64,000 nucleotides of DNA. Source: a virus. Lineage: Duplodnaviria > Caudoviricetes. The stretch spans positions 64,252 through 128,251 of the IMG/VR virus record IMGVR_UViG_3300025390_000003; one strand, 5' to 3'. Shown here one piece after another: positions 1-64,000 of this stretch. Both the position numbers and the translations under genes were made by a program. The notes below the pieces were generated by a model. That model was given only the letters and a program-made list of their open reading frames with translations, did not search any database and had not been told where the DNA came from. The first letter of the stretch is position 1. The number at the start of each line of letters is the position of its first letter.

Positions 1-1296
1 TTTACTGCTCGTTATGATATCAAATGTTGTAAATGATTTTAACATATCACTTATTTCAATTTCTGGTTTGGATATTGATATTTTACTACATCTTGGACAT
101 CTAACATCAAATGCAACCTCTCTGGTATACACAAATTCACAAATACTGCATTTAAAATCTATCTCTCCAGTAGATATATAATGAGATTTATCAGTTAACA
201 TTTTTTCCGTTCTATTCTGCATTCTATCTTCCCAAATATCAAAACTCTTATCTCGAATAGATATTATTGCATTTTTTCGATTTCTTTCTACATTTACCTT
301 TGCTGAACAATTTACAGAACAACATTCAGAATATCCTTTATCAAATGTATTAAATCTGACAATTTTATCATTACAATAACTACATATCGGGATACTATCA
401 AGATTATTGTGTAGTAAATATATCCGTTCATTAAATTTTATATTTTTTCTTTGTATGTTTCTTGTATGATATATGATACTCTTATACAATCGTAAATCTA
501 AATTGAATATACTTGTATAAAATGAGTGTGATGTAACTTTATCAACCCATCCTTTTATACCTTTTATTGTATCTTCCTTAGATAGAAATTCACAACTTTC
601 TGATAATTTAGCTGCTTTATTTTTTTTATGCTCTATTTGAATGCAATTAAAATTTTTACATTTCCCATAGCCTTTTTGTATGGATAAAAATGGTAATATT
701 TCATTACAATTTTCACACTTACACTTTTTTGTATTATGTATCATCAAATATATACCTTCACTAAAATCTTCAGAATATTTTTTAATTACAAAATTATACC
801 ACTTTGGATGTTTATATATAAAATGCACCTTTAAATCGTTTAATGATCTATTAGAAATATACGATAGAATATCTTTTTCAACTACAGTAGAAATATCCGT
901 TTTTAAAGCATCATCGATTAACCCCCTTTGAATATCTGAAGAACATATATTTAATCCCTTTCTAGTATTCCCTCTTCTAATTAACATTTCAGTGTCTTTA
1001 TGTGTGCATTTCTTCGAGCAATATTTATTGTATTCCCATTTTCTATTTACACCAAATATTGGAATAACATTACCGCACGATTTACACAACGGAAGGGTTT
1101 TCATATCACATACATAATGATACAACAATTGTGATTTATTAATAATATCTAAATTATTATACTTCCCAAAATTTATAATATCATTCTCTAATGTTATATA
1201 TTTTTTATATAACTCTTTTAAAAAAAATTGTTTATGTATTTTTCTATACTCGATAACTTGTTGTTTATCTAAAACCTCATATAATTCAGTTTTCAT
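1..1296 (-). CDS. Putative free-standing homing endonuclease with three Zn-finger repeats (3' end runs off the window)
   Basis: Not in the ORF track. Manual translation from ATG at 1296 (MKTELYEVLDK...) stays open to position 1. Repeated CxxC...GY...C motifs (e.g. PICSYCNDKIVRFNTFDKGYSECCSVNC) and CPRC...SKPEIEI resemble the N-terminal part of 6431..7708. Confidence 0.7.
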   Translation of the reverse strand, partial: MKTELYEVLDKQQVIEYRKIHKQFFLKELYKKYITLENDIINFGKYNNLDIINKSQLLYHYVCDMKTLPLCKSCGNVIPIFGVNRKWEYNKYCSKKCTHKDTEMLIRRGNTRKGLNICSSDIQRGLIDDALKTDISTVVEKDILSYISNRSLNDLKVHFIYKHPKWYNFVIKKYSEDFSEGIYLMIHNTKKCKCENCNEILPFLSIQKGYGKCKNFNCIQIEHKKNKAAKLSESCEFLSKEDTIKGIKGWVDKVTSHSFYTSIFNLDLRLYKSIIYHTRNIQRKNIKFNERIYLLHNNLDSIPICSYCNDKIVRFNTFDKGYSECCSVNCSAKVNVERNRKNAIISIRDKSFDIWEDRMQNRTEKMLTDKSHYISTGEIDFKCSICEFVYTREVAFDVRCPRCSKISISKPEIEISDMLKSFTTFDIITSSK

Positions 1297-1331
1297 ATAC
1301 ATATAATTATCACATTTTTACATTATAACAA

Positions 1332-1369
1332 CAAAAACGCTACTAATAAAAAATATTAGTAGCGTTTTG
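1332..1369 (-). terminator. Intrinsic terminator after tail sheath gene
   Basis: Inverted repeat aaaacgctactaata/tattagtagcgtttt with T-tracts, just past the gp18 stop. Confidence 0.8.
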
Positions 1370-1391
1370 ATATTTTATCTAATTTCTGATA

Positions 1392-3509
1392 TTACCCAAC
1401 CAATTCTTGGAAGTTTTGGCTGGTTCTAGTAGCCACGAAATTTATTAGGATAAATTCTGCTGCCCTAACTGGCTTTAAATATATATCCACATGCAATTCA
1501 TTTGCATCGATAGAATCCGGGGTGTTGTTCCTAGAGTCGCAAACCACCAAATAATCGTATACCCCTTGAGTGTTCTTTGCGTTTTCAAATATTGGTGTTA
1601 ATGCATTTACAACTCTGGTTCTAGTGAAATCTGTGTTTGGTTCAAACACAAAGTATTTCATTATATCCTGTGTGGATTTTTCAAGAGATAGGAACAATCT
1701 ACGAACATTTACACGATCAAAAGCGGATGGTTTCTTTTGAAGGGTTTTTTGTCCGTATACCACATATCCATCATTAGGGAAGAACACCACTGGATTAATA
1801 GAAATAGTATATAAGAAATCTCTTTGTTTCTGGTTAGGATTGAAAGCGATATCTGTAATACCTTTAACTATTCCTCTAGTAAGACCAGCAGGAGCAATCC
1901 AAGGGTATGTTGCTTTATCAGAATTTGCGTATATATTAGCAGCAAATCCAGAGAAAGGACACCAGAATTGTTTATCAGAATTTGCATCATACACTTTAAC
2001 CCAATTTCCGTAGGTAGCAGCATAATTACTATTCGTTCCACCAAATAAGGTTTTCAATGGAGTATAAACATTTTGAGAAAAGGTATTTCCAGGAATTGAA
2101 ACTATCTTTGTATCACTACCATTAATAAAGATTTGGCGTAATGGATCAACAATAATCATACAATCCTTTCTGGTTTCGCTAGTGAAAGCATCATATAATC
2201 CATAAACTGAAGACCAAGATTGATAACATGGTGCGAAAGCAGAAGATAATTGAGTGATGTCAACATACACAGAATCATCATATATTCCACTTACTGCATT
2301 TGCTGCTATTGTAGTAAGACCCGCATCAACAACGATATCTAATGGATAAATTTCAGGATTATCCACTAAAGAAAGAGCGCGATCAACTTTACTAGCAACA
2401 TTTCCAATATCGTTATAGTTTACATTAGAAACTACTGGAGTATAAACACCTTCTGCAAACAATGCTTTAGCGGAACCATCAACACTAACAGAGGATAATG
2501 GATTGTTTGTGCTTAAGCTTGTCCAAGAAGTGTGTTTAGATATTGCAGGATTCACAAGCAATGTCAAATTTGAAGAACTATTATTAACAATATCCGACAA
2601 GTAGAAAGAGCGAGGAATACCACCTTGGGATGTTGATGTTTTCTTATTCGCATCCAAAGAACCGATACGACTTTCAACTAATGATATTGACAACATTTGT
2701 GGATCATATATGGATTGACGAACTTTAAATAAATTCAAAATCAAACTGTCTTGATAATATGAATCACCGAAATCGAATAATGGAGTAGTTTCAATTATTT
2801 CAGATACAGAATTGTTACTTCCTCCGATATTAGAACCAGAAAGATTAAACGCCAACTTAGATGTTGGTAATGTATACCAATTTGTTAATGTATCGCCAGT
2901 ATTCACTAAACTATACATACTAGTCACAGCAGTAAATGAAGTATCAGGTCCTAAGTCTGTATTATCTTTCAGAGAAATGTAATATCCCTCGAAAATATCG
3001 TTAATCGTTGTTTGGCTATCGTTGATTATGATAATACCCGCGTTTGCATTAACAGTATCCCATGATGCTGCTGTTGTTGAGCTTGAAATGCTACTCCATG
3101 CAAAATTATTCTGTGCTAATTGATTATATTCAGCATTGCTTAAAGTATATTGAGATGGGTTTCCTATTGTAAATCCCCCTGTTGAAGATGCGACAGGATA
3201 GAATAATGCACTATAGCTATCAGAAAATCCTAATCCAGCAGCGGAACCATAGGGTAAACGTGTGGTTAATAAATTTCCTGCGGATTGCACGACTTGTTTT
3301 GCAGATTGATAAAAATATCTTTCTGCTGCATTTGTAGGAAGACCGAAAATCTGTTCAAATTCCGAAATAGTGGAAATAGAAACAACTTCGTCCGTAGGTC
3401 CTTGGGAAGCAAACCCCATAACATATACATTAGTTCCTACCACTGTTTGAGTAGTATCGGATAAGTCAATTTCTGTGATTTGAACACCTGGTGAATTAAT
3501 AGTTCTCAT
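1392..3509 (-). CDS. gp18: Tail sheath protein (T4 gp18-like)
   Basis: N-terminal SPGVQITEIDLS; C-terminal WIAPAGLTRG, AFDRVNVRRLF, FVFEPN, DIYLKPVRAAEFI. Confidence 0.97.
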   Translation of the reverse strand: MRTINSPGVQITEIDLSDTTQTVVGTNVYVMGFASQGPTDEVVSISTISEFEQIFGLPTNAAERYFYQSAKQVVQSAGNLLTTRLPYGSAAGLGFSDSYSALFYPVASSTGGFTIGNPSQYTLSNAEYNQLAQNNFAWSSISSSTTAASWDTVNANAGIIIINDSQTTINDIFEGYYISLKDNTDLGPDTSFTAVTSMYSLVNTGDTLTNWYTLPTSKLAFNLSGSNIGGSNNSVSEIIETTPLFDFGDSYYQDSLILNLFKVRQSIYDPQMLSISLVESRIGSLDANKKTSTSQGGIPRSFYLSDIVNNSSSNLTLLVNPAISKHTSWTSLSTNNPLSSVSVDGSAKALFAEGVYTPVVSNVNYNDIGNVASKVDRALSLVDNPEIYPLDIVVDAGLTTIAANAVSGIYDDSVYVDITQLSSAFAPCYQSWSSVYGLYDAFTSETRKDCMIIVDPLRQIFINGSDTKIVSIPGNTFSQNVYTPLKTLFGGTNSNYAATYGNWVKVYDANSDKQFWCPFSGFAANIYANSDKATYPWIAPAGLTRGIVKGITDIAFNPNQKQRDFLYTISINPVVFFPNDGYVVYGQKTLQKKPSAFDRVNVRRLFLSLEKSTQDIMKYFVFEPNTDFTRTRVVNALTPIFENAKNTQGVYDYLVVCDSRNNTPDSIDANELHVDIYLKPVRAAEFILINFVATRTSQNFQELVG

Positions 3510-3551
3510 ATTTATATTATTATTTATGCTTTTTCAACTATTTTTATGAGG

Positions 3552-4130
3552 CTATAACAGAGAAGGTGTCAATAAATTAAAGTTGACCCTACTAAATTGG
3601 AAGGTAACAGTAGATTCTATCCAGTCATTAGTTCTATTATCATACGTAATTCCACCTAATCCAGTAATAAAAGCATTTACATATACCCAAGATGCAATTT
3701 TTTGATTATATTCATCTAACGCATAAACAGAAAAAGAAGTTTGATATTCGGGTGTCATACTAGTTTTTGATGTTGTAGGACTTCCACCATAAATACTTCC
3801 ATCCGCAGTATTCAAAACATTCAACCATTGCCATAACACATAATAGTTCACAAATTTATTGTCTACCACAAAATTTATTGTAATTGGTTCATAATTTGGG
3901 CGAGTGTAGCTACTAATATTTGATACCTGCCCACCAAAAGGTAAAGCAATAGAAGGAACTGCAATCGTTGGAACTACTGTACCATACACACTAAAATTTA
4001 AAGTATCTAATCCATTCGGAATAGACAAATTAGGCGTATTCTTCATAACAATAGGTAAATCCAATACAAGTAAAAATTTGTCTTTACTTGCCCTATTAAG
4101 CACCGATTGTTCAGTTGGATTTACGTTCAT
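3552..4130 (-). CDS. Tail completion / tube terminator protein (T4 gp3-like, tail-tube fold)
   Basis: YEPITINFVVDNKFVNYYVLWQW and TVTFQF motifs; adjacent to sheath gene. Confidence 0.7.
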   Translation of the reverse strand: MNVNPTEQSVLNRASKDKFLLVLDLPIVMKNTPNLSIPNGLDTLNFSVYGTVVPTIAVPSIALPFGGQVSNISSYTRPNYEPITINFVVDNKFVNYYVLWQWLNVLNTADGSIYGGSPTTSKTSMTPEYQTSFSVYALDEYNQKIASWVYVNAFITGLGGITYDNRTNDWIESTVTFQFSRVNFNLLTPSLL

Positions 4131-4145
4131 TTGTATTATTTAACT

Positions 4146-6419
4146 TTATGGTTGATATATAGTAAACCCAAGTTCCATTAATCCATCAATATCCAAATCA
4201 TCCGTATGTAAATCATTACCACCCATTATTGGTTGATATTTTTGTGGGGTATTTGGTTTAGGATAATTTGATGGAACTATTATTTCTCCTGTCGTGAGGT
4301 CTTTTAATGAATATAACGTATCATCAGTATATTCCATATCAGTTCTCGATACTTTCAATGGTTTATTCTGATCATCAAATTCATCTACAGTAAAGTATTG
4401 TTGGCATACATCAGTTTCTAATACAAATAATGCCCAAACTAATGCCATAACAAAATCATCTCTGTGTTTATCCGTCTTTTTGCGATACGTTCCATTCGGA
4501 TATTTCACGAAGGTTTCAAATTCTGATATTGTATCATCATCATTTATTTTAACCGCATGTAAGAAATTAATCCAATACCTCAAATTACTAACAGCATTAA
4601 AACGTAAATTATTGTGACTAAAAATTCCCAAATGTCTTGTATTTTTTCTTCCATCAGTGCTAGAAGTTTTGCTATAACTTACAATTTTATCATAATAATG
4701 GGTGTGAACTAATGCATCCAATATCTGCGCACCACAATTATTTCTTTCTATCAATAAAGGCGGATTTCCCCAAGATGCTGCCAAATTCACCAATCTATTC
4801 GCAAAATGATATGGTTCTAACACATTTGTTCCATATACCGCAACTTGTTTAATTTCTGTCAAATCCGTAATATCTAAAACTTGAGCGGTTGATGCAGCCC
4901 TTCCAATACCTTCCCCAACATCAACACCAATAACATATATCCTATCTTTATCAGGCATCTCATACACTTTATATGTAGAATCTGATGATGCCCATAAAGT
5001 AGGTTTCTTATTGGTTTTAAACTCCTCTATAACCTCCGCACCCACTGCACCATCCGAAGAGTCTAAGAATTTATTTCCAAATTCCTGCTCAAATGCTGCT
5101 TCTGACCCCAAAGCTGAAATCATACCCGCTTTCCATTTTTCATTTCTACCAGGAACATCCCACCAATCAATCCTTTCAGTCTTCCAATCATTCTTCCCCT
5201 TTTCTGCATCACTATAAATTTCGTAAAATTTATTAAAAACCCCATTTGGCGTGCTCACCATGAAAATTTTAGTTTTTTTACCGGATGATACTGTAGGAAT
5301 TACAGACTTCCAAAATTCCTCCATCAAATGTGTATTATGACTTAATACATCATTCGTATAATATTTATTTCCTTTTTTAACATCAACTAAATCATAAACA
5401 AAATCTTCACTGTCTTTTGTTATATATTCTACTTTTGTTACTCCTGTTTTAGTTTTTATATATTTATTTACTGCGTTTTTTGCAAATATTTTCCTTCCTG
5501 ATTTAGAAATAAAACAATGATTAGGAGATACTACTATACTATTACCACCTTCAAAACACACCTTTATTAATTTGCGGCGGGAATACTCAGCAACACCACT
5601 GAAATCCGACCAACCATTATGCGTTAATACCTCCCATTCTTCATTTTCTTCGTATCTAATTAAATCTGCGTTCATCTGCACAGAAGTTTTGAAAAACAAA
5701 TCAGCAATTTCTACAATTTTTGTTTCGCCCGTTATTTTATTTCTCAAATCAACTTTAGTATTTCTATTGACACAATCAATAAATGCTGCTTCATCGATCA
5801 CCAAAATACTTGCTGTATCCCCGCGAGCAGCAGTAGATGTAGTAGTTGATATACCAATACTACTACCGTTCGCAAAAACACAACCAGTTTTTCCCCATTC
5901 CTTAATACCAGGTTTTAAATAGTTGGGTAATAATTCATATGCAAGTCGTATCTTTTTAAAAATATTAATTGCAGTGTTTTCTTTATTTGCGACAATCATT
6001 ACTCGTTGATCATCCAAAAAACATGTATTCCATAATGCATATACCGTAGTAAGTGTTGTATTATGACTTAGAATACCATTAGAAAAATATGTATGTTTAT
6101 CGGATTTTAAAGAAACGTCATACATGTTTTCTGGTGGTAACTCTAATTTTTCCACACTTCTTACAATCTCAACACCAGTTTCTGTAATAATTTTATCTCC
6201 AACTTCTAAATCATAAACATATATTTCTTCTCCATTTTCGCCAATTACTATATGCTCATCCGCACATTCTAAAAAATAATTATCCGTCTCTAATTTCCAA
6301 ACATCATAAGGAATCGTCTTATGAACGGCTTCTATATCTTCCCATCCACTATCCGTCCAAATTTCGTAATTATCTACACTACGAGTATCTATAATCTTTT
6401 CATCACTAATATCAATCAT
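4146..6419 (-). CDS. gp17: Terminase large subunit, C-terminal piece (starts with split-intein IntC; contains a second cis mini-intein)
   Basis: Residues 1-120 are intein C-part ending SHN|TT; then Walker B LVIDEAAF, STPNG, EQEFG, GVDVGEG nuclease motif and DDFVMAL. Confidence 0.95.
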   Translation of the reverse strand: MIDISDEKIIDTRSVDNYEIWTDSGWEDIEAVHKTIPYDVWKLETDNYFLECADEHIVIGENGEEIYVYDLEVGDKIITETGVEIVRSVEKLELPPENMYDVSLKSDKHTYFSNGILSHNTTLTTVYALWNTCFLDDQRVMIVANKENTAINIFKKIRLAYELLPNYLKPGIKEWGKTGCVFANGSSIGISTTTSTAARGDTASILVIDEAAFIDCVNRNTKVDLRNKITGETKIVEIADLFFKTSVQMNADLIRYEENEEWEVLTHNGWSDFSGVAEYSRRKLIKVCFEGGNSIVVSPNHCFISKSGRKIFAKNAVNKYIKTKTGVTKVEYITKDSEDFVYDLVDVKKGNKYYTNDVLSHNTHLMEEFWKSVIPTVSSGKKTKIFMVSTPNGVFNKFYEIYSDAEKGKNDWKTERIDWWDVPGRNEKWKAGMISALGSEAAFEQEFGNKFLDSSDGAVGAEVIEEFKTNKKPTLWASSDSTYKVYEMPDKDRIYVIGVDVGEGIGRAASTAQVLDITDLTEIKQVAVYGTNVLEPYHFANRLVNLAASWGNPPLLIERNNCGAQILDALVHTHYYDKIVSYSKTSSTDGRKNTRHLGIFSHNNLRFNAVSNLRYWINFLHAVKINDDDTISEFETFVKYPNGTYRKKTDKHRDDFVMALVWALFVLETDVCQQYFTVDEFDDQNKPLKVSRTDMEYTDDTLYSLKDLTTGEIIVPSNYPKPNTPQKYQPIMGGNDLHTDDLDIDGLMELGFTIYQP
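5334..5774 (-). mobile_element. Contiguous mini-intein (147 aa) just after TerL Walker B
   Basis: DEAAFID|CVNRNT...VSPNH...VYDLVDV...NDVLSHN|THL; no endonuclease domain. Confidence 0.92.
6060..6419 (-). mobile_element. Split intein C-fragment (120 aa) of TerL, Thr+1
   Basis: Block B LECADEH, block F MYDVSL, block G NGILSHN followed by TT that completes Walker A. Confidence 0.9.
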
Positions 6420-6430
6420 TATAATTTTAT

Positions 6431-7708
6431 TTAATCATTATGAATAAAATCTAAACAATCTTGTAATATCTTTTGCTTGTCTTTATAATACTCCAATTCT
6501 TTAACATTAAAAACTTTACATTTTAATGTTTTTACTATTTCATCTTCCCGCATTTGATCATTTTCTACTCTATAATTAACTTGTTTATTTGCAATACTAT
6601 GCCAATACGCACCATTAAATTCTATGACTTTGTTTACATCTTTAATATAAAAATCTAATGATCTACTAGTTTTATGTGTCTTTACTTTATATTCGTGATT
6701 CTTTCCGTCCGTTGATATATTACCGTCATATATAGTCGCAAAATAAATTTCTTTGTATTCGGATTTTATATTATCGTATATATTCCAAAATAACTCTTGT
6801 GATACCTTGGAATAATTTTGTTTTGGAAATGATGTCAACCATTTTTCTGTTATCCCCTTTCGAATTTCTATTGCTTTGGTTTTGTTGCATCCACTTCGCT
6901 TCATAATAGCATCTATAGAATTTGTAGTCTGTCGTTCTCTTAACTTCTGTATGGCTTCTTCTTCAGTAAACCCCATCTTAGTCCAATATCCCTTTTGTGT
7001 AGAATTACATTGCGTGTCTTGTATGGTTTTACTAATCGCTTCACCACAGTCACTTCTGTTATTATATTTGTTATGATAATTCACACCACAACTAGTATTA
7101 TAACAAAATTTATTATATCCCTCCCAAATACTATTAAATTTCATTAAATTGCCACACCATAAACATTTTCCCAATTCATTAGTTTTTTGTATATGTTTAT
7201 GATAATATGATTCTTCTGAATCATGAACGTCTTTAATATGTTTCGATAAATCTTCTTTTCTATAATATGAAATTCCACATTCTTTACATACAATATTAAA
7301 ATTTTCTGGTAAAAGCTTTCCACTTTTTATTTTTTTCTGTTGATTACTATGAGTAATACAACACGCTCCAACTGCAATCATACTAAATGGTATTAAATTT
7401 TTACATGAAACCAAACAGCATTTAGTTTTCGATAATACATATTTATTATAAATTTCTTCTTTGTTGTGTGTCGTCTTGTTAAGAGATACTGATATATCCT
7501 TCCATCCTTCAAAATAAGAATTCAATTCTTCAACAAAAATATAAGAATGTAATAATTCTTTGGTTTTGTTTATATCTCTGTTATTTTGTTTATACAATTT
7601 TCTAACTAACGACCCCGCAAATAATCCATAGGTTTTATGTTGAAATTCCGTTAATTTTAATCCAGTTACTTTACAAATATAGGTTTTGTCCATACCTATA
7701 TTTATCAT
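6431..7708 (-). CDS. Vsr/DUF559-like homing endonuclease with Zn fingers, between the two terL halves (likely start 7693)
   Basis: C2H2 (CKECG...HIKDVH) and CxxC...GY...C motifs; C-terminal SKVSQELF...LDFYI...IEFNGAYWH; ATAAATA at 7705-7699 precedes ATG 7693. Confidence 0.85.
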   Translation of the reverse strand: MINIGMDKTYICKVTGLKLTEFQHKTYGLFAGSLVRKLYKQNNRDINKTKELLHSYIFVEELNSYFEGWKDISVSLNKTTHNKEEIYNKYVLSKTKCCLVSCKNLIPFSMIAVGACCITHSNQQKKIKSGKLLPENFNIVCKECGISYYRKEDLSKHIKDVHDSEESYYHKHIQKTNELGKCLWCGNLMKFNSIWEGYNKFCYNTSCGVNYHNKYNNRSDCGEAISKTIQDTQCNSTQKGYWTKMGFTEEEAIQKLRERQTTNSIDAIMKRSGCNKTKAIEIRKGITEKWLTSFPKQNYSKVSQELFWNIYDNIKSEYKEIYFATIYDGNISTDGKNHEYKVKTHKTSRSLDFYIKDVNKVIEFNGAYWHSIANKQVNYRVENDQMREDEIVKTLKCKVFNVKELEYYKDKQKILQDCLDFIHND

Positions 7709-7735
7709 AAATTAAGTAAATGTCCAACTTGAAAT

Positions 7736-8173
7736 TCATCCAACACGTTTATAAAAATTTTCTATCGTAACCTCTTCAGTTTCAAGTGTTTGTTTATTCC
7801 GAATAGTTAACATAACACCACATTTAAGGCATTTACCTACTTGTCTTGATGCTAAGACCGTAACGAACCGGTTCTTCGCTAGGCTTTTTAATACTCTTTT
7901 TTGAGCAGGGTAGAGTTCTATTTTTTCTTTACCTCTGTCGATATTTACGATATAGAAATGTTTTTCAGCGAAGTGTGTGATATCTTCCTTACATTTTTTC
8001 ATTTCCTTTACCATTGCAGGAGTGAACGCAAATTGTGCATTCTCTCTTGGTAATTTTTTATCTCCTCTATAGTATTGTCTATCACCTATAGGGTTTTCGT
8101 TAATTACATCATCTTCAATCTCTTTAACATCCTCTAGATAAGAATCTTCTGGACATGTGTTATCATCACTCAT
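7736..8173 (-). CDS. gp17: Terminase large subunit, N-terminal piece ending in split-intein IntN
   Basis: KCKEDITHFAEKHF, ELYPAQ adenine-binding motif, Walker A SRQVGK followed by CLKCG...(31 aa) and stop. Confidence 0.93.
   Translation of the reverse strand: MSDDNTCPEDSYLEDVKEIEDDVINENPIGDRQYYRGDKKLPRENAQFAFTPAMVKEMKKCKEDITHFAEKHFYIVNIDRGKEKIELYPAQKRVLKSLAKNRFVTVLASRQVGKCLKCGVMLTIRNKQTLETEEVTIENFYKRVG
7739..7831 (-). mobile_element. Split intein N-fragment (31 aa)
   Basis: CLKCGVMLTIRNKQTLETEEVTIENFYKRVG; block-A-like and similar to the start of the cis intein at 5774. Confidence 0.88.
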
Positions 8174-8194
8174 ATTAGTTTTATTTAACTAATA

Positions 8195-8599
8195 TTAGAT
8201 ATCTTCTTCTAGATTTCCACCTTCTCCCATACCGCCTTGTTCTGGATTAAAGATATTAAACATTGTGCAGCGCAAGTTTTCTAGTAATGCATCTCTATCT
8301 TGAGCGTTCGCAGCATGCATCATAAAAACCTTATCACCGTGTAGATCATATCCGATAGTCATATATGCTTTTAAGTATTCTGTGGTGATGTTATTTAATT
8401 GTGCGATATCGTCACTTCTATCTTTTTCTATTGAGACTTTATCATAGAATTGGATAAAAGCTTGTTTGATTAAGCTTTGCACATCAGCATCTACGGTAGG
8501 GGGAACATTTTCAGGAACTATTTTTTTAGTTTCTGTTTTTTTACGACTAATCTTTTTTTTCCCTGTCATTTTATTTTTATTTGGGTCATTAGCAGACAT
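8195..8599 (-). CDS. Hypothetical protein
   Basis: 134-aa ORF in the operon with a late-promoter-like ATAAATA upstream. Confidence 0.7.
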   Translation of the reverse strand: MSANDPNKNKMTGKKKISRKKTETKKIVPENVPPTVDADVQSLIKQAFIQFYDKVSIEKDRSDDIAQLNNITTEYLKAYMTIGYDLHGDKVFMMHAANAQDRDALLENLRCTMFNIFNPEQGGMGEGGNLEEDI

Positions 8600-8610
8600 A
8601 GCATCTACTA

Positions 8611-8952
8611 CTATTTATTCGTAATTGTATTTTTAGTATACTCCGCAGCTTTATTATTAATGCCATATTTTACCAGATGTTCCACTAAAATTTCAAACGA
8701 CAATGTTTTAATTTTTAGTCGGGTTGGTAGATATTGGCCTCCGTCTGACAATTCCAAATATGATTCATTATCTCCGAAATTTGGATCACCGGAGAAGCAA
8801 GTACAAAAAATAGAACTTACTTTAGGATCGATAACAATAGTCCAAGACCGTGCATCCGCTTTACTATAATCATCAAATAATTTATATGCGTAATATCCGC
8901 TATCTCTGAGTCTTTTTAAGAAGTATCCTAATGTAGTTAATTTATTAGCCAT
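8611..8952 (-). CDS. Hypothetical protein
   Basis: 113-aa ORF co-oriented with the operon. Confidence 0.7.
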   Translation of the reverse strand: MANKLTTLGYFLKRLRDSGYYAYKLFDDYSKADARSWTIVIDPKVSSIFCTCFSGDPNFGDNESYLELSDGGQYLPTRLKIKTLSFEILVEHLVKYGINNKAAEYTKNTITNK

Positions 8953-8980
8953 AATGTTATATTAATTTATCAAATTCTGA

Positions 8981-9724
8981 TTATTTTACAAGTGCGGATA
9001 TTATAAATTTCACAAGAATATTATCTTCTTGAATTTCGAACACTGTAATTTTCAAAGAGTTATTAAATTTGACATTAATTTTACTAGTTTTAATTCCACT
9101 GATTAAACGTAAGTGTTCTAGATTTAATGGAACAGCGGGTTCAATAGATTCACCAGTATATTCTTCGTTAATCAGATATGTAATATTATTTGAATTTGGG
9201 GTTTCTCTATCGTTCAATTCCCCATACACAGAACCATTTTTAGTATACAAATAAAATTTATTAGAATCTGTGACTATTGATGCTGCCTTCATTATTTCAT
9301 TAAACTTTCCAACAGTAAGTTCAAATTCGGTATCAAATTGCAACTTATTTATTTTTGTTACGTTCAACGGGCATTTTGGTATATATCCATCTTCTGATAG
9401 GTGATATACGAAATTAAAACTTTTGTTATCATTATAAGTGATATTATTATTTTTTACAGTTAAAGAAATGTCACCAACTTTTTCTATACAACCCAACAGT
9501 CTAATAAATTTGTCAATATCCAACAGATTCAGTTTTAATGGTGTTTCTATATCTATAGCAGTATTTAATTTTGCATATACAATGAAACTTCCATCTTGTG
9601 AAGTGCATATTGTATTAATATCGTCCTTTTCTACATTAAGGACGATATTACTTGCAACCTTACTAATTGGAGATAAAAACTTCTGAACTAATGTTCCTTT
9701 ATCTATAGATATTACGGTATCCAT
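8981..9724 (-). CDS. gp45: Sliding clamp (T4 gp45-like)
   Basis: Length 247 aa, LNLLDIDKFIRLL motif, C-terminal FIISAL, replication-cluster context. Confidence 0.8.
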   Translation of the reverse strand: MDTVISIDKGTLVQKFLSPISKVASNIVLNVEKDDINTICTSQDGSFIVYAKLNTAIDIETPLKLNLLDIDKFIRLLGCIEKVGDISLTVKNNNITYNDNKSFNFVYHLSEDGYIPKCPLNVTKINKLQFDTEFELTVGKFNEIMKAASIVTDSNKFYLYTKNGSVYGELNDRETPNSNNITYLINEEYTGESIEPAVPLNLEHLRLISGIKTSKINVKFNNSLKITVFEIQEDNILVKFIISALVK

Positions 9725-10149
9725 TATTTTGAATTTGTGACATATTTGATATATCTATCAACACTAATACTGATTCTATCAATAGCTTTTGCAAAAATTA
9801 CGCTCGCATCCGCAAATTTTATTAAAGTTTTTGGATCAATACTACTAAAAGCAACTGGAGATGGAGAAGGTCTTTGTGTTGGTTGAGGTTGTGGTGCGGA
9901 TGGATTTCCGTTACTCATTGGGGGTGGCATTGGATATCTTTCCATAGCCTCCTTATTTAATTGCGCTACTATATTATCCCTATTATTTCTTTCTTGTTGT
10001 ATTGCACTAGTCAAGAAATTTCTAGGATCGATTTTCTTTGCAGGGCCTGCGGAACTTTGTTGGAGAGTATCTTTATCAACTTGTCCTAAATTTGCCCCCA
10101 CAAGTCCAGCCATCATTGCTGCTGCCATTTCATCTTCGGATATTGCCAT
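9724..10149 (-). CDS. Hypothetical Pro-rich protein
   Basis: 141-aa ORF whose stop overlaps the clamp start. Confidence 0.7.
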   Translation of the reverse strand: MAISEDEMAAAMMAGLVGANLGQVDKDTLQQSSAGPAKKIDPRNFLTSAIQQERNNRDNIVAQLNKEAMERYPMPPPMSNGNPSAPQPQPTQRPSPSPVAFSSIDPKTLIKFADASVIFAKAIDRISISVDRYIKYVTNSK

Positions 10150-10165
10150 ATTATTTTGGGTTAAA

Positions 10166-10195
10166 AGGGTTAGGGATTTTAATGTCCCTAACCCT
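10166..10195 (-). terminator. Terminator hairpin after gp32
   Basis: agggttaggga/tccctaaccct stem flanked by A/T tracts. Confidence 0.75.
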
Positions 10196-10203
10196 ATTTT
10201 TTA

Positions 10204-11085
10204 TTAATCTAAGTCTGCAAGTAATGCCTTCAACTTAGCATCAGTGTCTTCGTCCGTTTCGCTAGTCACCGGATTATTGGATTCAACTTCTCTCTTTTCT
10301 GGTCTAGAACTAGAGGCATTCGTTGGTTCATCATCTTCCTCAACTTCTTCCTTTGCATCCGCATCCTTGATGCATAGGAAGTGAACATCCAACATTCTTT
10401 GTAATTCTGCTGCCTTCTTTGGTTTCATGAAGGAAGTAAGATCAAAAACGCTATTATGGATTTCATCCAACTTTTCTTCAGTTATTCCGTCTAACGTAGA
10501 TGGTGCCAAAAATTTAGAAGATACATAAGTCGTGGAAACAGCACTTGCGTTCTTCTTATCAGTTTTCGATTCACATTTAATTCTTAATGTGCATCCATCC
10601 AAGACATCAAATATCTTCGCGCCGAACTCTTCTGCGTCATCACCCTTGAGCGCACTTTCAATGATTTTATTCAATTCGCTACCATATCGAATGACCTTAA
10701 CCTTTCCGTTATTTTCAGGGGTAACTGGATCGTTGATAACATACGCATTTACCATCCAGTTATCTTTTCTGGAAATTAAACGGTTTGCCTTTTTTTGTTC
10801 TTCAGTTCCATTATTATAGATATTGAAGATATAATTGTCTATAGGGCAAGATTCGCCATAAGTCTTAGGACAAAGAGCAGAAACAAATTGCCCTGTAGAT
10901 ACACTCTTCCAACTGTGGTGAAAGTAATGATATGTAGATTGTTTTGGGTCAGTTACTGTAGGAACTAGACGAACTAGGTATGTATTTCCTGCTGCGAACT
11001 TCATTACGTCTTTAAATAAAGATTCGGATTTTGGGTTATATGAGTTTTTAATCTCATCGAACATTGATTTTGCGTTGTATTTCAT
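10204..11085 (-). CDS. gp32: Single-stranded DNA-binding protein (T4 gp32-like)
   Basis: VRLVP, H...CPKTYGESCPI Zn site, NAYVINDPVTPENNGKV, acidic tail ending LLADLD. Confidence 0.93.
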   Translation of the reverse strand: MKYNAKSMFDEIKNSYNPKSESLFKDVMKFAAGNTYLVRLVPTVTDPKQSTYHYFHHSWKSVSTGQFVSALCPKTYGESCPIDNYIFNIYNNGTEEQKKANRLISRKDNWMVNAYVINDPVTPENNGKVKVIRYGSELNKIIESALKGDDAEEFGAKIFDVLDGCTLRIKCESKTDKKNASAVSTTYVSSKFLAPSTLDGITEEKLDEIHNSVFDLTSFMKPKKAAELQRMLDVHFLCIKDADAKEEVEEDDEPTNASSSRPEKREVESNNPVTSETDEDTDAKLKALLADLD

Positions 11086-11137
11086 AATTTTTATATTTGA
11101 TTTATTTGTATTATATATTAGTTTTTTGTGTTTTCAA

Positions 11138-11788
11138 CTATTTCTTCAAAGTATTTTTAATAAACGCACTTATTTTCTTAATTGCTAGTTTGAGAAAGGG
11201 TTTAAGTGGTGAATTTAAATATTTGATTTTTTTGTCGAAAAAGTCTGTATATGTAGCTCCAAAAAACAGGAATTGTTCATCCTCTGGTATCTCGCTAATG
11301 TATTCAAGCAAGTTTGGAAACTCCATTAAAGTGTATATGTTAATTTTATTTAATTTTAAGTGATACATCCAATCAGGGTGCATACCTTGTGTTTTGTTAT
11401 TAATATATTTATCTAAAGATATTTTATTTTCTATGCAATATTTGGTTATAAATCCTAAAGATTTTTTAACATCAGATATATGTTGTTCAGGTGCCAACTT
11501 TTCTAATTCATTTTTATATAATGAATAACTTTTTATTGCTCTTAACGAGGAGAAATATTGTAGGTCGAAATATTCTACATCAGGGTATAATTTATAAGGA
11601 GCAATAAAATATAAATTCATATCAATTTCAGGATACTTACCAAAGAGTATTGCAATTCTCTTTATATATGGGTATCGTTCATCATCTTCAAATCCAGTAA
11701 AGTCTTTCTTTAATTTGAAAGATTTTTTTCTTAAAGATCGGGATACTGCTAGATGTTTGTTATAAATTGTTTTTTCTATCTCGGTCAT
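11138..11788 (-). CDS. Putative helicase loader (gp59-like by size and position)
   Basis: 216 aa, basic, immediately upstream of gp32 as T4 gp59 is; sequence similarity not established. Confidence 0.45.
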   Translation of the reverse strand: MTEIEKTIYNKHLAVSRSLRKKSFKLKKDFTGFEDDERYPYIKRIAILFGKYPEIDMNLYFIAPYKLYPDVEYFDLQYFSSLRAIKSYSLYKNELEKLAPEQHISDVKKSLGFITKYCIENKISLDKYINNKTQGMHPDWMYHLKLNKINIYTLMEFPNLLEYISEIPEDEQFLFFGATYTDFFDKKIKYLNSPLKPFLKLAIKKISAFIKNTLKK

Positions 11789-12122
11789 TTTTTCCCTTTG
11801 ATTTCTCGAAAATTCTTTTTGTGTTTTTGGATTTTACTAATACTGGATATATTTCCATAATTTGCAAAAGCGCATGTCTTACAGTTTCTGCTCCAGTTAT
11901 TTCCATAAATATATCACGTAATTTAGAATTTTCAAGGATCGACATGAATAAAACGGATGCATTGATCCTTTTATTATTAACTATTGACAAATACGCACCA
12001 AATTTTAATACATTTATTACAAATTCTTTATTACATATATTATCTAATGGGTCGTTGCCGCTTATAATGTTGTCTAATATTTTGTCGTTTAACATATAAT
12101 TACAAAAATAATTATACAACAT
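11760..12122 (-). CDS. Hypothetical protein (syntenic with T4 gp33)
   Basis: Small ORF overlapping the next gene; positional argument only. Confidence 0.55.
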   Translation of the reverse strand: MLYNYFCNYMLNDKILDNIISGNDPLDNICNKEFVINVLKFGAYLSIVNNKRINASVLFMSILENSKLRDIFMEITGAETVRHALLQIMEIYPVLVKSKNTKRIFEKSKGKNDRDRKNNL

Positions 12123-12142
12123 TTAAACAATTGCAAATATTA

Positions 12143-13027
12143 TTATATCGGTTTTAATGTTTTTGTAAAGGATACGAACGCTTCACTCATACGACCACCA
12201 CTTGCCGCAGGATGTCCACCACCATCTAACAATTTTTCCGCTAACTTAGATAAATCCACTGGACATGAATCTTTTTTACGAACACACACTTTATCATAAT
12301 CCAATACTACAATAAATACAATATCAACATCATACTTCTCTAAAAGATAGTCACTCATCTCTTGTATATATTCCTTACCTATTACAGAAATTACTTTGTA
12401 ATCAACACCCTTTATTGTCAATTTTCCTCTATATACCGTTCTATCTTCATTTAAATATGCATCTCTATCTTTCTTATAAAAATCTATAATATTCTTTTGG
12501 AATTTATCAAAATTTTTAAAACCTTGACGAAAGTTTACAATGAATGAATCTACTTTATTATTAGTGTTATGAAAGACAATATTTAAATCATTGGATAATG
12601 GAGTTTTCTTAGTATGTGCATCAAAATCATCCGCTAACCCAATCAATAATTTTTGATCGTTAGTAAAATTGGTGTTCTTCCCTAATGTATCTTTTAGCAA
12701 CTTAGAGCATGAAGTATATTCTTTAATGATGTTTGTTGCACTCTTATATTCGTAATTATGTGATTGGCGATGATCGATAATAACAACATTAGGAAAATCT
12801 ATCATATCTCCGATTTCTGAAGTGTCCAAATCCAAAAAGAACACCTTTTTATAATCCGTTAGTTGATTTCCCTTCAGCCAGATTTTAACATTTTCAAATA
12901 ATGAATATGGAGTTGTAGTTTCTATTTTGGGTAGTTTCCCTAAAATCCAACTAAGTGTAAGATATGAAGAGATTCCATCTAAATCTCTATGGGTAAAAAC
13001 TATAATGTTTGAATCTATATTGTCCAT
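12143..13027 (-). CDS. DHH/DHHA1 phosphoesterase
   Basis: HRDLDG, FFLDL, IIDHR (DHH variant) and GGGHPAASG. Confidence 0.88.
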   Translation of the reverse strand: MDNIDSNIIVFTHRDLDGISSYLTLSWILGKLPKIETTTPYSLFENVKIWLKGNQLTDYKKVFFLDLDTSEIGDMIDFPNVVIIDHRQSHNYEYKSATNIIKEYTSCSKLLKDTLGKNTNFTNDQKLLIGLADDFDAHTKKTPLSNDLNIVFHNTNNKVDSFIVNFRQGFKNFDKFQKNIIDFYKKDRDAYLNEDRTVYRGKLTIKGVDYKVISVIGKEYIQEMSDYLLEKYDVDIVFIVVLDYDKVCVRKKDSCPVDLSKLAEKLLDGGGHPAASGGRMSEAFVSFTKTLKPI

Positions 13028-13035
13028 AATTTATA

Positions 13036-14430
13036 TTATTTATTTTCTTTGCTATCCGCTATTTTATCTAATAACGAAGATATGTCGTTATTGTCTTTAT
13101 CATCGTCTTCTTCTGTTGGTTCATCTTCCACAAACATATCTTCATTAGTTTCCGATAATGATAAAGTTTGATAATCAATATTAAATCTCCATCCTCCAGT
13201 ATTTCTACCAAATCGATTTTTTATCATATTCATATTGATAGAACTCACATCAACCTCATCTTTGGGTTTCCATATATTACACATCACATCACATGTTGCT
13301 GCTAATGCTATGCTTTCAGAAACCCCTTCCATTCCAGGATTATCTTTATTAAATGAATCTCGTTTTAATTGACTTGCGGAAACAACAGGAATATTAAACT
13401 TAAACGCCATTGCTCTAAGATGTTCCGCAATTTCCTTAATTTCCGAATATGTATTTAAATTCTTACCTATTGGTTTTAGTAGATTTATATAATCGATAAC
13501 CACAACATCAGGTTTAAACCCTTTATGTTTTAATTTTTTAATATATGCTTCTAAATGTCTGACAGTAACGGATTTTGGTGCGTATTCTTTAATGACTAAT
13601 TTATTTCCGTCTAATCTATCTCCGATATTGATAATTTTCTCTTTAAGTTTATCTGTATACTGCACCAATTCATTGTGTGGTATTTTAGATAATTGAGCAC
13701 TAATCCGTTTGCTATACATAAACTCAGACATTTCACAAGATATCAATAATACATTTCTACCTTTCAGTGTCATGTTTGTCGCTATATTTCCTAAAACAAT
13801 ACTCTTACCAACATTAACTTGTCCTAAGAAACATACCAAAGTTTTCGGAAATAAACCACCTTCAATTTTATCATCCAGACTTTTCCATCCTGTAGGCATT
13901 GGATTATATATAGCTTTCAAATCCTGAATATGAGCATCAATATTTTCAAAATACCAATGTCCTAAATCTTCATTCAAAGATATTGCATATATTTTTTCAA
14001 ATTCTTGAAGTGAATCACCAATCTCTCGCTTTCCTTTGGTGTAGTTTTCAGCCATATCCTCAAGAGTTTTATGTAATCCTCTTTCCTTTAGAAATTTTTC
14101 AGTATTTTCATAAAGTTCTTCCTTATTGAATTTGTCACCCAATATGTTTTTATTTCGAGTTAATACATCCCGCAATGCCAATTTATCTTCATCAGAAATC
14201 AATTTAGCCTTAATTTCTGCATACGTTGGACACACACCACGATCATTAAAAAATTCTACAATCTTATTAAAAATTAATCGTATTTGTTTATCCACGAAAT
14301 ATGCTGGATTCGCATGATCAACAATAGCTGCTAGATATTGCTCATCATTAATACAATTAACAAGAATGATATTTTCGTAATACTCTAAATCTAGTTTTTT
14401 TTCTTCTAATATTTCTTTTTTTTCGTTCAC
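13036..14430 (-). CDS. gp41: Replicative DnaB-like helicase
   Basis: GQVNVGKS, ISCEMS, VVIDYINLL, SASQLKR, SESIAL, KNRFG. Confidence 0.95.
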   Translation of the reverse strand: MNEKKEILEEKKLDLEYYENIILVNCINDEQYLAAIVDHANPAYFVDKQIRLIFNKIVEFFNDRGVCPTYAEIKAKLISDEDKLALRDVLTRNKNILGDKFNKEELYENTEKFLKERGLHKTLEDMAENYTKGKREIGDSLQEFEKIYAISLNEDLGHWYFENIDAHIQDLKAIYNPMPTGWKSLDDKIEGGLFPKTLVCFLGQVNVGKSIVLGNIATNMTLKGRNVLLISCEMSEFMYSKRISAQLSKIPHNELVQYTDKLKEKIINIGDRLDGNKLVIKEYAPKSVTVRHLEAYIKKLKHKGFKPDVVVIDYINLLKPIGKNLNTYSEIKEIAEHLRAMAFKFNIPVVSASQLKRDSFNKDNPGMEGVSESIALAATCDVMCNIWKPKDEVDVSSINMNMIKNRFGRNTGGWRFNIDYQTLSLSETNEDMFVEDEPTEEDDDKDNNDISSLLDKIADSKENK

Positions 14431-14472
14431 AATATAATTCCTATATTATACCACATCACTTTAAGAAATCTA

Positions 14473-15657
14473 TTATTCTTCGCTAGATTCATCATCTTCA
14501 TCAATATCATCTACATCTTCTGCAAGTTTAGCCATTTCCTTGTCGATAATAGCTGAAGGTGTTTCTGCTTCTCCACCATACTTGAGTTTTTCTTGGAGCA
14601 CCTTTTCCAATTCTGGCATGATCATCTCCCAAATTTCAGCATTCTTTTCGATGTTTTTTCTAAATCCTATAGACTTATCACCAAACTTATATGATCTACC
14701 TTCTTTTTGTATTAATCCAAATGCTTCAGCCATATCAAACAATCCAGCATAAGGATCTAATCCAGTTTGAAAGTTTAAATACAATTCAGTTTTTAAATAT
14801 GATGGAATGAAACGGTTCTTAGTTGTTAATGCACCCAAAGTAACACCAGAAACATTATGTGATATTTCTACTGCGGCTTCATCAGGATTTTCTGAAGATT
14901 TTTCTTGCTTTGTGCTTAATTGGACTAACACCGAAGCGAGATATGTTGGTGCCTTTCCTCCACTCGTAGTTTTAACCAAAGAAGGATACATGTCACCAGG
15001 ATTATCATAAATATGATTACTGAACAAAATTGGAACTCTAGCTTTCGCAGATTTATATGTCAAAGCTCGCATCATACTCCGAATACTCTTACTTCTTGTA
15101 CCCATGTCTGCGGCACTTTTACCTTCTTGTGCATCTTTAATTTCTTTAGCGGATGATAAATTACCTAAAGAATCGATAGATATGATAAATTTATTTTTCT
15201 CTTTGTTTGATGGGTCTTCTGAATTGGATTTAATAACATTATCCAAAAACATACAAATTTGGTTTCTACAGTCTTCAATAGCTTCTACTGGATAATATTT
15301 AACTTTCTTTGGATTTCCGCCTACAGACTTTATGTTGTCTTTATCAACTGCAACTTCAGAGTCCCAAATAACTCCAATATAACCTTCTTTTTGTGCATTA
15401 GCAATTACTTTATTAATAATCAAAGTTTTACCAGACATACTCGGACCTGAAAATCCTGTAATACGACTTTTTGGAATACCGCCATATAGTGATCCTGATA
15501 TAATTGCGTTTAATGCATAACAACCAGTGGAAATATAACCATCAGGTGTTGATAATGTGGAATCTGATAATATTTCTGCATCAGGATTTAATTTATCCAC
15601 TGATCCAAAAATTCCACTAAATCCTTTCAATTCATTTTTTTCTTTTTTAATAGCCAT
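14473..15657 (-). CDS. uvsX: RecA-like recombinase
   Basis: STGCYALNAIISG, GPSMSGKT, IDSLGNL, DMGTR, SGG. Confidence 0.95.
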   Translation of the reverse strand: MAIKKEKNELKGFSGIFGSVDKLNPDAEILSDSTLSTPDGYISTGCYALNAIISGSLYGGIPKSRITGFSGPSMSGKTLIINKVIANAQKEGYIGVIWDSEVAVDKDNIKSVGGNPKKVKYYPVEAIEDCRNQICMFLDNVIKSNSEDPSNKEKNKFIISIDSLGNLSSAKEIKDAQEGKSAADMGTRSKSIRSMMRALTYKSAKARVPILFSNHIYDNPGDMYPSLVKTTSGGKAPTYLASVLVQLSTKQEKSSENPDEAAVEISHNVSGVTLGALTTKNRFIPSYLKTELYLNFQTGLDPYAGLFDMAEAFGLIQKEGRSYKFGDKSIGFRKNIEKNAEIWEMIMPELEKVLQEKLKYGGEAETPSAIIDKEMAKLAEDVDDIDEDDESSEE

Positions 15658-15661
15658 AATG

Positions 15662-15669
15662 TATTTATA
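15662..15669 (-). promoter_or_regulatory. T4-type late promoter TATAAATA
   Basis: Perfect T4 late consensus 4 nt upstream of the uvsX ATG. Confidence 0.7.
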
Positions 15670-15685
15670 TGTTGATGCGAAAGCT

Positions 15686-15724
15686 AATGGTAGTGGATGG
15701 CATCAAACATCCACTACCATTTTT
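15686..15724. terminator. Stem-loop between hypothetical gene and uvsX
   Basis: aatggtagtggatg/catccactaccatt inverted repeat. Confidence 0.65.
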
Positions 15725-15735
15725 AATATTTCCTA

Positions 15736-16110
15736 TTACTTCACATCATCGAACAACTTAATAGTAGGCGGTTCGTTACTTGCTTGTGGGATAATGATTG
15801 GTGATGGATTAAAAATCTGTGCATACTGTGCAGGAAGTTTAAAGTCATAAACAATATCTTCGCTTTCTGTGATATTGTTCCGCTTATACTTCCAAACAGT
15901 TCCAGAATCTTTGTCAGCCAAAAACTCACGGAAAAACAATGGCAATATTTGCAATTGTATCTGTCCAGTTTGAGGATTTGGGACAATATGAATCAACGCA
16001 GGATTCTTAATTGCCAATACTTCGTTATTTGATTGTTCTGCAACCGCTTCGCCAATAATAGTTCTGCCGATTGTGTCAAGGAATGTAGTTAATTTAATAG
16101 TTTCGCTCAT
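15736..16110 (-). CDS. Hypothetical protein
   Basis: 124-aa ORF between pol and uvsX. Confidence 0.75.
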   Translation of the reverse strand: MSETIKLTTFLDTIGRTIIGEAVAEQSNNEVLAIKNPALIHIVPNPQTGQIQLQILPLFFREFLADKDSGTVWKYKRNNITESEDIVYDFKLPAQYAQIFNPSPIIIPQASNEPPTIKLFDDVK

Positions 16111-16155
16111 AATATTTCAAATATAATTTATGTATAGTATTTCCAAAATCAAGGG

Positions 16156-19100
16156 TTAATCAGAAAATAAATCAAATAAGTTTGTAGTAGTTTGATTGCA
16201 CACATCAGGCATCATCCAATTCACTCCATCATATAATCTTTCTATTGCTGGTAATATCTGTTTTTCAAACATCTTTTCTTTATCTACAACTAGTTTTGTA
16301 AATTCTTTAGGGTATTCACTAGGATAAGCAATGGCATCTAAACCATATACATTCTTCTTGAGATATACCCATTTAACCTTTTGATTTGAATTTATTCTCT
16401 CGTATTTATCTTCGATTTTTAATAATTTCAAGAGTAAATTATATGCAATTGCTGCTTTTACATGCACTGGTGTTCCTGATTCGAATTTTGTCAGTGTTGA
16501 AGTCTTCGCATATTTTTCATAATTGTTTACTGAAATACGAAACGCCATATCATCCAAACTTAATTGTTTAAAATCATCATACACCTTTATATACACTTCA
16601 TTTGTAGACTTTAATGTTTTCAAAGATAATAAAGTATTCATTATCCGTTTGATAAATTCTTTAACTTCCTTAGATATTGTAGATTTCGCAACTTCAACTC
16701 CAACATATTTAAATTCATCAGTTTTCTTACCTTCTTTATCATTGATGTGTAATATATAACGTTTTTTCATCAAAAATACTCCTGCATCCGCAATAACTTC
16801 TCTTTTAAATACGAATCTTGGATCAGTAGTATGCAATTCTCGTTTTGCCCACACATTAATCTCATCGTTTAATACATTGTCAATCTCATCAATAACAATA
16901 GCCGCATCTTTTGCGATATCACCATTATCTTCTAATAGTTTATAATTTTTAATATCTAGTATTGGTGCAACAGTCAAGTAAATTGAATTATGGACTAATA
17001 TATCATTTGCAAAATATGTTTGTTCCACTGGATTTTCTGTATCCATTTCAAAATCGTATACATATTCATCATCGAAAACATCAAGCTGTTCTACTTTAAA
17101 TTTATCTGTAATTATAGTTTTAAGTATGCTCGTTATATTATCTGATATATACAATATTTTATCACTTTCTGCAATTTCTTTAGGTGATATTCTTGTTAGT
17201 TTATCATTCCTAACAACTACCATATCATGATCTTCCGTTATGACCACACTTTTACCGTCTACCGTAATCTTATATCGTTTCTTGGTTACTTTATGCCGAA
17301 TTATGTGTTTAATTTTACCATAAACTGGTATATTATTTTTATATGTTAAAATTTCTATACCATTAGTATGTTTCATTTCATGTCCAGATGATGTTTTTAG
17401 AATGATATTATCATTATTCTCCCAAAGTTTTTCTATTGTATCCTCACCATTCTTGTGTCGAATTATACTATCAAAAGCTACTGAGTCCGTATCACCGTAC
17501 ACCACAATACTTTTACCTGTCACTCCGTATTTTTCCTTTGCGTGGCGATCTACAATATTTGCAGCCTCTTGTCCAACTGCTCTACCCGTTGCGGTGACTG
17601 ATCTTGCAGCATCAATATCCGCAAAAATACAGTAATTATTCGCAAACGCCCCATATAAAGAATTAAGAAAAATCTTTACAGTATATTGCAAAGTGTCAAG
17701 ATAAATAAGTTCATATTCATCTTCGTCGGTTTTCATTTTTTTCTTATCTATTTTTTTATATTTTGCTTTTGCATCTACTCGTTTTGTATAAAGATCGTCA
17801 ACTAATTTTGGAATGATGCCTTTATTTTTTTGTGAATATATTACATTAGCATTTGATATACACATCTGTTCACTTATCAAAAACTTTTTCAATTTTGATA
17901 TAGAGAGTGTATAAGATTTTCCTGTTACCAATACCAATTCCGCAACATCATCAGGATTATTAAAATCAGGATTGTTTATAAGTTTTCCCACTTTTGTCTC
18001 TGGTGATATGTTTAATGTAATAATGGTGTTTGGGTATAGACTATTAGCATCGAAGCTTACAATGGCTTCCTGGAGTCCTGTAATAGGCTCTCTGACGAAT
18101 CCACCAGGAAGTTCACCATTAAGATTAGGAGGGAATGTCGGAATGGTTAATCCTTCCTTTTTAGCTTGAATTGCAATAGCACCAACAACCAATGTTACTT
18201 TACCCAAAGCACTTTCAAAGTTCGAACAACCTTGGTATGAAAGCAATCTTGCGATTTGAATATATTTTAATTTCTCCTCAAGTTTAACAAGCAATGCAAC
18301 ATCTTGAATATTATACTCAACAAAATTTTTCCAATCTGTGTCTGCTAATGTCGAAAGATTTGTGGCATTTATTTCCAATTTCCCTTCGTTCAATTCTACT
18401 TCTCCAATATAATTTAATTTATACGATTCTCGTTTATCTCTTGCGAAGGTTTTATATAATAACATATAGTCCAATATACTCACGCCTTGGATATGCCATT
18501 TTATAAATTGTTGTCCAAAGTCATTTGTTGCATTAGATGAATATAGTTTTCTGAATGGTGAAAGTCTTTTTGCTGCTGCTTCACCCATAACATTAGTAAT
18601 ACGATTGATTATATATGGAACGTCAAAACCATCACAATTATGGGTTTTTATACCATTACACACAAAATAATGAGTGGACGTTTCAATATCTGCCATTTCT
18701 GTGGGGGTTTCGGTTTTATATATTTTTCTTATTTTTACTAAAATATTATCTTCCTTGATAAAGTATTTAATTTTATCACTAGAATTATTACATTTTTCAA
18801 AAAAACATACCCCTCCATCAATTTTTCTATTTGGGTGTATAATATCAAGACCACGTAGAAAACTTTCATTTTCTAATATAAAAGGTATCCTATTTAATGT
18901 TTTAGTTTTTGTAGATATTACATTATTCCACAATAATAATTGTTGTAAATTTGATAAGTTTTCTTCTATGCTATTACAGACGCCTAACGTTTTTTGGATA
19001 TTAGAAAAACATCCATCGCCATCAACCAAACCTGAATAAAAACTTTTAAATTGTTCATAAGATAGCATCGATATTGGGGTTATTGATATTTTTTTCTTGT

Positions 19101-20718
19101 TGTTTATATCGTAAATAAAAGGCAATAATATCCCAATTTTATTATTAACCGTCAAAGATTTATAATAACAACCATCCTTTACCTTTTGTGGTTTAGATAA
19201 TTTTAATTGTTTATTGAATATTTTATTATATTTGTCAGTATAATATTCTGTGACTTCTTTATAAACACTACTATATGTATTCGAAAATTCTTTAAAATCT
19301 ATACATCCATCAGTAAAAGTAAACCCGATAAATTTTAAAATATCATTATCTATAATCTCGTCTATATCAACATCAAATCCCCCCCCATTAGTTGGGCAAA
19401 ATTTTATTACAGATTCACCAGAAATATATTCTAAAATCATATCATCAGGAATATATTTTTGTAGATTTTTATAATTCCAACCTTTACGTCTCCAAAATTT
19501 GTTGCTGTGCCAATACTCTGGTTTTATTATTTCTTTAACTGGAGTATTCTTTAAATAATTTCTAATTTTTTCAGACTTTATGATAAAATCGAAATATTCA
19601 TAGTTTTTTATATTTTCAAAATTTTCTATTATATATTTTTTATACGTTAAATTTTGGTTGTTGTTTATTCTTTTATTAAGGACTATATAACAATCATCAT
19701 TTAAATCTATATTTTTTAGTTTTGTGTCTTCTATTGTCCGATATAAAGAATTTTGGTTTTTATACAATTCCCTTCCTTTTTTACAAATCGGAAAAATATG
19801 CTCATTTGAGCAAAATATAGTATTGCCAAATTCTGTCTCTATACAATATTCATCTTTGTTTCCTGTATCCTTAAAATCAACAACTTTGTTACTATCTCCA
19901 TTAGCATCAAAAAGTTTGCTCCCCTTCTTTACATCACCAAATTTTATGATCTTATCAGTATTCCAAATATATTGATTCTTAGAAATACAATTCCAACCGA
20001 CGAGAATATCCGGGTGATCTCTTTTCCAATGTTTAATAAATCCGTCTAACAATTCAAATTCTGAATCACACTTATGATAATAGACATTGGATTTTGTGGG
20101 TGTATAATCTTTAACCCCCCAAGTATGATATTCATTAGATATTGAATCATAAACAGTAATCAACAATACTGGAAATTTTGCATCAGAAGGATTTGGAAAT
20201 TCTTGGGTTTGATAACAAGAACTCATGATTCTCGACCATTCCTTGGTTTCCTCGTCCATTACAGTATACGAATCTTTGTCTAGTGTTAATAAATCTCCAA
20301 CACATACAGTAGATATTTCTCCATCATTCCTTTTTACTTCGACTTTATGTTGGTCACTAAAACGGTTACACTTAGTTTCTATGTCTATATAGAAAACCTT
20401 TAATGCAAACTTACTAAAATCCTTATCATCAATCTTATCGTAATATTCATCAATTAGATATTGTTGTTCAACTGGAAGGTTATTAAATATCCGTTCGTTT
20501 GGATTAAATTTAACATACTCTTTTCTCTCATAAGAATTTTTAAAATTTTTACGAAACAATGGTGTTTTAAAAATTGATAGACCGTCTTTAGCATCTTCCC
20601 TTTCAACATATAGATAAGGTTTATAGGGTATTTCTGTATCTATTCTATCTCCATCTGGTGTCCAAGTTCTGAGATACACCAATCCCTCTTTACTGTCGTA
20701 ATAACAATTTCTATACAT
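16156..20718 (-). CDS. gp43: Family B DNA polymerase with two inteins
   Basis: ExoI DIET, ExoII GWN|CDGFD, ExoIII YNIQD, motif A DANSLYP, motif B KIFLNSLYG, motif C YGDTD|S, KKRY. Confidence 0.97.
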   Translation of the reverse strand: MYRNCYYDSKEGLVYLRTWTPDGDRIDTEIPYKPYLYVEREDAKDGLSIFKTPLFRKNFKNSYERKEYVKFNPNERIFNNLPVEQQYLIDEYYDKIDDKDFSKFALKVFYIDIETKCNRFSDQHKVEVKRNDGEISTVCVGDLLTLDKDSYTVMDEETKEWSRIMSSCYQTQEFPNPSDAKFPVLLITVYDSISNEYHTWGVKDYTPTKSNVYYHKCDSEFELLDGFIKHWKRDHPDILVGWNCISKNQYIWNTDKIIKFGDVKKGSKLFDANGDSNKVVDFKDTGNKDEYCIETEFGNTIFCSNEHIFPICKKGRELYKNQNSLYRTIEDTKLKNIDLNDDCYIVLNKRINNNQNLTYKKYIIENFENIKNYEYFDFIIKSEKIRNYLKNTPVKEIIKPEYWHSNKFWRRKGWNYKNLQKYIPDDMILEYISGESVIKFCPTNGGGFDVDIDEIIDNDILKFIGFTFTDGCIDFKEFSNTYSSVYKEVTEYYTDKYNKIFNKQLKLSKPQKVKDGCYYKSLTVNNKIGILLPFIYDINNKKKISITPISMLSYEQFKSFYSGLVDGDGCFSNIQKTLGVCNSIEENLSNLQQLLLWNNVISTKTKTLNRIPFILENESFLRGLDIIHPNRKIDGGVCFFEKCNNSSDKIKYFIKEDNILVKIRKIYKTETPTEMADIETSTHYFVCNGIKTHNCDGFDVPYIINRITNVMGEAAAKRLSPFRKLYSSNATNDFGQQFIKWHIQGVSILDYMLLYKTFARDKRESYKLNYIGEVELNEGKLEINATNLSTLADTDWKNFVEYNIQDVALLVKLEEKLKYIQIARLLSYQGCSNFESALGKVTLVVGAIAIQAKKEGLTIPTFPPNLNGELPGGFVREPITGLQEAIVSFDANSLYPNTIITLNISPETKVGKLINNPDFNNPDDVAELVLVTGKSYTLSISKLKKFLISEQMCISNANVIYSQKNKGIIPKLVDDLYTKRVDAKAKYKKIDKKKMKTDEDEYELIYLDTLQYTVKIFLNSLYGAFANNYCIFADIDAARSVTATGRAVGQEAANIVDRHAKEKYGVTGKSIVVYGDTDSVAFDSIIRHKNGEDTIEKLWENNDNIILKTSSGHEMKHTNGIEILTYKNNIPVYGKIKHIIRHKVTKKRYKITVDGKSVVITEDHDMVVVRNDKLTRISPKEIAESDKILYISDNITSILKTIITDKFKVEQLDVFDDEYVYDFEMDTENPVEQTYFANDILVHNSIYLTVAPILDIKNYKLLEDNGDIAKDAAIVIDEIDNVLNDEINVWAKRELHTTDPRFVFKREVIADAGVFLMKKRYILHINDKEGKKTDEFKYVGVEVAKSTISKEVKEFIKRIMNTLLSLKTLKSTNEVYIKVYDDFKQLSLDDMAFRISVNNYEKYAKTSTLTKFESGTPVHVKAAIAYNLLLKLLKIEDKYERINSNQKVKWVYLKKNVYGLDAIAYPSEYPKEFTKLVVDKEKMFEKQILPAIERLYDGVNWMMPDVCNQTTTNLFDLFSD
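16987..17484 (-). mobile_element. 166-aa cysteine-free mini-intein (Ser1/Ser+1) in PolB motif C
   Basis: YGDTD|SVAFDS...ITEDH...YVYDFE...NDILVHN|SIY; no Cys in the intein. Confidence 0.92.
18637..19989 (-). mobile_element. 451-aa intein with LAGLIDADG endonuclease in PolB ExoII
   Basis: GWN|CISKN...CSNEH...FIGFTFTDG...SGLVDGDG...NGIKTHN|CDGFD. Confidence 0.93.
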
Positions 20719-20725
20719 TTCTCAA

Positions 20726-20753
20726 ATTATAATCCCCTTCCGCAAAAAATCAA
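20726..20753 (-). promoter_or_regulatory. Sigma70-like promoter of gp43 (essentially leaderless)
   Basis: TTGATT-N16-TATAAT, 7 nt upstream of the ATG. Confidence 0.7.
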
Positions 20754-20761
20754 ACTACTTC

Positions 20762-22015
20762 TTATGCGTTATATGGAATCTCTGATAAAAACTTTCTATC
20801 AGGCGATCCATAAGGAGTAAAGTATGCTTCGTAATGTTTTTGGAGATTTTCTGGAGATTCTAGCCAATATTTATCTGCTATTGCTCTGTGTTTTTTCACC
20901 AAGTCTGCATATCTCGTTTGATCTTTTAGTGCGTATTTTACTTGGTCTATAAACTCATCTCCCGTATCATATTTTAAAATCGCATCAGAATACGTACACA
21001 TATTCGGACAAATTACAGGAATACCAAGAGCACCACCTTCAATTAATTTTATGTTGCTTTTTGCAAAATTAAAGTTATTTTTTTGTAAAGCAGCAAAGCA
21101 AAGTTGTGTTCCAGAATTTGCCATTGCTTCCGGGAAATTAGGCAGGTCAACCCAAGGACTATGAATAATCTCACCACTATCTATAAATGGTTTCAATGGT
21201 AATGGATAAGAGCCATAGAACTGCCAAGTATATTCTTTTCTAGTTTTAATTACTGCTTGAACAATTGCCTCGAAATCATCCTTTTGGTTTACACGATTAA
21301 CAACATCAACATGAGTTCCTGATGCGAATATAGAAATTACAGGTTTCTTTTTATTCTTTTCAAATTTCTTTACCATGTCCCCCAAATTGTAATACCTATC
21401 AAACCACCATTTCAACAAGTAATTAGGAATAACGGTAACGTTTTTGTTGTTCGTTTTACTCTTGAAATAATCTGCCATGAAGTCACATGTCACAGTAATT
21501 TCCTCGCATAATTCGAGGATATCAACAATACTACCACGAATAGAAGGATCAACAAAAGCATCTCTATTTCTATTATACATTGGGATATCCTCATGGAATA
21601 CTATATCATCAATCTCGTAAATAAGTTTGAATCCATATTTCTGTGAATAAGATTTCAACATTTTTACAAACTCTTTTTGTATTGGAGTAGCTTGTCTTTG
21701 AAGTTTTACGGCTTTAACTCCAGTATAAAATCTTTCATCAAGAATCATTGTAGTAGATTCCATAATTACTGCTTTGTTGTATAGGTTCAACATTAAATTT
21801 GGAGCCATACAACGATACCAACTACAACCACCATAATCCGCCATATAATTTACTGCTCTTGGTAATCCTTGTCCTGGAATATCCATAGAGGGTGGTTGTG
21901 GTGCGGATTTCGTAGTTATTATATGATTTATGTGTGATGTTGAAGGAATATACGGAAGTCCTATTGGAGCACCTAACATATTATGCAATCCAGTATCTAC
22001 GGTAGAATGAGTCAT
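20762..22015 (-). CDS. GT-B fold glycosyltransferase (GT4-like)
   Basis: GCSWYR, IYEIDD, ITVT, VIPN, FNFAKSNIKLIEGGALGIPVI. Confidence 0.82.
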   Translation of the reverse strand: MTHSTVDTGLHNMLGAPIGLPYIPSTSHINHIITTKSAPQPPSMDIPGQGLPRAVNYMADYGGCSWYRCMAPNLMLNLYNKAVIMESTTMILDERFYTGVKAVKLQRQATPIQKEFVKMLKSYSQKYGFKLIYEIDDIVFHEDIPMYNRNRDAFVDPSIRGSIVDILELCEEITVTCDFMADYFKSKTNNKNVTVIPNYLLKWWFDRYYNLGDMVKKFEKNKKKPVISIFASGTHVDVVNRVNQKDDFEAIVQAVIKTRKEYTWQFYGSYPLPLKPFIDSGEIIHSPWVDLPNFPEAMANSGTQLCFAALQKNNFNFAKSNIKLIEGGALGIPVICPNMCTYSDAILKYDTGDEFIDQVKYALKDQTRYADLVKKHRAIADKYWLESPENLQKHYEAYFTPYGSPDRKFLSEIPYNA

Positions 22016-22041
22016 ATTATGTTTTATTTATAATTCTAAAT

Positions 22042-22244
22042 CTAAATTGCAACCTGATATTTTATATGATTTGAACTTTTATACCCCTTTAAAATGGTAT
22101 CAGTATATTCCCAATCAAAAATAGATGTAAACTTAGGAGTTTCTATTGTTGGTAAATCATATGTATCTTGAGTTAACTGCAATTTAACACCTTCGATATG
22201 CGATCTATAAATATGTGCATCCATTAGGAATCCAATCAATTTAC
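22042..22244 (-). pseudogene. thyA: 3' remnant of thymidylate synthase, cut at the IS left end
   Basis: KLIGFLMDAHIYRSH...QL...LP...IKYQVAI matches the ThyA C-terminus; the catalytic N-terminal part is absent. Confidence 0.8.
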
Positions 22245-22290
22245 ATTAGGGAGGTAAGAAAGCCCACTGATCTTTAGTCAGTGGGATGAA

Positions 22291-22686
22291 TTACCCCTGA
22301 TTTTCTATATAAGATTTAATAGTTTCAGGATTTGAATTACCTATTGAACATACAAAATATCCATCAGCCCATAATATTTCTTTCTTCCAATAGTATTTCT
22401 TAAGAATATCAGAATATAATCTCCACATTTTATTTGTAGTTTCTTGTTTTAAATGCCTTACTATTTGTGATATAGACAATGAAGGTTCATATGTAATCAT
22501 AAAATGTATATGATCTTTGTCTGTTTCATGTTGTATAATATGATATTTGGATTCTATTGTATTCAATATATTCTTTAATCCAATATCTAAAGTATTAATA
22601 TTAAAACATTTCCTTCTATATTTCGTAAAAAAAATTAAATGACATAATAATAACGATTTGCTTCGATTTTTTGTACAATATTGCAT
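22291..22686 (-). CDS. tnpA: Y1 HUH transposase
   Basis: HLIFFTKYRR, DHIHF (HUH), LWADGYF, YIENQG; ATG at 22686 preferred over the track start 22716. Confidence 0.93.
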   Translation of the reverse strand: MQYCTKNRSKSLLLCHLIFFTKYRRKCFNINTLDIGLKNILNTIESKYHIIQHETDKDHIHFMITYEPSLSISQIVRHLKQETTNKMWRLYSDILKKYYWKKEILWADGYFVCSIGNSNPETIKSYIENQG

Positions 22687-22700
22687 AAATATAATTATAC

Positions 22701-23960
22701 ATGATAGTGAAAGCATATAAGTTTAGACTTTATCCTACAGAAGAACAAAAGGTTCTTCTATCCAAACATTTTGGATGCGTAAGATTAACTTATAATTGGG
22801 CTTTAGATTATAAAACAAAACACTATAAAGAAACTAAAGAAAATATACATTGGAAGTTCCTTTCTTCATCTAAAGATTTTTTTAATTATAAAAATGAAAA
22901 TTCCTTCATAAAAGAAGTTAATAGCCAGTCTATAATATCCGCTATCGGAAATCTGGATAATGCGTATAAGAACTTCTTTGAAGGTAGAGCGGAATTTCCT
23001 AAACATAAAGAGAAACATAATAAACAATCCTTTCAAGTTCCTCAACATGGTAAAATTGACATCAAAAAGGGACTACTTTTAATACCAAAATTCAAAGGCG
23101 GTATTAAATGCATCTTCCATAGAGAAATTCCAAATGGAAAACACGGAACTTATACGGTTAGTAAAAATAGAGCAGGAGAATATCATGTATCAGTCATGAT
23201 ACATACTGATATTAAACCAAAAGATAAATTACCAATGAAAAATGCTATTGGTTTAGATTTTGGATTAAAAACTTTTATTACTACATCCAAAGGAGAATCT
23301 ATAAAATCTCCTTTGTTCTTTAAGAAATCAAAAAGAAAACTAAGAATCAAACAAAGACAACTTTCAAAAACAAAAAAACATGGTAAAAATAGAAACAAAA
23401 AAAGAATAAAAGTAGCTAGACTATATAACAAAATAACAAACCAAAGACAGGACTTCTTACATAAACTAAGTCACAAATTAATCAGTGATAATCAAATTGA
23501 TACTATTTGTATTGAGGACTTAAACATAGAAGCAATGAAAAAACTTTGGGGTAACAAGATCAGTGATCTATCATGGTATACTTTCACAACAATGTTAGCT
23601 TATAAAGCAGACTTGTATGGTAAAAATATCATTAAAATAGGTAGATTTGATCCTAGTAGTAAATTATGTTCTAAATGTGGACACATATACAGAAATCTTT
23701 CTTTAAAAGAAAGAACTTGGACATGTTCAAGTTGTCATACCACTCATAATAGAGACATTAATGCTGCTATAAATATAAGAGATTTTGGTATGAATAAATA
23801 CCAACTAAGTAGGGAACCTACTGATGTAATGCCTTTGGAGAAGAAAGCTCTGGCTAGAAGAAATCGAAAGAAATCTTCTAGTGAAACTGGATTCGATGAA
23901 TTAGGAAAAAAGAAGTTCTTTTTAGAACCGAAGCCCATCCGATCTTTAGTCGGTGGGTAG
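22701..23960 (+). CDS. tnpB: RNA-guided endonuclease TnpB
   Basis: AYKFRLYPT, RuvC residues IGLDFG / IEDL / RDINAA, Zn finger CSKCG...CSSC; 3' end overlaps the right end. Confidence 0.95.
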   Translation: MIVKAYKFRLYPTEEQKVLLSKHFGCVRLTYNWALDYKTKHYKETKENIHWKFLSSSKDFFNYKNENSFIKEVNSQSIISAIGNLDNAYKNFFEGRAEFPKHKEKHNKQSFQVPQHGKIDIKKGLLLIPKFKGGIKCIFHREIPNGKHGTYTVSKNRAGEYHVSVMIHTDIKPKDKLPMKNAIGLDFGLKTFITTSKGESIKSPLFFKKSKRKLRIKQRQLSKTKKHGKNRNKKRIKVARLYNKITNQRQDFLHKLSHKLISDNQIDTICIEDLNIEAMKKLWGNKISDLSWYTFTTMLAYKADLYGKNIIKIGRFDPSSKLCSKCGHIYRNLSLKERTWTCSSCHTTHNRDINAAINIRDFGMNKYQLSREPTDVMPLEKKALARRNRKKSSSETGFDELGKKKFFLEPKPIRSLVGG

Positions 23961-23992
23961 TTCACATCATTCACTTCTATTGTTTTCATATT

Positions 23993-25816
23993 TTATATTT
24001 CTTTTACTATATTCGAGAATCCATTACGTTTTTCTATACAAATTACATTATCTACTTTTCCTGATACTGCTTGTCCTCTGTGTGTTATTATATAAGATGA
24101 TTCTTCATAATCATCAACTCTATCTCGTAAAACATCCAATACTAATTCTATACCCTTTGAATCTAATGAAGAATCAATCAATTCATCATAAAAGGTATGA
24201 GAGAACATAACATCACCTTGCAATCTTCTTATATCCAAAAATGCAAACAAACAAGCAAGATCAATTCTTTTCCTTTCTCCTGCTGAAAAACTATAATATG
24301 ACTTCTTTTCTTTACGTTCGTCTATCATTTGTTCCTCAAAAAATTCATCAAACACACAAAAACATGGAGCTTCGAATTTTTGTAAATAATATTGTAGTCT
24401 CTGATTTAATATAGATAGTATTCTTTTTACTATATAACTTTTCACTCCATCTTCTGATACTACGAATTTAACACAATCAAGAATTGCTAGTTTTTTATCT
24501 ATCTCTATCAATTCTTCTTTTTGTTGTGCTAGAGTTTCTTCACTATCTATAACGGTTTGCTCTAATATAGAATTTGTTTCTTTATCTATTTTTAATTTAT
24601 CTGATTGATAATTCTTTATAGATTCTTCGTTATACTCTATTCTTGATTGTGTTTTTTCATTTGCATTACGAAGTTCTCTAATTCCATCTCGTTTTACTTT
24701 TATTGCATCAAGTTCCTTTTTAACGGATAATTTCTTTTCGTTTATAGGAACAAAACGCAATTCTTCTTCACTTTCAGATTTTCTTAATGTTGACAACTTA
24801 TCATACAATTCAGCTTTACACTTTTCCCTATGTTCATTATCTTCTTCTGCATAAGGGCGTTTACAAGTTGGACATCCAGCACCAACCTTTTCTATATCTC
24901 TAATCTGTCCATTTATTACCTTTATGTTTGCTTGTATTTCCGCAATTCCTTTTGATATTTCGAAGTATTTATCTACTAGTCGAATTGATGCTGCATTAAA
25001 GGCATCTTCTTTAGACTTCAATGTTTCCTCTATATTTTCAGGAATTTCTTTGAATGTTAATTTCAAATCTTTAATATTGGAAGTTGACATTGAAATTTTA
25101 TCATCAAGATCAGATAACCGCTTTTGTTTATTACTTTCGAATAACTCCAATTGTTGTTTATTGAGATTATAAGATTTCTCCAATACTTCCTTTTTTGTAA
25201 ATATCAATTCGTAACTTCTTCTTAGCTCATTATATTCATCTCTAGCTTTTAATAACATTACAGAAAACACTTCGAGGTTAAGTATATTTTCGATAAACTT
25301 TCTCTTCTCTACTTTTTCTTGTGCCATGAAAGGTTTAGTGTCGTTTATCGTCATGATTACTGAATTTTGAAAAACTTTACCTGTAGAGTTAAGAAGTTTT
25401 TGTATATATTCTGTAGTTTTAGCTATAGTAGATTTCGTTGCATCAATACTATATTCTTTCGTGGTTTCGTCAAATTTAAACAAAGAACATTTCGATGGAG
25501 CAATTTGTCTCGTCAATTTATATTTTATAGTTTCTGTTGTATCTTCAATAGAGAAGTATAATATAACTTCGCATTGTTTCTTGTTAATAGAATTTACAAT
25601 AAGGTCTTTGTTTAATTCTCTTATTGTAGTTCCAAAAAGTGCAAAATATGGTGCTTCTATTGCTACTGTTGATTTTCCTGCGCCATTTGCACCATCTTTA
25701 TCAAAATTCTTACCTGTTATTATATTAATTCCTGGCTGGAAATCTAATATAACTGGTGTATCTCCAATTGATAGGAAGTTACGAACTGAAATACTATTAA
25801 AAATTACTTTACGCAC
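23993..25816 (-). CDS. gp46: Recombination ATPase (Rad50/SbcC-like)
   Basis: NFLSIG, NGAGKS, CPTC Zn hook, FSAGE signature, YDELIDSSLD, ITH. Confidence 0.95.
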   Translation of the reverse strand: MRKVIFNSISVRNFLSIGDTPVILDFQPGINIITGKNFDKDGANGAGKSTVAIEAPYFALFGTTIRELNKDLIVNSINKKQCEVILYFSIEDTTETIKYKLTRQIAPSKCSLFKFDETTKEYSIDATKSTIAKTTEYIQKLLNSTGKVFQNSVIMTINDTKPFMAQEKVEKRKFIENILNLEVFSVMLLKARDEYNELRRSYELIFTKKEVLEKSYNLNKQQLELFESNKQKRLSDLDDKISMSTSNIKDLKLTFKEIPENIEETLKSKEDAFNAASIRLVDKYFEISKGIAEIQANIKVINGQIRDIEKVGAGCPTCKRPYAEEDNEHREKCKAELYDKLSTLRKSESEEELRFVPINEKKLSVKKELDAIKVKRDGIRELRNANEKTQSRIEYNEESIKNYQSDKLKIDKETNSILEQTVIDSEETLAQQKEELIEIDKKLAILDCVKFVVSEDGVKSYIVKRILSILNQRLQYYLQKFEAPCFCVFDEFFEEQMIDERKEKKSYYSFSAGERKRIDLACLFAFLDIRRLQGDVMFSHTFYDELIDSSLDSKGIELVLDVLRDRVDDYEESSYIITHRGQAVSGKVDNVICIEKRNGFSNIVKEI

Positions 25817-25822
25817 GTATAT

Positions 25823-25850
25823 ATTATACCAGATTTATTTTCATTTTCAA
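25823..25850 (-). promoter_or_regulatory. Sigma70-like promoter of gp46
   Basis: TTGAAA-N16-TATAAT, 6 nt before the GTG start. Confidence 0.65.
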
Positions 25851-25856
25851 CCAATA

Positions 25857-26546
25857 TTAATAATATGTTATCCAATTGTTTGATTGTTTGATTATTTCTA
25901 ACGGCAAAATATCTTTAATACCATGCACTGAAAATACTTCATTAGTTTTCAATCTCTCTCGAAGTTCTGGATGATGCTCTGGTCTAATTGGATCATGACT
26001 ATATCCATGTAAAGTAGATATATTTATATTTTCATACTCGCAAGTTGCAGCAATCCATCTATCGAGAAATCCCAATTCTGTTGGTGTGTATTTACTATCC
26101 GACAATTTTATCCACGTATCTTGTGTGGCTATCCAAGGAGAATGCCCAAAAAATGATGCATTAAACCTACTTTCATCATTTTTCCAAATTTCTCCCATAT
26201 ACATAGTTCCATCTAATATTTCTATATTAGTATTGGGGGTTAATAAGATTGTATCATATTCTATCAACACATTTATTCCAGAAAGTTTAGCAAGGGTATC
26301 TACAGAAAATTTCGTCCGTTTTATACAATCATCACCGTAAAGCTGAGAAACCCCACATGCGTATTCGGTATATTTTGGTAGATTTGGTGTTTCCATATTT
26401 TGTATGAATTCTATACCATTTACTGGATCATCCTCTGGACAAATCATATAAATATTATCAGTAAAAAATATCCAATTATAATAATGTCTGATTATAACAT
26501 CTCTCACCTTTCCATGTGCCATTACTACAATATTATCAAATTTCAT
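25857..26546 (-). CDS. Putative GT-A glycosyltransferase
   Basis: VLIEYD (DxD variant), LDRW, C-terminal SVHGIK; island context. Confidence 0.5.
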   Translation of the reverse strand: MKFDNIVVMAHGKVRDVIIRHYYNWIFFTDNIYMICPEDDPVNGIEFIQNMETPNLPKYTEYACGVSQLYGDDCIKRTKFSVDTLAKLSGINVLIEYDTILLTPNTNIEILDGTMYMGEIWKNDESRFNASFFGHSPWIATQDTWIKLSDSKYTPTELGFLDRWIAATCEYENINISTLHGYSHDPIRPEHHPELRERLKTNEVFSVHGIKDILPLEIIKQSNNWITYY

Positions 26547-26555
26547 ATTTATTAT

Positions 26556-27251
26556 TTAATCTGACATATCTACCGAATCCACTGTAATGTTATCATCTTT
26601 CACGTATAACCTATCATGAATAAACCAAGGTGTTTCTCCACCATATATCCATTTGTTCATACCATATCTAATTGCGATAACAGACATTGCCGTTTGGTCG
26701 TGTCTATGCCCCTTTACTCTTGTGTCTTTTGATGCCAATAACATATTGTTATTATGAGGACCAGGAAAGGTAATCCCATCATTTGCCAATTGCATCATAT
26801 CTCCAAAAAAATCATATATCACTTTATAATTAAAATTCAATCCGAAATTAGTCCCTTGCATACACGGCATAGTAAAAGATTCTTCTCGTGTGATGTTAAG
26901 TGTTTTTAATGCTTTATCATGACAATAACTACCCAAATCATGATTATACAGAAAGAAATACCCATCGGTGTTTATACGATTAAACGCATCATCAAGATTT
27001 TTTTTTATTATTACGCTGCTATCCAACCATAATATTCTTTTATATCCATTTTCTAATGCATCTCGTATACAATAATATTTAAACGCAAATGGAGATTCTT
27101 GATGTGTTGGACATCCTTTAGGGTATTCATTAAATCCTAAAAATGGGACACCCAAAGCTTCGCATTGTAATCTAAGTCGATCTACTCCCTTAATAAAGTT
27201 ATATCCAACACCAAAACTTACAACACAAGATTCGTTCATAAAACAATCCAA
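26556..27251 (-). CDS. GT-A-like nucleotide-sugar transferase (DUF1647-like)
   Basis: FAFKYY, ILWLDSS, HRHDQT motifs. Confidence 0.7.
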   Translation of the reverse strand: MDCFMNESCVVSFGVGYNFIKGVDRLRLQCEALGVPFLGFNEYPKGCPTHQESPFAFKYYCIRDALENGYKRILWLDSSVIIKKNLDDAFNRINTDGYFFLYNHDLGSYCHDKALKTLNITREESFTMPCMQGTNFGLNFNYKVIYDFFGDMMQLANDGITFPGPHNNNMLLASKDTRVKGHRHDQTAMSVIAIRYGMNKWIYGGETPWFIHDRLYVKDDNITVDSVDMSD

Positions 27252-27916
27252 TTTTTTTTAGAAATATTATATAAAAAATTATCATTATATAATCTCGCGT
27301 ATTTATGATAGTATAATTTTTTACTTTTTACTTCTATTGACTCTATTATATGTTTAAAACTAGAATCTATAACGTGTATTTCCGTCGCATTTTCAATGAT
27401 CTTTAAATAATCAAATATATTATTTGTAAATCTAATATCAGGAGTAACCACTTGAACATTTTGTGGTATATGGGTTTTATCTATATTAAAATTTCTTTGT
27501 GTATCTTCGTGTATAAAAATGTAATCCCCCTTTATTTCAAATTTGTCATATAATTCTTGTTCTCTTTTATTATCGCGCAATATATAAAAATCGCTCCATC
27601 GTTTATCAAAGTCCAATCCAACACTATGATAAAAAAATTTATCATAATTTTGAATACAATCTAGATATTGATGTCCTATAACGAGATGGGTTTCTTGTGG
27701 AACGTTTTTCAGTATGTTCTGTGCGTCTTTATCATCAGCTTTTACTATCGATAAATTATGTATATCCCTAAACATAAATCCCACACTTTCTACATTATGT
27801 GGTTTACAAAAAAGGTTTACTTTTTCTACCCTTTTACAAATATTTCTAATTAATCCATTACATATAATGTGATCCCCTAATCCCAAATGCTGATATACAT
27901 AAAGTTCTTTATTCAT
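27236..27916 (-). CDS. GT9-like (GT-B) glycosyltransferase
   Basis: HLGLGD N-terminus; HVIDSSFKH. Confidence 0.65.
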   Translation of the reverse strand: MNKELYVYQHLGLGDHIICNGLIRNICKRVEKVNLFCKPHNVESVGFMFRDIHNLSIVKADDKDAQNILKNVPQETHLVIGHQYLDCIQNYDKFFYHSVGLDFDKRWSDFYILRDNKREQELYDKFEIKGDYIFIHEDTQRNFNIDKTHIPQNVQVVTPDIRFTNNIFDYLKIIENATEIHVIDSSFKHIIESIEVKSKKLYYHKYARLYNDNFLYNISKKNWIVL

Positions 27917-27920
27917 ATTA

Positions 27921-28538
27921 CTAACGTAAAAATATATCTGAGTAATTATACACCCTCTCTACTGAGTTTCTCGTGAATATATAGTGCCAAGTATATTCAA
28001 ATATTCTACTAGTAGTAAAATTATCTAGATGAGTTTCTATTAAAAAATCCACCAAACTTTGATAAAATTCTATTGGATATTGTAATATTAAGCCTTTATC
28101 TACTACAAATTGCGCACATGAATAATAAGAAAAAATTGAAGGAAACGTAAGATATTTTTCAAACAGTCTCCAATTATCTTTGAGAAATGCTATATATATT
28201 TCACGATTCGCATTCATACTAATCTCTTTTTGATAAAAATCACGTTTATTTACCGAAAAAAATAAATCCGCATTCCAATTCACTTTTAATATAATATCAT
28301 CCATATTAAAGTCTTGATGATACGACATCCTATGATCATGTGAAAATAAAGTCTTATCTGGAAGATTATTATAATTATCTATGATATATCGCAAATAACA
28401 AAGAGATTCTTGTCCCTTGTTTGGTTCTATGAAATTATAATTTTTATTGGTTTTAGAATATATAAATTTTTTAATATTTATGTTATCCACCCAACCAATA
28501 TCGTGATCATAATGAGCGACTAATATTGCAGTATCCAT
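27921..28538 (-). CDS. DUF3431-family protein (GT-like)
   Basis: NKGQESLCYLRYIIDNYNNLPD, CAQFVV, FEYTWHYIF. Confidence 0.8.
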   Translation of the reverse strand: MDTAILVAHYDHDIGWVDNINIKKFIYSKTNKNYNFIEPNKGQESLCYLRYIIDNYNNLPDKTLFSHDHRMSYHQDFNMDDIILKVNWNADLFFSVNKRDFYQKEISMNANREIYIAFLKDNWRLFEKYLTFPSIFSYYSCAQFVVDKGLILQYPIEFYQSLVDFLIETHLDNFTTSRIFEYTWHYIFTRNSVERVYNYSDIFLR

Positions 28539-28542
28539 TATA

Positions 28543-29151
28543 TTAATTAATCTTTTCGTATACTAAATACCCATTTCTTTCATTTAAATTGTCATCTATA
28601 ATCCTATAAATCAATGGATGGTTTAATACCTCTTCTCTTATTTTTCTACACTTCAATTCTTTCGTATCATCTAAAGCGCAATACCGACTCCTATCTTTTA
28701 ATAAATTCCATTCCATATATGTAGAAAACTCTCCACCATCTAGAACCAAAAAATCTATTTTATCATGGACTTTATAATAAACATTAGGCAAATCTTTCAT
28801 CCAATTATAATCCTGTTGCAACCAACTTTTTTGGTCTGAAGATAAAATAGAAACATCAAACCAACTGCTTAACAGAGATTCATCCACCAATTTTCCGAAA
28901 ATAATATCAAAATTTGAATTTAAATTTTGTTTATTATTCTTGGTAGCCAAGATAAACATTTCAGGATTACATTCAAACGAACGAAAATTATAAACAACTT
29001 TATCTTTTAATCCTTCTAATATACATCTGGTAGTCCCCATACCATTCCAAGTTCCAACTTCTAATATATTATTTACATCAGAGATATTTGCAATATCTCT
29101 GATATGTTTACCTAAATTGGTAGTTTCAAAATTTATTTGTCCGTATTCCAT
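28543..29151 (-). CDS. Class I SAM-dependent methyltransferase (likely sugar O-methyltransferase)
   Basis: ILEVGTWNGMGT, LVLDGG, ALDD. Confidence 0.8.
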   Translation of the reverse strand: MEYGQINFETTNLGKHIRDIANISDVNNILEVGTWNGMGTTRCILEGLKDKVVYNFRSFECNPEMFILATKNNKQNLNSNFDIIFGKLVDESLLSSWFDVSILSSDQKSWLQQDYNWMKDLPNVYYKVHDKIDFLVLDGGEFSTYMEWNLLKDRSRYCALDDTKELKCRKIREEVLNHPLIYRIIDDNLNERNGYLVYEKIN

Positions 29152-29185
29152 ATTTTAATTTTATTTATATACATTAAAAATAAAA

Positions 29186-29941
29186 TCAACATCGTATAAT
29201 TTTATATACATCATCTTCCATTATCAAATCTATCATGTTTTTATTTTCTAAACTATTCCACCCCGTTTTTGGTAATGCGTTTATGATTGTTTCCGCATCA
29301 GATAAAAACCCCGCCCAAAAACTAAATGTTCCTTGGCTTAATATGAGTTTTTTATGGTGAGATAAAAAATCCAACGTTTTTTTGGAATTCATGGTTATTA
29401 CATTACATTTATAATTATCGGTTAATATTTTTATATATTCGTGATTAGGAGAATCAGTAGTGATATTGATAATATCATAATCCTTTATCGCATCTATAGC
29501 TTCAATATAGTAGGATATTGGAAGTAAATGTTGTCTACTATTATAATCCATCAAATCCCCCAATCTAATATGCATCCCTATATCATTATCATTAACAATA
29601 TATGGAGTTATATTACACCATTTTTTTATGTTACTTTTATATGGTATGTAATATTCTTTTTTTTGAAAATAATGATCCAATACAATACGTCTTGGTGTAT
29701 TATCATTAATAATATCACACAAATTAAAGTTACAATTATCTAAATATTGAATCGGAGTATTATAACATTGTAATGATTTATTACAATAATCTAAATGAAA
29801 TTCATCTAACAAAGTATGTTCATTTAAGTTTCTTAACTGAAACCCTAAACTTTGTGATATTATTTTACCCAAAAATAATGTAAACATTTGATTACCTAAC
29901 CTACCTATAGGATTAATTTTATTGTATATATCCACACTCAT
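29186..29941 (-). CDS. GT11 alpha-1,2-fucosyltransferase-like protein
   Basis: GRLGNQMF, YFQ, HIRLGD, GTFSFWAGFL. Confidence 0.88.
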   Translation of the reverse strand: MSVDIYNKINPIGRLGNQMFTLFLGKIISQSLGFQLRNLNEHTLLDEFHLDYCNKSLQCYNTPIQYLDNCNFNLCDIINDNTPRRIVLDHYFQKKEYYIPYKSNIKKWCNITPYIVNDNDIGMHIRLGDLMDYNSRQHLLPISYYIEAIDAIKDYDIINITTDSPNHEYIKILTDNYKCNVITMNSKKTLDFLSHHKKLILSQGTFSFWAGFLSDAETIINALPKTGWNSLENKNMIDLIMEDDVYKIIRC

Positions 29942-30765
29942 AACAAAACATCTCTTTGATTTATTATAACATTAATCCAATATGGCATAGTCAATTTTTC
30001 GATATTACTAAAACACTCTCCGTTCTTATATTTTTCTATCGTTTCTGTTATAGTAAATTCGTCTATATATTTCCAATCATCTATTTGTATAATAGGCAAA
30101 TCTTTAAATGTATCATACATAAAATGCCGTTCTACAATAGGTATCGACCCAAGATATAATGTTTCCCAAGTGCGATGGCAATCTATACCATTTCCTTTAG
30201 GTGATGCAACAAACAAAAACCTTTTAACTTCTTCACAATATTCTTTATATGTATTTTTTCTATCAAATATCCCGTTACCATTTTCAGTTAATATTTTAAT
30301 AACATCATATCTATTAATATTTGTAATAGGATTAAAATTACAATATATTTTATTTATAATTTTATTACTAATAGATAGAGGTTTTATATAATCTTTAATA
30401 AATTCGAAATCTGTATTTTGTCCTCTATTACATCCTTTATCATTTTCTATCCCTATAGGTAGAGGAACCAAATCTTTATGTTTATAGTTGACATTTTGTG
30501 CATACCATTTATATATACATTTTGGTTTGTTTATAAATTTAAATTCATTTATCTCATAATCACTACAATGTGATATTAATATATATTTATTATCGTTATT
30601 TTTTATTTTATCAAATAATTCGGGTATAAAATCCGTCTTACACCATATTATTGAACCATCTTTTAATACACTTAAATCATCAAACCTGTTAATATCTATA
30701 ATAACATCAGCAATAGTTTGAAACTTTATTCCACATATAAATTCTTCTTTAAAATTTTCTATCAT
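29938..30765 (-). CDS. Exostosin/GT47-like glycosyltransferase
   Basis: FVASPKGNGIDCHRTWETLYLGSIPIV. Confidence 0.82.
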   Translation of the reverse strand: MIENFKEEFICGIKFQTIADVIIDINRFDDLSVLKDGSIIWCKTDFIPELFDKIKNNDNKYILISHCSDYEINEFKFINKPKCIYKWYAQNVNYKHKDLVPLPIGIENDKGCNRGQNTDFEFIKDYIKPLSISNKIINKIYCNFNPITNINRYDVIKILTENGNGIFDRKNTYKEYCEEVKRFLFVASPKGNGIDCHRTWETLYLGSIPIVERHFMYDTFKDLPIIQIDDWKYIDEFTITETIEKYKNGECFSNIEKLTMPYWINVIINQRDVLL

Positions 30766-30767
30766 AT

Positions 30768-31685
30768 TTAATCTTTTGTAGTAATTACGTTTTTAAAATT
30801 TTGTGTGTTTTTTAATGTATTAGAAACGATTAATGTATCATCAGTAATTTGTGTTTCTGTATTTGTTGTTTGTTGTATATGATATATAAAATCATCATAT
30901 AAAGACCTTCCAACATTATTCCAAAATTTGTTTTTCATAAAAACACAATCCTCATCCAGTTTTTCTATATTTATGATTCGCCTATATTTATAATTTTCTT
31001 GCTTTATAATATTTGTAATTTTAGTAAAAAGTTTATACATATATTCATCTAATATAGGGATTCTTTGCCCCACATAAGAACCATAAACCACCCTTTCATG
31101 TTTTGGGAACTTTATGGTGTCTTTATAAATATGACCAAAATATTCATCATGTTGTATCACATCATCAATTATTAATGGATATATATAATCTCTAGCAAAA
31201 TCCATATCTGTACCATATGCAAGATTATTAGTATGTCTCATATATGATGAGATTTTTTCTTTTATGTTAAAGATATTTGCTGTCCCGCCCCACATACCAG
31301 TTAATATATTACCACTATGTCCTCCAGGATGATCGCGCATAATATGAAATTTTTTAGTTGAACGAATCCAATCTTCAACTGCTGCTGCTTCTCTACTATT
31401 AATAAGAGAATCAGTATCTCTTATTATATATCTATCAACTTCCAAATCATCATTAACCAAAAATCGCCAAAATGTACCTTCGGTATCTTTATTTTCTTCA
31501 CATAAAAATATTTCAGAGCCTAGATTTTTAAGTTCTGATACTACGTCATTAGGAACCGTGTGGTCTATATAAAATCTGGTAATCCAAGATGGATAAATGG
31601 TTCTTGCTAGATGCACATTTTTTATTGCTAATGCATTATATTCTTTATGCGCTCCCCATAAACTAAATGATATTACATTTTTCAT
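30768..31685 (-). CDS. Putative GT-A glycosyltransferase
   Basis: ISFSLWG, FWRFL, IIRDTDS (DxD), HIMRDHP, GMWGG. Confidence 0.7.
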   Translation of the reverse strand: MKNVISFSLWGAHKEYNALAIKNVHLARTIYPSWITRFYIDHTVPNDVVSELKNLGSEIFLCEENKDTEGTFWRFLVNDDLEVDRYIIRDTDSLINSREAAAVEDWIRSTKKFHIMRDHPGGHSGNILTGMWGGTANIFNIKEKISSYMRHTNNLAYGTDMDFARDYIYPLIIDDVIQHDEYFGHIYKDTIKFPKHERVVYGSYVGQRIPILDEYMYKLFTKITNIIKQENYKYRRIINIEKLDEDCVFMKNKFWNNVGRSLYDDFIYHIQQTTNTETQITDDTLIVSNTLKNTQNFKNVITTKD

Positions 31686-32352
31686 CTTTAAATCCAGTCA
31701 ATCTCCTTCTTTGATATGTTTCATAATCTATTTTTTCTAACTTATTATTCCTAATATACAAATCATCAGGATTTTCATTCACATTTGAATATTGAACATG
31801 TTTTATTAATTCCATGTCAAAATATTTAACCTTTCTATTCATTAAAGAAGCTGCGGTAAATTCAGTATCACAATATAAAGATTGGTATTCAGGATTATAA
31901 ATATACCCAAACCTATCATAATATTTCTTACCTATTATAGATAAGGTGTTTAATTTTTCCCCTTGGAACCCATCATTAAACCATAAAACACCATCCATAT
32001 CAGGAAAATTTTCTAACATTTTTTCTTTAATAATAACATCATATCCTGCTTGAATAGGTTGCATATCATCTGATGCTAATAATAATATATCAAATTCAAC
32101 TCCTTCCATATTATTGTTTATCGCAGAAACTTTTGATGCATTTTCACTAAAGAAGTATCTAAGATTTGGATACGAGTCTAATCTTCCTTTAACTTCATCA
32201 TTATTCATAGTTTCATCATCATTATCACAGGAGACTATAAATTCAAAGTTTTCACTTCTCAACATAAAATAATATTCGTCCAACCTAATAAAGAACTTTT
32301 CTGGTCTACTTCTAGTGGGAAATTTAATCAACAATTTCAAGTTATTCAGCAT
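31663..32352 (-). CDS. GT2-like glycosyltransferase
   Basis: IKFPTRSRP, SCDNDD, KVSAIN, LLASDDM, YCDTEF. Confidence 0.82.
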   Translation of the reverse strand: MLNNLKLLIKFPTRSRPEKFFIRLDEYYFMLRSENFEFIVSCDNDDETMNNDEVKGRLDSYPNLRYFFSENASKVSAINNNMEGVEFDILLLASDDMQPIQAGYDVIIKEKMLENFPDMDGVLWFNDGFQGEKLNTLSIIGKKYYDRFGYIYNPEYQSLYCDTEFTAASLMNRKVKYFDMELIKHVQYSNVNENPDDLYIRNNKLEKIDYETYQRRRLTGFKDEKCNII

Positions 32353-33073
32353 ATATATTTACTCCTTTATATTTTAAAATTTCTTTATTATACATTCGTT
32401 CAATAAATCTCCCGTATTTAAACATCTCCTTATTATTATGAGTAGCGGTAGCATCAACATCTATATTACTATCATTATCACCATATTTTAAAGTTCTCCA
32501 AGACATCCCTTCATAATGAGTAAAATATATATCCTGCAATTTAACATTTCCTATTTTAAGTTTTGAATTTTTTATATCTTCAAAAAACGACGCACCAACA
32601 TCATAAATTTTACCATCCACCACATTTGATAATCGGGATTTATCATAAAATTTTATCCCATTATCTTTAATATTTTTAACATTTATAAAACAATGCCAAG
32701 GATGAACTCTATTATACAAAGACTTTCCTCCCCTATCTCCACAAATTTCCCCTAGTAATGTAACATCCATCAATTGAACTTGTGAAAAAATATCTTCATG
32801 AGACTTCAAAAATATAACATCAGTATCCACTAATAACATATATTCTGTTTCACATTTATCGATTAATATATTCACTGAAGGACTATGCAACCCACCATTA
32901 TTTCTTATATACGGAACTTTATATTCTTTTAATAATACTTCAGTATCATCATTTGTGGAATTATCACAAATTAAAACCTTCGTCTCGTCATGATGTGAAA
33001 AAAATGACTTTAACATCGTTATCGTCACATCAGGAGTATTATAAGAACATGAAGCAAGAGTTATATTATTCAT
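32342..33073 (-). CDS. GT2-like glycosyltransferase
   Basis: SYNTP, ICDNSTND, LLVDTDVIF. Confidence 0.82.
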   Translation of the reverse strand: MNNITLASCSYNTPDVTITMLKSFFSHHDETKVLICDNSTNDDTEVLLKEYKVPYIRNNGGLHSPSVNILIDKCETEYMLLVDTDVIFLKSHEDIFSQVQLMDVTLLGEICGDRGGKSLYNRVHPWHCFINVKNIKDNGIKFYDKSRLSNVVDGKIYDVGASFFEDIKNSKLKIGNVKLQDIYFTHYEGMSWRTLKYGDNDSNIDVDATATHNNKEMFKYGRFIERMYNKEILKYKGVNIYAE

Positions 33074-33917
33074 TTTTAGATTTATGTTGTTTAATCCATT
33101 CTATCACATTTTCTTGTGAATCTAAAGGTGTTTGTGCTGGATACTGACCGTTTTTAATACGATATTTTTCTGCATTAGCCCAAACATTATCAATCCACTC
33201 TTTAGTGTTTTTAGATGTTGTGCTGTTTTCAATAGAATCCTTTTGTGGTTCGATATATTTATCACTATTAGCAATATCAGCAAAATACCAAAAAGGTGGA
33301 TGAAACCCTGCCTTTATAGCTTGGTATGTATGGTCCACGTGTTCCCAAGCATTTTTATATTGTTCATCCAAATATCCAATTTTTTCAATTACACTTCTAT
33401 GGTAATAAGAAAACATTCCAGAAATATGCTCATATAACGCAATTTTATATCTATTACCATAATCTAATATCAGCTTGGGATTTGGTTCACTATCCAAAGA
33501 TAATTCATGTCTATTATGTAAATCAAATGAAGTATTCTGTTTATGGTTAAATGGGGTTCCTAGAGCATAATTTAAATGTTTTATTCCTGATATTAGAGAC
33601 ATATTAATATATTCTTGTAATACATCCTTACATAATACGTGCTTAAAAATTATATCATCTTCAATCAAAAATATATGTTCACAACCAGCATCCATTAAAT
33701 ATTGCAACGCTTTATTTTTACTTTTTGCAATACCTAAATTAATTTCATTATCTATTAATTTACCATCAATATGTCTGATCGTTTTTAATTGTTCACCATC
33801 ATTAACAACTACAAGTTTATCATATTTCAATTCAGCAGCAAATATACTTTCAAGACAGCAATATAATGCATGTTCTCTGTTACAAGTCGTAATGCCTATA
33901 CCTATTTTGTTTTTCAT
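33066..33917 (-). CDS. GT2-like glycosyltransferase
   Basis: GITTCNR, VVNDG, NLGIAKSKN, FLIEDD, IGYLDE, WEHVD. Confidence 0.88.
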   Translation of the reverse strand: MKNKIGIGITTCNREHALYCCLESIFAAELKYDKLVVVNDGEQLKTIRHIDGKLIDNEINLGIAKSKNKALQYLMDAGCEHIFLIEDDIIFKHVLCKDVLQEYINMSLISGIKHLNYALGTPFNHKQNTSFDLHNRHELSLDSEPNPKLILDYGNRYKIALYEHISGMFSYYHRSVIEKIGYLDEQYKNAWEHVDHTYQAIKAGFHPPFWYFADIANSDKYIEPQKDSIENSTTSKNTKEWIDNVWANAEKYRIKNGQYPAQTPLDSQENVIEWIKQHKSKNE

Positions 33918-34615
33918 TGCTTTATTCGTTTTAATTCTTCTGTTAATATTTTTAATTCACCCACATTCTCTTCCCAAGGCAAACTTTCATATTTATATAG
34001 GAACCACTGTGAACTATACTCATCTATATTAGGTTTGTCTATAATAATCTTTTGGTGATTAATATCGAACATCCAAGGTGTTGCTTTAAACCCTGATACT
34101 GGCATTAACTTCTTTTTAGCTAATCTGTGAGTATAATCAATAGAACTAGTAAAATCTTTCAACCGAACATCAAAATATCCGACTACTTCGATTGCTCGTC
34201 TTTCAATAACTTCTAATATTAGTTTTTGTCCCATTCCAGTTCCAATATCAATTTTAGCATCACCATAATCAATAGTAGTAACCGCTTTTAGATCACCAAC
34301 AAAATATGGAATGTTGGTTATTTTCATTACTCTTTGATACTCTGATATTAAATTAATCACATCAGTCAAAGACTGTTCTGTAATTTTTTTATCAGGACAC
34401 CATAGAACATTAACACCATATTCCCCTACATAACCTTTACGTAATGCTTCGTTTTTTAATTGTGTTAGGTTTTCATCTCTAGTATATGAAATCACATCAT
34501 ACTCTGTGTTAATACCACTTTTAAACCTATCAAAAATAGTAAATTTAACTTTCGGTAATTGTTCTTGCTTCGTTGTATAATTCAATGCATTTTTCATATA
34601 TATTCTTCTTATCAA
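33914..34615 (-). CDS. Degenerate GT2-like protein (possible paralog of 33066..33917)
   Basis: LKNEALR and VVGYFD...IDYTHR align with the neighbour; no DxD motif. Confidence 0.55.
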   Translation of the reverse strand: MIRRIYMKNALNYTTKQEQLPKVKFTIFDRFKSGINTEYDVISYTRDENLTQLKNEALRKGYVGEYGVNVLWCPDKKITEQSLTDVINLISEYQRVMKITNIPYFVGDLKAVTTIDYGDAKIDIGTGMGQKLILEVIERRAIEVVGYFDVRLKDFTSSIDYTHRLAKKKLMPVSGFKATPWMFDINHQKIIIDKPNIDEYSSQWFLYKYESLPWEENVGELKILTEELKRIKQ

Positions 34616-35645
34616 CCTCTGTATTTAATACGTTTATAAAATCATTCAAGGCTTCATCCACACTTATATTACATTTTTCAATATCTTTCGTTGTTGTGAT
34701 AATATCTTCGTATGTAAATTCTGTCTTGAATTGTAGTGGTTTTAATTGCGTTATTTTAGATATTACCAAATTTAAAGTGTCTTCGTTGAGTTTTTCGTCA
34801 ATTAATAAAGTAACAACATTTCCATTGATACCCTTCTTCAAATCAACAGTCTTTGCTAATATTGAAGTTAGGCTTATTTTGATGTGTTTAGGGGATATTA
34901 AATTTTCAATAAACTCATATTTCATGGTATTGAAATCCAATATGGTTATTCCTTTGGCTTGATTAACTTCTCCAAAATTCTGTTCAAAAGGAGAACCTAA
35001 GTATAAAATTTCTCCGTTATCATAAGTTCTGTGATCCCTAGAATGAAAATGCCCGCTTATTACAGTATTTGCTTTATCTAATAAGTTTGCTGAATCTTCA
35101 CCATGTTCACAAATCTTTACGAAATTTATTTTAAAATTTGTTATCTCAAAATGTCCAAAAATAATATCACTCTTTGGTATATCTTTAACTTCAACTCCCC
35201 AAGGACAAAATGTAAGAGTTTTACCACAATGTTCTATAGTGGTTAATTTATCATATACTGTAATGTTTTCCCATCCATCAAAAGGTTTAAGTGAATGTAT
35301 TATTGAATTGTTTTTATAATAACAACAATGATTTCCAGGTATCATTATAATATTAAAATCCTTAAATTTCTTTAAAAATTCAGTCCCACAATCTAATGTA
35401 GTCTGATTGACTTCCTCTCTATAATGAAAGAAATCCCCACAAAATATAATATCCCGAATTTTTTTGGATTCCAGTGTATCTTTTACCCAATCTGCAAAAT
35501 CCAATGCAATTTTATGCCACACAGGAGAATCCCCATGTAACCCAATATGTAAATCCGAAAATAATGCAACTTTATTCTTCATGGAAAGTTTCGTAAGATT
35601 CGTCGTAAGAATTATCATCACATTCACCCTTAGAATTTTTAGCAA
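34545..35645 (-). CDS. gp47: Recombination nuclease (Mre11/SbcD-like); likely start at MKNKV, 35582
   Basis: SDLHIG, GDFFH, PGNH, GHFE, SGHFH, YLGSP. Confidence 0.93.
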   Translation of the reverse strand: MLKILRVNVMIILTTNLTKLSMKNKVALFSDLHIGLHGDSPVWHKIALDFADWVKDTLESKKIRDIIFCGDFFHYREEVNQTTLDCGTEFLKKFKDFNIIMIPGNHCCYYKNNSIIHSLKPFDGWENITVYDKLTTIEHCGKTLTFCPWGVEVKDIPKSDIIFGHFEITNFKINFVKICEHGEDSANLLDKANTVISGHFHSRDHRTYDNGEILYLGSPFEQNFGEVNQAKGITILDFNTMKYEFIENLISPKHIKISLTSILAKTVDLKKGINGNVVTLLIDEKLNEDTLNLVISKITQLKPLQFKTEFTYEDIITTTKDIEKCNISVDEALNDFINVLNTEVDKKNIYEKCIELYNEARTITES

Positions 35646-36624
35646 AGGGTATTTGTCCTGATTCAGTTAAAAGATTATACACACTTTCCTGATACCTTTT
35701 AATTGTGTCGTGATCTTTCTTCTCTTTTTTAATTCTATTTTGAAATGCTCTAAATGCAACCTTTGTGAAATAAGAAAATGGATTATAGCCGGAATCACAT
35801 TTAAATCGATGTCTAGTTAATGCTGTTACCATCTTAATTACTGCATCACCTATCATCTCTTCTTTGTAGGAATTACCAGAGATATATACACATTCCCCTC
35901 TTCTCGCAATAAAAGTTCCATATCCAGTCTCTGGACACCATATCACACCTTTATAAAATTGATTGCTACAATTAATACCAGACATTCTACATATATTTTC
36001 ATTTCCTATACATGTATCAACTTTTAAATTATCATCTACTACCCCTGAACCTTCACACATTAATACCATACATTCCTTTTCGTTTTGTAAGAAGGTTTCT
36101 ATTGGTTGTATTCCATTTTCCATACTAACAAATTTATGACCAGGAGAAACTAAAGCATCCAATCCATGTGATACCAATTTATACATCAATCCATCATATT
36201 CTATATTAATAAACACACCCTTTACATCACTCCACACGAGATTTTGGTTTTTTATATCATAAGATAAAATTTTATCAGTTTCATCTATATCATCATATCC
36301 AACCCACCCACGTTGAGTTAATGCCTGTGTGTGTTCATCCACACAATAATTTATGAAGTTTTGTGCATACCCCAAACGAGTGGCAATTTTCTGTATCATA
36401 TCTGCCAACTCTCCGCTGAAATATCCAGTTTTATAATATTCTTTAATTTTAAACTCCATTTCACTCGGATCAACATAATTAGTCTTCAACTCTTCCTTCG
36501 TTCTCCGAATTCGTTTTTTTGGCGACATGTGTTCCTTGATATCATCGAAATTATCCTTTTCGTTAGTTATATCAATGAGAACTCCATCCATATATAAATC
36601 ATCTTCTTTTTTATTCTGTTTCAT
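35572..36624 (-). CDS. gp55: Late-transcription sigma factor with intein
   Basis: NYVD, KIATRL...NFINY|...|SYKEEMIGDA, NPFSYFT...AFQNRIKKEKK. Confidence 0.92.
   Translation of the reverse strand: MKQNKKEDDLYMDGVLIDITNEKDNFDDIKEHMSPKKRIRRTKEELKTNYVDPSEMEFKIKEYYKTGYFSGELADMIQKIATRLGYAQNFINYCVDEHTQALTQRGWVGYDDIDETDKILSYDIKNQNLVWSDVKGVFINIEYDGLMYKLVSHGLDALVSPGHKFVSMENGIQPIETFLQNEKECMVLMCEGSGVVDDNLKVDTCIGNENICRMSGINCSNQFYKGVIWCPETGYGTFIARRGECVYISGNSYKEEMIGDAVIKMVTALTRHRFKCDSGYNPFSYFTKVAFRAFQNRIKKEKKDHDTIKRYQESVYNLLTESGQIPFAKNSKGECDDNSYDESYETFHEE
35872..36345 (-). mobile_element. 158-aa mini-intein in gp55
   Basis: NFINY|CVDEHTQALTQRGW...VSPGH...IWCPET...YISGN|SY. Confidence 0.9.
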
Positions 36625-36642
36625 GGGTATTTTTATATTATA

Positions 36643-38103
36643 CTATAAGTTAAATTTATTGCAAGCGGGTTCGTTTAATATCGTTTCTTTTACTGTAATT
36701 TTTTCATTAGCATACAATTCTATTCTTTCTGTATAATGATTAGAACCATATCTTAACATATCCGCAATATCAAATATATATGCCATCACTTTACTAGCAT
36801 GTAATCTCAAACTACGACCCACTGATTGTATAAGTTTGATTTTAGATTTACCTATAGCGGCAAAAATTACATAGTGTAGATTTTTAATATTTACACCAGT
36901 ACTAAAAATAGCTGATATAGCAATACATACAATATCATCATTAGCTTCCATTAATGCTATAATTTTTTTCCTATCTTCAACTTCAACAGAACCTTGAACG
37001 AAATATATCTGTTTCTTTGTATTCTTTTGTAATATATCTAATAAAATTTCTCCGTGAATTATCCGATCTACCATTATCAATATATTCTTATCTACTCTAT
37101 TAACAAGTTTGACAATAATATCATTTCGGAATTTATTATTCTGTAAAAATTGTATTTCATCTTCATACGCTTCAGTTGGATTATCATTAGAAGGTCTTTT
37201 AAAATTATAACTACCATTATAATGTATTTTTAATGCTGATACAATAACTGGAGAAATTTGTTTACGCGATCTAAGTTCTTCTGAAGTTTTTTGATATATA
37301 ATATTTCCAAATATACCAAATATTGTCCAAACATCTATTTTAGTATTTGGTAAAGTTCCCGTAAATCCGAAACGTAATCTTGCTGGTATTTTAGCAACTA
37401 TATCATTTATCTTGTTTGCCTTCTTAAATTTGTGGCACTCATCACATACCAGTAGTTCGATATTTGTCAACCATAAAATATCTTGAATGTCGGATAATAA
37501 TATTTGAGTATTGGTTATTATTATATTTGCTTTTGGTGCTTCTCCTCCAGTCCATTTTTCTAATTCGGATGGATCAATACCATATTCTATAAAATCATTA
37601 TATGTTTGTTCTAATAATCCTATATTTGGAACAATAATTAATGCTTGTGCTTTAAAATTATTTTGTATTGTTTTTATTAAAGTGGCAATTACCAAAGTTT
37701 TCCCTGCTGAAGTTGGTAATATGATTGTACCAAATCCTTCTTTTAATGCACTTTCTATTGATGCTCTTTGGTAATCTCTTAATTCTAAATTTAAACGATG
37801 TAGTTCAGATTTTACTATAGGTGTTTTTATAACATCTTTAAAATCGTCTGTTATTTCTATTTCTAATGGTGTATCTAAACTTTTTAAATAATCTAGAATT
37901 ACATTATACATTCTAGGTTCAAATCTACCTTGTGGTGTTATAGCATATATTCTAGTTGGCATCTTAAAACCAACACTATATCGATTTTTAAATTTTGATG
38001 TTTTATCTTCTACAGAAAAATACTCACGAATGTTCTGGAGATAATCAGATGTAATTATCCCTTTCTTTCTTCCAGAATCGTAATCAATCTTAATTTTTAT
38101 CAT
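36643..38103 (-). CDS. uvsW: SF2 DNA helicase
   Basis: LRDYQ, PTSAGKT, DECH, GFTGT, FSTGVNI, QSVGRSLR. Confidence 0.95.
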   Translation of the reverse strand: MIKIKIDYDSGRKKGIITSDYLQNIREYFSVEDKTSKFKNRYSVGFKMPTRIYAITPQGRFEPRMYNVILDYLKSLDTPLEIEITDDFKDVIKTPIVKSELHRLNLELRDYQRASIESALKEGFGTIILPTSAGKTLVIATLIKTIQNNFKAQALIIVPNIGLLEQTYNDFIEYGIDPSELEKWTGGEAPKANIIITNTQILLSDIQDILWLTNIELLVCDECHKFKKANKINDIVAKIPARLRFGFTGTLPNTKIDVWTIFGIFGNIIYQKTSEELRSRKQISPVIVSALKIHYNGSYNFKRPSNDNPTEAYEDEIQFLQNNKFRNDIIVKLVNRVDKNILIMVDRIIHGEILLDILQKNTKKQIYFVQGSVEVEDRKKIIALMEANDDIVCIAISAIFSTGVNIKNLHYVIFAAIGKSKIKLIQSVGRSLRLHASKVMAYIFDIADMLRYGSNHYTERIELYANEKITVKETILNEPACNKFNL

Positions 38104-38522
38104 TAGGTGGTTTCCAACTTCATAATTTCTATGAGGTTCTTAATTGAGAATGACATATCTCTAAAGTTAGCTTCTATTTTAGTTAGATAATCAATAAGAA
38201 TTTCTTCCTCTACTATACGATCATCAATTTTTCTTACTAGTTCATGATTATCCGCACTTTCATTTAAGTTTTTAACACTTAATCCAACAGGAGATTCTTC
38301 CTTTAATTGTTTATGAACTAATTTAACTGCTTTCTTACGTTGTTTTGTTAAATTTGCTAATTGAGTCTTATGATACATTAATCTACCAACCCAATAATGT
38401 CTCTTACTAGGTAAGTCCATTTGAATATCTTTCATATTAAAGGCATCTATCTTAACTACTTTACCTATTTCAATGTCATATTTCTCTAACATTGTTTGTA
38501 ATACTGGTTCTTGTTCTTCCAT
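38103..38522 (-). CDS. uvsY: Recombination mediator
   Basis: 139-aa helical protein, RDMSFSIKNLIE C-terminal motif, adjacent to uvsW. Confidence 0.85.
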   Translation of the reverse strand: MEEQEPVLQTMLEKYDIEIGKVVKIDAFNMKDIQMDLPSKRHYWVGRLMYHKTQLANLTKQRKKAVKLVHKQLKEESPVGLSVKNLNESADNHELVRKIDDRIVEEEILIDYLTKIEANFRDMSFSIKNLIEIMKLETT

Positions 38523-38535
38523 ATTGTATAATTAC

Positions 38536-38563
38536 ATTATATCACATAATTGAAATAAATCAA
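38536..38563 (-). promoter_or_regulatory. Sigma70-like promoter of uvsY
   Basis: TTGATT-N16-TATAAT with an extended TG. Confidence 0.65.
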
Positions 38564-38635
38564 ATTTATATATGTAATTATTCTCACTATTTATCTAATA
38601 TTATTTCACAAATTAATGTTAAATAGTTGTAATAT

Positions 38636-38875
38636 ATGGAAAAGACTTTTAATGAATTAGTAGAAATTGTATTAAATGAAGATTCTACTACTGCAAATAC
38701 TGGTATGGGTAATACTGGTAATCAATTCTCTGGTGATACATATGCACCAAATGATACAAGATTACCTTCTGTAATAGGTATGTCTAAAAGAAAATTTCCT
38801 GAATTAACAATTCTTGGTACCAAAAACAAAAAGAAACATAAATCTAAGGTAAAAAAGAAACATAAAGGAAAATAA
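38636..38875 (+). CDS. Small putative internal head protein
   Basis: MEKTFNELVEIVLNE N-terminus, Lys-rich tail, TTAAATA upstream. Confidence 0.65.
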   Translation: MEKTFNELVEIVLNEDSTTANTGMGNTGNQFSGDTYAPNDTRLPSVIGMSKRKFPELTILGTKNKKKHKSKVKKKHKGK

Positions 38876-38924
38876 TAACATAAAATATAGTAAATGTAAA
38901 TAGTTTCGTGGGATATAAATTTCT

Positions 38925-39110
38925 TTTCCCTTTTGAAATCTTTCAAAATTATTTATTTTCCATCTCGAAAAAGTCAAATGAAAAATGAAAATAAAATTAT
39001 AACAACAAAAAGGGAAATTGTAAACAGATTTCTGGAACAGAAACTTTTACTTCATTTTGAAACCGTTCAAAAATACTTATTTTCCATCTCGAAAAAGTCA
39101 AATGAAAATC
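38925..39110 (+). repeat. Two imperfect ~60-bp direct repeats, period ~124 bp
   Basis: ttattttccatctcgaaaaagtcaaatgaaaa occurs twice, each preceded by a ttttgaa...ttcaaaa dyad. Confidence 0.85.
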
Positions 39111-39129
39111 AAAAAATAATTTAAAAAAT

Positions 39130-39543
39130 ATGGATTTAGGTCACTGGAAAATTACGGAAGGTGTTGAACTACAGGAAGATACGTTTGGGTTTATTTATTT
39201 AATTACTCGATTAAATTCTAAAAAAGGAGAGAAGAAGTATTATGTAGGGAAGAAGCAAATGTTCTTTAAGACTCGCAAAAAGGCATTGAAAGGGAAGAAA
39301 CGTGTTAGGTTGGGAAAGAAGACTTCAGATTGGCAGACATATTGTGGTAGTTGTAAAGAATTACAAGCAGATATTGTAAAATATGGAGAAAATGAGTTTG
39401 AATTTTCTATAATACGAATATGCAACAGTAAAAGTTCTTTAGCATATGAGGAATTAAAAGAACAAGTATATCGAAAAGTTTTGGAGGATGATGAATATTA
39501 CAATTCTTATATTCAAGTTCGTCTGAATAAAATTAAAACTTGA
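39130..39543 (+). CDS. Small GIY-YIG nuclease (EndoII/DenA-like)
   Basis: GFIYLI...YYVGKK, DWQTYCGS, YEE, YYN. Confidence 0.8.
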   Translation: MDLGHWKITEGVELQEDTFGFIYLITRLNSKKGEKKYYVGKKQMFFKTRKKALKGKKRVRLGKKTSDWQTYCGSCKELQADIVKYGENEFEFSIIRICNSKSSLAYEELKEQVYRKVLEDDEYYNSYIQVRLNKIKT

Positions 39544-39582
39544 AGCTTTTTCAATGTATGTTAAAATCTGTTAAATATACAT

Positions 39583-40176
39583 ATGGAAAATATAAGCCGT
39601 TGCGTTTTTTGCAGTTCAACAAGTTATGGGAAAGGATGTAGGTATAATCCTAGCGGAGTGCATTTTCATCCTGATAATCCTTTAAAATGTTCTTTCTGTG
39701 GTTCGACAAGTTATGGAAAAGGCTGTAAAATCAATCCTTCAAATGATGTGCATATTCATGGTATTGCTTTTAATTCCATGTTAAGAGAGAAAATTACAAA
39801 TACTATGCTTAATCAATTGCTACATCATGAACTCAAACGCCCCTTTACGGACTTCCAAGCATATAAATTAAACCTTATCGATGAAAAGGGTAACAAGATC
39901 AAGGAACCGATTACTGAGGAAGAAATTTTTGCAATGTCGCCTTTTAATAGAACAATCATACAATTAAAAAGATTTATGGGTGTTAAATTGGATTTGATTG
40001 AAGGGATTGCTATTGTCGAAAACGAGAAATTGTTAGACCTTCCAGTTGAAAAATATAAGAAAGTGTTAGAATATGAAGAACGCATCAATACAATTTTTGA
40101 GGATTTTCATACTCTAATCGATCAAGCGGAACGAGAAGGAATATCTTTTGAATTGATTGAAGCATTAATTCGCTAA
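39583..40176 (+). CDS. Tandem Zn-finger repeat fused to a conserved T4-like (gp30.3-like) domain
   Basis: Two CxFCxSTSYGKGCxxNP...HxH repeats; PFTDFQAYKLNLIDEKG...LKR. Confidence 0.65.
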   Translation: MENISRCVFCSSTSYGKGCRYNPSGVHFHPDNPLKCSFCGSTSYGKGCKINPSNDVHIHGIAFNSMLREKITNTMLNQLLHHELKRPFTDFQAYKLNLIDEKGNKIKEPITEEEIFAMSPFNRTIIQLKRFMGVKLDLIEGIAIVENEKLLDLPVEKYKKVLEYEERINTIFEDFHTLIDQAEREGISFELIEALIR

Positions 40177-40177
40177 A

Positions 40178-40744
40178 ATGAAAGTAAAATATAAAGAGTT
40201 GCATAATGTTCGGGTATGTGTAATTGATCCATATCCTTTATTAACTAATGCCATACGAGATACTGTAGACTTTTGCGATAAAAATAATATAAGTTTTTAT
40301 ACTTCAGGTAGAGGGTCAGAAGCAGTCCAAAAATTGTTTTATCATTACTGTATATGTTATCTATCACAAGCATATGAATCTTGCCGTAGTAAATACCCAA
40401 AGATTGCAGCATTCTATCCATATAAAGATAGACATCATAAAGTTGTAAATCATTTCATTGATACATTTAATTTCGCAAAGGTGTTAAAATCCCTACCATT
40501 CCCTCATTGCATGGTTTCTACTAAAAATGATAAAGATATAGAAATAGCAGTAGTTAATACATTAGAAAAAGATAGAACTAATTACAATAAAATGGTAAAA
40601 TTTGCTAGTATACATAAGTTGAATGATATACTAGATATGTATAAAAAGAAGAAATCATTTACTGGTGATATTATCGAAGAACCAAAAAAGATAACGCCAG
40701 AATTACCAGAAGATAATATAAATTTTGAAGATACTGATAAATAA
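40178..40744 (+). CDS. Hypothetical protein
   Basis: 188-aa ORF coupled to the upstream gene. Confidence 0.7.
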   Translation: MKVKYKELHNVRVCVIDPYPLLTNAIRDTVDFCDKNNISFYTSGRGSEAVQKLFYHYCICYLSQAYESCRSKYPKIAAFYPYKDRHHKVVNHFIDTFNFAKVLKSLPFPHCMVSTKNDKDIEIAVVNTLEKDRTNYNKMVKFASIHKLNDILDMYKKKKSFTGDIIEEPKKITPELPEDNINFEDTDK

Positions 40745-40751
40745 TCATAAT

Positions 40752-41051
40752 ATGAAAACATTCGAAGAATTATACGCAAATGTATTAACCCGTTTAAGTG
40801 AAGATGTTACACCAGTGACATCTCCAGCACCCGTTCAACCAGTCGCTAATGGAACTGCTCCTACTCCAACACCAGCAACAACTACTGCAAACCCCTCTCA
40901 ATCCGCTACACCAACTCCTCCAGCAGAAACGAACACGAACTATGATGCGAACCATACTATCGTTCAACAATTGGCAAAAACAACAAATCCAGCAGACATC
41001 GTGAAAGTGCTACAAACCAATGGTGTTGCGTTGCCTACTGTTACAAAATAA
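40752..41051 (+). CDS. Pro/Thr-rich putative internal head protein
   Basis: MKTFEELYANVL...SE N-terminus; ATAAATA at 40737. Confidence 0.7.
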   Translation: MKTFEELYANVLTRLSEDVTPVTSPAPVQPVANGTAPTPTPATTTANPSQSATPTPPAETNTNYDANHTIVQQLAKTTNPADIVKVLQTNGVALPTVTK

Positions 41052-41084
41052 TTTGTTGATTAATAATATTAATATGATACAATA

Positions 41085-41399
41085 ATGTTTGTAATTATGA
41101 GTAATAAACCAAACATTAATATAACATTACCAATAGACTCATGCAATTTAATACTCGAAGCATTATTATTTGCATCTTCTGTTGATATATGTGCAAACTG
41201 GCAAGAAGATACCATAAAAGATATGATACATATTGCCACACAAATTAAAAATACAATCGGAGAAGAAAGGGGAATCGAATTGAAAAACATTTATCTTTAT
41301 AAAGATGTTGAATTTGAAGACTTGAGTATCACCAAAGAAATTAATAAAGATTTTAAAAAACTTTTGAAAACTGAAAGACTATTAAATACTAATGAATAA
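41085..41399 (+). CDS. Hypothetical protein
   Basis: ORF with a sigma70-like promoter upstream. Confidence 0.65.
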   Translation: MFVIMSNKPNINITLPIDSCNLILEALLFASSVDICANWQEDTIKDMIHIATQIKNTIGEERGIELKNIYLYKDVEFEDLSITKEINKDFKKLLKTERLLNTNE

Positions 41400-41592
41400 A
41401 CTTACTTTTTTATATAGAAAATGTAAGTTTATTTTGTTTGGACATTGGTGTGCTTTCTGGCTTTCGTCTCTTTATTTTCTTTATGGATATTCTTTTGTAG
41501 AAATTTATAAGCAAACATTAGATGAATACACAAAAGTATTATTAGAAGAATATAGAAAAGCTAAATGGAAACAAGAATATAAAACAAATTGA
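41392..41592 (+). CDS. Small hypothetical protein with a hydrophobic segment
   Basis: Overlaps the upstream stop; one possible TM helix. Confidence 0.55.
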   Translation: MNKLTFLYRKCKFILFGHWCAFWLSSLYFLYGYSFVEIYKQTLDEYTKVLLEEYRKAKWKQEYKTN

Positions 41593-41623
41593 ACATATAA
41601 AATTATATAATAAATAAAACAAC

Positions 41624-42256
41624 ATGAAAATAGCATTTATCGGAACACAATGTAATGGAAAATCTACTTTAATAGAAGAATTTATGCAAAGATGGCCTAT
41701 GTATACCAAGCCAGAAAAAACATATAGGGATTTTATTAAAGATAAAAAAATAAAACTTAATAAAAAGGGAGATGAAAAAAGTCAAAAACTTATTCTCAAT
41801 GCATTAATTGATGAAATACAAGAAGCGACTGCATCAGAACATAAATTTATGGTGTTTGATAGATGTGTTATCGACAACATGGCATATTCTTTGTGGTTAA
41901 ATTCAAAAGATTCGGGAAAAGTTAGTGATAGTTTTATTATAGATTCAAGATTTTTAGTTAACCAGACTGTAAAATTGTTTGATTTGATTTTTTATATTCC
42001 ACTAAGAGAAGAGATTCCATTAGTAAAACGTGCTGGAAGAGATGTTGATCCTGAGTTTCGTAAAGAAATTGATTATATTTTAGATGCTATGGTTGGAACA
42101 TACGAGAAGAATAAAGGTATATATTTTCCTTTAGAAGATTGTCCTGCGGTAATTCGACTTGAAGGACCACCAGATTTGAGACTGGAACAAATCCGACTCT
42201 ATTTAAAGGATGATGGAAAACCTTTTGGTGTCGAAGACGGAAGTTTGATCGCTTAA
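41624..42256 (+). CDS. P-loop nucleotide kinase (AAA_28 / dNMP kinase-like)
   Basis: IAFIGTQCNGKST, VFDRCVID, LIFYIP. Confidence 0.8.
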   Translation: MKIAFIGTQCNGKSTLIEEFMQRWPMYTKPEKTYRDFIKDKKIKLNKKGDEKSQKLILNALIDEIQEATASEHKFMVFDRCVIDNMAYSLWLNSKDSGKVSDSFIIDSRFLVNQTVKLFDLIFYIPLREEIPLVKRAGRDVDPEFRKEIDYILDAMVGTYEKNKGIYFPLEDCPAVIRLEGPPDLRLEQIRLYLKDDGKPFGVEDGSLIA

Positions 42257-42270
42257 AGATAAATAATATT

Positions 42271-42510
42271 ATGCTATATACATTACAAAACCTATACAAA
42301 GACAAAGTATTAAATAGAAACAGAATAGTTACTGAAGATATTGAACAAAATACTACAGATGATAAAAAAGTTTTGGGGATATTATCAGCAGGATTAAAAA
42401 TGGTATTGGAAATGATAGATAATCCAACTTCAGATGAAACAGAAACTCTTGAGAAAATTCGTACCGAAGTGATGAATACGTTGATTGATGCGGGAATTGA
42501 AAAAGATTAA
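42271..42510 (+). CDS. Hypothetical late protein
   Basis: ATAAATA 5 nt upstream. Confidence 0.65.
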   Translation: MLYTLQNLYKDKVLNRNRIVTEDIEQNTTDDKKVLGILSAGLKMVLEMIDNPTSDETETLEKIRTEVMNTLIDAGIEKD

Positions 42511-42516
42511 TATAAA

Positions 42517-42747
42517 ATGCGAGATATAACAAAATATATCGGTAAAGATAGCGATACCGAAAAGCTGACGGATTTTTATGCGGATTTTGAAGATTATACA
42601 ACTGGCATAAAAGAAATAGATGATATCGAAAGTGGTGATATGGTTGGTTGGGTGTGGGACAATAAAAGATATTTTGGTATAATTAGGGATAGTGGAAGCG
42701 GAAAAGATGCTTTATTTGACCTTAGAGATGTAAAAATATTAGAATAA
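42517..42747 (+). CDS. Hypothetical protein
   Basis: 76-aa ORF in the operon. Confidence 0.65.
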   Translation: MRDITKYIGKDSDTEKLTDFYADFEDYTTGIKEIDDIESGDMVGWVWDNKRYFGIIRDSGSGKDALFDLRDVKILE

Positions 42748-42790
42748 TTCTTGACTTTGGTTGAAAATTGGTGTAGTATTAAGCCCTAAT

Positions 42791-43039
42791 ATGAATACAA
42801 CAAATCAATCAATCGTAATCAAGCAACTAAACAATATCAATGGAGAAATCGACTTCAACAACCAAATCTCAAGAGTTCCGAAGTGGCTAAAGAGTGAAAT
42901 TGTTAAGGAATGTATCAATTCCACAAAATACCATTTTATGGGGTTTATTGACCGTTCTAATTTTGCAATTTTGGCTGCTCGTTACCATAATGTAAGAGAC
43001 ACTAAAGGTCGGTTTGCGAAAATCAAAACCTCTAAGTAA
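42791..43039 (+). CDS. Hypothetical protein
   Basis: ATG after TTGACT-N17-TAGTAT; followed by a terminator. Confidence 0.6.
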   Translation: MNTTNQSIVIKQLNNINGEIDFNNQISRVPKWLKSEIVKECINSTKYHFMGFIDRSNFAILAARYHNVRDTKGRFAKIKTSK

Positions 43040-43059
43040 TTGTAATAGAGCGTGATGTG

Positions 43060-43095
43060 GTAGCGTTAGGTATTTTTGCCTAACGCTATTTTTTT
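43060..43095 (+). terminator. Intrinsic terminator
   Basis: tagcgttagg/cctaacgcta stem followed by a T-run. Confidence 0.85.
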
Positions 43096-43181
43096 ATATT
43101 TTTGATGGTAAATAGAAAGAGAACCAACGAGTTTTTAAAAAATATTTGATTTAATTATAATAATAGTATAAAATATCCAAC

Positions 43182-44030
43182 ATGAACAAACCAAAAATTA
43201 CAAAACCTAAACGTATTAAATCTGCAAAAAAGGTAGATACTAAGGTTTCTGTAAAAAAATCCTTGGTAAAAGGCGAAAAGAAATTAAAAGAAATCAAACC
43301 CCCTAGAAAGAAACAGACTACAAAAATTGAAGAAGTTGTCAAACCTACTAGAAAGAAAAGAACAAAAAAGGAAGTTGTTGTTGAAGTTAAAAAAGTTCGC
43401 AAGAAAAGAACAGCTAAAGTGACTCCTATTAAGAATGAAGTTGTAAAGAGTCCAGTTAAAAATAAGCGCAAACCAAAAAAAATTAAAAAAACAAAGATAG
43501 TAAAAGAACTTCCGAGAATTTTGGTTTGTATATTAACAGGGCAAAAGGTTAAAATTGGATATCCTCAATTATTAAAACAATATGTGAAATTAAAATTTGA
43601 TTCTTTGGAGGATTATCAGCAATATTATGTATGTAAAGATGCTAGGAAACTTTTGCTAGAGGGTAAAACAGAATCAGATATTAGAAAACAATATAATTGC
43701 AATGATACAACAGTAATACCCTTTCGTATTTTAAAGTGTTATGCGAAAAAATTTAAAAGTAAAGATTTCATGGAACGGAAAAGAAGAAGAAATCAGCTTA
43801 AGGAAATGATGAATAATCGCAGTAGTATAAGCACATTAGGAAATACAGACAACCATACACAAGAAGTAAAATTCGAAAGTAATTCTATTATGATGGATAC
43901 TTGTTGGCGACCAAATTTGTATCTTGATAATGACCATGCGTGTGATGGTTGTAATTTATTTGAAAAATGTAATTGCAAAATCAAAAAAATATCAAAAAGA
44001 GAATTACTAAGGATTAAAAATGATAAATGA
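43182..44030 (+). CDS. Protein with histone-H1-like Lys-rich N-terminus and C-terminal Cys cluster
   Basis: About 105 aa of K/R/V/P/T-rich low complexity; CWRP...CDGC...CNC. Confidence 0.75.
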   Translation: MNKPKITKPKRIKSAKKVDTKVSVKKSLVKGEKKLKEIKPPRKKQTTKIEEVVKPTRKKRTKKEVVVEVKKVRKKRTAKVTPIKNEVVKSPVKNKRKPKKIKKTKIVKELPRILVCILTGQKVKIGYPQLLKQYVKLKFDSLEDYQQYYVCKDARKLLLEGKTESDIRKQYNCNDTTVIPFRILKCYAKKFKSKDFMERKRRRNQLKEMMNNRSSISTLGNTDNHTQEVKFESNSIMMDTCWRPNLYLDNDHACDGCNLFEKCNCKIKKISKRELLRIKNDK

Positions 44031-44820
44031 TTTAAAAGAATTGCAGGTGTTCAATCGAATTACATATTTTGATAGAGAACATAAATATAAAATTGATGGT
44101 AAATCTACTCCACTATCGGTTTCTGGCCTCATTGAACATTTTAAACCAAAATTTGATGTTGAGTTCTTTGCTGGAAGAACCGCAAAGAATTTAGGTGTAA
44201 CCAAAGAAGAAGTCATAGAATTGTGGAATATAAAGAATTTCTTTTCAACACAACAAGGAACGATATTACATTTTTATATTGATAACTATTTTAGAAATCG
44301 AGTATATCCTTATGAAGATTTACAAAAAGCTAATGCATCCTTTGATAAACCAACAAGAACTAAATTAAACGAGAATTTATACATATTAATACAACAATTT
44401 GAAAGTTTCTTTAATGACCATTCTCATTTATTACCAATAAAAAATGAATTTATATTAGGAGATATTGATGATACTCGAATATGTGGAACTCTGGATTTGT
44501 TAGTTTATAATACCAAATTAGAAGGTTATGAAATTTACGATTTTAAAACCAATCTGCGTTTTGAATCAACTAATAAGAAATATAAAAAATTTTTCAATTC
44601 GCCAATATCCCATATTCCAGTATGTGAAAATGATTCGTATGCGCTACAAATGTCCTTGTATCAATATATATTAGAAAAATACACTTCATTAAAGATTGTA
44701 GGGAATAACGCGGTTTGGTTTAACGTTTCTAATGATACATATAAATTGTTTCCCATGAAAGATTATAGGAAAGAAGCTAAAATTATGTTAGAAACTTATC
44801 ATGCTAATCTTTTAATTTAA
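44020..44820 (+). CDS. PD-(D/E)XK exonuclease
   Basis: SVSGLI, GTILH, GTLDLL, IYDFKT, YALQMSLY. Confidence 0.88.
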   Translation: MINDLKELQVFNRITYFDREHKYKIDGKSTPLSVSGLIEHFKPKFDVEFFAGRTAKNLGVTKEEVIELWNIKNFFSTQQGTILHFYIDNYFRNRVYPYEDLQKANASFDKPTRTKLNENLYILIQQFESFFNDHSHLLPIKNEFILGDIDDTRICGTLDLLVYNTKLEGYEIYDFKTNLRFESTNKKYKKFFNSPISHIPVCENDSYALQMSLYQYILEKYTSLKIVGNNAVWFNVSNDTYKLFPMKDYRKEAKIMLETYHANLLI

Positions 44821-45139
44821 TTATTGTAAAGTATAAAATTAATGTTGAAATGTAACACGGAAACATTTCAACATTTAAATTGAACATGATACTCAATATA
44901 AACCCCAAACATACTGGACATGATATAAGTTTTATCAGAAATTTAATTATACTACTATCGTATTGTGGGCGTTTTAAGAAAATATATTGGGGAAATGTTA
45001 ATCCATTAGAATTCTTTAGATAATCTATGATAAAGAAATCCAGTTTAAACAACTTTAAATATTCAATAAATGCATCAGTATTGAACCAAATGAATAAAAT
45101 TGTAGTTATAATGAAAGAATTTAATGAAAAAAATGGCAT
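44804..45139 (-). CDS. Small membrane protein with CxxC
   Basis: Hydrophobic segments and LISCPVCLGF. Confidence 0.6.
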   Translation of the reverse strand: MPFFSLNSFIITTILFIWFNTDAFIEYLKLFKLDFFIIDYLKNSNGLTFPQYIFLKRPQYDSSIIKFLIKLISCPVCLGFILSIMFNLNVEMFPCYISTLILYFTIIKLKD

Positions 45140-45143
45140 ACGG

Positions 45144-45151
45144 TATAAATA
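45144..45151 (+). promoter_or_regulatory. T4-type late promoter TATAAATA
   Basis: Perfect consensus 12 nt before ATG 45164. Confidence 0.7.
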
Positions 45152-45163
45152 ATTATATCAATT

Positions 45164-45625
45164 ATGAAATTTGACAACTTATATAAACGAATTTTCGAAG
45201 CCAATGAAGCCATTCCATCTGATTTTGATGTAGAACCTGCTCCAATCGTTGCAGGGGCTTCTAAGGGCGTTGAGGGAGCTTCTAATGCTGCTTCTGGTGC
45301 TGCTGGTGCAAACTCTTTAATGTCGTATGTAAGCATCGTAGATTCCACTATAGATTCTTTAAACGGAACGACAGAAGATTCTTTACAGAAATTATTGAAA
45401 ATTCTTGATCGCCCATCTACCCCATTTGAAGGTATTGCTGAAGAGATGTGGTCGGAAATCAACAGAGCAGCGGATGCCCTTGCTGGTGTGTCTACTATGT
45501 TGAAGGCTTACGTAAACTTAAATACCGATACTGCAATAACTCCTGAAGTTCCCGCAGTTATGCCAGAAGGAGCACCAGAAGAAAATGGTGAAGAATCTGC
45601 TCCTGAAGTTGCACCAAAAGGTTAA
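45164..45625 (+). CDS. Acidic putative internal head / core protein
   Basis: MKFDNLYKRIFE N-terminus and late promoter. Confidence 0.7.
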   Translation: MKFDNLYKRIFEANEAIPSDFDVEPAPIVAGASKGVEGASNAASGAAGANSLMSYVSIVDSTIDSLNGTTEDSLQKLLKILDRPSTPFEGIAEEMWSEINRAADALAGVSTMLKAYVNLNTDTAITPEVPAVMPEGAPEENGEESAPEVAPKG

Positions 45626-45662
45626 TATTTGATTTTTTGATTTTTAGTGATATTATTCCTAT

Positions 45663-46670
45663 ATGGAAGATATTCCTTCAAATTATATTATACAACAAAT
45701 ATATTCATACTGTAACCGTCCTATTTACAAAAAGGCCAGCAATGTATATAATGCGGAGTGTTGCGTTTGTAATGAAGGTAGGAGTAAAGGTAAAAAACGT
45801 AGATTGTTTTACTATCCAAAGGAACATAGTTTATTCTGCTTTAATTGTAATAGACACTGGAAAGATATAGATTGGGTAAAAGAAGTTACGAATAAATCAT
45901 TTCTTGATATTATTCGAGACATCAGATCGTATAATGGGGAAGTTGATTATACTGAAATCAACAAACCACAAACTACAGAGGAAAAGAAATTAATTCTTGA
46001 TCTACCAGAAGAGTCTATAAATTTATGCAATCAAAAAGAGTGTGATTATTACATTAATCAGAATAATGAAGCAAGTTTGGTTGTAAAAAAAGCATTAGAA
46101 TATTGCACCGAAAGAAGATTGTTTACTGCAATTAATCGACCAAAAACACTACATATATCAGTAAAGGATTTTATACATAAAAATAGATTGGTAATCCCAT
46201 TTTATGATAAGGGTGGGAAAGTTGAATATTACCAGACTCGAACTTTAAATGCTGATGAATACCCAAAATATCTATGTAAGGGAGGAGATAAATGTTTGTT
46301 TGGTATGCACAATATAGATTATGACATACCTTATCTTTTTCTCTTTGAGGGTCCTATTGATGGAATGTTTGTAAAAAACGGATTAGGAATGGCAGGATTA
46401 AACCTAACAGAATCACAGGATAATTTCGTCAAACGTTGTATTGGAATGGAATCTATTTATGTTTTCGATAACGACAAGAATAACAAAGAAGTAAAAGACC
46501 ATATTAAAAGGGTGATAAAAAGCGGCAAAAGAGTATTTATCTGGCCTAAAGAATTTAAAAACTTCAAGGACGTTAATGAAATTTGTTGTAAATTGCAATT
46601 AGATGAATTCCCTTGGAAATATATAGTTGCAAATACTCAACAAGGTATTAAAGCATTGTTGAATATGTGA
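45663..46670 (+). CDS. gp61: DNA primase
   Basis: CCVC...CFNC Zn ribbon, RLVIPF, PKYL, TOPRIM EGPIDG and VFDND. Confidence 0.95.
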   Translation: MEDIPSNYIIQQIYSYCNRPIYKKASNVYNAECCVCNEGRSKGKKRRLFYYPKEHSLFCFNCNRHWKDIDWVKEVTNKSFLDIIRDIRSYNGEVDYTEINKPQTTEEKKLILDLPEESINLCNQKECDYYINQNNEASLVVKKALEYCTERRLFTAINRPKTLHISVKDFIHKNRLVIPFYDKGGKVEYYQTRTLNADEYPKYLCKGGDKCLFGMHNIDYDIPYLFLFEGPIDGMFVKNGLGMAGLNLTESQDNFVKRCIGMESIYVFDNDKNNKEVKDHIKRVIKSGKRVFIWPKEFKNFKDVNEICCKLQLDEFPWKYIVANTQQGIKALLNM

Positions 46671-46985
46671 TTATTCTTTGTTTGTTTTTGCTTCAGGTTC
46701 TTCAGTATCAATTTCGAAAGATTCTTCAGGTTCTGGTTCTACAATAGGGGCATCTTTCATACCATTGATTCTAAATTTTATAGCCTTGACAAATTTTTCC
46801 TCTAAATTTTTAACTGGTCTAGATTCTCCGTTTTCTTCTACTACTTTCAATCTAGCATATTCTTTGTTTAGTGCTTCAACAAATTCATCACTAAACTTCA
46901 TTTCTTTTGGGTATATGGTTCTTGTTATCAACTTCATAGAGGTTGGATAAAAGTTTTCGAATAGTTCGTCAAATTGATTTGTCAT
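46671..46985 (-). CDS. Putative internal head protein
   Basis: MTNQFDELFE N-terminus; CTAAATA upstream. Confidence 0.65.
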   Translation of the reverse strand: MTNQFDELFENFYPTSMKLITRTIYPKEMKFSDEFVEALNKEYARLKVVEENGESRPVKNLEEKFVKAIKFRINGMKDAPIVEPEPEESFEIDTEEPEAKTNKE

Positions 46986-46993
46986 ATTATTAT

Positions 46994-48316
46994 TTAGGTG
47001 AAAATTCCAGCTAATGCCTGTGCTGCTTGTGCTCCTGCCGCTACTTTATCTGCAATATTACCCGTTGTCTTTATTTGGACAACATAATTTGAAATTGCTT
47101 GGTATATTGGAGTGGCTTTGTTTTTACTATCGTTTACGGTTTTAATATAAGGATCACCAACTATTGGCATTGGATGTGTTTGTGTATTGGCTGGTGTCTC
47201 TTCGATAAGATATTTATTCTTTATAAACTTTGAAAATGATAATTTTTCTTCCGTTGGTGTTTCTATAGCAGGGGATTCTTCTGTGTTTGGTGTTTCTATC
47301 GTTGTTTTTACAGCGGCTGATACTGTGTCTTTAGATATAAAATTATTGATACCCTTTAAAAAATTCACATAATCTTTTTTTATTATGTCGTTTGCTGCTG
47401 ACGTTCCGATACTATTTAAAATTGTATTAGGAGAAAGTTTTAGATTTTCTTCTAATGCAACATCTATACCAAAAATTTTAATTTGGCTTTTATACCAATT
47501 TATTATACTACTAGAACAATTTAATAAACTATTGTCTTTTAATGTTGTTTTGGATTTTCCCGTTATATAATCTGTGGGATAAAATAATATGTTATCTACC
47601 ATATTAAAATCTGTAAATTTTGCAGTAGTTATTTTATATAGAATGCCTTCCTTTGCTTTGGTTATTCCTATTATTGCATCATATATCGACATTGATTCGT
47701 ATTGTGACATACCCAAAGCTTCTAATGAAGCATTTGTGTTTTTAAGTTCGGGGCATATATACTCTGAAGGTTTGTATTGATTGAATAGTTTATTTTGAAA
47801 TTGTTCAAATTTATTTAAAACGAATGTTTTGTGGTTTTGTTGTGTCCCATCAATAATACTTTTTATTGATGTGTTATCAGTATATAAATTTCCTAAATAT
47901 CCTTCTTCTGCTTTTTTTTGTGAAAATTTCCATAAAACATATCCCAAATCTATAATAGGAAACAAATCTTCTATTGTTGCCTTTTGCGACTTAGGAAGAT
48001 ATGTTTTTGTACCTCCAGCATATGCTCTAGCATATCCAAATGCATCTAAAATCGTAATATCATCTGCCAAATCTTTGTTGTTTTTACTGACGATTTCTTT
48101 TACGAAATCTTTAAATCCTTTAGATTCAAAAGGTTTCGGTGGTGTAGATTCGGGGGTATCAGAAGGTGGGTTTGGTGGTGGTTGGGTTGGTTTGGTGTTA
48201 TTTGCCGCAGGTTGGATATTATTCGCAGGAGATTGTGGGGCATTTGGAGCCATCATAGTAGCTTCATTAACCAATAACACACTCTCCACAAATTTACTAA
48301 AATTGAACATATACAT
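46994..48316 (-). CDS. Putative virion internal protein
   Basis: MFNFSKFVESVLLVNE N-terminus, internal SFSKFI...IEE, Pro-rich linker, Ala-rich C-terminus; ATAAATA upstream. Confidence 0.7.
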   Translation of the reverse strand: MYMFNFSKFVESVLLVNEATMMAPNAPQSPANNIQPAANNTKPTQPPPNPPSDTPESTPPKPFESKGFKDFVKEIVSKNNKDLADDITILDAFGYARAYAGGTKTYLPKSQKATIEDLFPIIDLGYVLWKFSQKKAEEGYLGNLYTDNTSIKSIIDGTQQNHKTFVLNKFEQFQNKLFNQYKPSEYICPELKNTNASLEALGMSQYESMSIYDAIIGITKAKEGILYKITTAKFTDFNMVDNILFYPTDYITGKSKTTLKDNSLLNCSSSIINWYKSQIKIFGIDVALEENLKLSPNTILNSIGTSAANDIIKKDYVNFLKGINNFISKDTVSAAVKTTIETPNTEESPAIETPTEEKLSFSKFIKNKYLIEETPANTQTHPMPIVGDPYIKTVNDSKNKATPIYQAISNYVVQIKTTGNIADKVAAGAQAAQALAGIFT

Positions 48317-48412
48317 TATTTATCTATATTTTGAAAATTTGTATGGATTTTATATACAAGGAATATTTCGTCCAAACATACCAAAAAAATAAAATTTTGG
48401 TTAAGTAAGTAT

Positions 48413-49288
48413 ATGAATGATATTTTCTATGTTTATGCTATACTCGATCCACGAAAATCGGGAAACTATAAATATGGAAATTTTGTATTTTCGTTTGAAC
48501 CATTTTATATAGGAAAGGGGAAGGGTGATAGATGTCGTAAGCATTTCACAAAAAAAGTTCTAGCAGAATCCAATTTGCCCGTTCATAATAAAATAAAGAA
48601 AATAATGAGAGAAAATTTCATGCCTGTTGTGATAAAGTTGAAAACTGAATTGTCTGAAACTGCTGCATTAGAATTGGAACGGTTGCTTATTAGTATTATG
48701 GGGAAGAGACATTATAATACTGGTATATTAGAAAATTTAATTGATGGAGGAACCGGATTTTCTGGCTATCATTATAAATTTACCGAGGAACATAAACAAA
48801 AAATTAGTAATGCGTTAAAAGGTAAGAAGAAAAGCGAAGAACATATATTAAATATTAGTAAATCCCATAAAGGGATTCCCAATAATTGGAAGGGGAGAAA
48901 ACATACAAAAGAAAGTAGATTGAATATGTCAAAAGCTAGAAAGGGAAAATCTTGGAATGCGATTCACGGAGAAGAAAATTCGAATATCCGAAAAACCAAA
49001 TCTTCTGAGAGAAGTAAGGGGAAAAATAATCCATTTTTTGGAAAAAAACATACAGATGAAGTAAAAAAATTTATATCCGAACAAAACAAAAAACTTATAG
49101 GAGAACATGCAAGAAATGCAAAAACATGGATATTCCATTCTCCTGATGGAGATAAATATATAATTAAAGGATCATTTGGAAGATTTTGTAATGAACATGG
49201 GTTATCCATAAGTTCTATGAAAAAAGTGGCAAAAGGTAAACAAAAAACATATAAAAATTGGAGATGTTATGAAGAGAATAAAACCTAA
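48413..49288 (+). CDS. GIY-YIG homing endonuclease with NUMOD3 repeats
   Basis: FYVY...FYIGKG, N..DGG, repeated G(K/R)KH(T/S)xE. Confidence 0.9.
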   Translation: MNDIFYVYAILDPRKSGNYKYGNFVFSFEPFYIGKGKGDRCRKHFTKKVLAESNLPVHNKIKKIMRENFMPVVIKLKTELSETAALELERLLISIMGKRHYNTGILENLIDGGTGFSGYHYKFTEEHKQKISNALKGKKKSEEHILNISKSHKGIPNNWKGRKHTKESRLNMSKARKGKSWNAIHGEENSNIRKTKSSERSKGKNNPFFGKKHTDEVKKFISEQNKKLIGEHARNAKTWIFHSPDGDKYIIKGSFGRFCNEHGLSISSMKKVAKGKQKTYKNWRCYEENKT

Positions 49289-49730
49289 ATATAAACAAGG
49301 AGTGTTCATTTGTAGGAATCCACAGAAATATGTAGGAACACATCCCATATTTTTTCGCAGTGGCCTGGAAATGAAATTTATGCGTTGGTTAGACAGGAAT
49401 CCTAATGTGATTTCTTGGAGTAGTGAATCTGTAATCATTCCGTATGTTGATCCATTATCTTTACACACTAAAAAGATTAGGAGATATTTTGTAGATAATA
49501 CAGTAGTTATAAAGGATGCTACTGGAACACCTATGAAATATTTGATAGAGATTAAACCTGAAAGCCAAACAAAACCACCAATTTCTAAACGTCATACAAA
49601 ATCCCTCATAAATCAACAATTAACGTATGCCAAAAATCAAGCAAAATGGAAAGCTGCAACGGAATGGTGTGCAAAGAAAGGTGATATTAAATTTATGATA
49701 ATCACAGAAAAAGATTTGAATAACCTTTAA
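49269..49730 (+). CDS. gp4: Head completion nuclease
   Basis: NPQKYVG, RSGLE, WSSE, RRYFVD, IEIKP, NQAKWKAA, ITE. Confidence 0.92.
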   Translation: MKRIKPKYKQGVFICRNPQKYVGTHPIFFRSGLEMKFMRWLDRNPNVISWSSESVIIPYVDPLSLHTKKIRRYFVDNTVVIKDATGTPMKYLIEIKPESQTKPPISKRHTKSLINQQLTYAKNQAKWKAATEWCAKKGDIKFMIITEKDLNNL

Positions 49731-50488
49731 TTATTTTCTTCTATTTCGTTATATAAATCCATCAGTTTAACTTTGAATCTTTTCCATAATCTATTATCTT
49801 TATGGAGAATGTTTAATAGTGGTTTAAATTCGTTCATATAAGAAGGCAATTCAAGTTCATTGTATTTATCGTATGTTGAATATGGAGCGTTTATGAATAT
49901 TCTTAATTTAGTCAAAAATCTTTCTTTATCATTTTTCCATGCAGATTCGCTTTTAAAGATTTCTAAGTTTCTACGTTTTAGTGATTTATATACTTCTTTT
50001 ATTTTATACATCATTCCTGTTAATTGTGCTTCTAATTCTAGTGGTTCTTTGTAGTAATGTTCAGGATTTTTAAGATCAGTAATGGATTTGCCTTTCTCTA
50101 ATTCCGACACTGCGTTTTTGTATTTCTCTGATTGTTTTTTATATCTCTGGATTGCATGTACAGTTTCATGAGATAATATTTCAAATAATGCATCAGCTTT
50201 GAGTGTTATTATAAAATCATAGTTTAGTTCTATTTGTTTTGTGTTTGGGTTGTATATTCCACCAATTTTTTTATTTATTTTTTTAGATATTACAATAGGA
50301 ATAGATATTTTAGTGTCGTTTTCTAAATTTGTGGTTGTTATATTTCCTATTCTTTGGTTGTGTTTTACATCTCTTTTTTTTGGGTTATTAACAAAATTAT
50401 CGACAATATTGTGTATCTGGTTAATCGTATCATTATCCAGTTTGAAAAATTTAGCCTCTTTAAGAATACGGAATTCTGTAAACGTCAT
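49727..50488 (-). CDS. Zincin metallopeptidase-like putative internal protein
   Basis: HETVH (HExxH) plus YYKEPLELEA; N-terminal MTFTEFRILKE; TTAAATA upstream. Confidence 0.7.
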   Translation of the reverse strand: MTFTEFRILKEAKFFKLDNDTINQIHNIVDNFVNNPKKRDVKHNQRIGNITTTNLENDTKISIPIVISKKINKKIGGIYNPNTKQIELNYDFIITLKADALFEILSHETVHAIQRYKKQSEKYKNAVSELEKGKSITDLKNPEHYYKEPLELEAQLTGMMYKIKEVYKSLKRRNLEIFKSESAWKNDKERFLTKLRIFINAPYSTYDKYNELELPSYMNEFKPLLNILHKDNRLWKRFKVKLMDLYNEIEENN

Positions 50489-50492
50489 AGTA

Positions 50493-50717
50493 TTATTTAA
50501 GTGGTTTCTCGAATAATTGGAAATCTACCTTATTGTCTGTTATTTTTCCTATTACCAGAACATCATTCCCTGTAGTTTGGTTATATATTAATGCGTATCT
50601 ATCAACCATTTCTCTTACATATAAACTATTATCTTTGAAAATATATCCTTCATTAGATATTATTTCTTCTAGCTTTTTTAGTTTTTCGTTTATATCTTTG
50701 AACTTATCTTCGTTCAT
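50493..50717 (-). CDS. Hypothetical protein
   Basis: 74-aa ORF with ATAAATA upstream. Confidence 0.6.
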   Translation of the reverse strand: MNEDKFKDINEKLKKLEEIISNEGYIFKDNSLYVREMVDRYALIYNQTTGNDVLVIGKITDNKVDFQLFEKPLK

Positions 50718-50725
50718 TAAAATAT

Positions 50726-51412
50726 TTATGATGGTTGTAGAGAATATCCATCAAAAGGAACTCCTAAGAATACTTCAAATTTTAACATTTTTTCATCCAT
50801 CCCCCCCGTTTTAGGGCTGCTTCCTATTCCTAATAACGATGCCATTGCCATACTTGCTTCTCCCAAATGATTCGCAGGACCAACATCACCAACTAACCCT
50901 TCTGCTATTTTTCCATTTTTTAAATTAGTAACTTTAACTTTCGATCCTAACACAATAGGTTTTACCATTTTAAATATTGGACTAGGTAATACAACAAATG
51001 GAACCTTCTCTGAATCTAAATATCTACGAGGATCATCAGTAGCAAATTCTTTATGTATGTATGAAGTAGTGGATATATAATACCCTGGATATGGATCATT
51101 TTTCCCTTGTATTACTGGAACGCCATTTTTTGTTACTATTCCCCACCAGTTATTAGTATTTCCAGCATTTGATATATAGTCCAAGGTAGGCAATCCTGAA
51201 CTCTCTGGTGCATAACAACGAGGACATCCATCAGCATCTATAGTTAATCCAGCAGTAAAACTTAATATGTTGTTTGCTTCATCTAATATCACTGGTTCTC
51301 CATCAATTGTTAGTAAAGTCTTGTTTATGGGAGTATTTAAATTAGAAACAGGAGATTCTATATTTTGCTTATCCACAAATGATTGAATTATTTTTTGTAC
51401 ACATTCCCACAT
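50726..51412 (-). CDS. GH75 chitosanase-like hydrolase (candidate endolysin)
   Basis: IDADG, DSEKVPFVVLP, VGDVGP, LGEASMAMA. Confidence 0.8.
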   Translation of the reverse strand: MWECVQKIIQSFVDKQNIESPVSNLNTPINKTLLTIDGEPVILDEANNILSFTAGLTIDADGCPRCYAPESSGLPTLDYISNAGNTNNWWGIVTKNGVPVIQGKNDPYPGYYISTTSYIHKEFATDDPRRYLDSEKVPFVVLPSPIFKMVKPIVLGSKVKVTNLKNGKIAEGLVGDVGPANHLGEASMAMASLLGIGSSPKTGGMDEKMLKFEVFLGVPFDGYSLQPS

Positions 51413-51422
51413 ATATGAATAC

Positions 51423-51968
51423 TTATATAAAAATTCTTAATATTTTAAATCCCACAAACATAGCAAGTAATCCAATAATTATATTTTTCTTAAATATCTC
51501 ACTATTTTGTTCTTTAATCGTTGCATCTTTTGCTGCTAAATCCAATATCATTTGGTTTGTGGCTTCTGCTTGTTTCTTTAACTGTGCATTTACATTTTCT
51601 ACTTGTTCTTGTAAATTCTTCTTATCTGTTACTAATTGTTCAGATATATTTTTAATTTTTATTAATGCGTTATATTCATCTGATCCAACGACTAATACCT
51701 TTTGGTTATTGTATCTAGCAGGAACAACCAATTTTCTTTCATTGTTTACTATAATAGATTGGATTTTTATTCGATCTATTATACTTGGTGGGGTTACAAT
51801 CTCGCATATTTGATTTAAATACGGATCAACTAAATCCATTCTACCCATCATAAAGGAATCTTTCGTAGCATAAACAGAAACGCTTAATGCTTTAGATTGT
51901 TTTTCAGTATAATAATGTCCTGTGCAAGACATTAATAAAAACGAAAAACCTATTAATAACAATTTCAT
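51423..51968 (-). CDS. Lipoprotein with coiled coil and C-terminal TM (u-spanin-like)
   Basis: Signal peptide with lipobox LMSC (Cys15), heptad region, C-terminal IIIGLLAMFVGF. Confidence 0.65.
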   Translation of the reverse strand: MKLLLIGFSFLLMSCTGHYYTEKQSKALSVSVYATKDSFMMGRMDLVDPYLNQICEIVTPPSIIDRIKIQSIIVNNERKLVVPARYNNQKVLVVGSDEYNALIKIKNISEQLVTDKKNLQEQVENVNAQLKKQAEATNQMILDLAAKDATIKEQNSEIFKKNIIIGLLAMFVGFKILRIFI

Positions 51969-51990
51969 TTTAATCTCCTATATATTCCAT

Positions 51991-52236
51991 TTATTTTTTT
52001 CTTTTAATGTTCTTCCAAAATGCTGCACCTGCCACTTTTTTAGCAGTTTCTTTTGATCCATATTCCTTTTCTGCCTTCTTTTCAACTTTCTTAAATGCTT
52101 TACCAGCCTTTCCCATATCTTTTCCTTCCTTTGCTTTTTTAACAGCAGAAGATTTTTGTTTTTTTGTTAATCCTGCGGATGGTTTTTTCTTTGCTTCGGA
52201 AATGATCGAGGTATACAATTCGTTAAATTTGTTCAT
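51991..52236 (-). CDS. Small, very basic putative internal DNA-binding protein
   Basis: MNKFNELYTSIISE|A then K/A-rich sequence. Confidence 0.75.
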   Translation of the reverse strand: MNKFNELYTSIISEAKKKPSAGLTKKQKSSAVKKAKEGKDMGKAGKAFKKVEKKAEKEYGSKETAKKVAGAAFWKNIKRKK

Positions 52237-52292
52237 ATATTATTATTTAATGTTTTTGTTGATTATTTGTATAGTTGTGATAAGATATATCC

Positions 52293-52799
52293 ATGAATAT
52301 TAAAAAGCTTCTGGAAGAGTTGGTGCATTATTATGGGTATTCCAGACAAGTCGGACATACAACTGCTATGTGCAAAGGGGCGGAAAATACAGAAAACGGA
52401 ATAGTAATAACGCATAATCAAAATATGAAGAGATATTTGGAAGATTATATTACAAATCCTGATATAAAATATGTTACATTGAATGATATAGAAAGATGTG
52501 GTGGGTTGCGTGGATTCGCTAAACCAATAATGTTCGATAATGCCGCACTATTTGAAGTGTTAAATTCCGCACTTAACACCATTAAAAATTTAGAAGACAC
52601 AATATCAGATTATAAATCCACTGTATTTACAACAAAAACACCACTAGGATTAACTCCAAGATATATTAAAGATTCTGAAAGATTGAAAGAAATAAGTGCC
52701 GCGATTTTCCGTTATACTGAAGTTGGAAAGAAGATTCCTGATGAGTGGATTGAAGAAATGGTAGAATTAAATGAAAGAATTTCATTGACATCCGAATAA
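52293..52799 (+). CDS. Hypothetical protein with degenerate terminase-like P-loop
   Basis: SRQVGHTT, LRG...IMFDN; TTGATT-N16-TAAGAT promoter. Confidence 0.65.
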   Translation: MNIKKLLEELVHYYGYSRQVGHTTAMCKGAENTENGIVITHNQNMKRYLEDYITNPDIKYVTLNDIERCGGLRGFAKPIMFDNAALFEVLNSALNTIKNLEDTISDYKSTVFTTKTPLGLTPRYIKDSERLKEISAAIFRYTEVGKKIPDEWIEEMVELNERISLTSE

Positions 52800-52821
52800 A
52801 AGGTGTTAATATGTAGGAATT

Positions 52822-53790
52822 ATGGGCGGATCAGCATTAAAAAATACTTACACACGTAGATACTCTGCGGAAGAATTTCATACATTAAAATCAGAAATAC
52901 ACACTCTGATAGATAGTGTGTTTGCTCGGTCATATATCTTCGAGTCATGGAAAAACAAGGAAAGTTTTGGTGACCTGGATTGTTTAGTTCAATTACATCC
53001 AAATTTCAACATTAAAGAATTTATCATCAATACCTTTCATCCAAATGAGATATTCCATAATGGTAATTGTTATTCCTTTGATTATAAAGAATTTCAAATA
53101 GATTTTATTATATGTAGTGAAAAATATTGGGAAACGTCTATTGTATATCTAAAATATGGAGATTTGGGGAACTTTATGGGGAGAATCTCTAAAGCAATAT
53201 TTGGATTAAAATATGGTCATGATGGATTATCCTTTTCTTTAATAGCAGAAACTTCTAATCAGGTATATGAAACTATTAATATAAGCACAAATTCCCAAGA
53301 TATTTTCAAATTTTTAGGTTTTGATTGGGATGTGTTTTGTAAGGGATTTGATATGATGGAAGATATTTTTGAATATGTTAAAACATCAAAATATTTCAAT
53401 GCTAAACTATTTGATTTTGAAGAGTTAAATCATATTAATAGAACAAGGAACCGAAAAAGAGATGGTTATTGCAAATTTTTGGAATATATCAAAGATTTAC
53501 CAAAAGTAGAAATTGCTAGGCCGAAAATTATAGATACGTTAAATTATATACAAGAAGGATTTGAAATATCTTTATATGAATATTACTATAAAACTCTAAA
53601 AAACATAAAGAATAAACAAATTGCAAGAAAACGTGTTGTTCAAATTGTAAGAGATGCAGGATATGAACAAAAAGCATTAGGAGAAGTTATGTCAAAATTA
53701 AATACATGGATAAATGAAAACACAATTCAAATATGTAATGAAGATGTTAACAAATTAATTCAAACAATTCACCAAAAAATACAAATATGA
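52822..53790 (+). CDS. Pol-beta-like nucleotidyltransferase
   Basis: MGGSAL, SFGDLDCLV (DxD), FQIDFI. Confidence 0.78.
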   Translation: MGGSALKNTYTRRYSAEEFHTLKSEIHTLIDSVFARSYIFESWKNKESFGDLDCLVQLHPNFNIKEFIINTFHPNEIFHNGNCYSFDYKEFQIDFIICSEKYWETSIVYLKYGDLGNFMGRISKAIFGLKYGHDGLSFSLIAETSNQVYETINISTNSQDIFKFLGFDWDVFCKGFDMMEDIFEYVKTSKYFNAKLFDFEELNHINRTRNRKRDGYCKFLEYIKDLPKVEIARPKIIDTLNYIQEGFEISLYEYYYKTLKNIKNKQIARKRVVQIVRDAGYEQKALGEVMSKLNTWINENTIQICNEDVNKLIQTIHQKIQI

Positions 53791-54038
53791 CAGAAGAAAA
53801 CCGATTTGATAATTTAATTAAGAATATTGTATATAGAAATGTTACAGTAGTTATAATAAATGATCCAGATAATTGTATGTTATATGGGTTTCCAGTATTA
53901 GATGTTATTACCGCAATTGAAGAATATAACGGAGCAAAAGTTATGAGCCGACACCCGAACTTTTTTAGAGTTCACTACGCAAAAAATTATGAAAACAACA
54001 AACAAAAAAGAAAAGATTACCACCAAAACCACAAATAA
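53787..54038 (+). CDS. Hypothetical protein
   Basis: ATGA overlap with the upstream gene. Confidence 0.55.
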   Translation: MTEENRFDNLIKNIVYRNVTVVIINDPDNCMLYGFPVLDVITAIEEYNGAKVMSRHPNFFRVHYAKNYENNKQKRKDYHQNHK

Positions 54039-54705
54039 AAAGAAAACACCAAAGAAGATAATTTATGATTTCTTTGTTCTTGATAGGAGTGGTTCGATGC
54101 AAAGAATTAAAGACTCTACAATCACTGGCGTTAATGAATACCTGAATACTGCTAGAAATGATGCAAAGAAAACTAAAATTAAAACGTATTTTTCTTTATT
54201 AACTTTCGATAATGAATTTGATGTGGTATATGATTATGTTGATATTTTAAAGGTTGAAAATTTAACAGACAAAGATTTCATCCCTAGAAATAATACGGCT
54301 TTGCGAGATGCGACAGGTAGAGCAATAACATCTTTGCAAAACAAGTTGAAAGGCAAAGAAAACGATGAAAATATTGATGTAACAATTACAATTTTCACGG
54401 ATGGATATGAAAACGCATCAACAGAATATACACATGAAACTATTGCCGAACTTATTAAAAAGGTTCAAGATGAATATAAATGGACAGTTGTATATATTGG
54501 CGCAGGAAACAAACAAAAAGTATTATCTATAGCAAAAGGAATGAACATTAATATTACTAATACTTCTTCGTATACTGCAAATTCTGAGGATATGAAGAAT
54601 ATGATGCATACCAATAGCATTTCTAGAAGCACGAAAACTATGAACTTTGCAGCAGATATCAAATCAACTGTTGGATATTTCGTTGATCCTACTACAAAAG
54701 TTTAA
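53989..54705 (+). CDS. vWA domain protein
   Basis: MIDAS DRSGS, TALRDA, IFTDGYENAS, YIGA. Confidence 0.9.
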   Translation: MKTTNKKEKITTKTTNKKKTPKKIIYDFFVLDRSGSMQRIKDSTITGVNEYLNTARNDAKKTKIKTYFSLLTFDNEFDVVYDYVDILKVENLTDKDFIPRNNTALRDATGRAITSLQNKLKGKENDENIDVTITIFTDGYENASTEYTHETIAELIKKVQDEYKWTVVYIGAGNKQKVLSIAKGMNINITNTSSYTANSEDMKNMMHTNSISRSTKTMNFAADIKSTVGYFVDPTTKV

Positions 54706-54723
54706 AATTAAATCATAACAAAA

Positions 54724-54763
54724 AATAAAGCCGTTAGAACCAAAATCTAACGGCTTTATTTTA
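54724..54763 (+). terminator. Intrinsic terminator
   Basis: aataaagccgttaga/tctaacggctttatt stem. Confidence 0.85.
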
Positions 54764-54785
54764 TTCAATTTCCATAAATATTAAT

Positions 54786-54992
54786 ATGGAATTCTCTACT
54801 ACAAATTCGAAATATTATAGTGAGATATATGATTATCTATTAGAAAAGGTAGAAACATCTTCCAGTAACAATTACGAATATTTGCTAGGACAAGTTCAAT
54901 TTGCGTATGCTTTAGCTATAATTGAAGATAAAACTAGAAAGAAATTATGTAGAATTTTAGAAAAACGAAAGAACATCCAATTAAATAGTTAA
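54786..54992 (+). CDS. Hypothetical protein
   Basis: ATAAATA upstream. Confidence 0.6.
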   Translation: MEFSTTNSKYYSEIYDYLLEKVETSSSNNYEYLLGQVQFAYALAIIEDKTRKKLCRILEKRKNIQLNS

Positions 54993-54993
54993 T

Positions 54994-55221
54994 ATGCCAC
55001 TCAAAAAAGGAAAATCTAAAAAGACTATCAGCAAAAATATTGGTGAATTAGTGAAAACATATAAAGAAACTGGTAAGATTGGAAATACCAAACCTAAATC
55101 CAAAAAGAAAGCGGCACAGATAGCAGCAGCAATTGCATACAGCAAAGCAAAAAACGAAGGTATGATTTTTTCAGATATGGTATTAAATATACTATCTGAA
55201 AATGATAAATTAAATAATTAA
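54994..55221 (+). CDS. Small basic phage protein
   Basis: MPLKKGKSKKTISKNI...AAAIAYSKA; TTAAATA upstream. Confidence 0.7.
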   Translation: MPLKKGKSKKTISKNIGELVKTYKETGKIGNTKPKSKKKAAQIAAAIAYSKAKNEGMIFSDMVLNILSENDKLNN

Positions 55222-55225
55222 ATGT

Positions 55226-55702
55226 TTATCTAATCCATTTAGATAAATCCTCTGCTTTATCTAACGGAATATTCTCAAGCTGCTTTGTAACTTGAGATTC
55301 TATATCATCATGCCATAAAACGCAAGTAGCTTCTTCAATAGAAAATAAATCTTTTGAACTACTAGGATTTGGATTCACCAATGCATTTAATTGTTTTTCT
55401 TGGCATTGCAATCTTTTTTTGTTTTTGTTCCATATCTCCACAGTATCAGGAGTATATAAATAGGCAATTTTAAACATTCTTATGAAATTTTTAAATCTTG
55501 TTATTGGAGTAGATTTTGTTTTAGGATGATAAAACCTAGGACCAACCATTATAATCCCAAAATCAAATGGATTATAATTTAGTGAAATGTCTTTATTGCC
55601 TAATGTGAAATTTATAGCATTTTTTATACGATCTATGACAGTATATTTATAAGCTTTATCGGGGTTTGTTACTGCGGTGAAGTCTATTTCTTTATTATAC
55701 AT
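55226..55702 (-). CDS. Hypothetical protein (paralog of the next gene)
   Basis: IDRIKNA, DLFSI and LENIPL motifs. Confidence 0.65.
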   Translation of the reverse strand: MYNKEIDFTAVTNPDKAYKYTVIDRIKNAINFTLGNKDISLNYNPFDFGIIMVGPRFYHPKTKSTPITRFKNFIRMFKIAYLYTPDTVEIWNKNKKRLQCQEKQLNALVNPNPSSSKDLFSIEEATCVLWHDDIESQVTKQLENIPLDKAEDLSKWIR

Positions 55703-56048
55703 GATATTTATCTCCTACGATTCTGATATTTTCTAATGGAAGGTTTTTTAATTTTTCTTCTATATTTTTAATAGAAAATACATCATTACCTACCTTATAT
55801 GATGTATCTACTGATGTATCTGTAATAATACCACGTTTAACTTTGTCGGTAATATCATTAGTTGTGATGATACTCAATTTTTCTAAATATTCACAATATC
55901 TGTTATGTGTGTGTATATTATCAGGAACTTTATTATATCCATAAATCATTCCTTTTATTCCATATTGCATTGCTTGTTTTACTCGATCAATTATACTAAA
56001 TTTGTGTTTCTTCATATTTTTATTTATATCTTTTATGTTATTTTTCAA
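55695..56048 (-). CDS. Hypothetical protein
   Basis: IDRVKQA, DVFSI and LKNLPL motifs. Confidence 0.6.
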   Translation of the reverse strand: MKNNIKDINKNMKKHKFSIIDRVKQAMQYGIKGMIYGYNKVPDNIHTHNRYCEYLEKLSIITTNDITDKVKRGIITDTSVDTSYKVGNDVFSIKNIEEKLKNLPLENIRIVGDKYHV

Positions 56049-56084
56049 CTAGATCGTGAAAAATTCCCTTCCATCCACATTTAC

Positions 56085-56133
56085 AATATTGAGGTAAGAA
56101 AGCCCACTGATCTTCAGTCAGTGGGTAGTTCAC
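56085..56133 (+). mobile_element. 49-bp non-autonomous IS605 derivative (single-hairpin, PATE-like)
   Basis: TTAC|aatattgaggtaagaaagcccactgatcttcagtcagtggg-tagttcac| equals the left end of 22245..23965 fused to its right-end tail. Confidence 0.9.
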
Positions 56134-56801
56134 CATAATGTATAATCCGTTATGTTTTTTGTGTCTCCCGTTACCTTATTTAGAATTTCGGTTGACATTC
56201 CTATTCCATTAAGTTCAAATTGAAACTTAAAATTTATATCACCAAAAGTTTTATTGTATTTCTCACATTGTTCTTTTTTAAATTTTAAAAAGGCGTTCAC
56301 TTCGGTATCCGATAATTTAAAATTGTATGGGTGAAGAATCGGAAGTTCCTTTGTATTTAATGTTATACCCTTTTTGTCCGTGCTTCCAAATCCTTTTTCG
56401 CCACGATTTGTTAGTTCCAATTCTTCAACTTCTTCAAATTCTGCATCATAGTGTTTCTCAAATATTATTTGTGCAATTTTATCTCCTTTTTTAACTCCTA
56501 ATGTTTTATTATTATCAGTGTTTAATAATATTGCACCTATATCTCCAGTATAATCTGAATCGATAACCCCTGCAAGCACCGAAATTCCAACTTTATATGC
56601 TAATCCACTTCTTCCTGCTATCCGTCCATAATATCCTTTTGGGAGTTTTAATGATATATTGGTTTTGAATAGATGTCTTTCCCCTGTATCTAGTATATAA
56701 TCCTCTGTAGAGTAAAGATCATATCCTGCTGCATGATCCGTACCTTTAGTTGGAATGATTGCAAGGTCGCTTAATTTTTTGACTTGTATTTTAAGATTCA
56801 T
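56130..56801 (-). CDS. dut: Trimeric dUTPase with C-terminal extension
   Basis: AGYDL, RSGLA, GVIDSDYTG, IAQII, RGEKGFGST. Confidence 0.95.
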   Translation of the reverse strand: MNLKIQVKKLSDLAIIPTKGTDHAAGYDLYSTEDYILDTGERHLFKTNISLKLPKGYYGRIAGRSGLAYKVGISVLAGVIDSDYTGDIGAILLNTDNNKTLGVKKGDKIAQIIFEKHYDAEFEEVEELELTNRGEKGFGSTDKKGITLNTKELPILHPYNFKLSDTEVNAFLKFKKEQCEKYNKTFGDINFKFQFELNGIGMSTEILNKVTGDTKNITDYTLW

Positions 56802-56836
56802 TGTTATATTTTAACATAAAATCTTGAAATATCAAA

Positions 56837-58105
56837 TTATGATAAGAATTTTCTATAAAGGTTATCAAATTTACTGATAGATTCTGGTATTTCGGATTTT
56901 GTTTCTCTAGTTGCAAATTCGTTAATATGATCAATAATAATGGATGCAGTATCTTTAATTGCAGATTCGTGTTGTGTGATATGTTCAGGATCGATTTTCC
57001 ATAATGCCATATATTTGTGTGTATGTTCCGCTGGTAAATCAAATTCCCTTAATACTACATTAGCAACTCCTTCTGCTTGTAATTCTTTAACTAGTGAGGA
57101 TAATGATGCTCTATCTTCTTTACTATGCATTAATTCATGAGCAATTTCATGTATCATTGTAGATATATTTTCTTGTAATAATGCAATACTTCCTCCCATG
57201 CTTACTCCTCTAGCTCCTGGGTGACCAACATTACCAATTTCTACTTTAATGTTTTTGGATTTTGCTAAATCTAATAATGCATCAAATATGACTTTGGTTT
57301 TTTCATTGGTATTTTCATCGCTATACCATTTTGGAGTTTCTGGTATTTCCTTTGCTTTTCCCTCGATTGGTTCCGTTTGTGAAATGTCAAATACTGGAAC
57401 TAATTTAAATTTAGCATAGTTTCTTAGATCATTGCTAGTTTGAGGTTGTGGATCAGTATCTTCTAATTCTTCTTTATCTTTTTTCTTGCTGATTGGGATG
57501 TAGATGTATATTCCTTTTTCTCCAGCTTTGAGTCTTCTTCCAAATTCTGTTTCCCACTGTTTTCTGCCTTTGATATGAGTTGCATCAGGCTTTTGCATGA
57601 AAATTAAAATTGTATTATATAAAGAATATTTTCGGAACTTCTTTTTGAAATCCATAAAGTCTTTAACCTCTTTACTTTGTGCAGCTTCAGATACTTTAGA
57701 TTTTAATTCATTAATAAAGTTTGATATTCTTTCGCTAAATCCTACATCGCCATATTCTTCAATTTCTTCTGCTTTTGTAATAATATAATCCAATTTATTA
57801 ATATCATTGAGTGCTTTTTGGAATATTGGAATTTGTTTTTCAAAATCTTCTAAATTATATTTTTCTGTGGATACCCATTTTCTGGTATTTGTTCTATCAA
57901 AATAAAATAGCCCTGATCCTTTTATTAACTCTCTTTTAATAAAGGTTTCGTTATTTCCTTTTGCGACATCAGGATTATCACTAGTTACTACAAATGAATA
58001 TTCATCATTAGGCAAACTTCTTTTCTTAAGAATTAAATTTTCTCCAAATAAAGATGTTTCTTCTTCGTCTAATATTCTACTTAATACATCATCAAATTTA
58101 CTCAT
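56837..58105 (-). CDS. ArdC-like ssDNA-binding domain plus zincin metallopeptidase
   Basis: YSLYNTILI...QKPDAT...W...GEKG...VFDISQT; HEIAHELMH...ELQAE; N-terminal MSKFDDVLSRILDE. Confidence 0.82.
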   Translation of the reverse strand: MSKFDDVLSRILDEEETSLFGENLILKKRSLPNDEYSFVVTSDNPDVAKGNNETFIKRELIKGSGLFYFDRTNTRKWVSTEKYNLEDFEKQIPIFQKALNDINKLDYIITKAEEIEEYGDVGFSERISNFINELKSKVSEAAQSKEVKDFMDFKKKFRKYSLYNTILIFMQKPDATHIKGRKQWETEFGRRLKAGEKGIYIYIPISKKKDKEELEDTDPQPQTSNDLRNYAKFKLVPVFDISQTEPIEGKAKEIPETPKWYSDENTNEKTKVIFDALLDLAKSKNIKVEIGNVGHPGARGVSMGGSIALLQENISTMIHEIAHELMHSKEDRASLSSLVKELQAEGVANVVLREFDLPAEHTHKYMALWKIDPEHITQHESAIKDTASIIIDHINEFATRETKSEIPESISKFDNLYRKFLS

Positions 58106-58508
58106 AATGTGGTGCGTCTTGTATTTGTGATCCTTTTTCGTTTTCTAAATATATAATCAATACACCATCCGTTTCATCAATATAATGATCAAACATTGCT
58201 TGGGCGACATGTTCAGCATTTTTATGATCATGAACTTCAACACTTTCTAATGGGGTAAATTGAGTGTAATACCATCCACCTTCTTCATGCCCACCAAATT
58301 CTCTAGTTTTGTCGTATGCAGTTACAAATAATGGAAAATTTATATTATCGCTATCTTCATCAACTACGTAATCAAGATGTGCCGTGTTTTCAAAATCTTG
58401 TTGTTTTTTATTTGGGTATCCTTGTCCGTGAGGCATACCAGTATCTTCTTTTATAGTAAGAATTTTTTCGTATGCTTCTTGTAGTAAATCAATATCAGTT
58501 TTTTTCAT
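58098..58508 (-). CDS. Acidic hypothetical protein
   Basis: DLLQEAYEKI N-terminus; FGGHEEGGWYY motif; stop overlaps the ArdC-like start. Confidence 0.7.
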   Translation of the reverse strand: MKKTDIDLLQEAYEKILTIKEDTGMPHGQGYPNKKQQDFENTAHLDYVVDEDSDNINFPLFVTAYDKTREFGGHEEGGWYYTQFTPLESVEVHDHKNAEHVAQAMFDHYIDETDGVLIIYLENEKGSQIQDAPHYE

Positions 58509-58514
58509 AATAAA

Positions 58515-59276
58515 TTAATTGTTTAGTGGTTCTTTGTTTTCAGAGTGAAATTCTATGACATCACCATTTAATTTTACACCACCTATTTTGTGGGTGCTAA
58601 GATCGTATGAAGTTAATCCACCACGAAGTTGTTCTTTTAGTTTGTGTTGGATTATTCTTTTTGCTCTAGCTATGTGTGCCTTATCTCCTCCTCTTGGCGA
58701 ACCATCTTTATTAACAGATAATGCATAAGGATCGGATTTTGGTTTTTCTTCTCCAGGAGCAACAATTTCTGCTTTTCCTGTAACTTGTCCCATGATATTA
58801 ATACAATCTTTTTCAGTATTATATCTCATTCCTTTACCGATATTTACATATACACTAGGTTTATCTTCATCAGGATTGAATGGTTTTGTAAGCCCACTTA
58901 ACATTTCAGCTTTTGCGAGTTCTTCCCATTTATCTTCGGGTGTATATGCTTCGATAACTGCTTTGTTATGATCTTTTATGTTTCCGTAATTAATACCTAA
59001 ATTTACTTTATATATTTTAGTTGGTCCGTTTGGTTCTGCGCCCTTTCTAATTTGGTCAGTAGTCATTGTTCCATTAGTTTTGTATATAAATGAAGCAAAT
59101 CTAGCACCTTTCGATAAAAACTCTTTTAATTTATCATATAACTGTTCGTTTTCCGGTTTTTCTTCGGTTGGGAATACGGGTTCATTATTTGTTGGACTGT
59201 GTGTTACTTCAGGAGCATTGGAAGTTATAGGTTCTAAATCTTCCATAACTAATTTAAATAAATCATCAAATTTCAT
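58515..59276 (-). CDS. Hypothetical putative internal protein
   Basis: Start reassigned to MKFDDLFKLVME (59276), 4 nt after TATAAGTA. Confidence 0.7.
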   Translation of the reverse strand: MKFDDLFKLVMEDLEPITSNAPEVTHSPTNNEPVFPTEEKPENEQLYDKLKEFLSKGARFASFIYKTNGTMTTDQIRKGAEPNGPTKIYKVNLGINYGNIKDHNKAVIEAYTPEDKWEELAKAEMLSGLTKPFNPDEDKPSVYVNIGKGMRYNTEKDCINIMGQVTGKAEIVAPGEEKPKSDPYALSVNKDGSPRGGDKAHIARAKRIIQHKLKEQLRGGLTSYDLSTHKIGGVKLNGDVIEFHSENKEPLNN

Positions 59277-59307
59277 AATATACTTATATTTATCTGTATA
59301 TGACAAA

Positions 59308-62253
59308 TTAAATCATTAAAACCCCATCCAAACTAACATCCAATTCGTTACGAGTTGTGAATTTTTTAAATGATGTTATCTTAGCTTCTTTTAAATCTTC
59401 TTTTGGTATAGTAGTTCCCAAGGTTTTTTTAATAGAAGCTTCCATAGATTTATCGATTTCTGCTAATTCTCTTTGTGCTTGAAGTATTTTTTGTAGTTCA
59501 GGAGAATCTTCGCCTTTTTGGTTTTGGAATATTTCTCTATATGTCTGTATTATTTTAGCTAATTCTTTCTTCTTTTCTACTTTATCATACAATTCAGAAT
59601 CCAATCCGGTATTGAGAATGTATATCACTTCAATGTCTTGATTTGTATTAATACGGAAAATACGACCTTCGCTTTGTTCTACTGCTTCAGGTGTCCAATC
59701 ATAATCATTTACTATCATTGTTTTGAACGTATTTGGGAAGGATATACCAGTACCACCCATCTTCATACTCATCACAAGTGCTTTAACATTAGGATTTAAC
59801 GCAGATTCTTTCACCTTATTTCTATCTTTCTTTGATGTAGAACTTAAGAATGTTAATACTTTCCAAGAAGGGTTGATTTTTTCAAGGGTGTTTCTTAATT
59901 TTTCGGTAATTTCTTCTCCAGCTTTTATGAAATTTGTGAATATTAGAACTTTACTTGCTGCATAATCATTTTCTGGTTTGTCTTTATTTTCAAATATTTT
60001 AGCGACAGCAGTTTCCACCGTTTCGTCTGCTTTAAACTTCGCCACAATTTCACGATATGCTATTAATTGTGAAATTGCTAAATCGCTATCTTTATATGAT
60101 TTTAATTTTTCTTTATATTCTTTATTAAACTCTGTCTGTTTATTTGCTATGACACTTTTAATATCCTTATTGATTTCCATATTAGGCATATCTTCTCCCT
60201 TTTGCTGCCTCATGTCTTTTTTAGTGTGCCTGATATATACTCCTGATAAATTTAGCCATTTGTTTAATCTTTCTGCTGCTAATATACGATCATCAAATGT
60301 TCCTTCTACATATGCTCCACCATAACCTTCAGGAACCATACCCGCAAATTCTTTCTTGAATGTTCCTTCTTTAATTCTACCAAGAGGATGCCCCAACATT
60401 GCTAATTGATTCCTTACATCCAATGGTGTATTTGATGATACTGTTGCTGTTGCTCCCCACTTTATAGGTATTGTCGCTGCAACCTTTTCGATATTTTGTG
60501 AACGCTTAGATTTGCTGTGTTTAATCTTGTGTAATTCGTCCAAAATTAAAACACCAAATTTTTCGTTTTCCAATATCTTAACATTAGTTTCTAAACTCTT
60601 TCCTGATGAAAAATTGTCGTAATAAATAACTGTCCATTTCTTAGGATTTGTGGGATCAATAGAAATTTCTTTGCGTTCATCTTCTCCCATAATACTAACA
60701 ATTTCATCCACAAATTGTTTCTGGACGTTTTTTAATGTTACTATTAAGGTTTTTTGGTTTTTCTCTTTCATTAATAATTCCGCAGCATAAATTAATTGCA
60801 CGGTTTTACCACCACCAGTTTCAGAACCAAGAATTGCATATTTTCTATCATATAAGAAACGAACGCCTTCACGTTGCAAGCTGTACAATTCGAAAATACT
60901 ATTTGGAAATTCCTTCTCTATTGCTTCGTCGATTGCTTGTTGTGTTTTTAACTTAATTTGTCTAGGTATAATTGCACTTTCATCACGTTTCTTTAATACA
61001 ATCTTCCTTAAATTGTCAACATCATAGCCGTTTGCTTTTAATATCTGTCCAAATTTTATATATTGGTCATAATCTCCCGCAATCTGATAATCGTATGTTT
61101 GTGCTCTCCATATATAATCAGGGAACATAAATTTTACCGTTTGTTTAACAAATGTTTTATCTTCTGGTGATAATGTTCTCCAACCGACTTTTACAATCAT
61201 TGAATTTCCGCCAATATCCTCAAATTGTAATGAATTGTTTAATGTATCATTTCCTGATGTTACTTCTGTTGCAGGTTGTTTTGCGAAATATTCATCTAAT
61301 TCTGTTGTATCTAATGGTGATAACGCAGGTTTTATTTTTTCGTAATCTTCCTTGTTTGTGCTTAATACATATTCTGAAATTCCATCTGTTCCGTATCCAG
61401 CATAATTCAATATTTTGGGAGTAAATCCCTTATCTTTTAATGAGAAAAATAAACTTTTTGATACTTGAGAATTTTTTCCAAGTTTGATACGTAGTTTTTT
61501 ACCATATACGGTATCTTCTTCCTTAACTATTTCTATCTTTGAATTTGTTGTAGGTTGACTTTCGTTTCCTTCATCGCCAATTTTCACCACTTCTATATTG
61601 GGAAACACTGTCTCTAGTATTTTTGGTATTAAAACGGGATCAACAAAATATGTATCGATATTTCCTTTATCTTGTGAGAATTTTTTGAATCTTGGATATC
61701 CAAAATTTCCATATGAATCTTGTTCTTTTTGTGCGCCTTCTTCTTCAAATTGTGCATCTATAACCTTATTGATCTTCATTTTAGTTGAACGATCAAGGTC
61801 TTTTGGAAATGCCACAGATATTTTACCATAAGATTTTTTAGTATAATCTATTATGATTTTATCTCCTACACCTTCTGGTTTATCATTTAAAACTGGAGAA
61901 TCTTCTCTTTGTTTTGCCCTAATTGTTTCATCAACTTTAGATTTTAGTTGGAAATATTCAGGAAATTGGGTGTTTCTGTATGCTCCCAATACGTTTATCA
62001 TTCGTATTGCAAGCGGAATGGGAATTTCTGGAGTATCTAATTCTCCGTTTCTGATAACATTTGTAGCCCAAGTATAATCACCACCATTAAATCCCCAATC
62101 ATTCTTTTCAACAGGAGCACCACGCCCATGCATATCCATTATTGCTGCTTTTAATTCTTCAATAGCTTCTCCACCAACCATTCCTTGATCTTCTTGGATT
62201 CTATAAATGGAGTTATAAGCATCTAATAATAAGGTTTTTTCTAGTAATGACAT
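59308..62253 (-). CDS. SNF2-family helicase/translocase
   Basis: LYSLQREG, ETGGGKT, DELH, ATAT, KVLIF, GTGISF, WTP...EQSEGRIFR; ATAAATA upstream. Confidence 0.88.
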   Translation of the reverse strand: MSLLEKTLLLDAYNSIYRIQEDQGMVGGEAIEELKAAIMDMHGRGAPVEKNDWGFNGGDYTWATNVIRNGELDTPEIPIPLAIRMINVLGAYRNTQFPEYFQLKSKVDETIRAKQREDSPVLNDKPEGVGDKIIIDYTKKSYGKISVAFPKDLDRSTKMKINKVIDAQFEEEGAQKEQDSYGNFGYPRFKKFSQDKGNIDTYFVDPVLIPKILETVFPNIEVVKIGDEGNESQPTTNSKIEIVKEEDTVYGKKLRIKLGKNSQVSKSLFFSLKDKGFTPKILNYAGYGTDGISEYVLSTNKEDYEKIKPALSPLDTTELDEYFAKQPATEVTSGNDTLNNSLQFEDIGGNSMIVKVGWRTLSPEDKTFVKQTVKFMFPDYIWRAQTYDYQIAGDYDQYIKFGQILKANGYDVDNLRKIVLKKRDESAIIPRQIKLKTQQAIDEAIEKEFPNSIFELYSLQREGVRFLYDRKYAILGSETGGGKTVQLIYAAELLMKEKNQKTLIVTLKNVQKQFVDEIVSIMGEDERKEISIDPTNPKKWTVIYYDNFSSGKSLETNVKILENEKFGVLILDELHKIKHSKSKRSQNIEKVAATIPIKWGATATVSSNTPLDVRNQLAMLGHPLGRIKEGTFKKEFAGMVPEGYGGAYVEGTFDDRILAAERLNKWLNLSGVYIRHTKKDMRQQKGEDMPNMEINKDIKSVIANKQTEFNKEYKEKLKSYKDSDLAISQLIAYREIVAKFKADETVETAVAKIFENKDKPENDYAASKVLIFTNFIKAGEEITEKLRNTLEKINPSWKVLTFLSSTSKKDRNKVKESALNPNVKALVMSMKMGGTGISFPNTFKTMIVNDYDWTPEAVEQSEGRIFRINTNQDIEVIYILNTGLDSELYDKVEKKKELAKIIQTYREIFQNQKGEDSPELQKILQAQRELAEIDKSMEASIKKTLGTTIPKEDLKEAKITSFKKFTTRNELDVSLDGVLMI

Positions 62254-62277
62254 GATATACTTATTTATGTATATCTT

Positions 62278-63048
62278 CTACTCTTTTATGTAGTTTGGTA
62301 AATCGTTCAACTCTTTTGGTAATATTTCACGATTTATCATTTCTTCCATATGAATCAATGCCATAATATTAAACATTGCTTGTCCTGCGTGGTCTTCATC
62401 CTTTTTACCTTCTAAATATTGATCGATATGTCTTTTAGCAGAATCTATTAAACGAGACATATTCATTCCTAATTCCCAATTTCTTGATGAATATTTTAAT
62501 GCACCCTTTTCTAAGACTATTGCTAATCTTCTAGTTGCAATGGGACTAATTAGATCATATCTACCTTTTCCTTCTGAAGTGTCTCTAATTGCACCAGTAG
62601 AAAATTCTTGTCTTTTTCCAGAATCTTTTAAGACAAATGGATCATCCTTAGATTTACTATGTATTTCTTTTTCTTTAGGTTCGTCTTTTCTTGCTTTTAT
62701 ATCTTCAAATTTTAATTCTTTCATATCTGTATAATCATCATTTAATTCATATACGGGGATACTACATTCGATAGCAACTTTAACTTCCAATTTTGCACCC
62801 TTAGATTTTTCCCATCCTTTTAATAACACCACACCATCACTATTCATCACTTCAGGTAAATCTATCTGCATGTAGTGTTTAAACGGCTTCTGTGGGTCTT
62901 TATCAGGGTCAAATCCATCTTTTATATCAAACTCTGCTGGACTAAAAACATCATGCCCTTGTTCTCTGAGTTTCTTTGCAGCTTTATCAAATTCTGGAAA
63001 GTTATAAGATTGATACCCTGCCATTGGACCCGCTAAATAGTATTTCAT
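62278..63048 (-). CDS. DUF4406 (deoxyribosyltransferase-like) fused to DUF5664 (dATP/dGTP diphosphohydrolase-like)
   Basis: YLAGPM...FSPAE...GWEKSKGAKLE; FSTGAIRD..GKGRYDLI...GALKYSSRNWELG...RH...DH. Confidence 0.82.
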   Translation of the reverse strand: MKYYLAGPMAGYQSYNFPEFDKAAKKLREQGHDVFSPAEFDIKDGFDPDKDPQKPFKHYMQIDLPEVMNSDGVVLLKGWEKSKGAKLEVKVAIECSIPVYELNDDYTDMKELKFEDIKARKDEPKEKEIHSKSKDDPFVLKDSGKRQEFSTGAIRDTSEGKGRYDLISPIATRRLAIVLEKGALKYSSRNWELGMNMSRLIDSAKRHIDQYLEGKKDEDHAGQAMFNIMALIHMEEMINREILPKELNDLPNYIKE

Positions 63049-63102
63049 ATGTGATATATTAACACAAATTAAAATACTTTCAAGTTTGTGAATATATTTT
63101 TA

Positions 63103-63672
63103 TTATAAATCTGCTTTTGTTATTTTTCCTAATAGTTTTCCGTTACTATGCAAATCAGTTACTATATCAGATAATGTTTTATTTTTTAATGTATTATCTT
63201 GCAATTTATAAAACTTCATTCTTGCAGTTCCTTTCTGTAATTTATCTAGTGTGATTCTTTGCACAGGAAATATTGCTGATAATAATCCCCAAATATCTGA
63301 TTTAACATGAAACATTGAAATTTCTACTGTTCCATATAATGATCGAAATACCACATTTTTACAATATTTCATGGTTTCTTCTATATGAATAGGATTTAAT
63401 ACTTCGTTTATTATACTAAAAGCATATTCTCCTGATGATTTCTTTACTAAAATTACTGAAATCGGCTTAACATCTTTCGCTACTCCAAATTCTTCTATTT
63501 CATCTTTAATTGGTATTTTAAATCCGACTATATCACTAATCTGATGTGCCTTTGCTACGAATCTATACCCATGACTCTCAGTGAATTCTCCAATAGATAT
63601 AAAATATACGTGAATCATTTCATGTATTAGAACGGCATCCAAAGCTTGTTCAGAACGTTTTAATATATTAGA
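63103..63672 (-). pseudogene. SprT-like metalloprotease, 3' part separated from its 5' end by an IS
   Basis: SNILKRSEQALDAVLIHEMIH...HGYRF; no ATG before the tnpB-bearing element. Confidence 0.65.
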
Positions 63673-63692
63673 GTTAGATAAAATATAGAATT

Positions 63693-64000
63693 TTATCCTT
63701 TTTGTATGGAATGAGGGACTTTAAGCTCCTCACCTTCAAATGTAAAAACTCCATTCGGTTTCCAAAAGAAACCCTTTTTGAGATTCAACCTTCTACTACG
63801 AAATTCCACTCCCAAATCAGGAAACTTACTTCTATGTAATACATTATAAGCACCATTCTGATCTGCATCAGTGGTATACCCACAATTTTTACATTTAAAT
63901 ATTTTCCCTTTTCGATTGGTCTTTCGTACCAAATAGCATTTTGGACACTGTTGAGAGTTATAAGTGGAATCCACGAGAGAAAATAAAACCTTTATTTCCT
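63693..64000 (-). CDS. tnpB: TnpB C-terminal part (second, unrelated IS; runs off the window)
   Basis: YNSQQCPKC...FKCKNCG...DADQNGAYN (Zn finger and RuvC III). Confidence 0.85.
   Translation of the reverse strand, partial: EIKVLFSLVDSTYNSQQCPKCYLVRKTNRKGKIFKCKNCGYTTDADQNGAYNVLHRSKFPDLGVEFRSRRLNLKKGFFWKPNGVFTFEGEELKVPHSIQKG

Follow-up and report, generated by a model that had tools for sequence, protein, structure and literature searches.

Fractured genes, in which two co-oriented ORFs carry the halves of a split intein exactly at the break, were described by Dassa, London, Stoddard, Schueler-Furman and Pietrokovski in 2009 (PMC2677866), and at one of them, the Lake Gatun gp17 locus (GOS-TerL) of a freshwater phage, the two halves of the large terminase (TerL) gene are separated by a free-standing gene for a Vsr-like endonuclease. 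The GOS-TerL intein (Ser1 and Cys+1, 37 + 115 aa; PMC11766414), like AceL-TerL and the consensus Cat-TerL (PDB 6DSL), interrupts a T4-like terminase at Walker B (DE|C, with Cys at +1); in all three the natural split point, S2, follows the first helix, leaving an N-terminal part (IntN) of 25-37 aa and a C-terminal part (IntC) of 104-115 aa. The K|T junction of the P-loop is itself a 'classic' intein site, occupied in mycobacteriophage large terminases by the TerL1-a inteins, which follow the invariant Lys of Walker A and precede the Thr nucleophile (Kelley et al. 2016, PMC5050341), and a terminase intein of Ackermannviridae has already been mentioned in the genome announcements of Maynard (PMC3868846) and Magnus (PMC6763660).

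The locus examined here lies in a 64,000-nt window, the whole stretch of DNA analysed (positions 64,252 to 128,251 of virus record IMGVR_UViG_3300025390_000003), to which all coordinates refer. It is a real fractured terL of a freshwater T4-like phage, an example of a strategy already known and very frequent in metagenomes, and represents no new type of system. With GOS-TerL it shares the two co-oriented ORFs bearing intein halves and the Vsr-like endonuclease gene between them, and with the AceL/GOS/Cat-TerL group the T4-like terminase, the S2 split point, the expected assembly and the class 1 chemistry. It differs in its insertion at Walker A (GK|T), in its junction residues (Cys1 and Thr+1) and lengths (31 + 120 aa), and in a second intein within TerL-C that would splice in cis. 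Unlike the mycobacteriophage inteins, which are contiguous, often contain nested endonucleases and reside in the Terminase_1 family, it is split around a free-standing gene.

Layout of the terminase locus

The terL locus occupies the minus strand in the order TerL-N, endonuclease gene, TerL-C, as three intact co-oriented ORFs. TerL-N (7736-8173; 145 aa) comprises a 114-aa N-extein (7832..8173), which ends in ASRQVGK, the first half of Walker A, and matches PHROG 5989 (terminase large subunit, E 1.7e-17), followed by the 31-aa IntN and a TGA stop. TerL-C (4146-6419; 757 aa) starts with the 120-aa IntC and continues with TTLTTVYALW. Its first extein part (5775..6059; aa 121-215) extends from the Thr+1 and following Thr, the second Walker A half, through Walker B (LVIDEAAFID) and matches PF03237 Terminase_6N (E 9.6e-8), while the second (4146..5333; aa 363-757 and stop) holds the remaining ATPase domain and the nuclease domain, and matches PHROG 2 (terminase large subunit, E 1.5e-33) as well as T4-like terminases by tblastn. 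This anatomy is as originally predicted: in TerL-N, SRQVGK is followed by 31 aa of IntN and then a stop codon, TerL-C opens with a 120-aa IntC ending HN|TT (SHN|TT), and the joined exteins restore RQVGKTT. The resulting SRQVGK-TT is a Walker A of the T4 gp17 type, and TerL minus both inteins amounts to 604 aa with this motif intact. Exteins are collinear with uninterrupted homologues, and five relatives (P0012-P0016) have an uninterrupted GKTT or GKST at the split-intein site. The intein halves thus sit exactly at the break, and the gene between them has its own start and stop and is conserved in three independent metagenomic contigs (L004-L006). No second terL was found within the 128-kb virus record; one might lie beyond it, because the estimated completeness of the record is only 61%.

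An assembly or sequencing artefact at the stop codon and insert, which had been named beforehand as one of the findings that would overturn the reading, was not found. Both junctions are spanned by Logan contigs of four further freshwater runs, which show a single SNP and no indels (X8 record 11 covers 6715-8300, X8 record 10 covers 5900-6581 and X7 record 8 covers 7486-8186), and the same layout appears in related contigs from other projects, so that this explanation is refuted as far as contigs can show and retains practically no probability. A metagenomic fragment of such estimated completeness could also contain a decaying or defective terL, with the ORFs as relics in a non-viable or satellite-dependent genome. 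Against this, all three ORFs are intact, the identical sequence recurs in many freshwater runs, the identical TerL-N protein is present on 13 contigs, the longest of 168 kb, and cultured phages live with the same allele (see below). The three-gene layout is moreover kept in L004-L006, where TerL identity is 62-66% and endonuclease identity 53-54%; the cassette has therefore been retained through much divergence, and we regard decay as hardly plausible.

All three ORFs are preceded by the late-promoter-like (T/A)TAAATA motif that had been reported for them: TTAAATA at 8182..8188, 15 nt upstream of the TerL-N ATG, ATAAATA at 7699..7705, 12 nt upstream of the endonuclease ATG (7693), and TTAAATA at 6428..6434, 15 nt upstream of the TerL-C ATG and overlapping the endonuclease stop codon (all minus strand; distances counted from the 5' base of the motif). 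The motif is enriched at ORF starts above chance, occurring between -45 and +12 of 23 of the 68 ORFs of at least 100 aa, compared with 4.7% of random 57-nt windows. Its 3' end lies 8 nt from the ATG of TerL-N and TerL-C and 5 nt from that of the endonuclease, so close that the motif could be a translation-initiation feature instead of the putative promoter.

A split intein at Walker A

IntN (7739..7831, minus strand; C115 to G145, stop at 7736-7738) begins directly after GK with Cys1 (C115), the position-1 nucleophile of class 1 inteins, which none of the 10 split TerL-N relatives compared has changed. Contiguous relatives are collinear with IntN and IntC taken together, IntN corresponding to their N-terminal part, and the split point between 31 and 120 aa aligns with the place where their FYK helix segment ends, giving the short IntN and long IntC of the atypical split. 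IntC (6060..6419, minus strand) has block B ADEH, block F MYD...H and block G ILSHN, ends in NGILSHN, and scores 26.6 bits against TIGR01443 intein_Cterm (cut-off 15.6). Residues D54, H56 (the block B His), D101 and N114-N120 are unchanged in 17 relatives, as are the block F Asp and the final SHN, and the terminal His-Asn with Thr at +1 (SHN|TT) corresponds to blocks F and G of class 1. Two features weigh against the splicing reading. The Thr of the block B TxxH is replaced by Ala throughout the family, a substitution also found in the inteins of viable Ackermannviridae, and as a nucleophile Thr+1 is weaker than the Cys+1 found in characterised TerL split inteins. Of the 150 best-matching cluster representatives, 94 have Thr (SHN|T) and 51 have Ser (SHN|S) at +1.

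IntN is predicted to dock on IntC, with a complex score of 0.75 versus 0.01 for the best control, a level attained by 58 of 80 solved complexes and by 2 of 110 mismatched pairs; runs share at least 73% of contacts and the partner pLDDT is 72. The score may also stem from likeness to, or memory of, solved split inteins. Such a predicted interface would fit binding with or without splicing, and the halves might hold the TerL fragments together non-covalently as an unspliced two-chain terminase, comparable to the Aeh1 NrdA fragments joined by interaction domains; T4-like phages do have split proteins that assemble with no splicing (PMC3045599). If it were not removed, however, a HINT domain of 151 aa would separate the Walker A Lys from the Thr, which is incompatible with ATP binding, and docking alone would not demand the family-wide conservation of Cys1, block B His, His-Asn and Thr/Ser+1. 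We consider non-covalent assembly very improbable and favour splicing.

How far the allele is new can be judged from its matches. Searched against PDB, IntC matched VidaL (E 2.8e-4) and also CatC, the latter at E 0.06 and so with no clear similarity, whereas the Walker B IntC of coliphage phiS matches CatC (6DSL_B) at E 1e-13 and ends in SH(N/A)|CE. Given the different site, Thr+1 and the E of 0.06 to CatC, the allele and its sequence family are other than AceL/GOS/Cat-TerL. The counterpart of the AceL/GOS/Cat site is empty, as had been claimed, but had been misplaced at EQEFG; it is Walker B, VIDE|AAF (TerL-C aa 207-213). By tblastn, IntC matched 350 GenBank records, with the Ackermannviridae inteins at 36-46% identity and E down to 2e-27. 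The Ackermannviridae TerL mini-intein (Vibrio phage Kuja, Klebsiella phage KpS110) is homologous and occupies the same GK|T/S point (SGK|C...SHN|TT), which places the present intein in the Walker A allele of T4-like phages and Ackermannviridae; theirs are contiguous, about 157-170 aa and without an endonuclease gene, in contrast to the split form here. Neither the Walker A site nor the intein family is new, and the novelty was overstated, because K|T is a classic site, the Ackermannviridae homologue shares it, split copies exist in GenBank and metagenomes, and the EQEFG mapping was wrong.

The endonuclease gene between the halves

The intervening ORF (6431-7708, minus strand) likely starts at ATG 7693, in agreement with a public gene call (P0022) and with the starts of relatives, which gives a free-standing homing-endonuclease gene (6431..7693) of 420 aa. 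Its N-terminal part contains C2H2/Ros-MucR-type zinc fingers and its C-terminal part (approximately aa 310-420; nt 6434-6766) a Vsr-like, I-Bth0305I-type nuclease domain. The nuclease had been called Vsr-like, and the comparisons with 3r3p and the conserved catalytic residues bear this out. The family profile matches 3r3p at E 0.0043, a weak sequence similarity, and the AF2 model (pLDDT 89.6) has 3r3p as its best Foldseek match (prob 1.0, TMt 0.68, E 0.026), followed by Vsr 1cw0 (TMt 0.50, E 0.35), with no Foldseek match reaching E 0.001. There are 89 homologues, some labelled very-short-patch-repair endonuclease, and PF18741 was matched in 26 and DUF559 in 14 of 38. Across these 38, D347, E358 and H365 are unchanged and D379 is kept in 31, and the Y363-W364-H365 (YWH) motif is conserved, forming a Vsr-type catalytic core. 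The catalytic domain has the fold and the D, E, YWH, D pattern of I-Bth0305I and other Vsr-like (EDxHD) homing endonucleases (PMC3239194, PDB 3R3P), and both types are modular with separate DNA-binding modules; I-Bth0305I is intron-encoded, whereas the present enzyme is free-standing inside a split intein and carries N-terminal zinc fingers.

The sequence GGTAAA|ACAAC across the insertion site is common to the present locus and an intein-less relative (L007). The endonuclease may have ceased to home while the split intein remains functional, being inactive or having taken on a different function, for instance the exclusion of rival phage genomes: in Vibrio phage vB_VmeM-32 and in Salicola phage SCTP-2 the split allele is kept without an adjoining endonuclease, and the gene is apparently deleted in one further relative. 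The conservation of its catalytic residues, the full-length ORF with its own promoter-like motif, and the consideration that homing and competitor exclusion are one biochemical act all speak against this, and we judge it unlikely. A nuclease that still drives mobility is the reading we adopt.

Forms of the P-loop intein and its proposed splicing

IntC matches at E <= 1e-10 fall into 540 clusters (50% identity), and most of the best 150 of these start with IntC. The split form was found in hundreds of metagenomic clusters and in two cultured GenBank phages, vB_VmeM-32 and SCTP-2, where it is unannotated as such; GenBank records call the halves 'hypothetical protein' and 'terminase large subunit'. 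In vB_VmeM-32 (KU160494), TerL-N ends in SRQLGK, a 33-aa IntN and a stop, and TerL-C has an IntC of about 118 aa ending SHN|TT and a second cis intein, as here. Its halves, unlike those here, are on opposite strands, separated by approximately 78 kb of the record, with no adjoining endonuclease gene, and the accompanying paper (PMC6483233) does not mention inteins, TerL being neither annotated nor described there as carrying a split intein. Since the Ackermannviridae, vB_VmeM-32 and SCTP-2 are cultured and viable with this allele, their TerL must be made via the Walker A intein. In the relative lacking the endonuclease gene (P0113), the halves are apparently re-fused, and the intein linker keeps about 16 residues resembling the C-terminal tail of the endonuclease, direct sequence evidence that points to passage between fractured and contiguous states. 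The P-loop intein has thus been seen contiguous, fractured by a Vsr-like endonuclease gene, split into halves at distant places in the genome, and apparently joined again once the endonuclease had been lost.

It is very probable that the locus is a working fractured terL, in which the split intein rejoins the halves, the mini-intein splices in cis and the endonuclease drives mobility of the cassette. Late in infection, TerL-N, the zinc-finger/Vsr-like homing endonuclease and TerL-C would be expressed from the three genes. IntN, consisting of two beta-strands and the first helix, would dock into the incomplete IntC and complete the HINT fold, and class 1 splicing would proceed by an N-S acyl shift at K114-C115, transesterification onto Thr+1, cyclisation of Asn120 and an O-N shift, yielding a K-T peptide bond and restoring the Walker A loop SRQVGKTT. 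With self-removal of the second intein, located after Walker B, mature TerL of 604 aa would result. The endonuclease, as the mobility engine of the cassette, would cut, close to the Walker A codons, the intein-less terL of relatives infecting the same cell, and repair would copy IntN, nuclease and IntC into these alleles.

Characterised natural short-IntN TerL split inteins require Cys+1, and the present family has Thr or Ser+1. Its IntN is peptide-sized (28-35 aa) with hundreds of natural variants to screen, which makes the Walker A intein a candidate Cys1/Thr+1 short-IntN tool for protein engineering with a synthesisable 31-aa IntN, and vB_VmeM-32 and SCTP-2 are cultured phages that would allow an in vivo check of splicing. 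More tentatively, and with considerable doubt, this freshwater T4-like clade may present every stage in the life cycle of a P-loop intein with an atypical split, and the Walker A allele could be an efficient natural Cys1/Thr(Ser)+1 split intein, perhaps orthogonal to both Cat-TerL and the paralogous cis-intein.

The second mini-intein (5334..5774, minus strand; 147 aa, C216 to SHN362, Thr at +1) is inserted at FID|C...SHN|T, five residues past Walker B and 95 residues downstream of the split intein in the same polypeptide. It matches IntC at 28% identity (E 3e-7) and TIGR01445 at E 1.2e-4 and, judged by this similarity, is a paralogue of the split intein. It is present in L005 and L006 but not in L004, and its FID|T site differs from that of the second intein of vB_VmeM-32, which lies at DE|C, the Cat site. 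Within one phage clade at least four intein sites, split and contiguous, occur within approximately 110 residues of the TerL ATPase domain. The second mini-intein had not been listed in the original prediction.

A large terminase gene divided at Walker A

The window spans the latter half of a freshwater IMG/VR virus record, 128 kb long and estimated to be 61% complete. The terminase locus is encoded on the minus strand in the order small ORF (8195-8599), TerL-N (7736-8173, 145 aa), a middle ORF (6431-7693, 420 aa, with an alternative ATG at 7708), TerL-C (4146-6419, 757 aa), tail tube (3552-4130) and tail sheath (1392-3509), TerL-N and TerL-C being the two halves of the large terminase gene. 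TerL-N comprises a 114-aa N-extein ending ASRQVGK and a 31-aa segment with Cys as its first residue (the intein half IntN), followed by a stop, while residues 1-120 of TerL-C (IntC) end in NGILSHN and are followed by TTLTTVYALW. This is the arrangement given in the original prediction (SRQVGK, a 31-aa IntN and a stop, then a 120-aa IntC), and once the two exteins are joined, the Walker A motif SRQVGKTT, of the gp17 type, is complete again. A second, contiguous mini-intein is present in TerL-C (5334-5774, minus strand; 147 aa, residues 216-362; FID|C...SHN|T, with bars marking junctions), five residues past Walker B, with Cys1 and Thr+1. It is paralogous to the split intein, aligning with IntC at 28% identity (E 3e-7). 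With both inteins removed, 114 + 95 + 395 = 604 aa remain, the size of a T4-type TerL.

Independently assembled contigs from four other freshwater runs bridge both junctions, differing by one SNP and no indels, and so refute, as far as contigs can show, the possibility that the stop and insert are assembly errors. Thirteen contigs, the longest of 168 kb, encode an identical TerL-N protein, and TerL-N relatives, the window's own included, form 12 clusters at 90% identity (132-153 aa), which end in SRQxGK, then Cys and 28-35 more residues, then a stop. Three records from other projects (L004-L006) have the same layout of TerL-N, 420-aa ORF and TerL-C, with TerL 62-66% and the middle ORF 53-54% identical to those of the window. 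Their TerL-C proteins are 605 aa long without a further contiguous intein, 755 aa with one or 890 aa with two; L005 and L006 have the second mini-intein and L004 lacks it, and in the related protein P0012 it is split at that site. A blastn search of the 4-kb locus against phages gave just one short, weak match, and no relatives came up when viral contigs were scanned for TerL-C peptide patterns.

As predicted, a (T/A)TAAATA motif precedes each of the three ORFs, 12-15 nt ahead of the ATG. Across the window this motif class is a mark of gene starts, being present at 23 of 68 ORFs versus 4.7% of random windows; it may act as a late promoter of the T4 type or belong to the translation initiation region. 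Sigma-70-like promoters were not enriched (23 found versus 27.3 expected), and no terminator-like site was found between the three genes. A hairpin ahead of the endonuclease gene has been described at some fractured loci by Dassa et al. (PMC2677866); here, a hairpin 5' of the endonuclease gene was not supported (z = -0.04) and no significant hairpin was found between the genes.

Probable splicing competence and novelty of the Walker A intein

The mechanistic reading, in which a split intein rejoins TerL at Walker A, is very probably right. Cys1 of IntN is invariant among the split TerL-N relatives, as are the block B His (ADEH), the block F Asp and the terminal ILSHN across 17 IntC relatives, and IntC passes the NCBIfam intein C-terminal model; IntN alone had no match in the PDB. 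Four contiguous relatives (P0113, P0126, P0129 and P0138) are collinear with IntN plus IntC, and the split point falls directly past their FYK helix segment, the same 'S2' atypical split point as that described for AceL-TerL and GOS-TerL (PMC13014065). A complex predicted from TerL-N residues 100-145 and TerL-C residues 1-135 scored 0.75 (best control 0.01), a mark that 58 of 80 solved complexes attained, as did 2 of 110 mismatched pairs. At least 73% of contacts agree between runs, the partner's pLDDT is 72, and the predicted contacts place IntN residues 113-128 and 137-145 against the IntC regions of blocks B, F and G. Since split-intein complexes are already among the solved structures, the score shows resemblance to these and does not prove binding.

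Of the structures that have been solved, VidaL comes nearest to IntC (E 2.8e-4), which gives only a marginal match to CatC, the Cat IntC (PDB 6DSL_B, E 0.06). In coliphage phiS (Krischvirus; PP449093.1, L002:2009-5120), TerL is split at Walker B (IDE|C), gp173 being a short IntN fused in frame to a nuclease-like domain, and IntC starting gp172. The phiS IntC matches CatC (E 1e-13) in an alignment ending ...SH(N/A)|CE, and from this alignment of 6DSL_B to the phiS Walker B IntC, which is how the Cat insertion site was placed, we infer that the AceL/GOS/Cat family occupies the Walker B DE|C site. The Cys+1 of AceL/GOS/Cat inteins (PMC11766414) agrees with this site. The phiS locus is the Cat/AceL-type allele in a culturable coliphage. 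The window counterpart of the DE|C site is VIDE|AAF and not the EQEFG that had been proposed; the expectation that the counterpart would be empty holds for VIDE|AAF, whereas the site is occupied in AceL/GOS/Cat. At Walker A sits another allele, of another sequence family than AceL/GOS/Cat, which would work in the same way.

The further suggestion of a new split-intein allele stands with respect to AceL/GOS/Cat, but the site with a homologous intein is found in Ackermannviridae and the split form in two cultured phages. A tblastn search with IntC and its junction returned 350 GenBank phage records. In the Ackermannviridae phages Kuja and KpS110 the homologous intein is contiguous at exactly this site (SGK|C...SHN|TT); genome announcements state that an intein interrupts the large terminase of such phages (PMC3868846, PMC6763660), and the P-loop K|T is a 'classic' intein site known in mycobacteriophage TerL (PMC5050341). 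The allele is new only narrowly, in that no biochemical characterisation was found in the literature searched.

The two cultured phages with the split form are Vibrio phage vB_VmeM-32 and Salicola phage SCTP-2. In vB_VmeM-32 (KU160494.1), TerL-N (79947-80624, minus strand; L010) ends in SRQLGK plus a 33-aa IntN and is annotated as hypothetical, and TerL-C (1102-3216, plus strand; L001) has IntC at its start; the record carries no intein annotation on either half, and the phage's paper makes no mention of inteins. The halves lie ~78 kb apart on opposite strands, with ~1.1 kb of repeat-rich non-coding DNA (no ORF of at least 40 aa) ahead of TerL-C, and this separation may have come about by a real rearrangement at the fracture or through a join made in assembly. 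In the jumbo phage SCTP-2, TerL appears to be encoded in at least three dispersed pieces. The middle piece, gene 267 (MF360958.1 256428-257321; L018), consists of IntC, the Walker A-to-pre-Walker B segment and another IntN at LLY|C, and the other pieces are far off, near 216-218 kb and 429.4-429.7 kb.

IntC and its junction were matched by 36 clusters of TerL-C-length proteins, most of which start with IntC and five of which contain the intein unsplit. With IntC as query, a full-library census of 1.84 billion representatives gave 1012 clusters at E <= 1e-3, of which 540 reach E <= 1e-10. Among the best 150 relatives, IntC stands at the start in 126 and is internal in 24, the C-extein is TerL-like in 106, and position +1 holds Thr in 94 and Ser in 51; by these counts the family is large, mostly split and has a hydroxyl nucleophile at +1. 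The remaining 44 of the 150 have C-exteins without a match to the window TerL, 40 of them starting with IntC, and may represent either different proteins or fragments that are truncated or divergent. One protein, P0142 (482 aa, NCBI), has AAA/Clp ATPase Pfam domains and an intein end of SHN|T. The family would offer a resource of Thr/Ser+1, short-IntN split inteins with cultured-phage test beds.

The Vsr-like endonuclease gene

The middle gene has 89 homologues, several of which were named very-short-patch-repair endonuclease by JGI; PF18741 was found in 26 and DUF559 in 14 of 38 aligned members, and zinc-finger models of the C2H2 and Ros/MucR kinds hit the N-terminal part. Searched against the PDB, the endonuclease alone or a 4-sequence profile matched zinc-finger proteins only, and the link to I-Bth0305I emerged only with the 38-sequence profile (E 0.0043 to the catalytic domain, 3r3p) and a fold search. 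In the latter, the AF2 model (pLDDT 89.6) had 3r3p as its best Foldseek match in the PDB (prob 1.0, TMt 0.68, E 0.026), followed by E. coli Vsr (E 0.35), these E-values being weak because the whole multi-domain model was searched. Residues D347, E358 and H365 are invariant and the YWH motif and D379 are conserved, the D/E/YWH/D pattern described for Vsr-like homing endonucleases of fractured genes by Dassa et al. (PMC2677866). Profile, fold and catalytic residues all bear out the Vsr-like assignment made originally. The same GGTAAA|ACAAC runs across the insertion point in the intein-less L007, a related DNA record, and is likely the core of the predicted homing site.

Other terminase intein sites and a possible re-fusion

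The TerL ATPase domain in this phage clade has at least four intein sites. Apart from GK|T, the site of the Walker A split intein, three lie near Walker B (L006:7749-10421; P0012-P0018; L007:6001-9387): N|CLF, contiguous in L006 and apparently split in P0015, P0016 and P0018; SIL|CIDE, split in P0013 and P0014; and FID|T (FID|T/P), contiguous in the window and split in P0012. Among the relatives' inteins near Walker B, several have an atypical split, their IntNs being ~30-50 aa long. L007 lacks a separate endonuclease gene and has an endonuclease-like domain fused in frame ahead of IntC.

The locus may also illustrate intein fracture and re-fusion. The closest contiguous relative, P0113 (918 aa, from an ENA ERZ1426824 contig), has an unsplit Walker A intein with the linker ...FYKDKESVINACIDFIRNEKF..., also written YKDKESVINACIDFIRNEK, which matches the tail at the C-terminus of the endonuclease family, that of P0055 being KDKESTIKKCVDFILNEK (local alignment score 70; null maximum 37 in 1780 windows). 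On the strength of this one protein from one contig, the contiguous form looks as if the halves had been fused again once the endonuclease gene was deleted, a junction seen at the protein level, and the linker suggests that the deletion occurred between short homologies.

What the first reader, a model, noticed from the sequence alone, without database searches (positions are those of the whole stretch)
25857..34615. Twelve-gene glycan-building island between gp47 and gp46
The normally neighbouring recombination genes are separated by about 8.7 kb of overlapping ORFs: several GT2, other GT-A types, GT47/exostosin, GT11, GT9-like, DUF3431, DUF1647-like and a methyltransferase. No sugar-nucleotide synthesis, flippase or ligase genes are visible, and the proteins look soluble. 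Inference: a cytoplasmic assembly line for a branched, methylated oligosaccharide on virion proteins, DNA or a host receptor. T4 alpha-glucosyltransferase lies next to gene 47, so a DNA-modification role is positionally plausible, but this diversity fits protein or surface glycosylation better. gp46 has its own promoter right after the island.
Basis: partly seen in the sequence, partly recalled or inferred. Interest (0 to 1): 0.8.

Follow-up and report, generated by a model that had tools for sequence, protein, structure and literature searches.

The report
Variable sugar-adding gene cassette in phage
An uncultured T4-like phage carries twelve tightly packed genes for soluble sugar-adding and methyl-adding enzymes between two DNA-repair genes. 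It is one version of a fast-changing cassette found throughout its clade, and it most likely decorates the phage particle (or else the host surface) with a strain-specific glycan, though no target has been shown.

Summary
Twelve co-directional minus-strand ORFs (25857-34615, about 99% coding) lie between an Mre11-like gp47 and a Rad50-like gp46.

- **Enzyme identity:** eleven of the twelve have profile, fold or family evidence for glycosyltransferase (GT), glycan-linked or methyltransferase identity (O8's is indirect). None has a membrane segment.
- **In relatives:** distant relatives have gp47 touching gp46. Closer ones carry 3.5 to more than 10 kb of mosaic GT, methyltransferase and sugar-nucleotide genes there, nearly always led by an O11-like GT2.
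- **Relocation:** relatives without the insert carry a homologous cassette, with the same GT2 at its head, elsewhere in the genome.
- **Outside the given coordinates:** a clade-wide conserved GT4-fold enzyme follows gp46.
- **DNA target disfavoured:** two complete island-bearing relatives lack thymidylate-synthase homologues and C5 methylases (the Tet/JBP search was uninformative).
- **Timing and motif:** late-promoter motifs precede four island genes. A Leu-Ser-small tripeptide is 2.9-fold enriched in this phage's structural module (5-7-fold in two large proteins) and not in T4 structural proteins.

Best reading: cytoplasmic glycosylation of virion proteins (0.45). Main rival: remodelling of host lipopolysaccharide (0.3).

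GT-rich variable islands are already described in aquatic T4-like phages, so this is a new member of a known but functionally unsolved kind. The scan also noted this same stretch in an overlapping window (e1-5768085).

The parts
34545..35645 (-). gp47-like Mre11 nuclease (upstream flank)
   Evidence: Metallophos 2.9e-8. Orthologues at 37-57% identity lie upstream of gp46 in relatives.
33914..34615 (-). O12, GT2-like GT-A fold. The likely start is the ATG at 34597.
   Evidence: The ESM Atlas model (pTM 0.67) matches GT2 clusters at TM 0.56-0.68. Homologues start at the position of Met7. TAAATA at 34627-34622 lies 6 nt before the TTG at 34615.
33066..33917 (-). O11, GT2; the conserved head gene of the cassette (cluster C1)
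   Evidence: Glycos_transf_2 at 31.3 bits, over the 23.3 cut-off. It is the first gene after gp47 in most relatives and heads the relocated cassettes in G005 and G006.
32342..33073 (-). O10, GT2
   Evidence: Glycos_transf_2 at 33.6 bits, over the cut-off. DTD at residues 83-85.
31663..32352 (-). O9, GT2-like
   Evidence: phrog_14945 glycosyltransferase, 3.7e-16. It falls in the same BLAST cluster as O10. TAAATA lies 3 nt before the ATG.
30768..31685 (-). O8, unannotated domain of about 215 aa with an RDTDS motif; probable GT-A
   Evidence: 358 homologues without a Pfam family. Some are fused to GT2, Fringe or TPR domains. Motif seen.
29938..30765 (-). O7, RXYLT1_C / exostosin-like GT
   Evidence: RXYLT1_C at 22.3 bits, below the cut-off. 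Cluster mate L016:6986-7780 scores 36.8 bits, over the cut-off, plus a weak Exostosin_GT47 hit.
29186..29941 (-). O6, GT11-type (fucosyltransferase family)
   Evidence: Glyco_transf_11, 1.7e-9 and over the cut-off. phrog_2644 glycosyltransferase, 4.6e-14.
29162..29169 (-). TATAAATA late-promoter-like motif in the island's only real gap
   Evidence: It lies 10 nt before the O5 ATG. Genome-wide, TAAATA lies within 22 nt of 54 of 141 starts against 2.7 expected.
28543..29151 (-). O5, probable class I SAM methyltransferase (weak)
   Evidence: Methyltransf_24 at E 0.035; cluster mate at 0.0021; both below the cut-off. Only weak methyltransferase hits in the PDB.
27921..28538 (-). O4, DUF3431
   Evidence: PF11913, 8e-34. 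Elsewhere the family is fused to GT90, GT1, GT32, GT9, Methyltransf_24 and a TPT-family transporter domain.
27236..27916 (-). O3, compact GT9-like GT-B fold
   Evidence: AF2 model with pLDDT 94.4 and pTM 0.90. Foldseek top hits are GT9 3tov (E 3.7e-5), WaaC, TibC and WaaF. The family has more than 1000 members and no Pfam entry.
26556..27251 (-). O2, unresolved; possible GT-A (GT8-like)
   Evidence: Only Glyco_transf_8 at E 0.038. Nothing in PHROGs, NCBIfam or the PDB.
25857..26546 (-). O1, GT-A fold
   Evidence: The ESM Atlas model (pTM 0.80) matches GlcNAc-T, Nucleotid_trans, GT8 and Fringe clusters at TM 0.64-0.71. TAAATA lies 6 nt before the ATG.
25823..25850 (-). sigma70-like promoter before gp46
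   Evidence: TTGAAA-16-TATAAT with TG, 11 of 12 matches, the best in 23500-38600.
23993..25816 (-). gp46-like Rad50 ATPase (downstream flank)
   Evidence: SMC_N. 29.5% identity to the cyanophage 'recombination-related endonuclease'. More than 1000 homologues.
20762..22015 (-). Conserved GT-B (GT4-like) glycosyltransferase, outside the given coordinates; proposed partner of the cassette
   Evidence: AF2 model with pLDDT 90.5. Foldseek hits include BshA, PglA, PimB', WaaG, GtfC and SdgB at E about 1e-10. It follows gp46 in almost every relative that has downstream sequence, at 43-80% identity. TATAAATA precedes its ATG.

Best explanation
The twelve genes are one allele of a clade-wide, rapidly reshuffled cassette of soluble glycosyltransferases and sugar methyltransferases that works in the infected cell's cytoplasm.

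Shown:
- Enzyme identity is supported for 11 of the 12 genes (O8 only indirectly).
- There are no membrane components.
- The cassette has a conserved GT2 head gene (O11).
- A conserved GT4-fold gene lies after gp46.
- Content is mosaic among relatives, and the whole cassette has been relocated in some.
- Late-promoter motifs lie inside the island.

Inferred:
- The conserved enzymes (O11 and/or the GT4-fold protein) put a first sugar on serine residues of late virion proteins (tail, baseplate, fibre).
- The variable enzymes then extend and methylate it, using host nucleotide sugars and SAM.
- Each phage lineage thereby gets its own surface glycan.
For: - **GT or methyltransferase identity:**
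- **Soluble proteins:** the maximum 19-residue hydropathy is 1.1 or less in all 12. Only 19 of 463 island ORFs in relatives reach 1.6, against 15% of all ORFs. No flippase, polymerase, ligase or polyprenyl-phosphate transferase family appears among the 25 commonest families of the relatives' islands.
- **Conserved head gene plus mosaic remainder:** 133 clusters in about 60 loci. A homologous cassette headed by the same GT2 lies elsewhere in G005 and G006.
- **Conserved GT4-fold neighbour:**
- **Late expression signals:** TAAATA lies 3-10 nt before O12, O9, O5 and O1, four sites against 0.49 expected, P = 0.0013. The same motif marks 54 of 141 gene starts against 2.7 expected.
- **DNA acceptor unlikely:** no PF00303 or PF00145 in two 100%-complete island-bearing relatives.
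- **Leu-Ser-(Ser/Ala/Gly) motif:** 80 observed against 27.9 expected in the structural half of this genome, and 10 against 12.1 in the other half. It is 5-7-fold enriched in orthologues of two large structural proteins in four complete relatives. T4 structural proteins give 9 against 11.4.
- **Precedents:** mycobacteriophage capsid and tail-tube glycosylation by phage GTs (PMC12363180, citing Freeman 2023). TibC, among the top fold matches of O3, is deposited as a heptosyltransferase; from my own knowledge it heptosylates serines of a protein (the TibA adhesin).
Against: - No glycoprotein, mass-spectrometry or virion data exist, because the phage is uncultured.
- The families present (GT9, GT8-like, GT11, GT2, GT4, and GT25 in relatives) are typical of lipopolysaccharide core and O-antigen synthesis. 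Published work on aquatic myophages favours modification of the host O-chain (PMC7029224).
- The island sits in an early/middle replication-recombination block. The relocated cassette in G006 has a sigma70-like promoter.
- The tripeptide enrichment could be a structural feature of this clade's fibre proteins. All five genomes examined have the cassette, so co-variation could not be tested.
- O11 is not a sequence homologue of Che8 gp108-110.
Confidence: 0.45

Rival explanations
1. The cassette remodels a host envelope glycan during infection. Soluble or peripheral GTs would act on lipid A-core or on an undecaprenyl-linked primer at the inner face of the membrane. Host MsbA or ABC exporters would move the product outwards. 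The changed surface would block superinfection or stop progeny from sticking to debris.
For: - The families are typical of lipopolysaccharide core and O-antigen work: GT9 fold, GT11, GT2, a weak GT8 hit, GT4 fold, and GT25, Caps_synth and sugar-nucleotide genes in relatives.
- Core GTs such as WaaC and WaaG need no membrane segment or flippase of their own (my own knowledge).
- This is the published interpretation for pelagimyophage and cyanomyophage GT clusters (PMC7029224, PMC12801897).
- A sigma70-like promoter precedes the G006 cassette.
Against: - The GT2 and GT4-fold enzymes are conserved across a clade whose genomes range from 31 to 41% GC. That argues for a conserved, probably phage-borne, acceptor rather than the core glycans of many different hosts.
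- Late-promoter motifs lie before four island genes and before the GT4-fold gene.
- This reading does not explain the tripeptide enrichment on structural proteins.
- No exporter, ligase or priming transferase appears in the Pfam tally of the 130 cluster representatives of the 463 island ORFs, and few ORFs have a hydrophobic segment.
Confidence: 0.3
2. The enzymes hypermodify phage DNA with an oligosaccharide, as T4 glucosylates hydroxymethylcytosine and RB69 arabinosylates 5-hydroxycytosine.
For:
- Phage GT clusters can put mono- to trisaccharides on DNA (PMC13326640; bioRxiv 10.1101/2023.12.21.572611).
- Hypervariability would fit an arms race with restriction systems.
Against: - Known routes need a thymidylate-synthase homologue or a cytosine methylase plus a TET-like oxygenase (same two papers).
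- PF00303 and PF00145 are absent from two 100%-complete island-bearing relatives. The PF12851 search also found nothing, but its control did not ring.
- This genome holds only a 65-aa thymidylate-synthase fragment beside an insertion sequence.
- Twelve enzymes, one of them a probable methyltransferase, far exceed the mono- to trisaccharide DNA glycans reported in those two papers.
Confidence: 0.05
3. The product is something else that stays in the cytoplasm. It could be glycosylation of a host protein or a non-virion phage protein, or synthesis of a free glycoside.
For: The enzymes are soluble and no acceptor has been identified. O8-family domains are fused to TPR repeats in some bacteria, which suggests protein acceptors.
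Against: Nothing specific points to such a target. Extreme allelic diversity is more typical of exposed surface glycans.
Confidence: 0.12

Closest known systems
GT-rich hypervariable regions of aquatic T4-like myophages: the pelagimyophage host-recognition cluster, and the cyanomyophages P-SSM2, S-SCSM1 and S-SCSM2R (13 GTs)
   Same: All are T4-like aquatic phages with clusters of many small GTs (GT2, GT11, GT25, GT8 and others). The clusters contain sugar-nucleotide epimerases and vary strongly between relatives. Their function is untested (PMC7029224, PMC12801897).
   Different: - This is a different clade: gp46 is at most 29.5% identical to any cultured phage.
- The cassette lies between gp47 and gp46 rather than in the tail-fibre region.
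- It has a fixed GT2 head gene and a conserved GT4-fold neighbour.
- This allele has no sugar-nucleotide genes.
Mycobacteriophage virion O-glycosylation (Che8, Corndog, Myrna)
   Same: Phage-encoded soluble GTs glycosylate capsid and tail proteins in the cytoplasm (PMC12363180, PMC11256854, both citing Freeman 2023). O11 has homologues at 29% identity in 544 mycobacteriophage records, for example the N-terminal part of Velveteen gp98.
   Different: - That system has two or three GTs, not twelve.
- O11 is not homologous to Che8 gp108-110.
- Glycosylation is not shown for this phage.
- The host and the virion type differ.
Chlorovirus and mimivirus capsid or fibril glycan machinery
   Same: Virus-encoded cytoplasmic GTs, sugar methyltransferases and rare-sugar pathways build strain-specific glycans on virion proteins without host membrane machinery (PMC9614988, PMC5408694; abstracts and titles read only).
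   Different: Those are eukaryotic giant viruses. No sequence-level orthology was tested here.
T4 alpha- and beta-glucosyltransferases, and RB69 or DLP3 arabinosyl-5-hydroxycytosine clusters
   Same: These are GT genes in T4-type genomes close to replication and recombination genes (PMC13326640).
   Different: They need a thymidylate-synthase-family base hydroxylase or hydroxymethylase, which complete relatives here lack. They also involve only one to a few GTs.
Cytoplasmic O-glycosylation of bacterial adhesins and serine-rich repeat proteins (TibC/AAH; GtfA/B, GtfC, SdgB)
   Same: Soluble GT9-fold and GT4-fold enzymes act stepwise on serines of a protein (my own knowledge). O3 and the GT4-fold protein match these structures, among others.
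   Different: This is fold-level resemblance only. The same folds also match lipopolysaccharide enzymes (WaaC, WaaG).

Membership tests
GT2 (Pfam PF00535) | Profile score over the curated cut-off, plus a DXD-type motif after the fourth strand | tested here: met
   O10 scores 33.6 bits and O11 31.3 bits against a cut-off of 23.3. LVDTDV is present in O10 and LIEDDI in O11. O9 and O12 are only GT2-like.
GT11 (PF01531) | Profile score over the cut-off; HxRRGD-type motif | tested here: met
   O6 scores 37.8 bits against 23.9, covering profile positions 161-274 of 298. HIRLGD is present. Only the C-terminal half of the profile aligns.
DUF3431 (PF11913) | Profile score over the cut-off along the whole domain | tested here: met
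   O4 scores 117.7 bits against 25, covering profile positions 6-209 of 219. No paper found in the library describes a biochemical function for the family.
GT47/exostosin and RXYLT1_C (PF03016, PF24785) | Profile score over the cut-off | tested here: inconclusive
   O7 scores 22.3 bits, under the 27-bit cut-off. Its cluster mate L016:6986-7780 scores 36.8 bits for RXYLT1_C, but only 20.7 against 33.4 for Exostosin_GT47.
GT9 (PF01075, heptosyltransferases) | Profile match and a two-domain GT-B fold of about 320 aa | tested here: inconclusive
   O3 has no Pfam, NCBIfam or PDB-sequence match. The model's best fold matches are all GT9 (3tov E 3.7e-5, TM 0.56-0.59; WaaC, TibC, WaaF). O3 is only 226 aa.
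Class I SAM methyltransferase (Methyltransf_24, PF13578) | Profile score over the cut-off; glycine-rich SAM motif | tested here: inconclusive
   O5 scores 15.4 bits and its cluster mate 19.4 bits against a cut-off of 26.3. The EVGTWNGMG motif aligns with the motif of a true Methyltransf_24 domain at E 0.035.
GT4-type GT-B | Two Rossmann domains with GT4-like topology; profile match | tested here: inconclusive
   The 20762-22015 protein has pLDDT 90.5. At least 500 PDB matches are at E 0.001 or better; the 50 best listed are GT-B glycosyltransferases, led by GT4 enzymes. The Pfam hit to Glyco_trans_1_2 is 22.4 bits, under the 25-bit cut-off.
   No such hit at E up to 0.1 for any of the 12 ORFs.
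DNA sugar-hypermodification gene cluster | A GT together with an enzyme that makes a hydroxyl handle on a base (thymidylate-synthase homologue, or C5 methylase plus TET-like oxygenase) | tested here: not met
   PF00303 and PF00145 are absent from two complete island-bearing relatives and from this 61%-complete genome, apart from a 65-aa fragment. The PF12851 search was uninformative because its control did not ring.
Wzx/Wzy or ABC-dependent O-antigen or capsule locus | Priming polyprenyl-phosphate transferase, flippase or ABC exporter, polymerase or ligase | tested here: not met
   No such family among the hits of the 12 ORFs or among the 25 commonest families of 130 cluster representatives. 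Few hydrophobic segments. Only the top 25 of 94 families were listed, so rare members cannot be excluded.
Phage virion glycosylation system (mycobacteriophage type) | Glycans demonstrated on capsid or tail proteins and dependent on phage GTs | not testable with these tools
   Only indirect evidence is available: late-promoter motifs and a Ser-containing tripeptide enriched in structural proteins.

The most novel reading that the evidence does not exclude
A two-tier virion glycosylation system exists in a large clade of aquatic T4-like phages. Conserved priming enzymes (the O11-type GT2 and/or the GT4-fold protein after gp46) would recognise a Leu-Ser-(Ser/Ala/Gly) sequon on tail, baseplate and fibre proteins. 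A hypervariable, relocatable cassette would then build lineage-specific methylated glycans, in effect a phage 'serotype locus'.
Probability: 0.3. Interest if true: 0.8.

Novelty: new member of a known kind. Interest (0 to 1): 0.55.

Why it matters
Clusters of many glycosyltransferases are common in aquatic T4-like phages, but no one knows what they glycosylate.

This clade offers a tractable case. It has a fixed head gene, a conserved partner enzyme, a candidate sequon on structural proteins, and dozens of natural cassette alleles to compare.

If the target is the virion, phage particles of Gram-negative hosts would carry their own variable glycan coats. That would bear on adsorption, grazing, decay and recognition by host defences.

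If the target is the host envelope, this would be a large-scale example of lytic-phage surface remodelling.

The island also exposes two or three unannotated putative enzyme families: the O3-type compact GT9-like fold, the O8-type domain, and DUF3431.

Tried and rejected
- **Megablast** of the region against cultured phages found nothing.
- **Single-sequence PDB searches** of O1, O2, O3, O8 and O12 gave nothing useful. PDB profile searches for the O3 and O5 families and the GT4-fold protein also gave nothing useful.
- **NCBIfam** gave no family for nine island ORFs or the GT4-fold protein.
- **Homology to the proven Che8 virion GTs** was tested and rejected. O11 against gp108 gives E 0.21, and no island ORF of any relative matches gp109 or gp110.
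- **Rosetta-stone check:** I tried to show direct homology of O5 and O3 to the methyltransferase and GT9 parts of DUF3431 fusion proteins. Only motif-level similarity appeared.
- **Co-variation of the Leu-Ser-small motif with cassette presence** could not be tested. The relatives that seemed to lack the island carry the cassette elsewhere.
- **Host identification** through the insertion-sequence TnpB failed. The best genome match is 40% identity, to a Bacillus contig.
- **A bare count of TATAAATA** is uninformative: 33 sites, which is not more than base composition predicts. Only its position relative to start codons carries signal.
- One call failed on a mistyped reference. One paper, Freeman 2023, is not held in the library.

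Full report
**Setting.** The window is the second half of a single 128,251-bp virus contig with 31% GC. It is classed as linear and about 61% complete. It is a distant T4-like phage. Its gp46 is at most 29.5% identical to any cultured phage, and the region has no megablast match among phage records.

One search lists twelve minus-strand ORFs of 202-305 aa between 25857 and 34615.
- I number them O1 to O12 in plus-strand order; transcription runs from O12 to O1.
- Neighbouring ORFs overlap by 4-23 nt or are 2-9 nt apart. The one exception is a 34-nt gap between O6 and O5.
- Opposite-strand ORFs there are short.
- The island is slightly more AT-rich than the rest of the genome (27.8% against 31.0% GC).
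- Upstream lies a calcineurin-type phosphoesterase (Mre11/gp47-like). Downstream lies an SMC/AAA_23 ATPase (Rad50/gp46-like).
- Further upstream are a gp55-like gene and a helicase. This is the T4 order 55-47-46 (T4 order from my own knowledge).

**What the twelve proteins are.**

| ORF | Best evidence |
|---|---|
| O12 | ESM Atlas model (pTM 0.67) resembles GT2 (TM 0.56-0.68); real start probably the ATG at 34597, as in homologues |
| O11 | Glycos_transf_2 over the Pfam cut-off |
| O10 | Glycos_transf_2 over the Pfam cut-off |
| O9 | PHROG glycosyltransferase family, 3.7e-16; clusters with O10 by BLAST |
| O8 | Family of at least 358 proteins of about 215 aa, no Pfam entry; RDTDS motif; elsewhere fused to GT2, Fringe or TPR domains |
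| O7 | RXYLT1_C below the cut-off; a cluster mate over it, plus a weak exostosin hit |
| O6 | Glyco_transf_11 over the Pfam cut-off |
| O5 | Sub-threshold Methyltransf_24 hits and a glycine-rich motif only |
| O4 | DUF3431, 8e-34 |
| O3 | No sequence-level match; family of more than 1000 proteins; GT9 fold (below) |
| O2 | Unresolved; weak GT8 hit, E 0.038 |
| O1 | ESM Atlas model (pTM 0.80) resembles GT-A enzymes (TM 0.64-0.71 to GlcNAc-transferase, Nucleotid_trans, GT8 and Fringe clusters) |

- **O3 in detail.** Its family occurs in phages and Patescibacteria and has no Pfam entry. With 55 homologues it folds at pLDDT 94.4 and pTM 0.90. The best PDB matches are all GT9: 3tov at E 3.7e-5, then WaaC, TibC and WaaF.
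- **DUF3431 context.** No functional literature was found for the family. In other proteins it is fused to GT90, GT1, GT32, GT9, Methyltransf_24 and a TPT-family transporter domain. This ties it to glycan work. The adjacent O5-O4-O3 trio repeats the family set of one such fusion.
- **Not reproduced.** 'DUF1647-like' was not found by any search.
- **Solubility.** No ORF has a membrane-like segment.
- **Missing functions.** None of the twelve hits a sugar-nucleotide, flippase or ligase family.

**Comparative genomics.** A gp46 profile retrieved 80 related viral contigs.
- **Adjacent state.** In 15 of them gp47 ends 0-17 bp before gp46. On a gp46 tree most of these form one well-supported clade, and two more form a separate pair.
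- **Insert state.** In the others an insert of 3.5 kb to more than 10 kb lies between the two genes.
- **Mosaic content.** The 463 ORFs of these inserts fall into 133 sequence clusters.
- **Head gene.** The only near-constant member is the O11-type GT2 (cluster C1), almost always the first gene after gp47.
- **Sharing with this phage.** The closest usable relative, L017, shares eight of the twelve genes. O1, O2 and O4 are unique among the 80 loci.
- **Families in relatives' islands.** A Pfam tally of 130 cluster representatives shows methyltransferases (FkbM, Methyltransf_24 and _23, TylF), epimerases and dehydratases, nucleotidyltransferases and HAD enzymes, and GT25, GT31-type, GT2, GT11, GT32-type, exostosin and Caps_synth families.
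- **Common clusters scanned individually.** These include a PseB/CapD-like dehydratase, a DegT aminotransferase, a HAD-nucleotidyltransferase fusion, an acetolactate-synthase-like TPP enzyme and a PanB-like enzyme.
- **Consequence.** The locus as a whole does make its own unusual nucleotide sugars. This particular allele does not.
- **Hydrophobic segments.** These are rarer in island ORFs (4%) than in the phages' ORFs overall (15%).

**The cassette is clade-wide and has moved.** I fetched four complete or near-complete relatives.
- G001 and G002 carry short islands between gp47 and gp46.
- G005 and G006 have gp47 and gp46 adjacent, yet each has a homologous cassette elsewhere.
  - G005: about 14 genes at 105.6-117.5 kb.
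  - G006: 8 genes at 181.5-187.5 kb.
  - Both are again headed by a C1-type GT2 (43-46% identical to a C1 member).
- The gp47/gp46 position is therefore one of several homes of a single conserved locus.

**A conserved partner outside the given coordinates.** The 417-aa gene after gp46 (20762-22015) is present in almost every relative that has sequence downstream of gp46, at 43-80% identity. It is better conserved than gp46 itself.
- Its model (pLDDT 90.5) is a GT-B enzyme of GT4 type.
- Foldseek matches include BshA, PglA, PimB', WaaG, GtfC and SdgB at about E 1e-10.
- In this genome an IS200/IS605 element separates it from gp46. The element carries TnpA, TnpB and a 65-aa thymidylate-synthase fragment, and no relative has it.

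**Timing.** This phage uses TAAATA just upstream of start codons as its late-promoter mark. The motif lies within 22 nt of 54 of 141 starts, against 2.7 expected.
- On the coding strand of the island, 21 copies occur.
- Four of them end 3-10 nt before the starts of O12, O9, O5 and O1. The expectation is 0.49, P = 0.0013.
- The copy before O5 is the full T4 consensus TATAAATA, in the island's only real gap.
- The GT4-fold gene has the same motif.
- Sigma70-like promoters precede gp55 (upstream of the island) and gp46.
- The island is therefore probably read both early, by read-through, and late.
- In G006 the relocated cassette has a sigma70-like promoter, so timing evidence is not uniform across the clade.

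**Which acceptor?**

*DNA.*
- Known sugar hypermodifications start from a base hydroxylated or hydroxymethylated by a thymidylate-synthase homologue, or from a cytosine methylase plus a TET-like oxygenase (PMC13326640; bioRxiv 10.1101/2023.12.21.572611).
- Neither PF00303 nor PF00145 is found in two 100%-complete island-bearing relatives.
- PF12851 is not found either, but that search had no positive control.
- I rate DNA at about 5%.

*Virion proteins.*
- I reproduced the enrichment: 80 observed against 27.9 expected in the structural half of the genome, and 10 against 12.1 in the rest.
- It is 5-7-fold in orthologues of two large structural proteins in all four complete relatives.
- It is absent from 22 T4 structural proteins (9 against 11.4).
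- This fits a conserved priming enzyme acting on phage proteins.
- It is circumstantial, though. All genomes examined carry the cassette, so presence against absence could not be compared.

*Host envelope.*
- The family set resembles lipopolysaccharide core and O-antigen enzymes. Such core enzymes are soluble and rely on host export (my own knowledge).
- This is the reading given for pelagimyophages (PMC7029224) and considered for cyanomyophages (PMC12801897).
- It remains a serious rival at about 30%.

**Homology leads that did not settle the matter.**
- O11 has homologues in 544 mycobacteriophage records (29% identity, for example the N-terminal part of Velveteen gp98) and in some lambdoid enterophages (30-34%).
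- It is not related to Che8 gp108-110. Of these, gp110 is named as one of the essential capsid GTs in PMC12363180.

**Comparison with what is known, and verdict.**
- GT-rich variable islands are already described in aquatic T4-like phages. One cyanomyovirus is reported with 13 GTs (PMC12801897).
- I therefore class this as a new member of a known, functionally unsolved kind.
- What is new here:
  - the position between gp47 and gp46;
  - the fixed GT2 head gene;
  - the relocation of the whole cassette within the clade;
  - the conserved GT4-fold neighbour;
  - the late-promoter motifs;
  - the absence of thymidylate-synthase-type and C5-methylase DNA-handle enzymes in complete relatives;
  - the link to a candidate sequon.
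- Best explanation: stepwise cytoplasmic glycosylation and methylation of virion proteins (0.45).
- Interest: 0.55.

Noticed in passing
window 22042-23960: An IS200/IS605 element lies between gp46 and the conserved GT4-fold gene. It comprises TnpA (22291-22716, minus strand) and TnpB (22701-23960, plus strand). Next to it is a 65-aa C-terminal thymidylate-synthase fragment (22042-22239, minus strand). None of the 80 related loci has these three ORFs.
   Followed up: partly
window 16156-20718: This ORF is 1520 aa, but its orthologues in four complete relatives are 847-863 aa. About 670 extra residues may come from inteins or an inserted endonuclease. I ran no domain search.
   Followed up: no
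window 35572-36624: The gp55-like gene is 350 aa here against 160-205 aa in relatives, and it has a weak Intein_splicing hit (E 0.08). This fits the intein noted by another reader.
   Followed up: partly
window 27236-27916 (O3) and proteins P0241-P0360: O3 belongs to a family of more than 1000 proteins of about 230 aa with no Pfam entry. The family occurs in phages and Patescibacteria, has an invariant GLGD motif and folds as a compact GT9-like protein. It is a candidate unannotated glycosyltransferase family.
   Followed up: partly
L013, L023, L024, L034, L063 (upstream 10 kb of each): Some relatives' islands combine a PseB/CapD-like dehydratase, a DegT aminotransferase, an acetolactate-synthase-like TPP enzyme, a PanB-like hydroxymethyltransferase, FkbM methyltransferases and GT11. 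This looks like a pathway for an unusual branched or acylated amino-deoxy sugar.
   Followed up: partly
G005 105.6-117.5 kb (loci L098); G006 181.5-187.5 kb (locus L125): Relatives with adjacent gp47 and gp46 carry a homologous GT cassette, headed by the same GT2, elsewhere in the genome. The whole locus has therefore been relocated during the clade's history.
   Followed up: yes
window 20762-22015, first ~45 residues: The conserved GT4-fold protein starts with a proline-rich segment of lower model confidence (consensus has GLP and PPPE elements). The segment is conserved across relatives. Its role is unknown.
   Followed up: no

Follow-up and report, generated by a model that had tools for sequence, protein, structure and literature searches.

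What would an SNF2-family ATPase and an ArdC-like metalloprotease, encoded side by side with two small genes in a distant T4-like phage, be doing there, and at which stage of infection would they act? We addressed this question in a 64,000-nt stretch (hereafter the window; positions 64,252 to 128,251 of IMG/VR record IMGVR_UViG_3300025390_000003) of a phage record that is a 128-kb metagenomic fragment, ~61% complete, with a base composition of ~30% G+C. The initial annotation described four tightly packed, co-oriented genes at 56837-62253, and this layout was borne out, with all four on the minus strand:

59308..62253, minus strand: SNF2-family ATPase gene, 981 aa, with Pfam, PHROG and PDB matches.
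58515..59276, minus strand: ORF2, 253 aa, with its start ATG at 59276.
58098..58508, minus strand: ORF3, 136 aa, a type-2 leader (aa 1-21), a linker and an FGGHEEGGWYY...PHYE core also found at other IMG/VR loci.
56837..58105, minus strand: ArdC-like gene, 422 aa, matching Pfam ArdcN and phrog_7245.

The spacers measure 31 nt between SNF2 and ORF2 and 6 nt between ORF2 and ORF3, and ORF3 overlaps the ArdC-like gene by 8 nt. An upstream TTG was rejected as the start of ORF2 because the orthologues start at the ATG equivalent to 59276. We lean towards the reading that the four proteins are leader-loaded cargo of a T4-like head, injected for DNA defence.

Both enzyme assignments proposed at the outset were confirmed. 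SNF2-rel_dom, Helicase_C and ResIII all exceed their Pfam cut-offs in the SNF2 protein (PF00176, 38.6 bits versus a cut-off of 24.9; PF00271, 42.9 bits), which also matches phrog_62 at 2e-57 and PDB SNF2/Rad54 chains at 5e-10. The ATPase motifs are intact in the translation: GxGKT, DELH and QSEGRIFR (QxxGRxxR type). The N-terminal part of the protein could be described from an AF2 model:

60964..62190, minus strand: N-terminal region of the SNF2 protein (aa 22-430), a helical domain followed by three alpha/beta modules.

This region occurs only in full-length orthologues. A fold search with its model (m6a3224bab205; pLDDT 75, pTM 0.30) gave nothing above Z 6.2, and the last module resembles the N-domain of T4 UvsW (Z 5.1). 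No methylase was matched by Pfam in the SNF2 protein or found among the fold matches of the N-terminal model, a list that cannot exclude one.

In the ArdC-like protein, a leader (aa 1-22) and a phage-specific segment (aa 23-125) precede the ArdC-N domain (aa 126-233; PF08401, 29.0 bits versus a cut-off of 22.6), which is also detected in the orthologues, a gluzincin domain (~aa 290-400) and a C-terminal tail. Residues H319, E320, H323, E341 and E345 do not vary across five orthologues and correspond to the HExxH motif and glutamate helix that define gluzincins (PMC7213743). The PHROG label is anti-restriction protein, and tblastn returned more than 1000 plasmid records annotated as ArdC-like, LtrC or ImmA/IrrE, to which aa 127-400 align at ~30% identity; the ArdC entry was not among the hits when the family profile was searched against PDB sequences. 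Plasmid ArdC (R388, pSa) and LtrC-like proteins show the same order, an ArdC-N ssDNA-binding domain and then a gluzincin with HExxH and a glutamate helix, whereas the phage protein has ~125 extra N-terminal residues and a conserved C-terminal tail and comes from a lytic-type T4-like phage.

All four proteins open with an amphipathic leader of 12-22 residues that ends in hydrophobic-x-Glu (h-x-E). The ORF3 leader ends I-K-E (E21), and the other three are as follows:

62191..62253, minus strand: SNF2 leader (aa 1-21; LLLDAYNSIYRIQE), type 2, ending I-Q-E, from the type-2 HMM and orthologues.
Within ORF2, minus strand: leader (aa 1-12; MKFDDLFKLVME); a low-complexity linker follows, and the domain conserved in homologues starts at ~aa 45.
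58040..58105, minus strand: ArdC-like leader (aa 1-22; MSKFDDVLSRIL...), type 1, ending at E22, from the type-1 HMM and alignment.

The initial annotation had likened these N-termini to prohead-targeting leaders, and profile searches agree. When HMMs trained solely on the N-termini of other phages were run against the 139-ORF proteome, ORF2, ArdC-like, ORF3 and SNF2 each ranked in the top three or four of their leader type with an N-terminal match (aa 8-22 of SNF2 for type 2, aa 1-17 of ArdC-like for type 1). Motifs this short give only modest scores (8-13 bits). Around ten further proteins of the genome, including the scaffold protein, carry leaders, and most proteins do not; one leader-bearing basic protein of 79 aa copies the mature capsid N-arm (61% identity over 31 aa).

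Alignments show a three-part layout of leader, variable linker and conserved body, and the boundary of the variable leader and the conserved body is marked by a conserved Glu with a hydrophobic residue two positions before it. The leaders are modular, with orthologues swapping between two types. In keeping with head targeting, they are absent from distant ORF2 homologues and most ORF3-family members, and the orthologues keep a leader. SNF2 orthologues retain one ending h-x-E (in the AF2 model it is a detached helix of low confidence), and the ArdC-like leader is type 1 here and in two relatives (L016/L075) and type 2 in three others (L018/L002/L005), with E22 invariant in five orthologues although the preceding leader changes type. 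Most of the 16 ORF2 homologues found have a leader, type 1 in most and type 2 in P0011, P0012 and L005; the distant P0015/16 have none. T4 gp21 cuts after L/I-x-E (PMC9026906; PMC3012670), and the leaders here finish in sites of this type. The ORF2 leader ends V-M-E (E12), with V instead of L/I, and the ArdC-like protein has the sites L-D-E and F-G-E22, the latter preceded in this copy by F rather than L/I.

The phage encodes a T4-type head set (gp20, gp21, gp22 and gp23) together with a gp55-like late sigma factor. The prohead protease is of gp21 type (Peptidase_S77, 1.8e-22), the portal matches Portal_T4 (5.9e-98) and the major capsid protein matches Gp23 (1.8e-89); the gp22-type scaffold scores 26.8 bits for T4_CASP, just below the cut-off of 27, and phrog_237 agrees.

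The resemblance noted earlier between two C-termini also proved real, in the form of a tail conserved in SNF2 and ArdC-like orthologues (h-x-E/SFxK(F/Y), the slash marking the candidate cut):

59311..59385, minus strand: SNF2 C-terminal tail after L-K-E (AKITSFKKF...), with the motif in five orthologues.
56840..56881, minus strand: ArdC-like C-terminal tail after I-P-E (SISKFDNLYRKFLS), with V/I-x-E/S-h-x-K-F in six orthologues.

In the L018 ArdC-like protein the motif is internal, with an extra domain after it. The shared tail could be a partner-binding motif instead of a cleavage site.

Neither ORF2 nor ORF3 matches a Pfam family. The ORF2 model (AF2, pLDDT 74) has no fold match in the PDB, and the only match of the protein is an uncharacterised Caudovirales protein; its gene is found together with the ArdC-like gene in six lineages, and ORF2 is probably a partner of the ArdC-like protein. 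The ORF3 core occurs at 52 IMG/VR loci, mostly in proteins of 85-140 aa without a leader, and in L020/L021 an ORF3-like core is fused into a 266-aa protein encoded directly after the gp23 gene. ORF3 may be a mobile, leader-tagged accessory.

Across related phages, the SNF2-ORF2-ArdC core of the block is kept, in this order in at least four lineages, whereas ORF3 is not a steady member, being missing from L016/L073/L075 and located elsewhere in other relatives. The longer order SprT - MazZ-like - SNF2 - ORF2 - ArdC is kept in L016/17, L073 and L075, and L018 retains the SNF2-ArdC pair. Here and in all close relatives, SNF2 and the ArdC-like zincin are encoded separately, each gene having a start and a leader of its own. 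The block is flanked by nucleotide-metabolism genes with sigma70-like promoters (dUTPase, DUF4406/MazZ-like, SprT-like). Tad5 adjoins the ArdC-like gene in L075, and an Apyc1 gene lies close to the SNF2 gene in L074.

The late promoter motifs reported for the block are present as a motif of the phage's own, [AT]TAAATA, before SNF2 and ORF2, and not as the canonical T4 TATAAATA, of which the window has no excess (18 found versus 23 expected):

62261..62269, minus strand: late-type motif CATAAATAA, 15 nt 5' of the SNF2 ATG, a gene-proximal k-mer.
59287..59294, minus strand: late-type motif GATAAATA, in the 31-nt SNF2-ORF2 spacer.

A sigma70-like match overlaps the second, so the promoter type is ambiguous there. 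In this phage the k-mer TAAATAA is enriched 17.5-fold upstream of gene starts. It also distinguishes virion genes (6/10) from DNA-metabolism genes (1/13; p = 0.019). [AT]TAAATA precedes SNF2, ORF2, most other leader genes and virion genes, and also lies 5' of UvsX and some glycosyltransferase genes. With just 11-19 nt between motif and ATG, a role in translation start, and not as a promoter, is also conceivable.

Several pieces of evidence suggest that these proteins are packaged into the head via a T4-like targeting leader, a proposal that is well supported in silico: (i) the T4-type head machinery, (ii) the leader profiles, (iii) the orthologues that swap leaders, (iv) the synteny, (v) the late-type motif and (vi) the conserved C-terminal tail. 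Injection with the DNA, to protect or remodel it, is probable, because each gene starts with a removable-looking tag like the T4 head-loading tag. An anti-defence role is suggested by ArdC homology and by neighbours such as Tad5. We infer each of these steps, packaging, cleavage, injection and anti-defence action, from the genes, and together they would proceed as follows. Each protein would be made with an N-terminal leader acting like the T4 capsid targeting sequence (CTS), which would dock it on the gp22/gp21 scaffolding core during prohead assembly. The gp21-type protease would then cut after the Glu of hydrophobic-x-Glu (SNF2 E21, ORF2 E12, ORF3 E21, ArdC-like E22) and may also cut the conserved site before SF near the SNF2 and ArdC-like C-termini. 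The matured enzymes would stay in the filled head alongside the DNA and pass into the cell together with the genome, where the SNF2 translocase may move along the DNA as it enters and dislodge or block defence enzymes that track DNA, and the ArdC-like protein may bind exposed single-stranded or distorted DNA while its zincin domain cuts DNA-bound host proteins. The ArdC of R388 works when it is made in the recipient, and anti-restriction does not require its protease (PMC7213743), so homology does not predict an injected protease.

The nature of the neighbours, DNA and nucleotide metabolism genes including SprT-like proteases, allows another, rather unlikely, explanation: the block is an intracellular module for repair or replication support, and the leaders serve a purpose other than head loading. 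SNF2 would remodel forks or clear proteins off phage DNA, the ArdC-like protein (ssDNA binding plus zincin) would act on DNA-protein crosslinks like Spartan/SprT, and the tail would tether both to a replisome hub (the sliding clamp). The nearest structural relatives of ArdC are Spartan and IrrE (PMC7213743), the polymerase has a clamp-peptide-like C-terminus (NLFDLFSD), short aromatic motifs likewise make up the SNF2 and ArdC-like tails at or near the C-terminus, and a putative clamp gene lies at 8981-9724 (weak PCNA match, E = 0.07). However, the register of the tail motif differs from that of the polymerase tail, and a protease-type h-x-E site always precedes it. This explanation also leaves unaccounted for the same leaders on the scaffold, the capsid N-arm mimic and basic low-complexity proteins, the swapping of leader types that always end h-x-E, and the ORF3-like gene inside the L020 head module.

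Head loading could also serve assembly. In T4, core proteins that bear gp21 sites are in many cases assembly factors, cut and then lost (PMC9026906), and the present proteins contain several h-x-E sites, which would fit proteins that handle DNA within the head, organising or condensing the genome, or that are degraded and expelled like core proteins, rather than injected counter-defence. We regard this as improbable: in a head packed with DNA and devoid of ATP there is no evident task for an intact ATP-dependent translocase or a metalloprotease, ArdC homologues work on DNA as it enters (PMC7213743, PMC5512222), and known counter-defence genes (Tad5, Apyc1) lie near the block in relatives. That AT-rich codon use and constraints on the start region produced the N-terminal likeness as a side effect, with no targeting role, as the low G+C content, the dominance of Lys, Phe, Asp and Asn codons in many N-termini and the shortness of the motifs might suggest, is very improbable given the specific recognition by other-phage profiles, the scarcity of leaders in the same genome, the clear layout in alignments and the ~15-fold enrichment of a leader pattern, defined post hoc, in the first 35 residues versus internal sequence.

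Read as injected head cargo, the SNF2/ArdC-like block combines known themes: T4 internal proteins and Alt, P1 Dar, polyvalent proteins, and ArdC in huge phages. T4 Alt is an injected enzyme and T4 IPI* is anti-restriction. The likeness to T4 IPI-III and Alt lies in the same gp20/21/22/23 machinery and in a short leader ending hydrophobic-x-Glu on unrelated putative cargo that varies between relatives. In contrast, an SNF2 translocase, an ArdC-like zincin and the two further proteins are not known from T4 heads, and the leaders here come in two types that swap between orthologues and have 12-22 residues rather than 10. Diverse CTS-tagged cargo of T4 heads has been reviewed (PMC9026906, PMC3012670); a CTS of 10 residues is enough to load foreign proteins as large as beta-galactosidase, and Alt is cut at both ends (PMC9026906; PMC3012670). 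The P1 Dar system (the methyltransferase-helicase DarB with DdrB, DarA, Hdf and Ulx) consists of head-packaged proteins that shield injected DNA in cis against type I restriction (PMC5512222, PMC12810830). It resembles the present set in having a large helicase-type enzyme of SF2 and a zincin-domain protein, but neither Pfam nor the fold matches revealed a methyltransferase domain in the SNF2 protein, there is no sequence relationship outside the helicase core, and loading relies on DarA/Hdf in P1 whereas a T4-type leader is proposed here.

The statement in the initial annotation that no system of this composition had been described in T4-like phages was too strong, as Iyer et al. 2017 (PMC5512222) predicted packaged proteins with SNF2, zincin and ArdC-N domains, and CTS-tagged T4 cargo and ArdC in huge phages are also on record. 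Their polyvalent proteins share the SWI2/SNF2 ATPase, ArdC-N and zincin, and the predicted fate of these proteins is to accompany the DNA and be freed by proteolysis. Here, however, the enzymes are encoded by separate genes with their own leaders rather than as one giant polypeptide, and processing would be by the prohead protease, not by a built-in peptidase. We tentatively suggest, with the chances slightly below even, that a ~200-kb T4-like lineage has split the polyvalent-protein toolkit into genes whose enzymes (the SNF2 translocase, ArdC-like and SprT-like DNA-bound proteases, GNAT in relatives and possibly others) are head-loaded via two interchangeable leader types and a cleavable C-terminal tail. 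If true, the virion would bring in a counter-defence kit of several enzymes, an ATP-driven motor among them.

ArdC-N is rare in phage-type polyvalent proteins (PMC5512222), and ArdC has been described in 101 huge phages (2025 preprint, 10.1101/2025.02.27.640493). Separately, one relative of the phage has a gene with an ART-PolyVal domain.

The four co-oriented genes of the block encode an SNF2 protein, ORF2, ORF3 and an ArdC-like protein.

59308-62253, minus strand: SNF2 protein, 981 aa; SNF2-rel_dom, Helicase_C and ResIII above Pfam cut-offs, phrog_62 at 2e-57
from 59276, minus strand: ORF2, starting at the same ATG as in all orthologues; the upstream TTG is not the start
58098-58508, minus strand: ORF3, with an 8-nt overlap with the start of the ArdC-like gene
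56837-58105, minus strand: ArdC-like protein, 422 aa; ArdC-N (aa 126-233) above the Pfam cut-off

Judged from sequence, these four proteins are best explained as cargo that a T4-like phage loads into its head by means of leader tags. Each opens with a short N-terminal leader comparable to the T4 capsid targeting sequence (CTS). Type 1, M-K-F-D-D-h-h... (h, hydrophobic residue), is found in ORF2 and the ArdC-like protein, and type 2, h-L-x-D/E-A-Y-x-x-I..., in ORF3 and the SNF2 protein. A hydrophobic-x-Glu site closes all four leaders: V-M-E12 (ORF2), F-G-E22 (ArdC-like), I-K-E21 (ORF3) and I-Q-E21 (SNF2). In T4, L/I-x-E is the site after which gp21 cleaves, and Alt is cut back at its two ends; foreign proteins, beta-galactosidase included, enter the head when given the first ten IPIII residues (PMC9026906, PMC3012670).

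Using orthologue N-termini from other phages only, we built one HMM per leader type and searched the 139 ORFs (41,312 residues) of this genome. With type 1, the top matches were to a 153-aa protein at 45164, to ORF2, to a protein at genome position 59133 (at an internal Met, its likely start) and to the ArdC-like protein; with type 2, they were to ORF3, to one internal false match and to the SNF2 protein. All four proteins of the block were matched at their N-termini, which upholds the resemblance to targeting and cleavage leaders proposed in the initial annotation.

Leaders are exchanged between types among related phages. The ArdC-like leader is type 1 here and at loci L016, L073 and L075 and type 2 at L018, L002 and L005, and for ORF2 most relatives have type 1, with type 2 in the homologues P0011 and P0012 and at L005; the SNF2 leader is type-2-like in every orthologue. 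In the alignments a variable leader is followed, often through a low-complexity linker of variable length, by a conserved body, and a conserved Glu marks the boundary (in the ArdC-like family, the invariant E22). Distant ORF2 homologues (P0015/16) begin directly with the conserved domain, and ORF3-core proteins, which are widespread and 85-140 aa long, normally have no leader. The leader is thus an add-on of this phage group.

Several head-associated proteins of the genome open with the same leader type, among them the scaffold protein and several Pro/Ala-rich or basic proteins, and at L020/L021 the gene directly following gp23 encodes a leader-bearing protein with an ORF3-like domain. One further leader protein is small:

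38636-38875, plus strand: 79-aa protein with a type-1 leader ending L-N-E and a poly-Lys/His tail

This protein, possibly a capsid N-arm mimic or else an internal DNA-binding protein, is 61% identical past its leader, over 31 aa, to major capsid protein residues 73-103 (pairwise E = 3e-9), the N-arm just past the likely maturation site. At L002 (6436-7350), a GNAT acetyltransferase appears to begin at an internal Met and to bear a type-2 leader there (MRDNDTLILENLY), which hints at additional enzymes among the cargo of this phage group.

The machinery that such cargo would use is encoded in the 128,251-bp virus record (estimated completeness 61%), of which the window is the right half. The genome carries a T4-type head set (gp20 portal, gp21 Peptidase_S77 prohead protease at genome 6932-7606, gp22-type scaffold and gp23 capsid protein), contractile tail sheath and large terminase genes, homologues of UvsX, UvsY, gp32 and gp46/47, and a gene for a gp55-like late sigma factor. 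Searched with the block, the phage collection gave no close relative by megablast and distant helicase and peptidase matches only by tblastn.

The initial annotation placed late promoter motifs at the block. The window shows no enrichment of the canonical T4 late promoter, TATAAATA, but a motif of the phage's own, [AT]TAAATA, does precede two of the genes:

62261-62269, minus strand: late-type motif of SNF2
59287-59294, minus strand: late-type motif of ORF2

Of 139 upstream 40-nt regions, 32 contain the 7-mer TAAATAA (1.8 expected), and [AT]TAAATA lies within 35 nt of the start in 6/10 genes with a supported virion role compared with 1/13 DNA-metabolism genes (Fisher p = 0.019). It is also present at four of the five other leader genes checked. 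No such motif precedes ORF3 or the ArdC-like gene, both of which are packed behind ORF2, and at the flanking dUTPase and DUF4406/MazZ-like genes sigma70-like hexamers take its place. With a gp55 homologue in the genome, this pattern fits late transcription of the block. Late timing is tentative, however, because the motif is only 11-19 nt from the ATG, precedes UvsX too and is overlapped by a sigma70-like match at ORF2. Genome-wide, the distance from the start codon to a late-type motif or a sigma70-like -10 hexamer is within about 10-20 nt, and gene starts show no visible Shine-Dalgarno-like sequence, which raises the possibility that many transcripts are leaderless or almost leaderless.

As the initial annotation noted, the SNF2 and ArdC-like proteins end alike, and this likeness is conserved among their orthologues: SNF2 C-termini read h-x-E followed by S-F-x-(K/R)-(Y/F)-h, and ArdC-like C-termini (V/I)-x-E followed by S-h-x-K-F. 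At L018 the ArdC-like motif is internal, with an extra domain of about 120 aa after it. Since a protease-type site always precedes the motif, the shared tail is possibly a C-terminal propeptide or processing site, by analogy with T4 Alt; alternatively, it could be a partner-binding element such as a clamp-binding peptide.

Three of the four genes make up a conserved core. Genes of the block recur on several contigs of 160-230 kb. The order SprT-like, DUF4406/MazZ-like, SNF2, ORF2, ArdC-like is kept at L016/L017, L073 and L075, but ORF3 is missing from the block at L016, L073 and L075, and in other relatives it is located in a glycosyltransferase island. ORF3 is a mobile accessory and not a core member of the block. 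Elsewhere, SNF2 adjoins the ArdC-like gene (L018), about 2 kb separate ORF2 from the ArdC-like gene (L005), or a leaderless ORF2 homologue and an ArdC-N protein share one contig (L071); at L006-L011, proteins of 813-991 aa have the ArdC-like region as their C-terminal part. Two relatives have known anti-defence genes nearby: a Tad5 Thoeris inhibitor (Pfam 1e-28) directly after the ArdC-like gene at L075 (12977-13579), and an Apyc1-type anti-Pycsar gene 3 kb upstream of SNF2 at L074 (4326-5132). The N-terminus of the Tad5 protein looks leader-like by eye (DFDDIIQE) but was unranked by the type-1 HMM, and we claim no leader for it. In the close relative that bears P0023 (232-kb contig), poly(A) polymerase domains and an ART-PolyVal ADP-ribosyltransferase domain are joined in a 708-aa protein encoded near UvsY; this phage group thus has a polyvalent-type effector domain.

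The SNF2 protein matches solved SNF2/Rad54 chains in the PDB and has intact ATPase motifs (GxGKT, DELH and QSEGRIFR). Its N-terminal 430 residues were modelled as a four-helix domain and three alpha/beta modules (pLDDT 75, pTM 0.30), with no fold match above Z 6.2; in the model, the module adjoining the helicase core resembles the T4 UvsW N-domain (Z 5.1, 67 residues, rmsd 2.6). Tandem ArdC-N/BHD-like modules, considered from weak XPC/TFIIH rows, were rejected (hhalign probability against the ArdC-like family, 0.2%). Because no methyltransferase was detected in the N-terminal region, the protein is not, on present evidence, of the type of P1 DarB.

In the ArdC-like protein, a PHROG anti-restriction match covers aa 149-402, and H319-E320-x-x-H323 and E341/E345 are invariant in five orthologues, a pattern that corresponds to the gluzincin signature described for ArdC (PMC7213743). 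Residues 127-400 match >1000 plasmid genes annotated as ArdC-like, LtrC or ImmA/IrrE; a PDB sequence search with the ArdC-like profile gave no match. Pfam, PHROG and NCBIfam yielded nothing useful for ORF2 and ORF3, and Atlas searches no usable lead. The sole match of ORF2 is an uncharacterised Caudovirales protein. Its model (pLDDT 74) has a detached N-terminal helix, a disordered linker and a mixed alpha/beta domain, with no Foldseek match in the PDB at E <= 0.001; a colicin-like helical fold was discarded, as the best Z of 4.5 in a VIA-wide search is not meaningful. The ORF3 core, Y-x-x-x-R-x-F-G-G-H-E-E-G-G-W-Y-Y ... P-H-Y-E/C (C-terminal), defines a widespread family of small phage proteins seen in 52 IMG/VR loci (among them L022-L070), for which there is no Pfam model.

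The known mechanism that we propose for head loading is the T4 CTS route. The gp21 homologue would process the leader-tagged cargo, which would be delivered with the DNA. The mature proteins would begin at SNF2 D22, ORF2 D13, ORF3 D22 and ArdC-like N23, and those with the SF tail might end at the h-x-E ahead of it. By homology and context, the cargo would probably act on the incoming DNA and on host proteins attacking it: the SNF2 translocase could clear or outrun DNA-tracking enzymes, and the ArdC-like protein could cut proteins bound to DNA and itself bind ssDNA. ArdC of R388 is effective when expressed in the recipient, and its protease is not needed (PMC7213743). The main rival is an intracellular role in repair or replication, with SNF2 working alongside a Spartan-like protease; it fits the neighbourhood of the block but does not fit the leader evidence.

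The block shares its domain set with the polyvalent proteins, for which transfer together with phage and plasmid DNA has been predicted and among which ArdC-N is rare in phages (PMC5512222). Huge phages with ArdC genes were reported in 2025, with no link to packaging (10.1101/2025.02.27.640493). Three features of the present block are new: (i) separate genes, each with an interchangeable leader, in combination; (ii) an SNF2 motor and an ArdC-like zincin as putative cargo; and (iii) a C-terminal site common to the two. We did not find this combination described in the literature.

T4-type head cargo known so far comprises small inhibitors and one ADP-ribosyltransferase. If the proteins are truly packaged, it would extend to a 113-kDa DNA translocase and DNA-dependent proteases, and the polyvalent-protein idea, which comes from comparative genomics, would be tied to a concrete, well-understood loading mechanism. 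Leader type and h-x-E would then provide a sequence rule for listing injected proteins from metagenomic T4-like genomes, turning many 'hypothetical' genes into testable counter-defence candidates, and the leader peptides might be useful for putting foreign proteins into phage heads.

Several other features of the genome were observed. The gp20 portal (genome 3083-5425, L012; 780 aa) contains an intein splicing domain at aa 394-493. Two replication-related genes lie in the window:

16156-20718, minus strand: DNA polymerase, C-terminus NLFDLFSD
8981-9724, minus strand: unannotated 247-aa protein, weak PCNA match (E = 0.07)

The polymerase, at 1520 aa, is much longer than usual, and its tail resembles the clamp-binding tails of the T4 and RB69 polymerases; the 247-aa protein is likely a sliding clamp. 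Adjoining SNF2, here and in four relatives, is a gene (62278-63048, minus strand) in which DUF4406 (nucleoside 2-deoxyribosyltransferase-like) is fused to a dATP/dGTP diphosphohydrolase (MazZ-type) N-domain. This fusion and a glycosyltransferase island of twelve genes hint at modified DNA. The SprT-like gene (63103-63642, minus strand) lacks its N-terminal part, since its alignment to orthologues of 271 aa and 157 aa begins only at residue 98 of these; in the 157-aa orthologue of L016 and L073, a type-1 leader opens the part absent here. A TnpB-type fragment (Cas12f1-like TNB domain; 63693-63998, minus strand) lies directly upstream, at the contig end, and the SprT-like gene may therefore have been truncated by an IS insertion.
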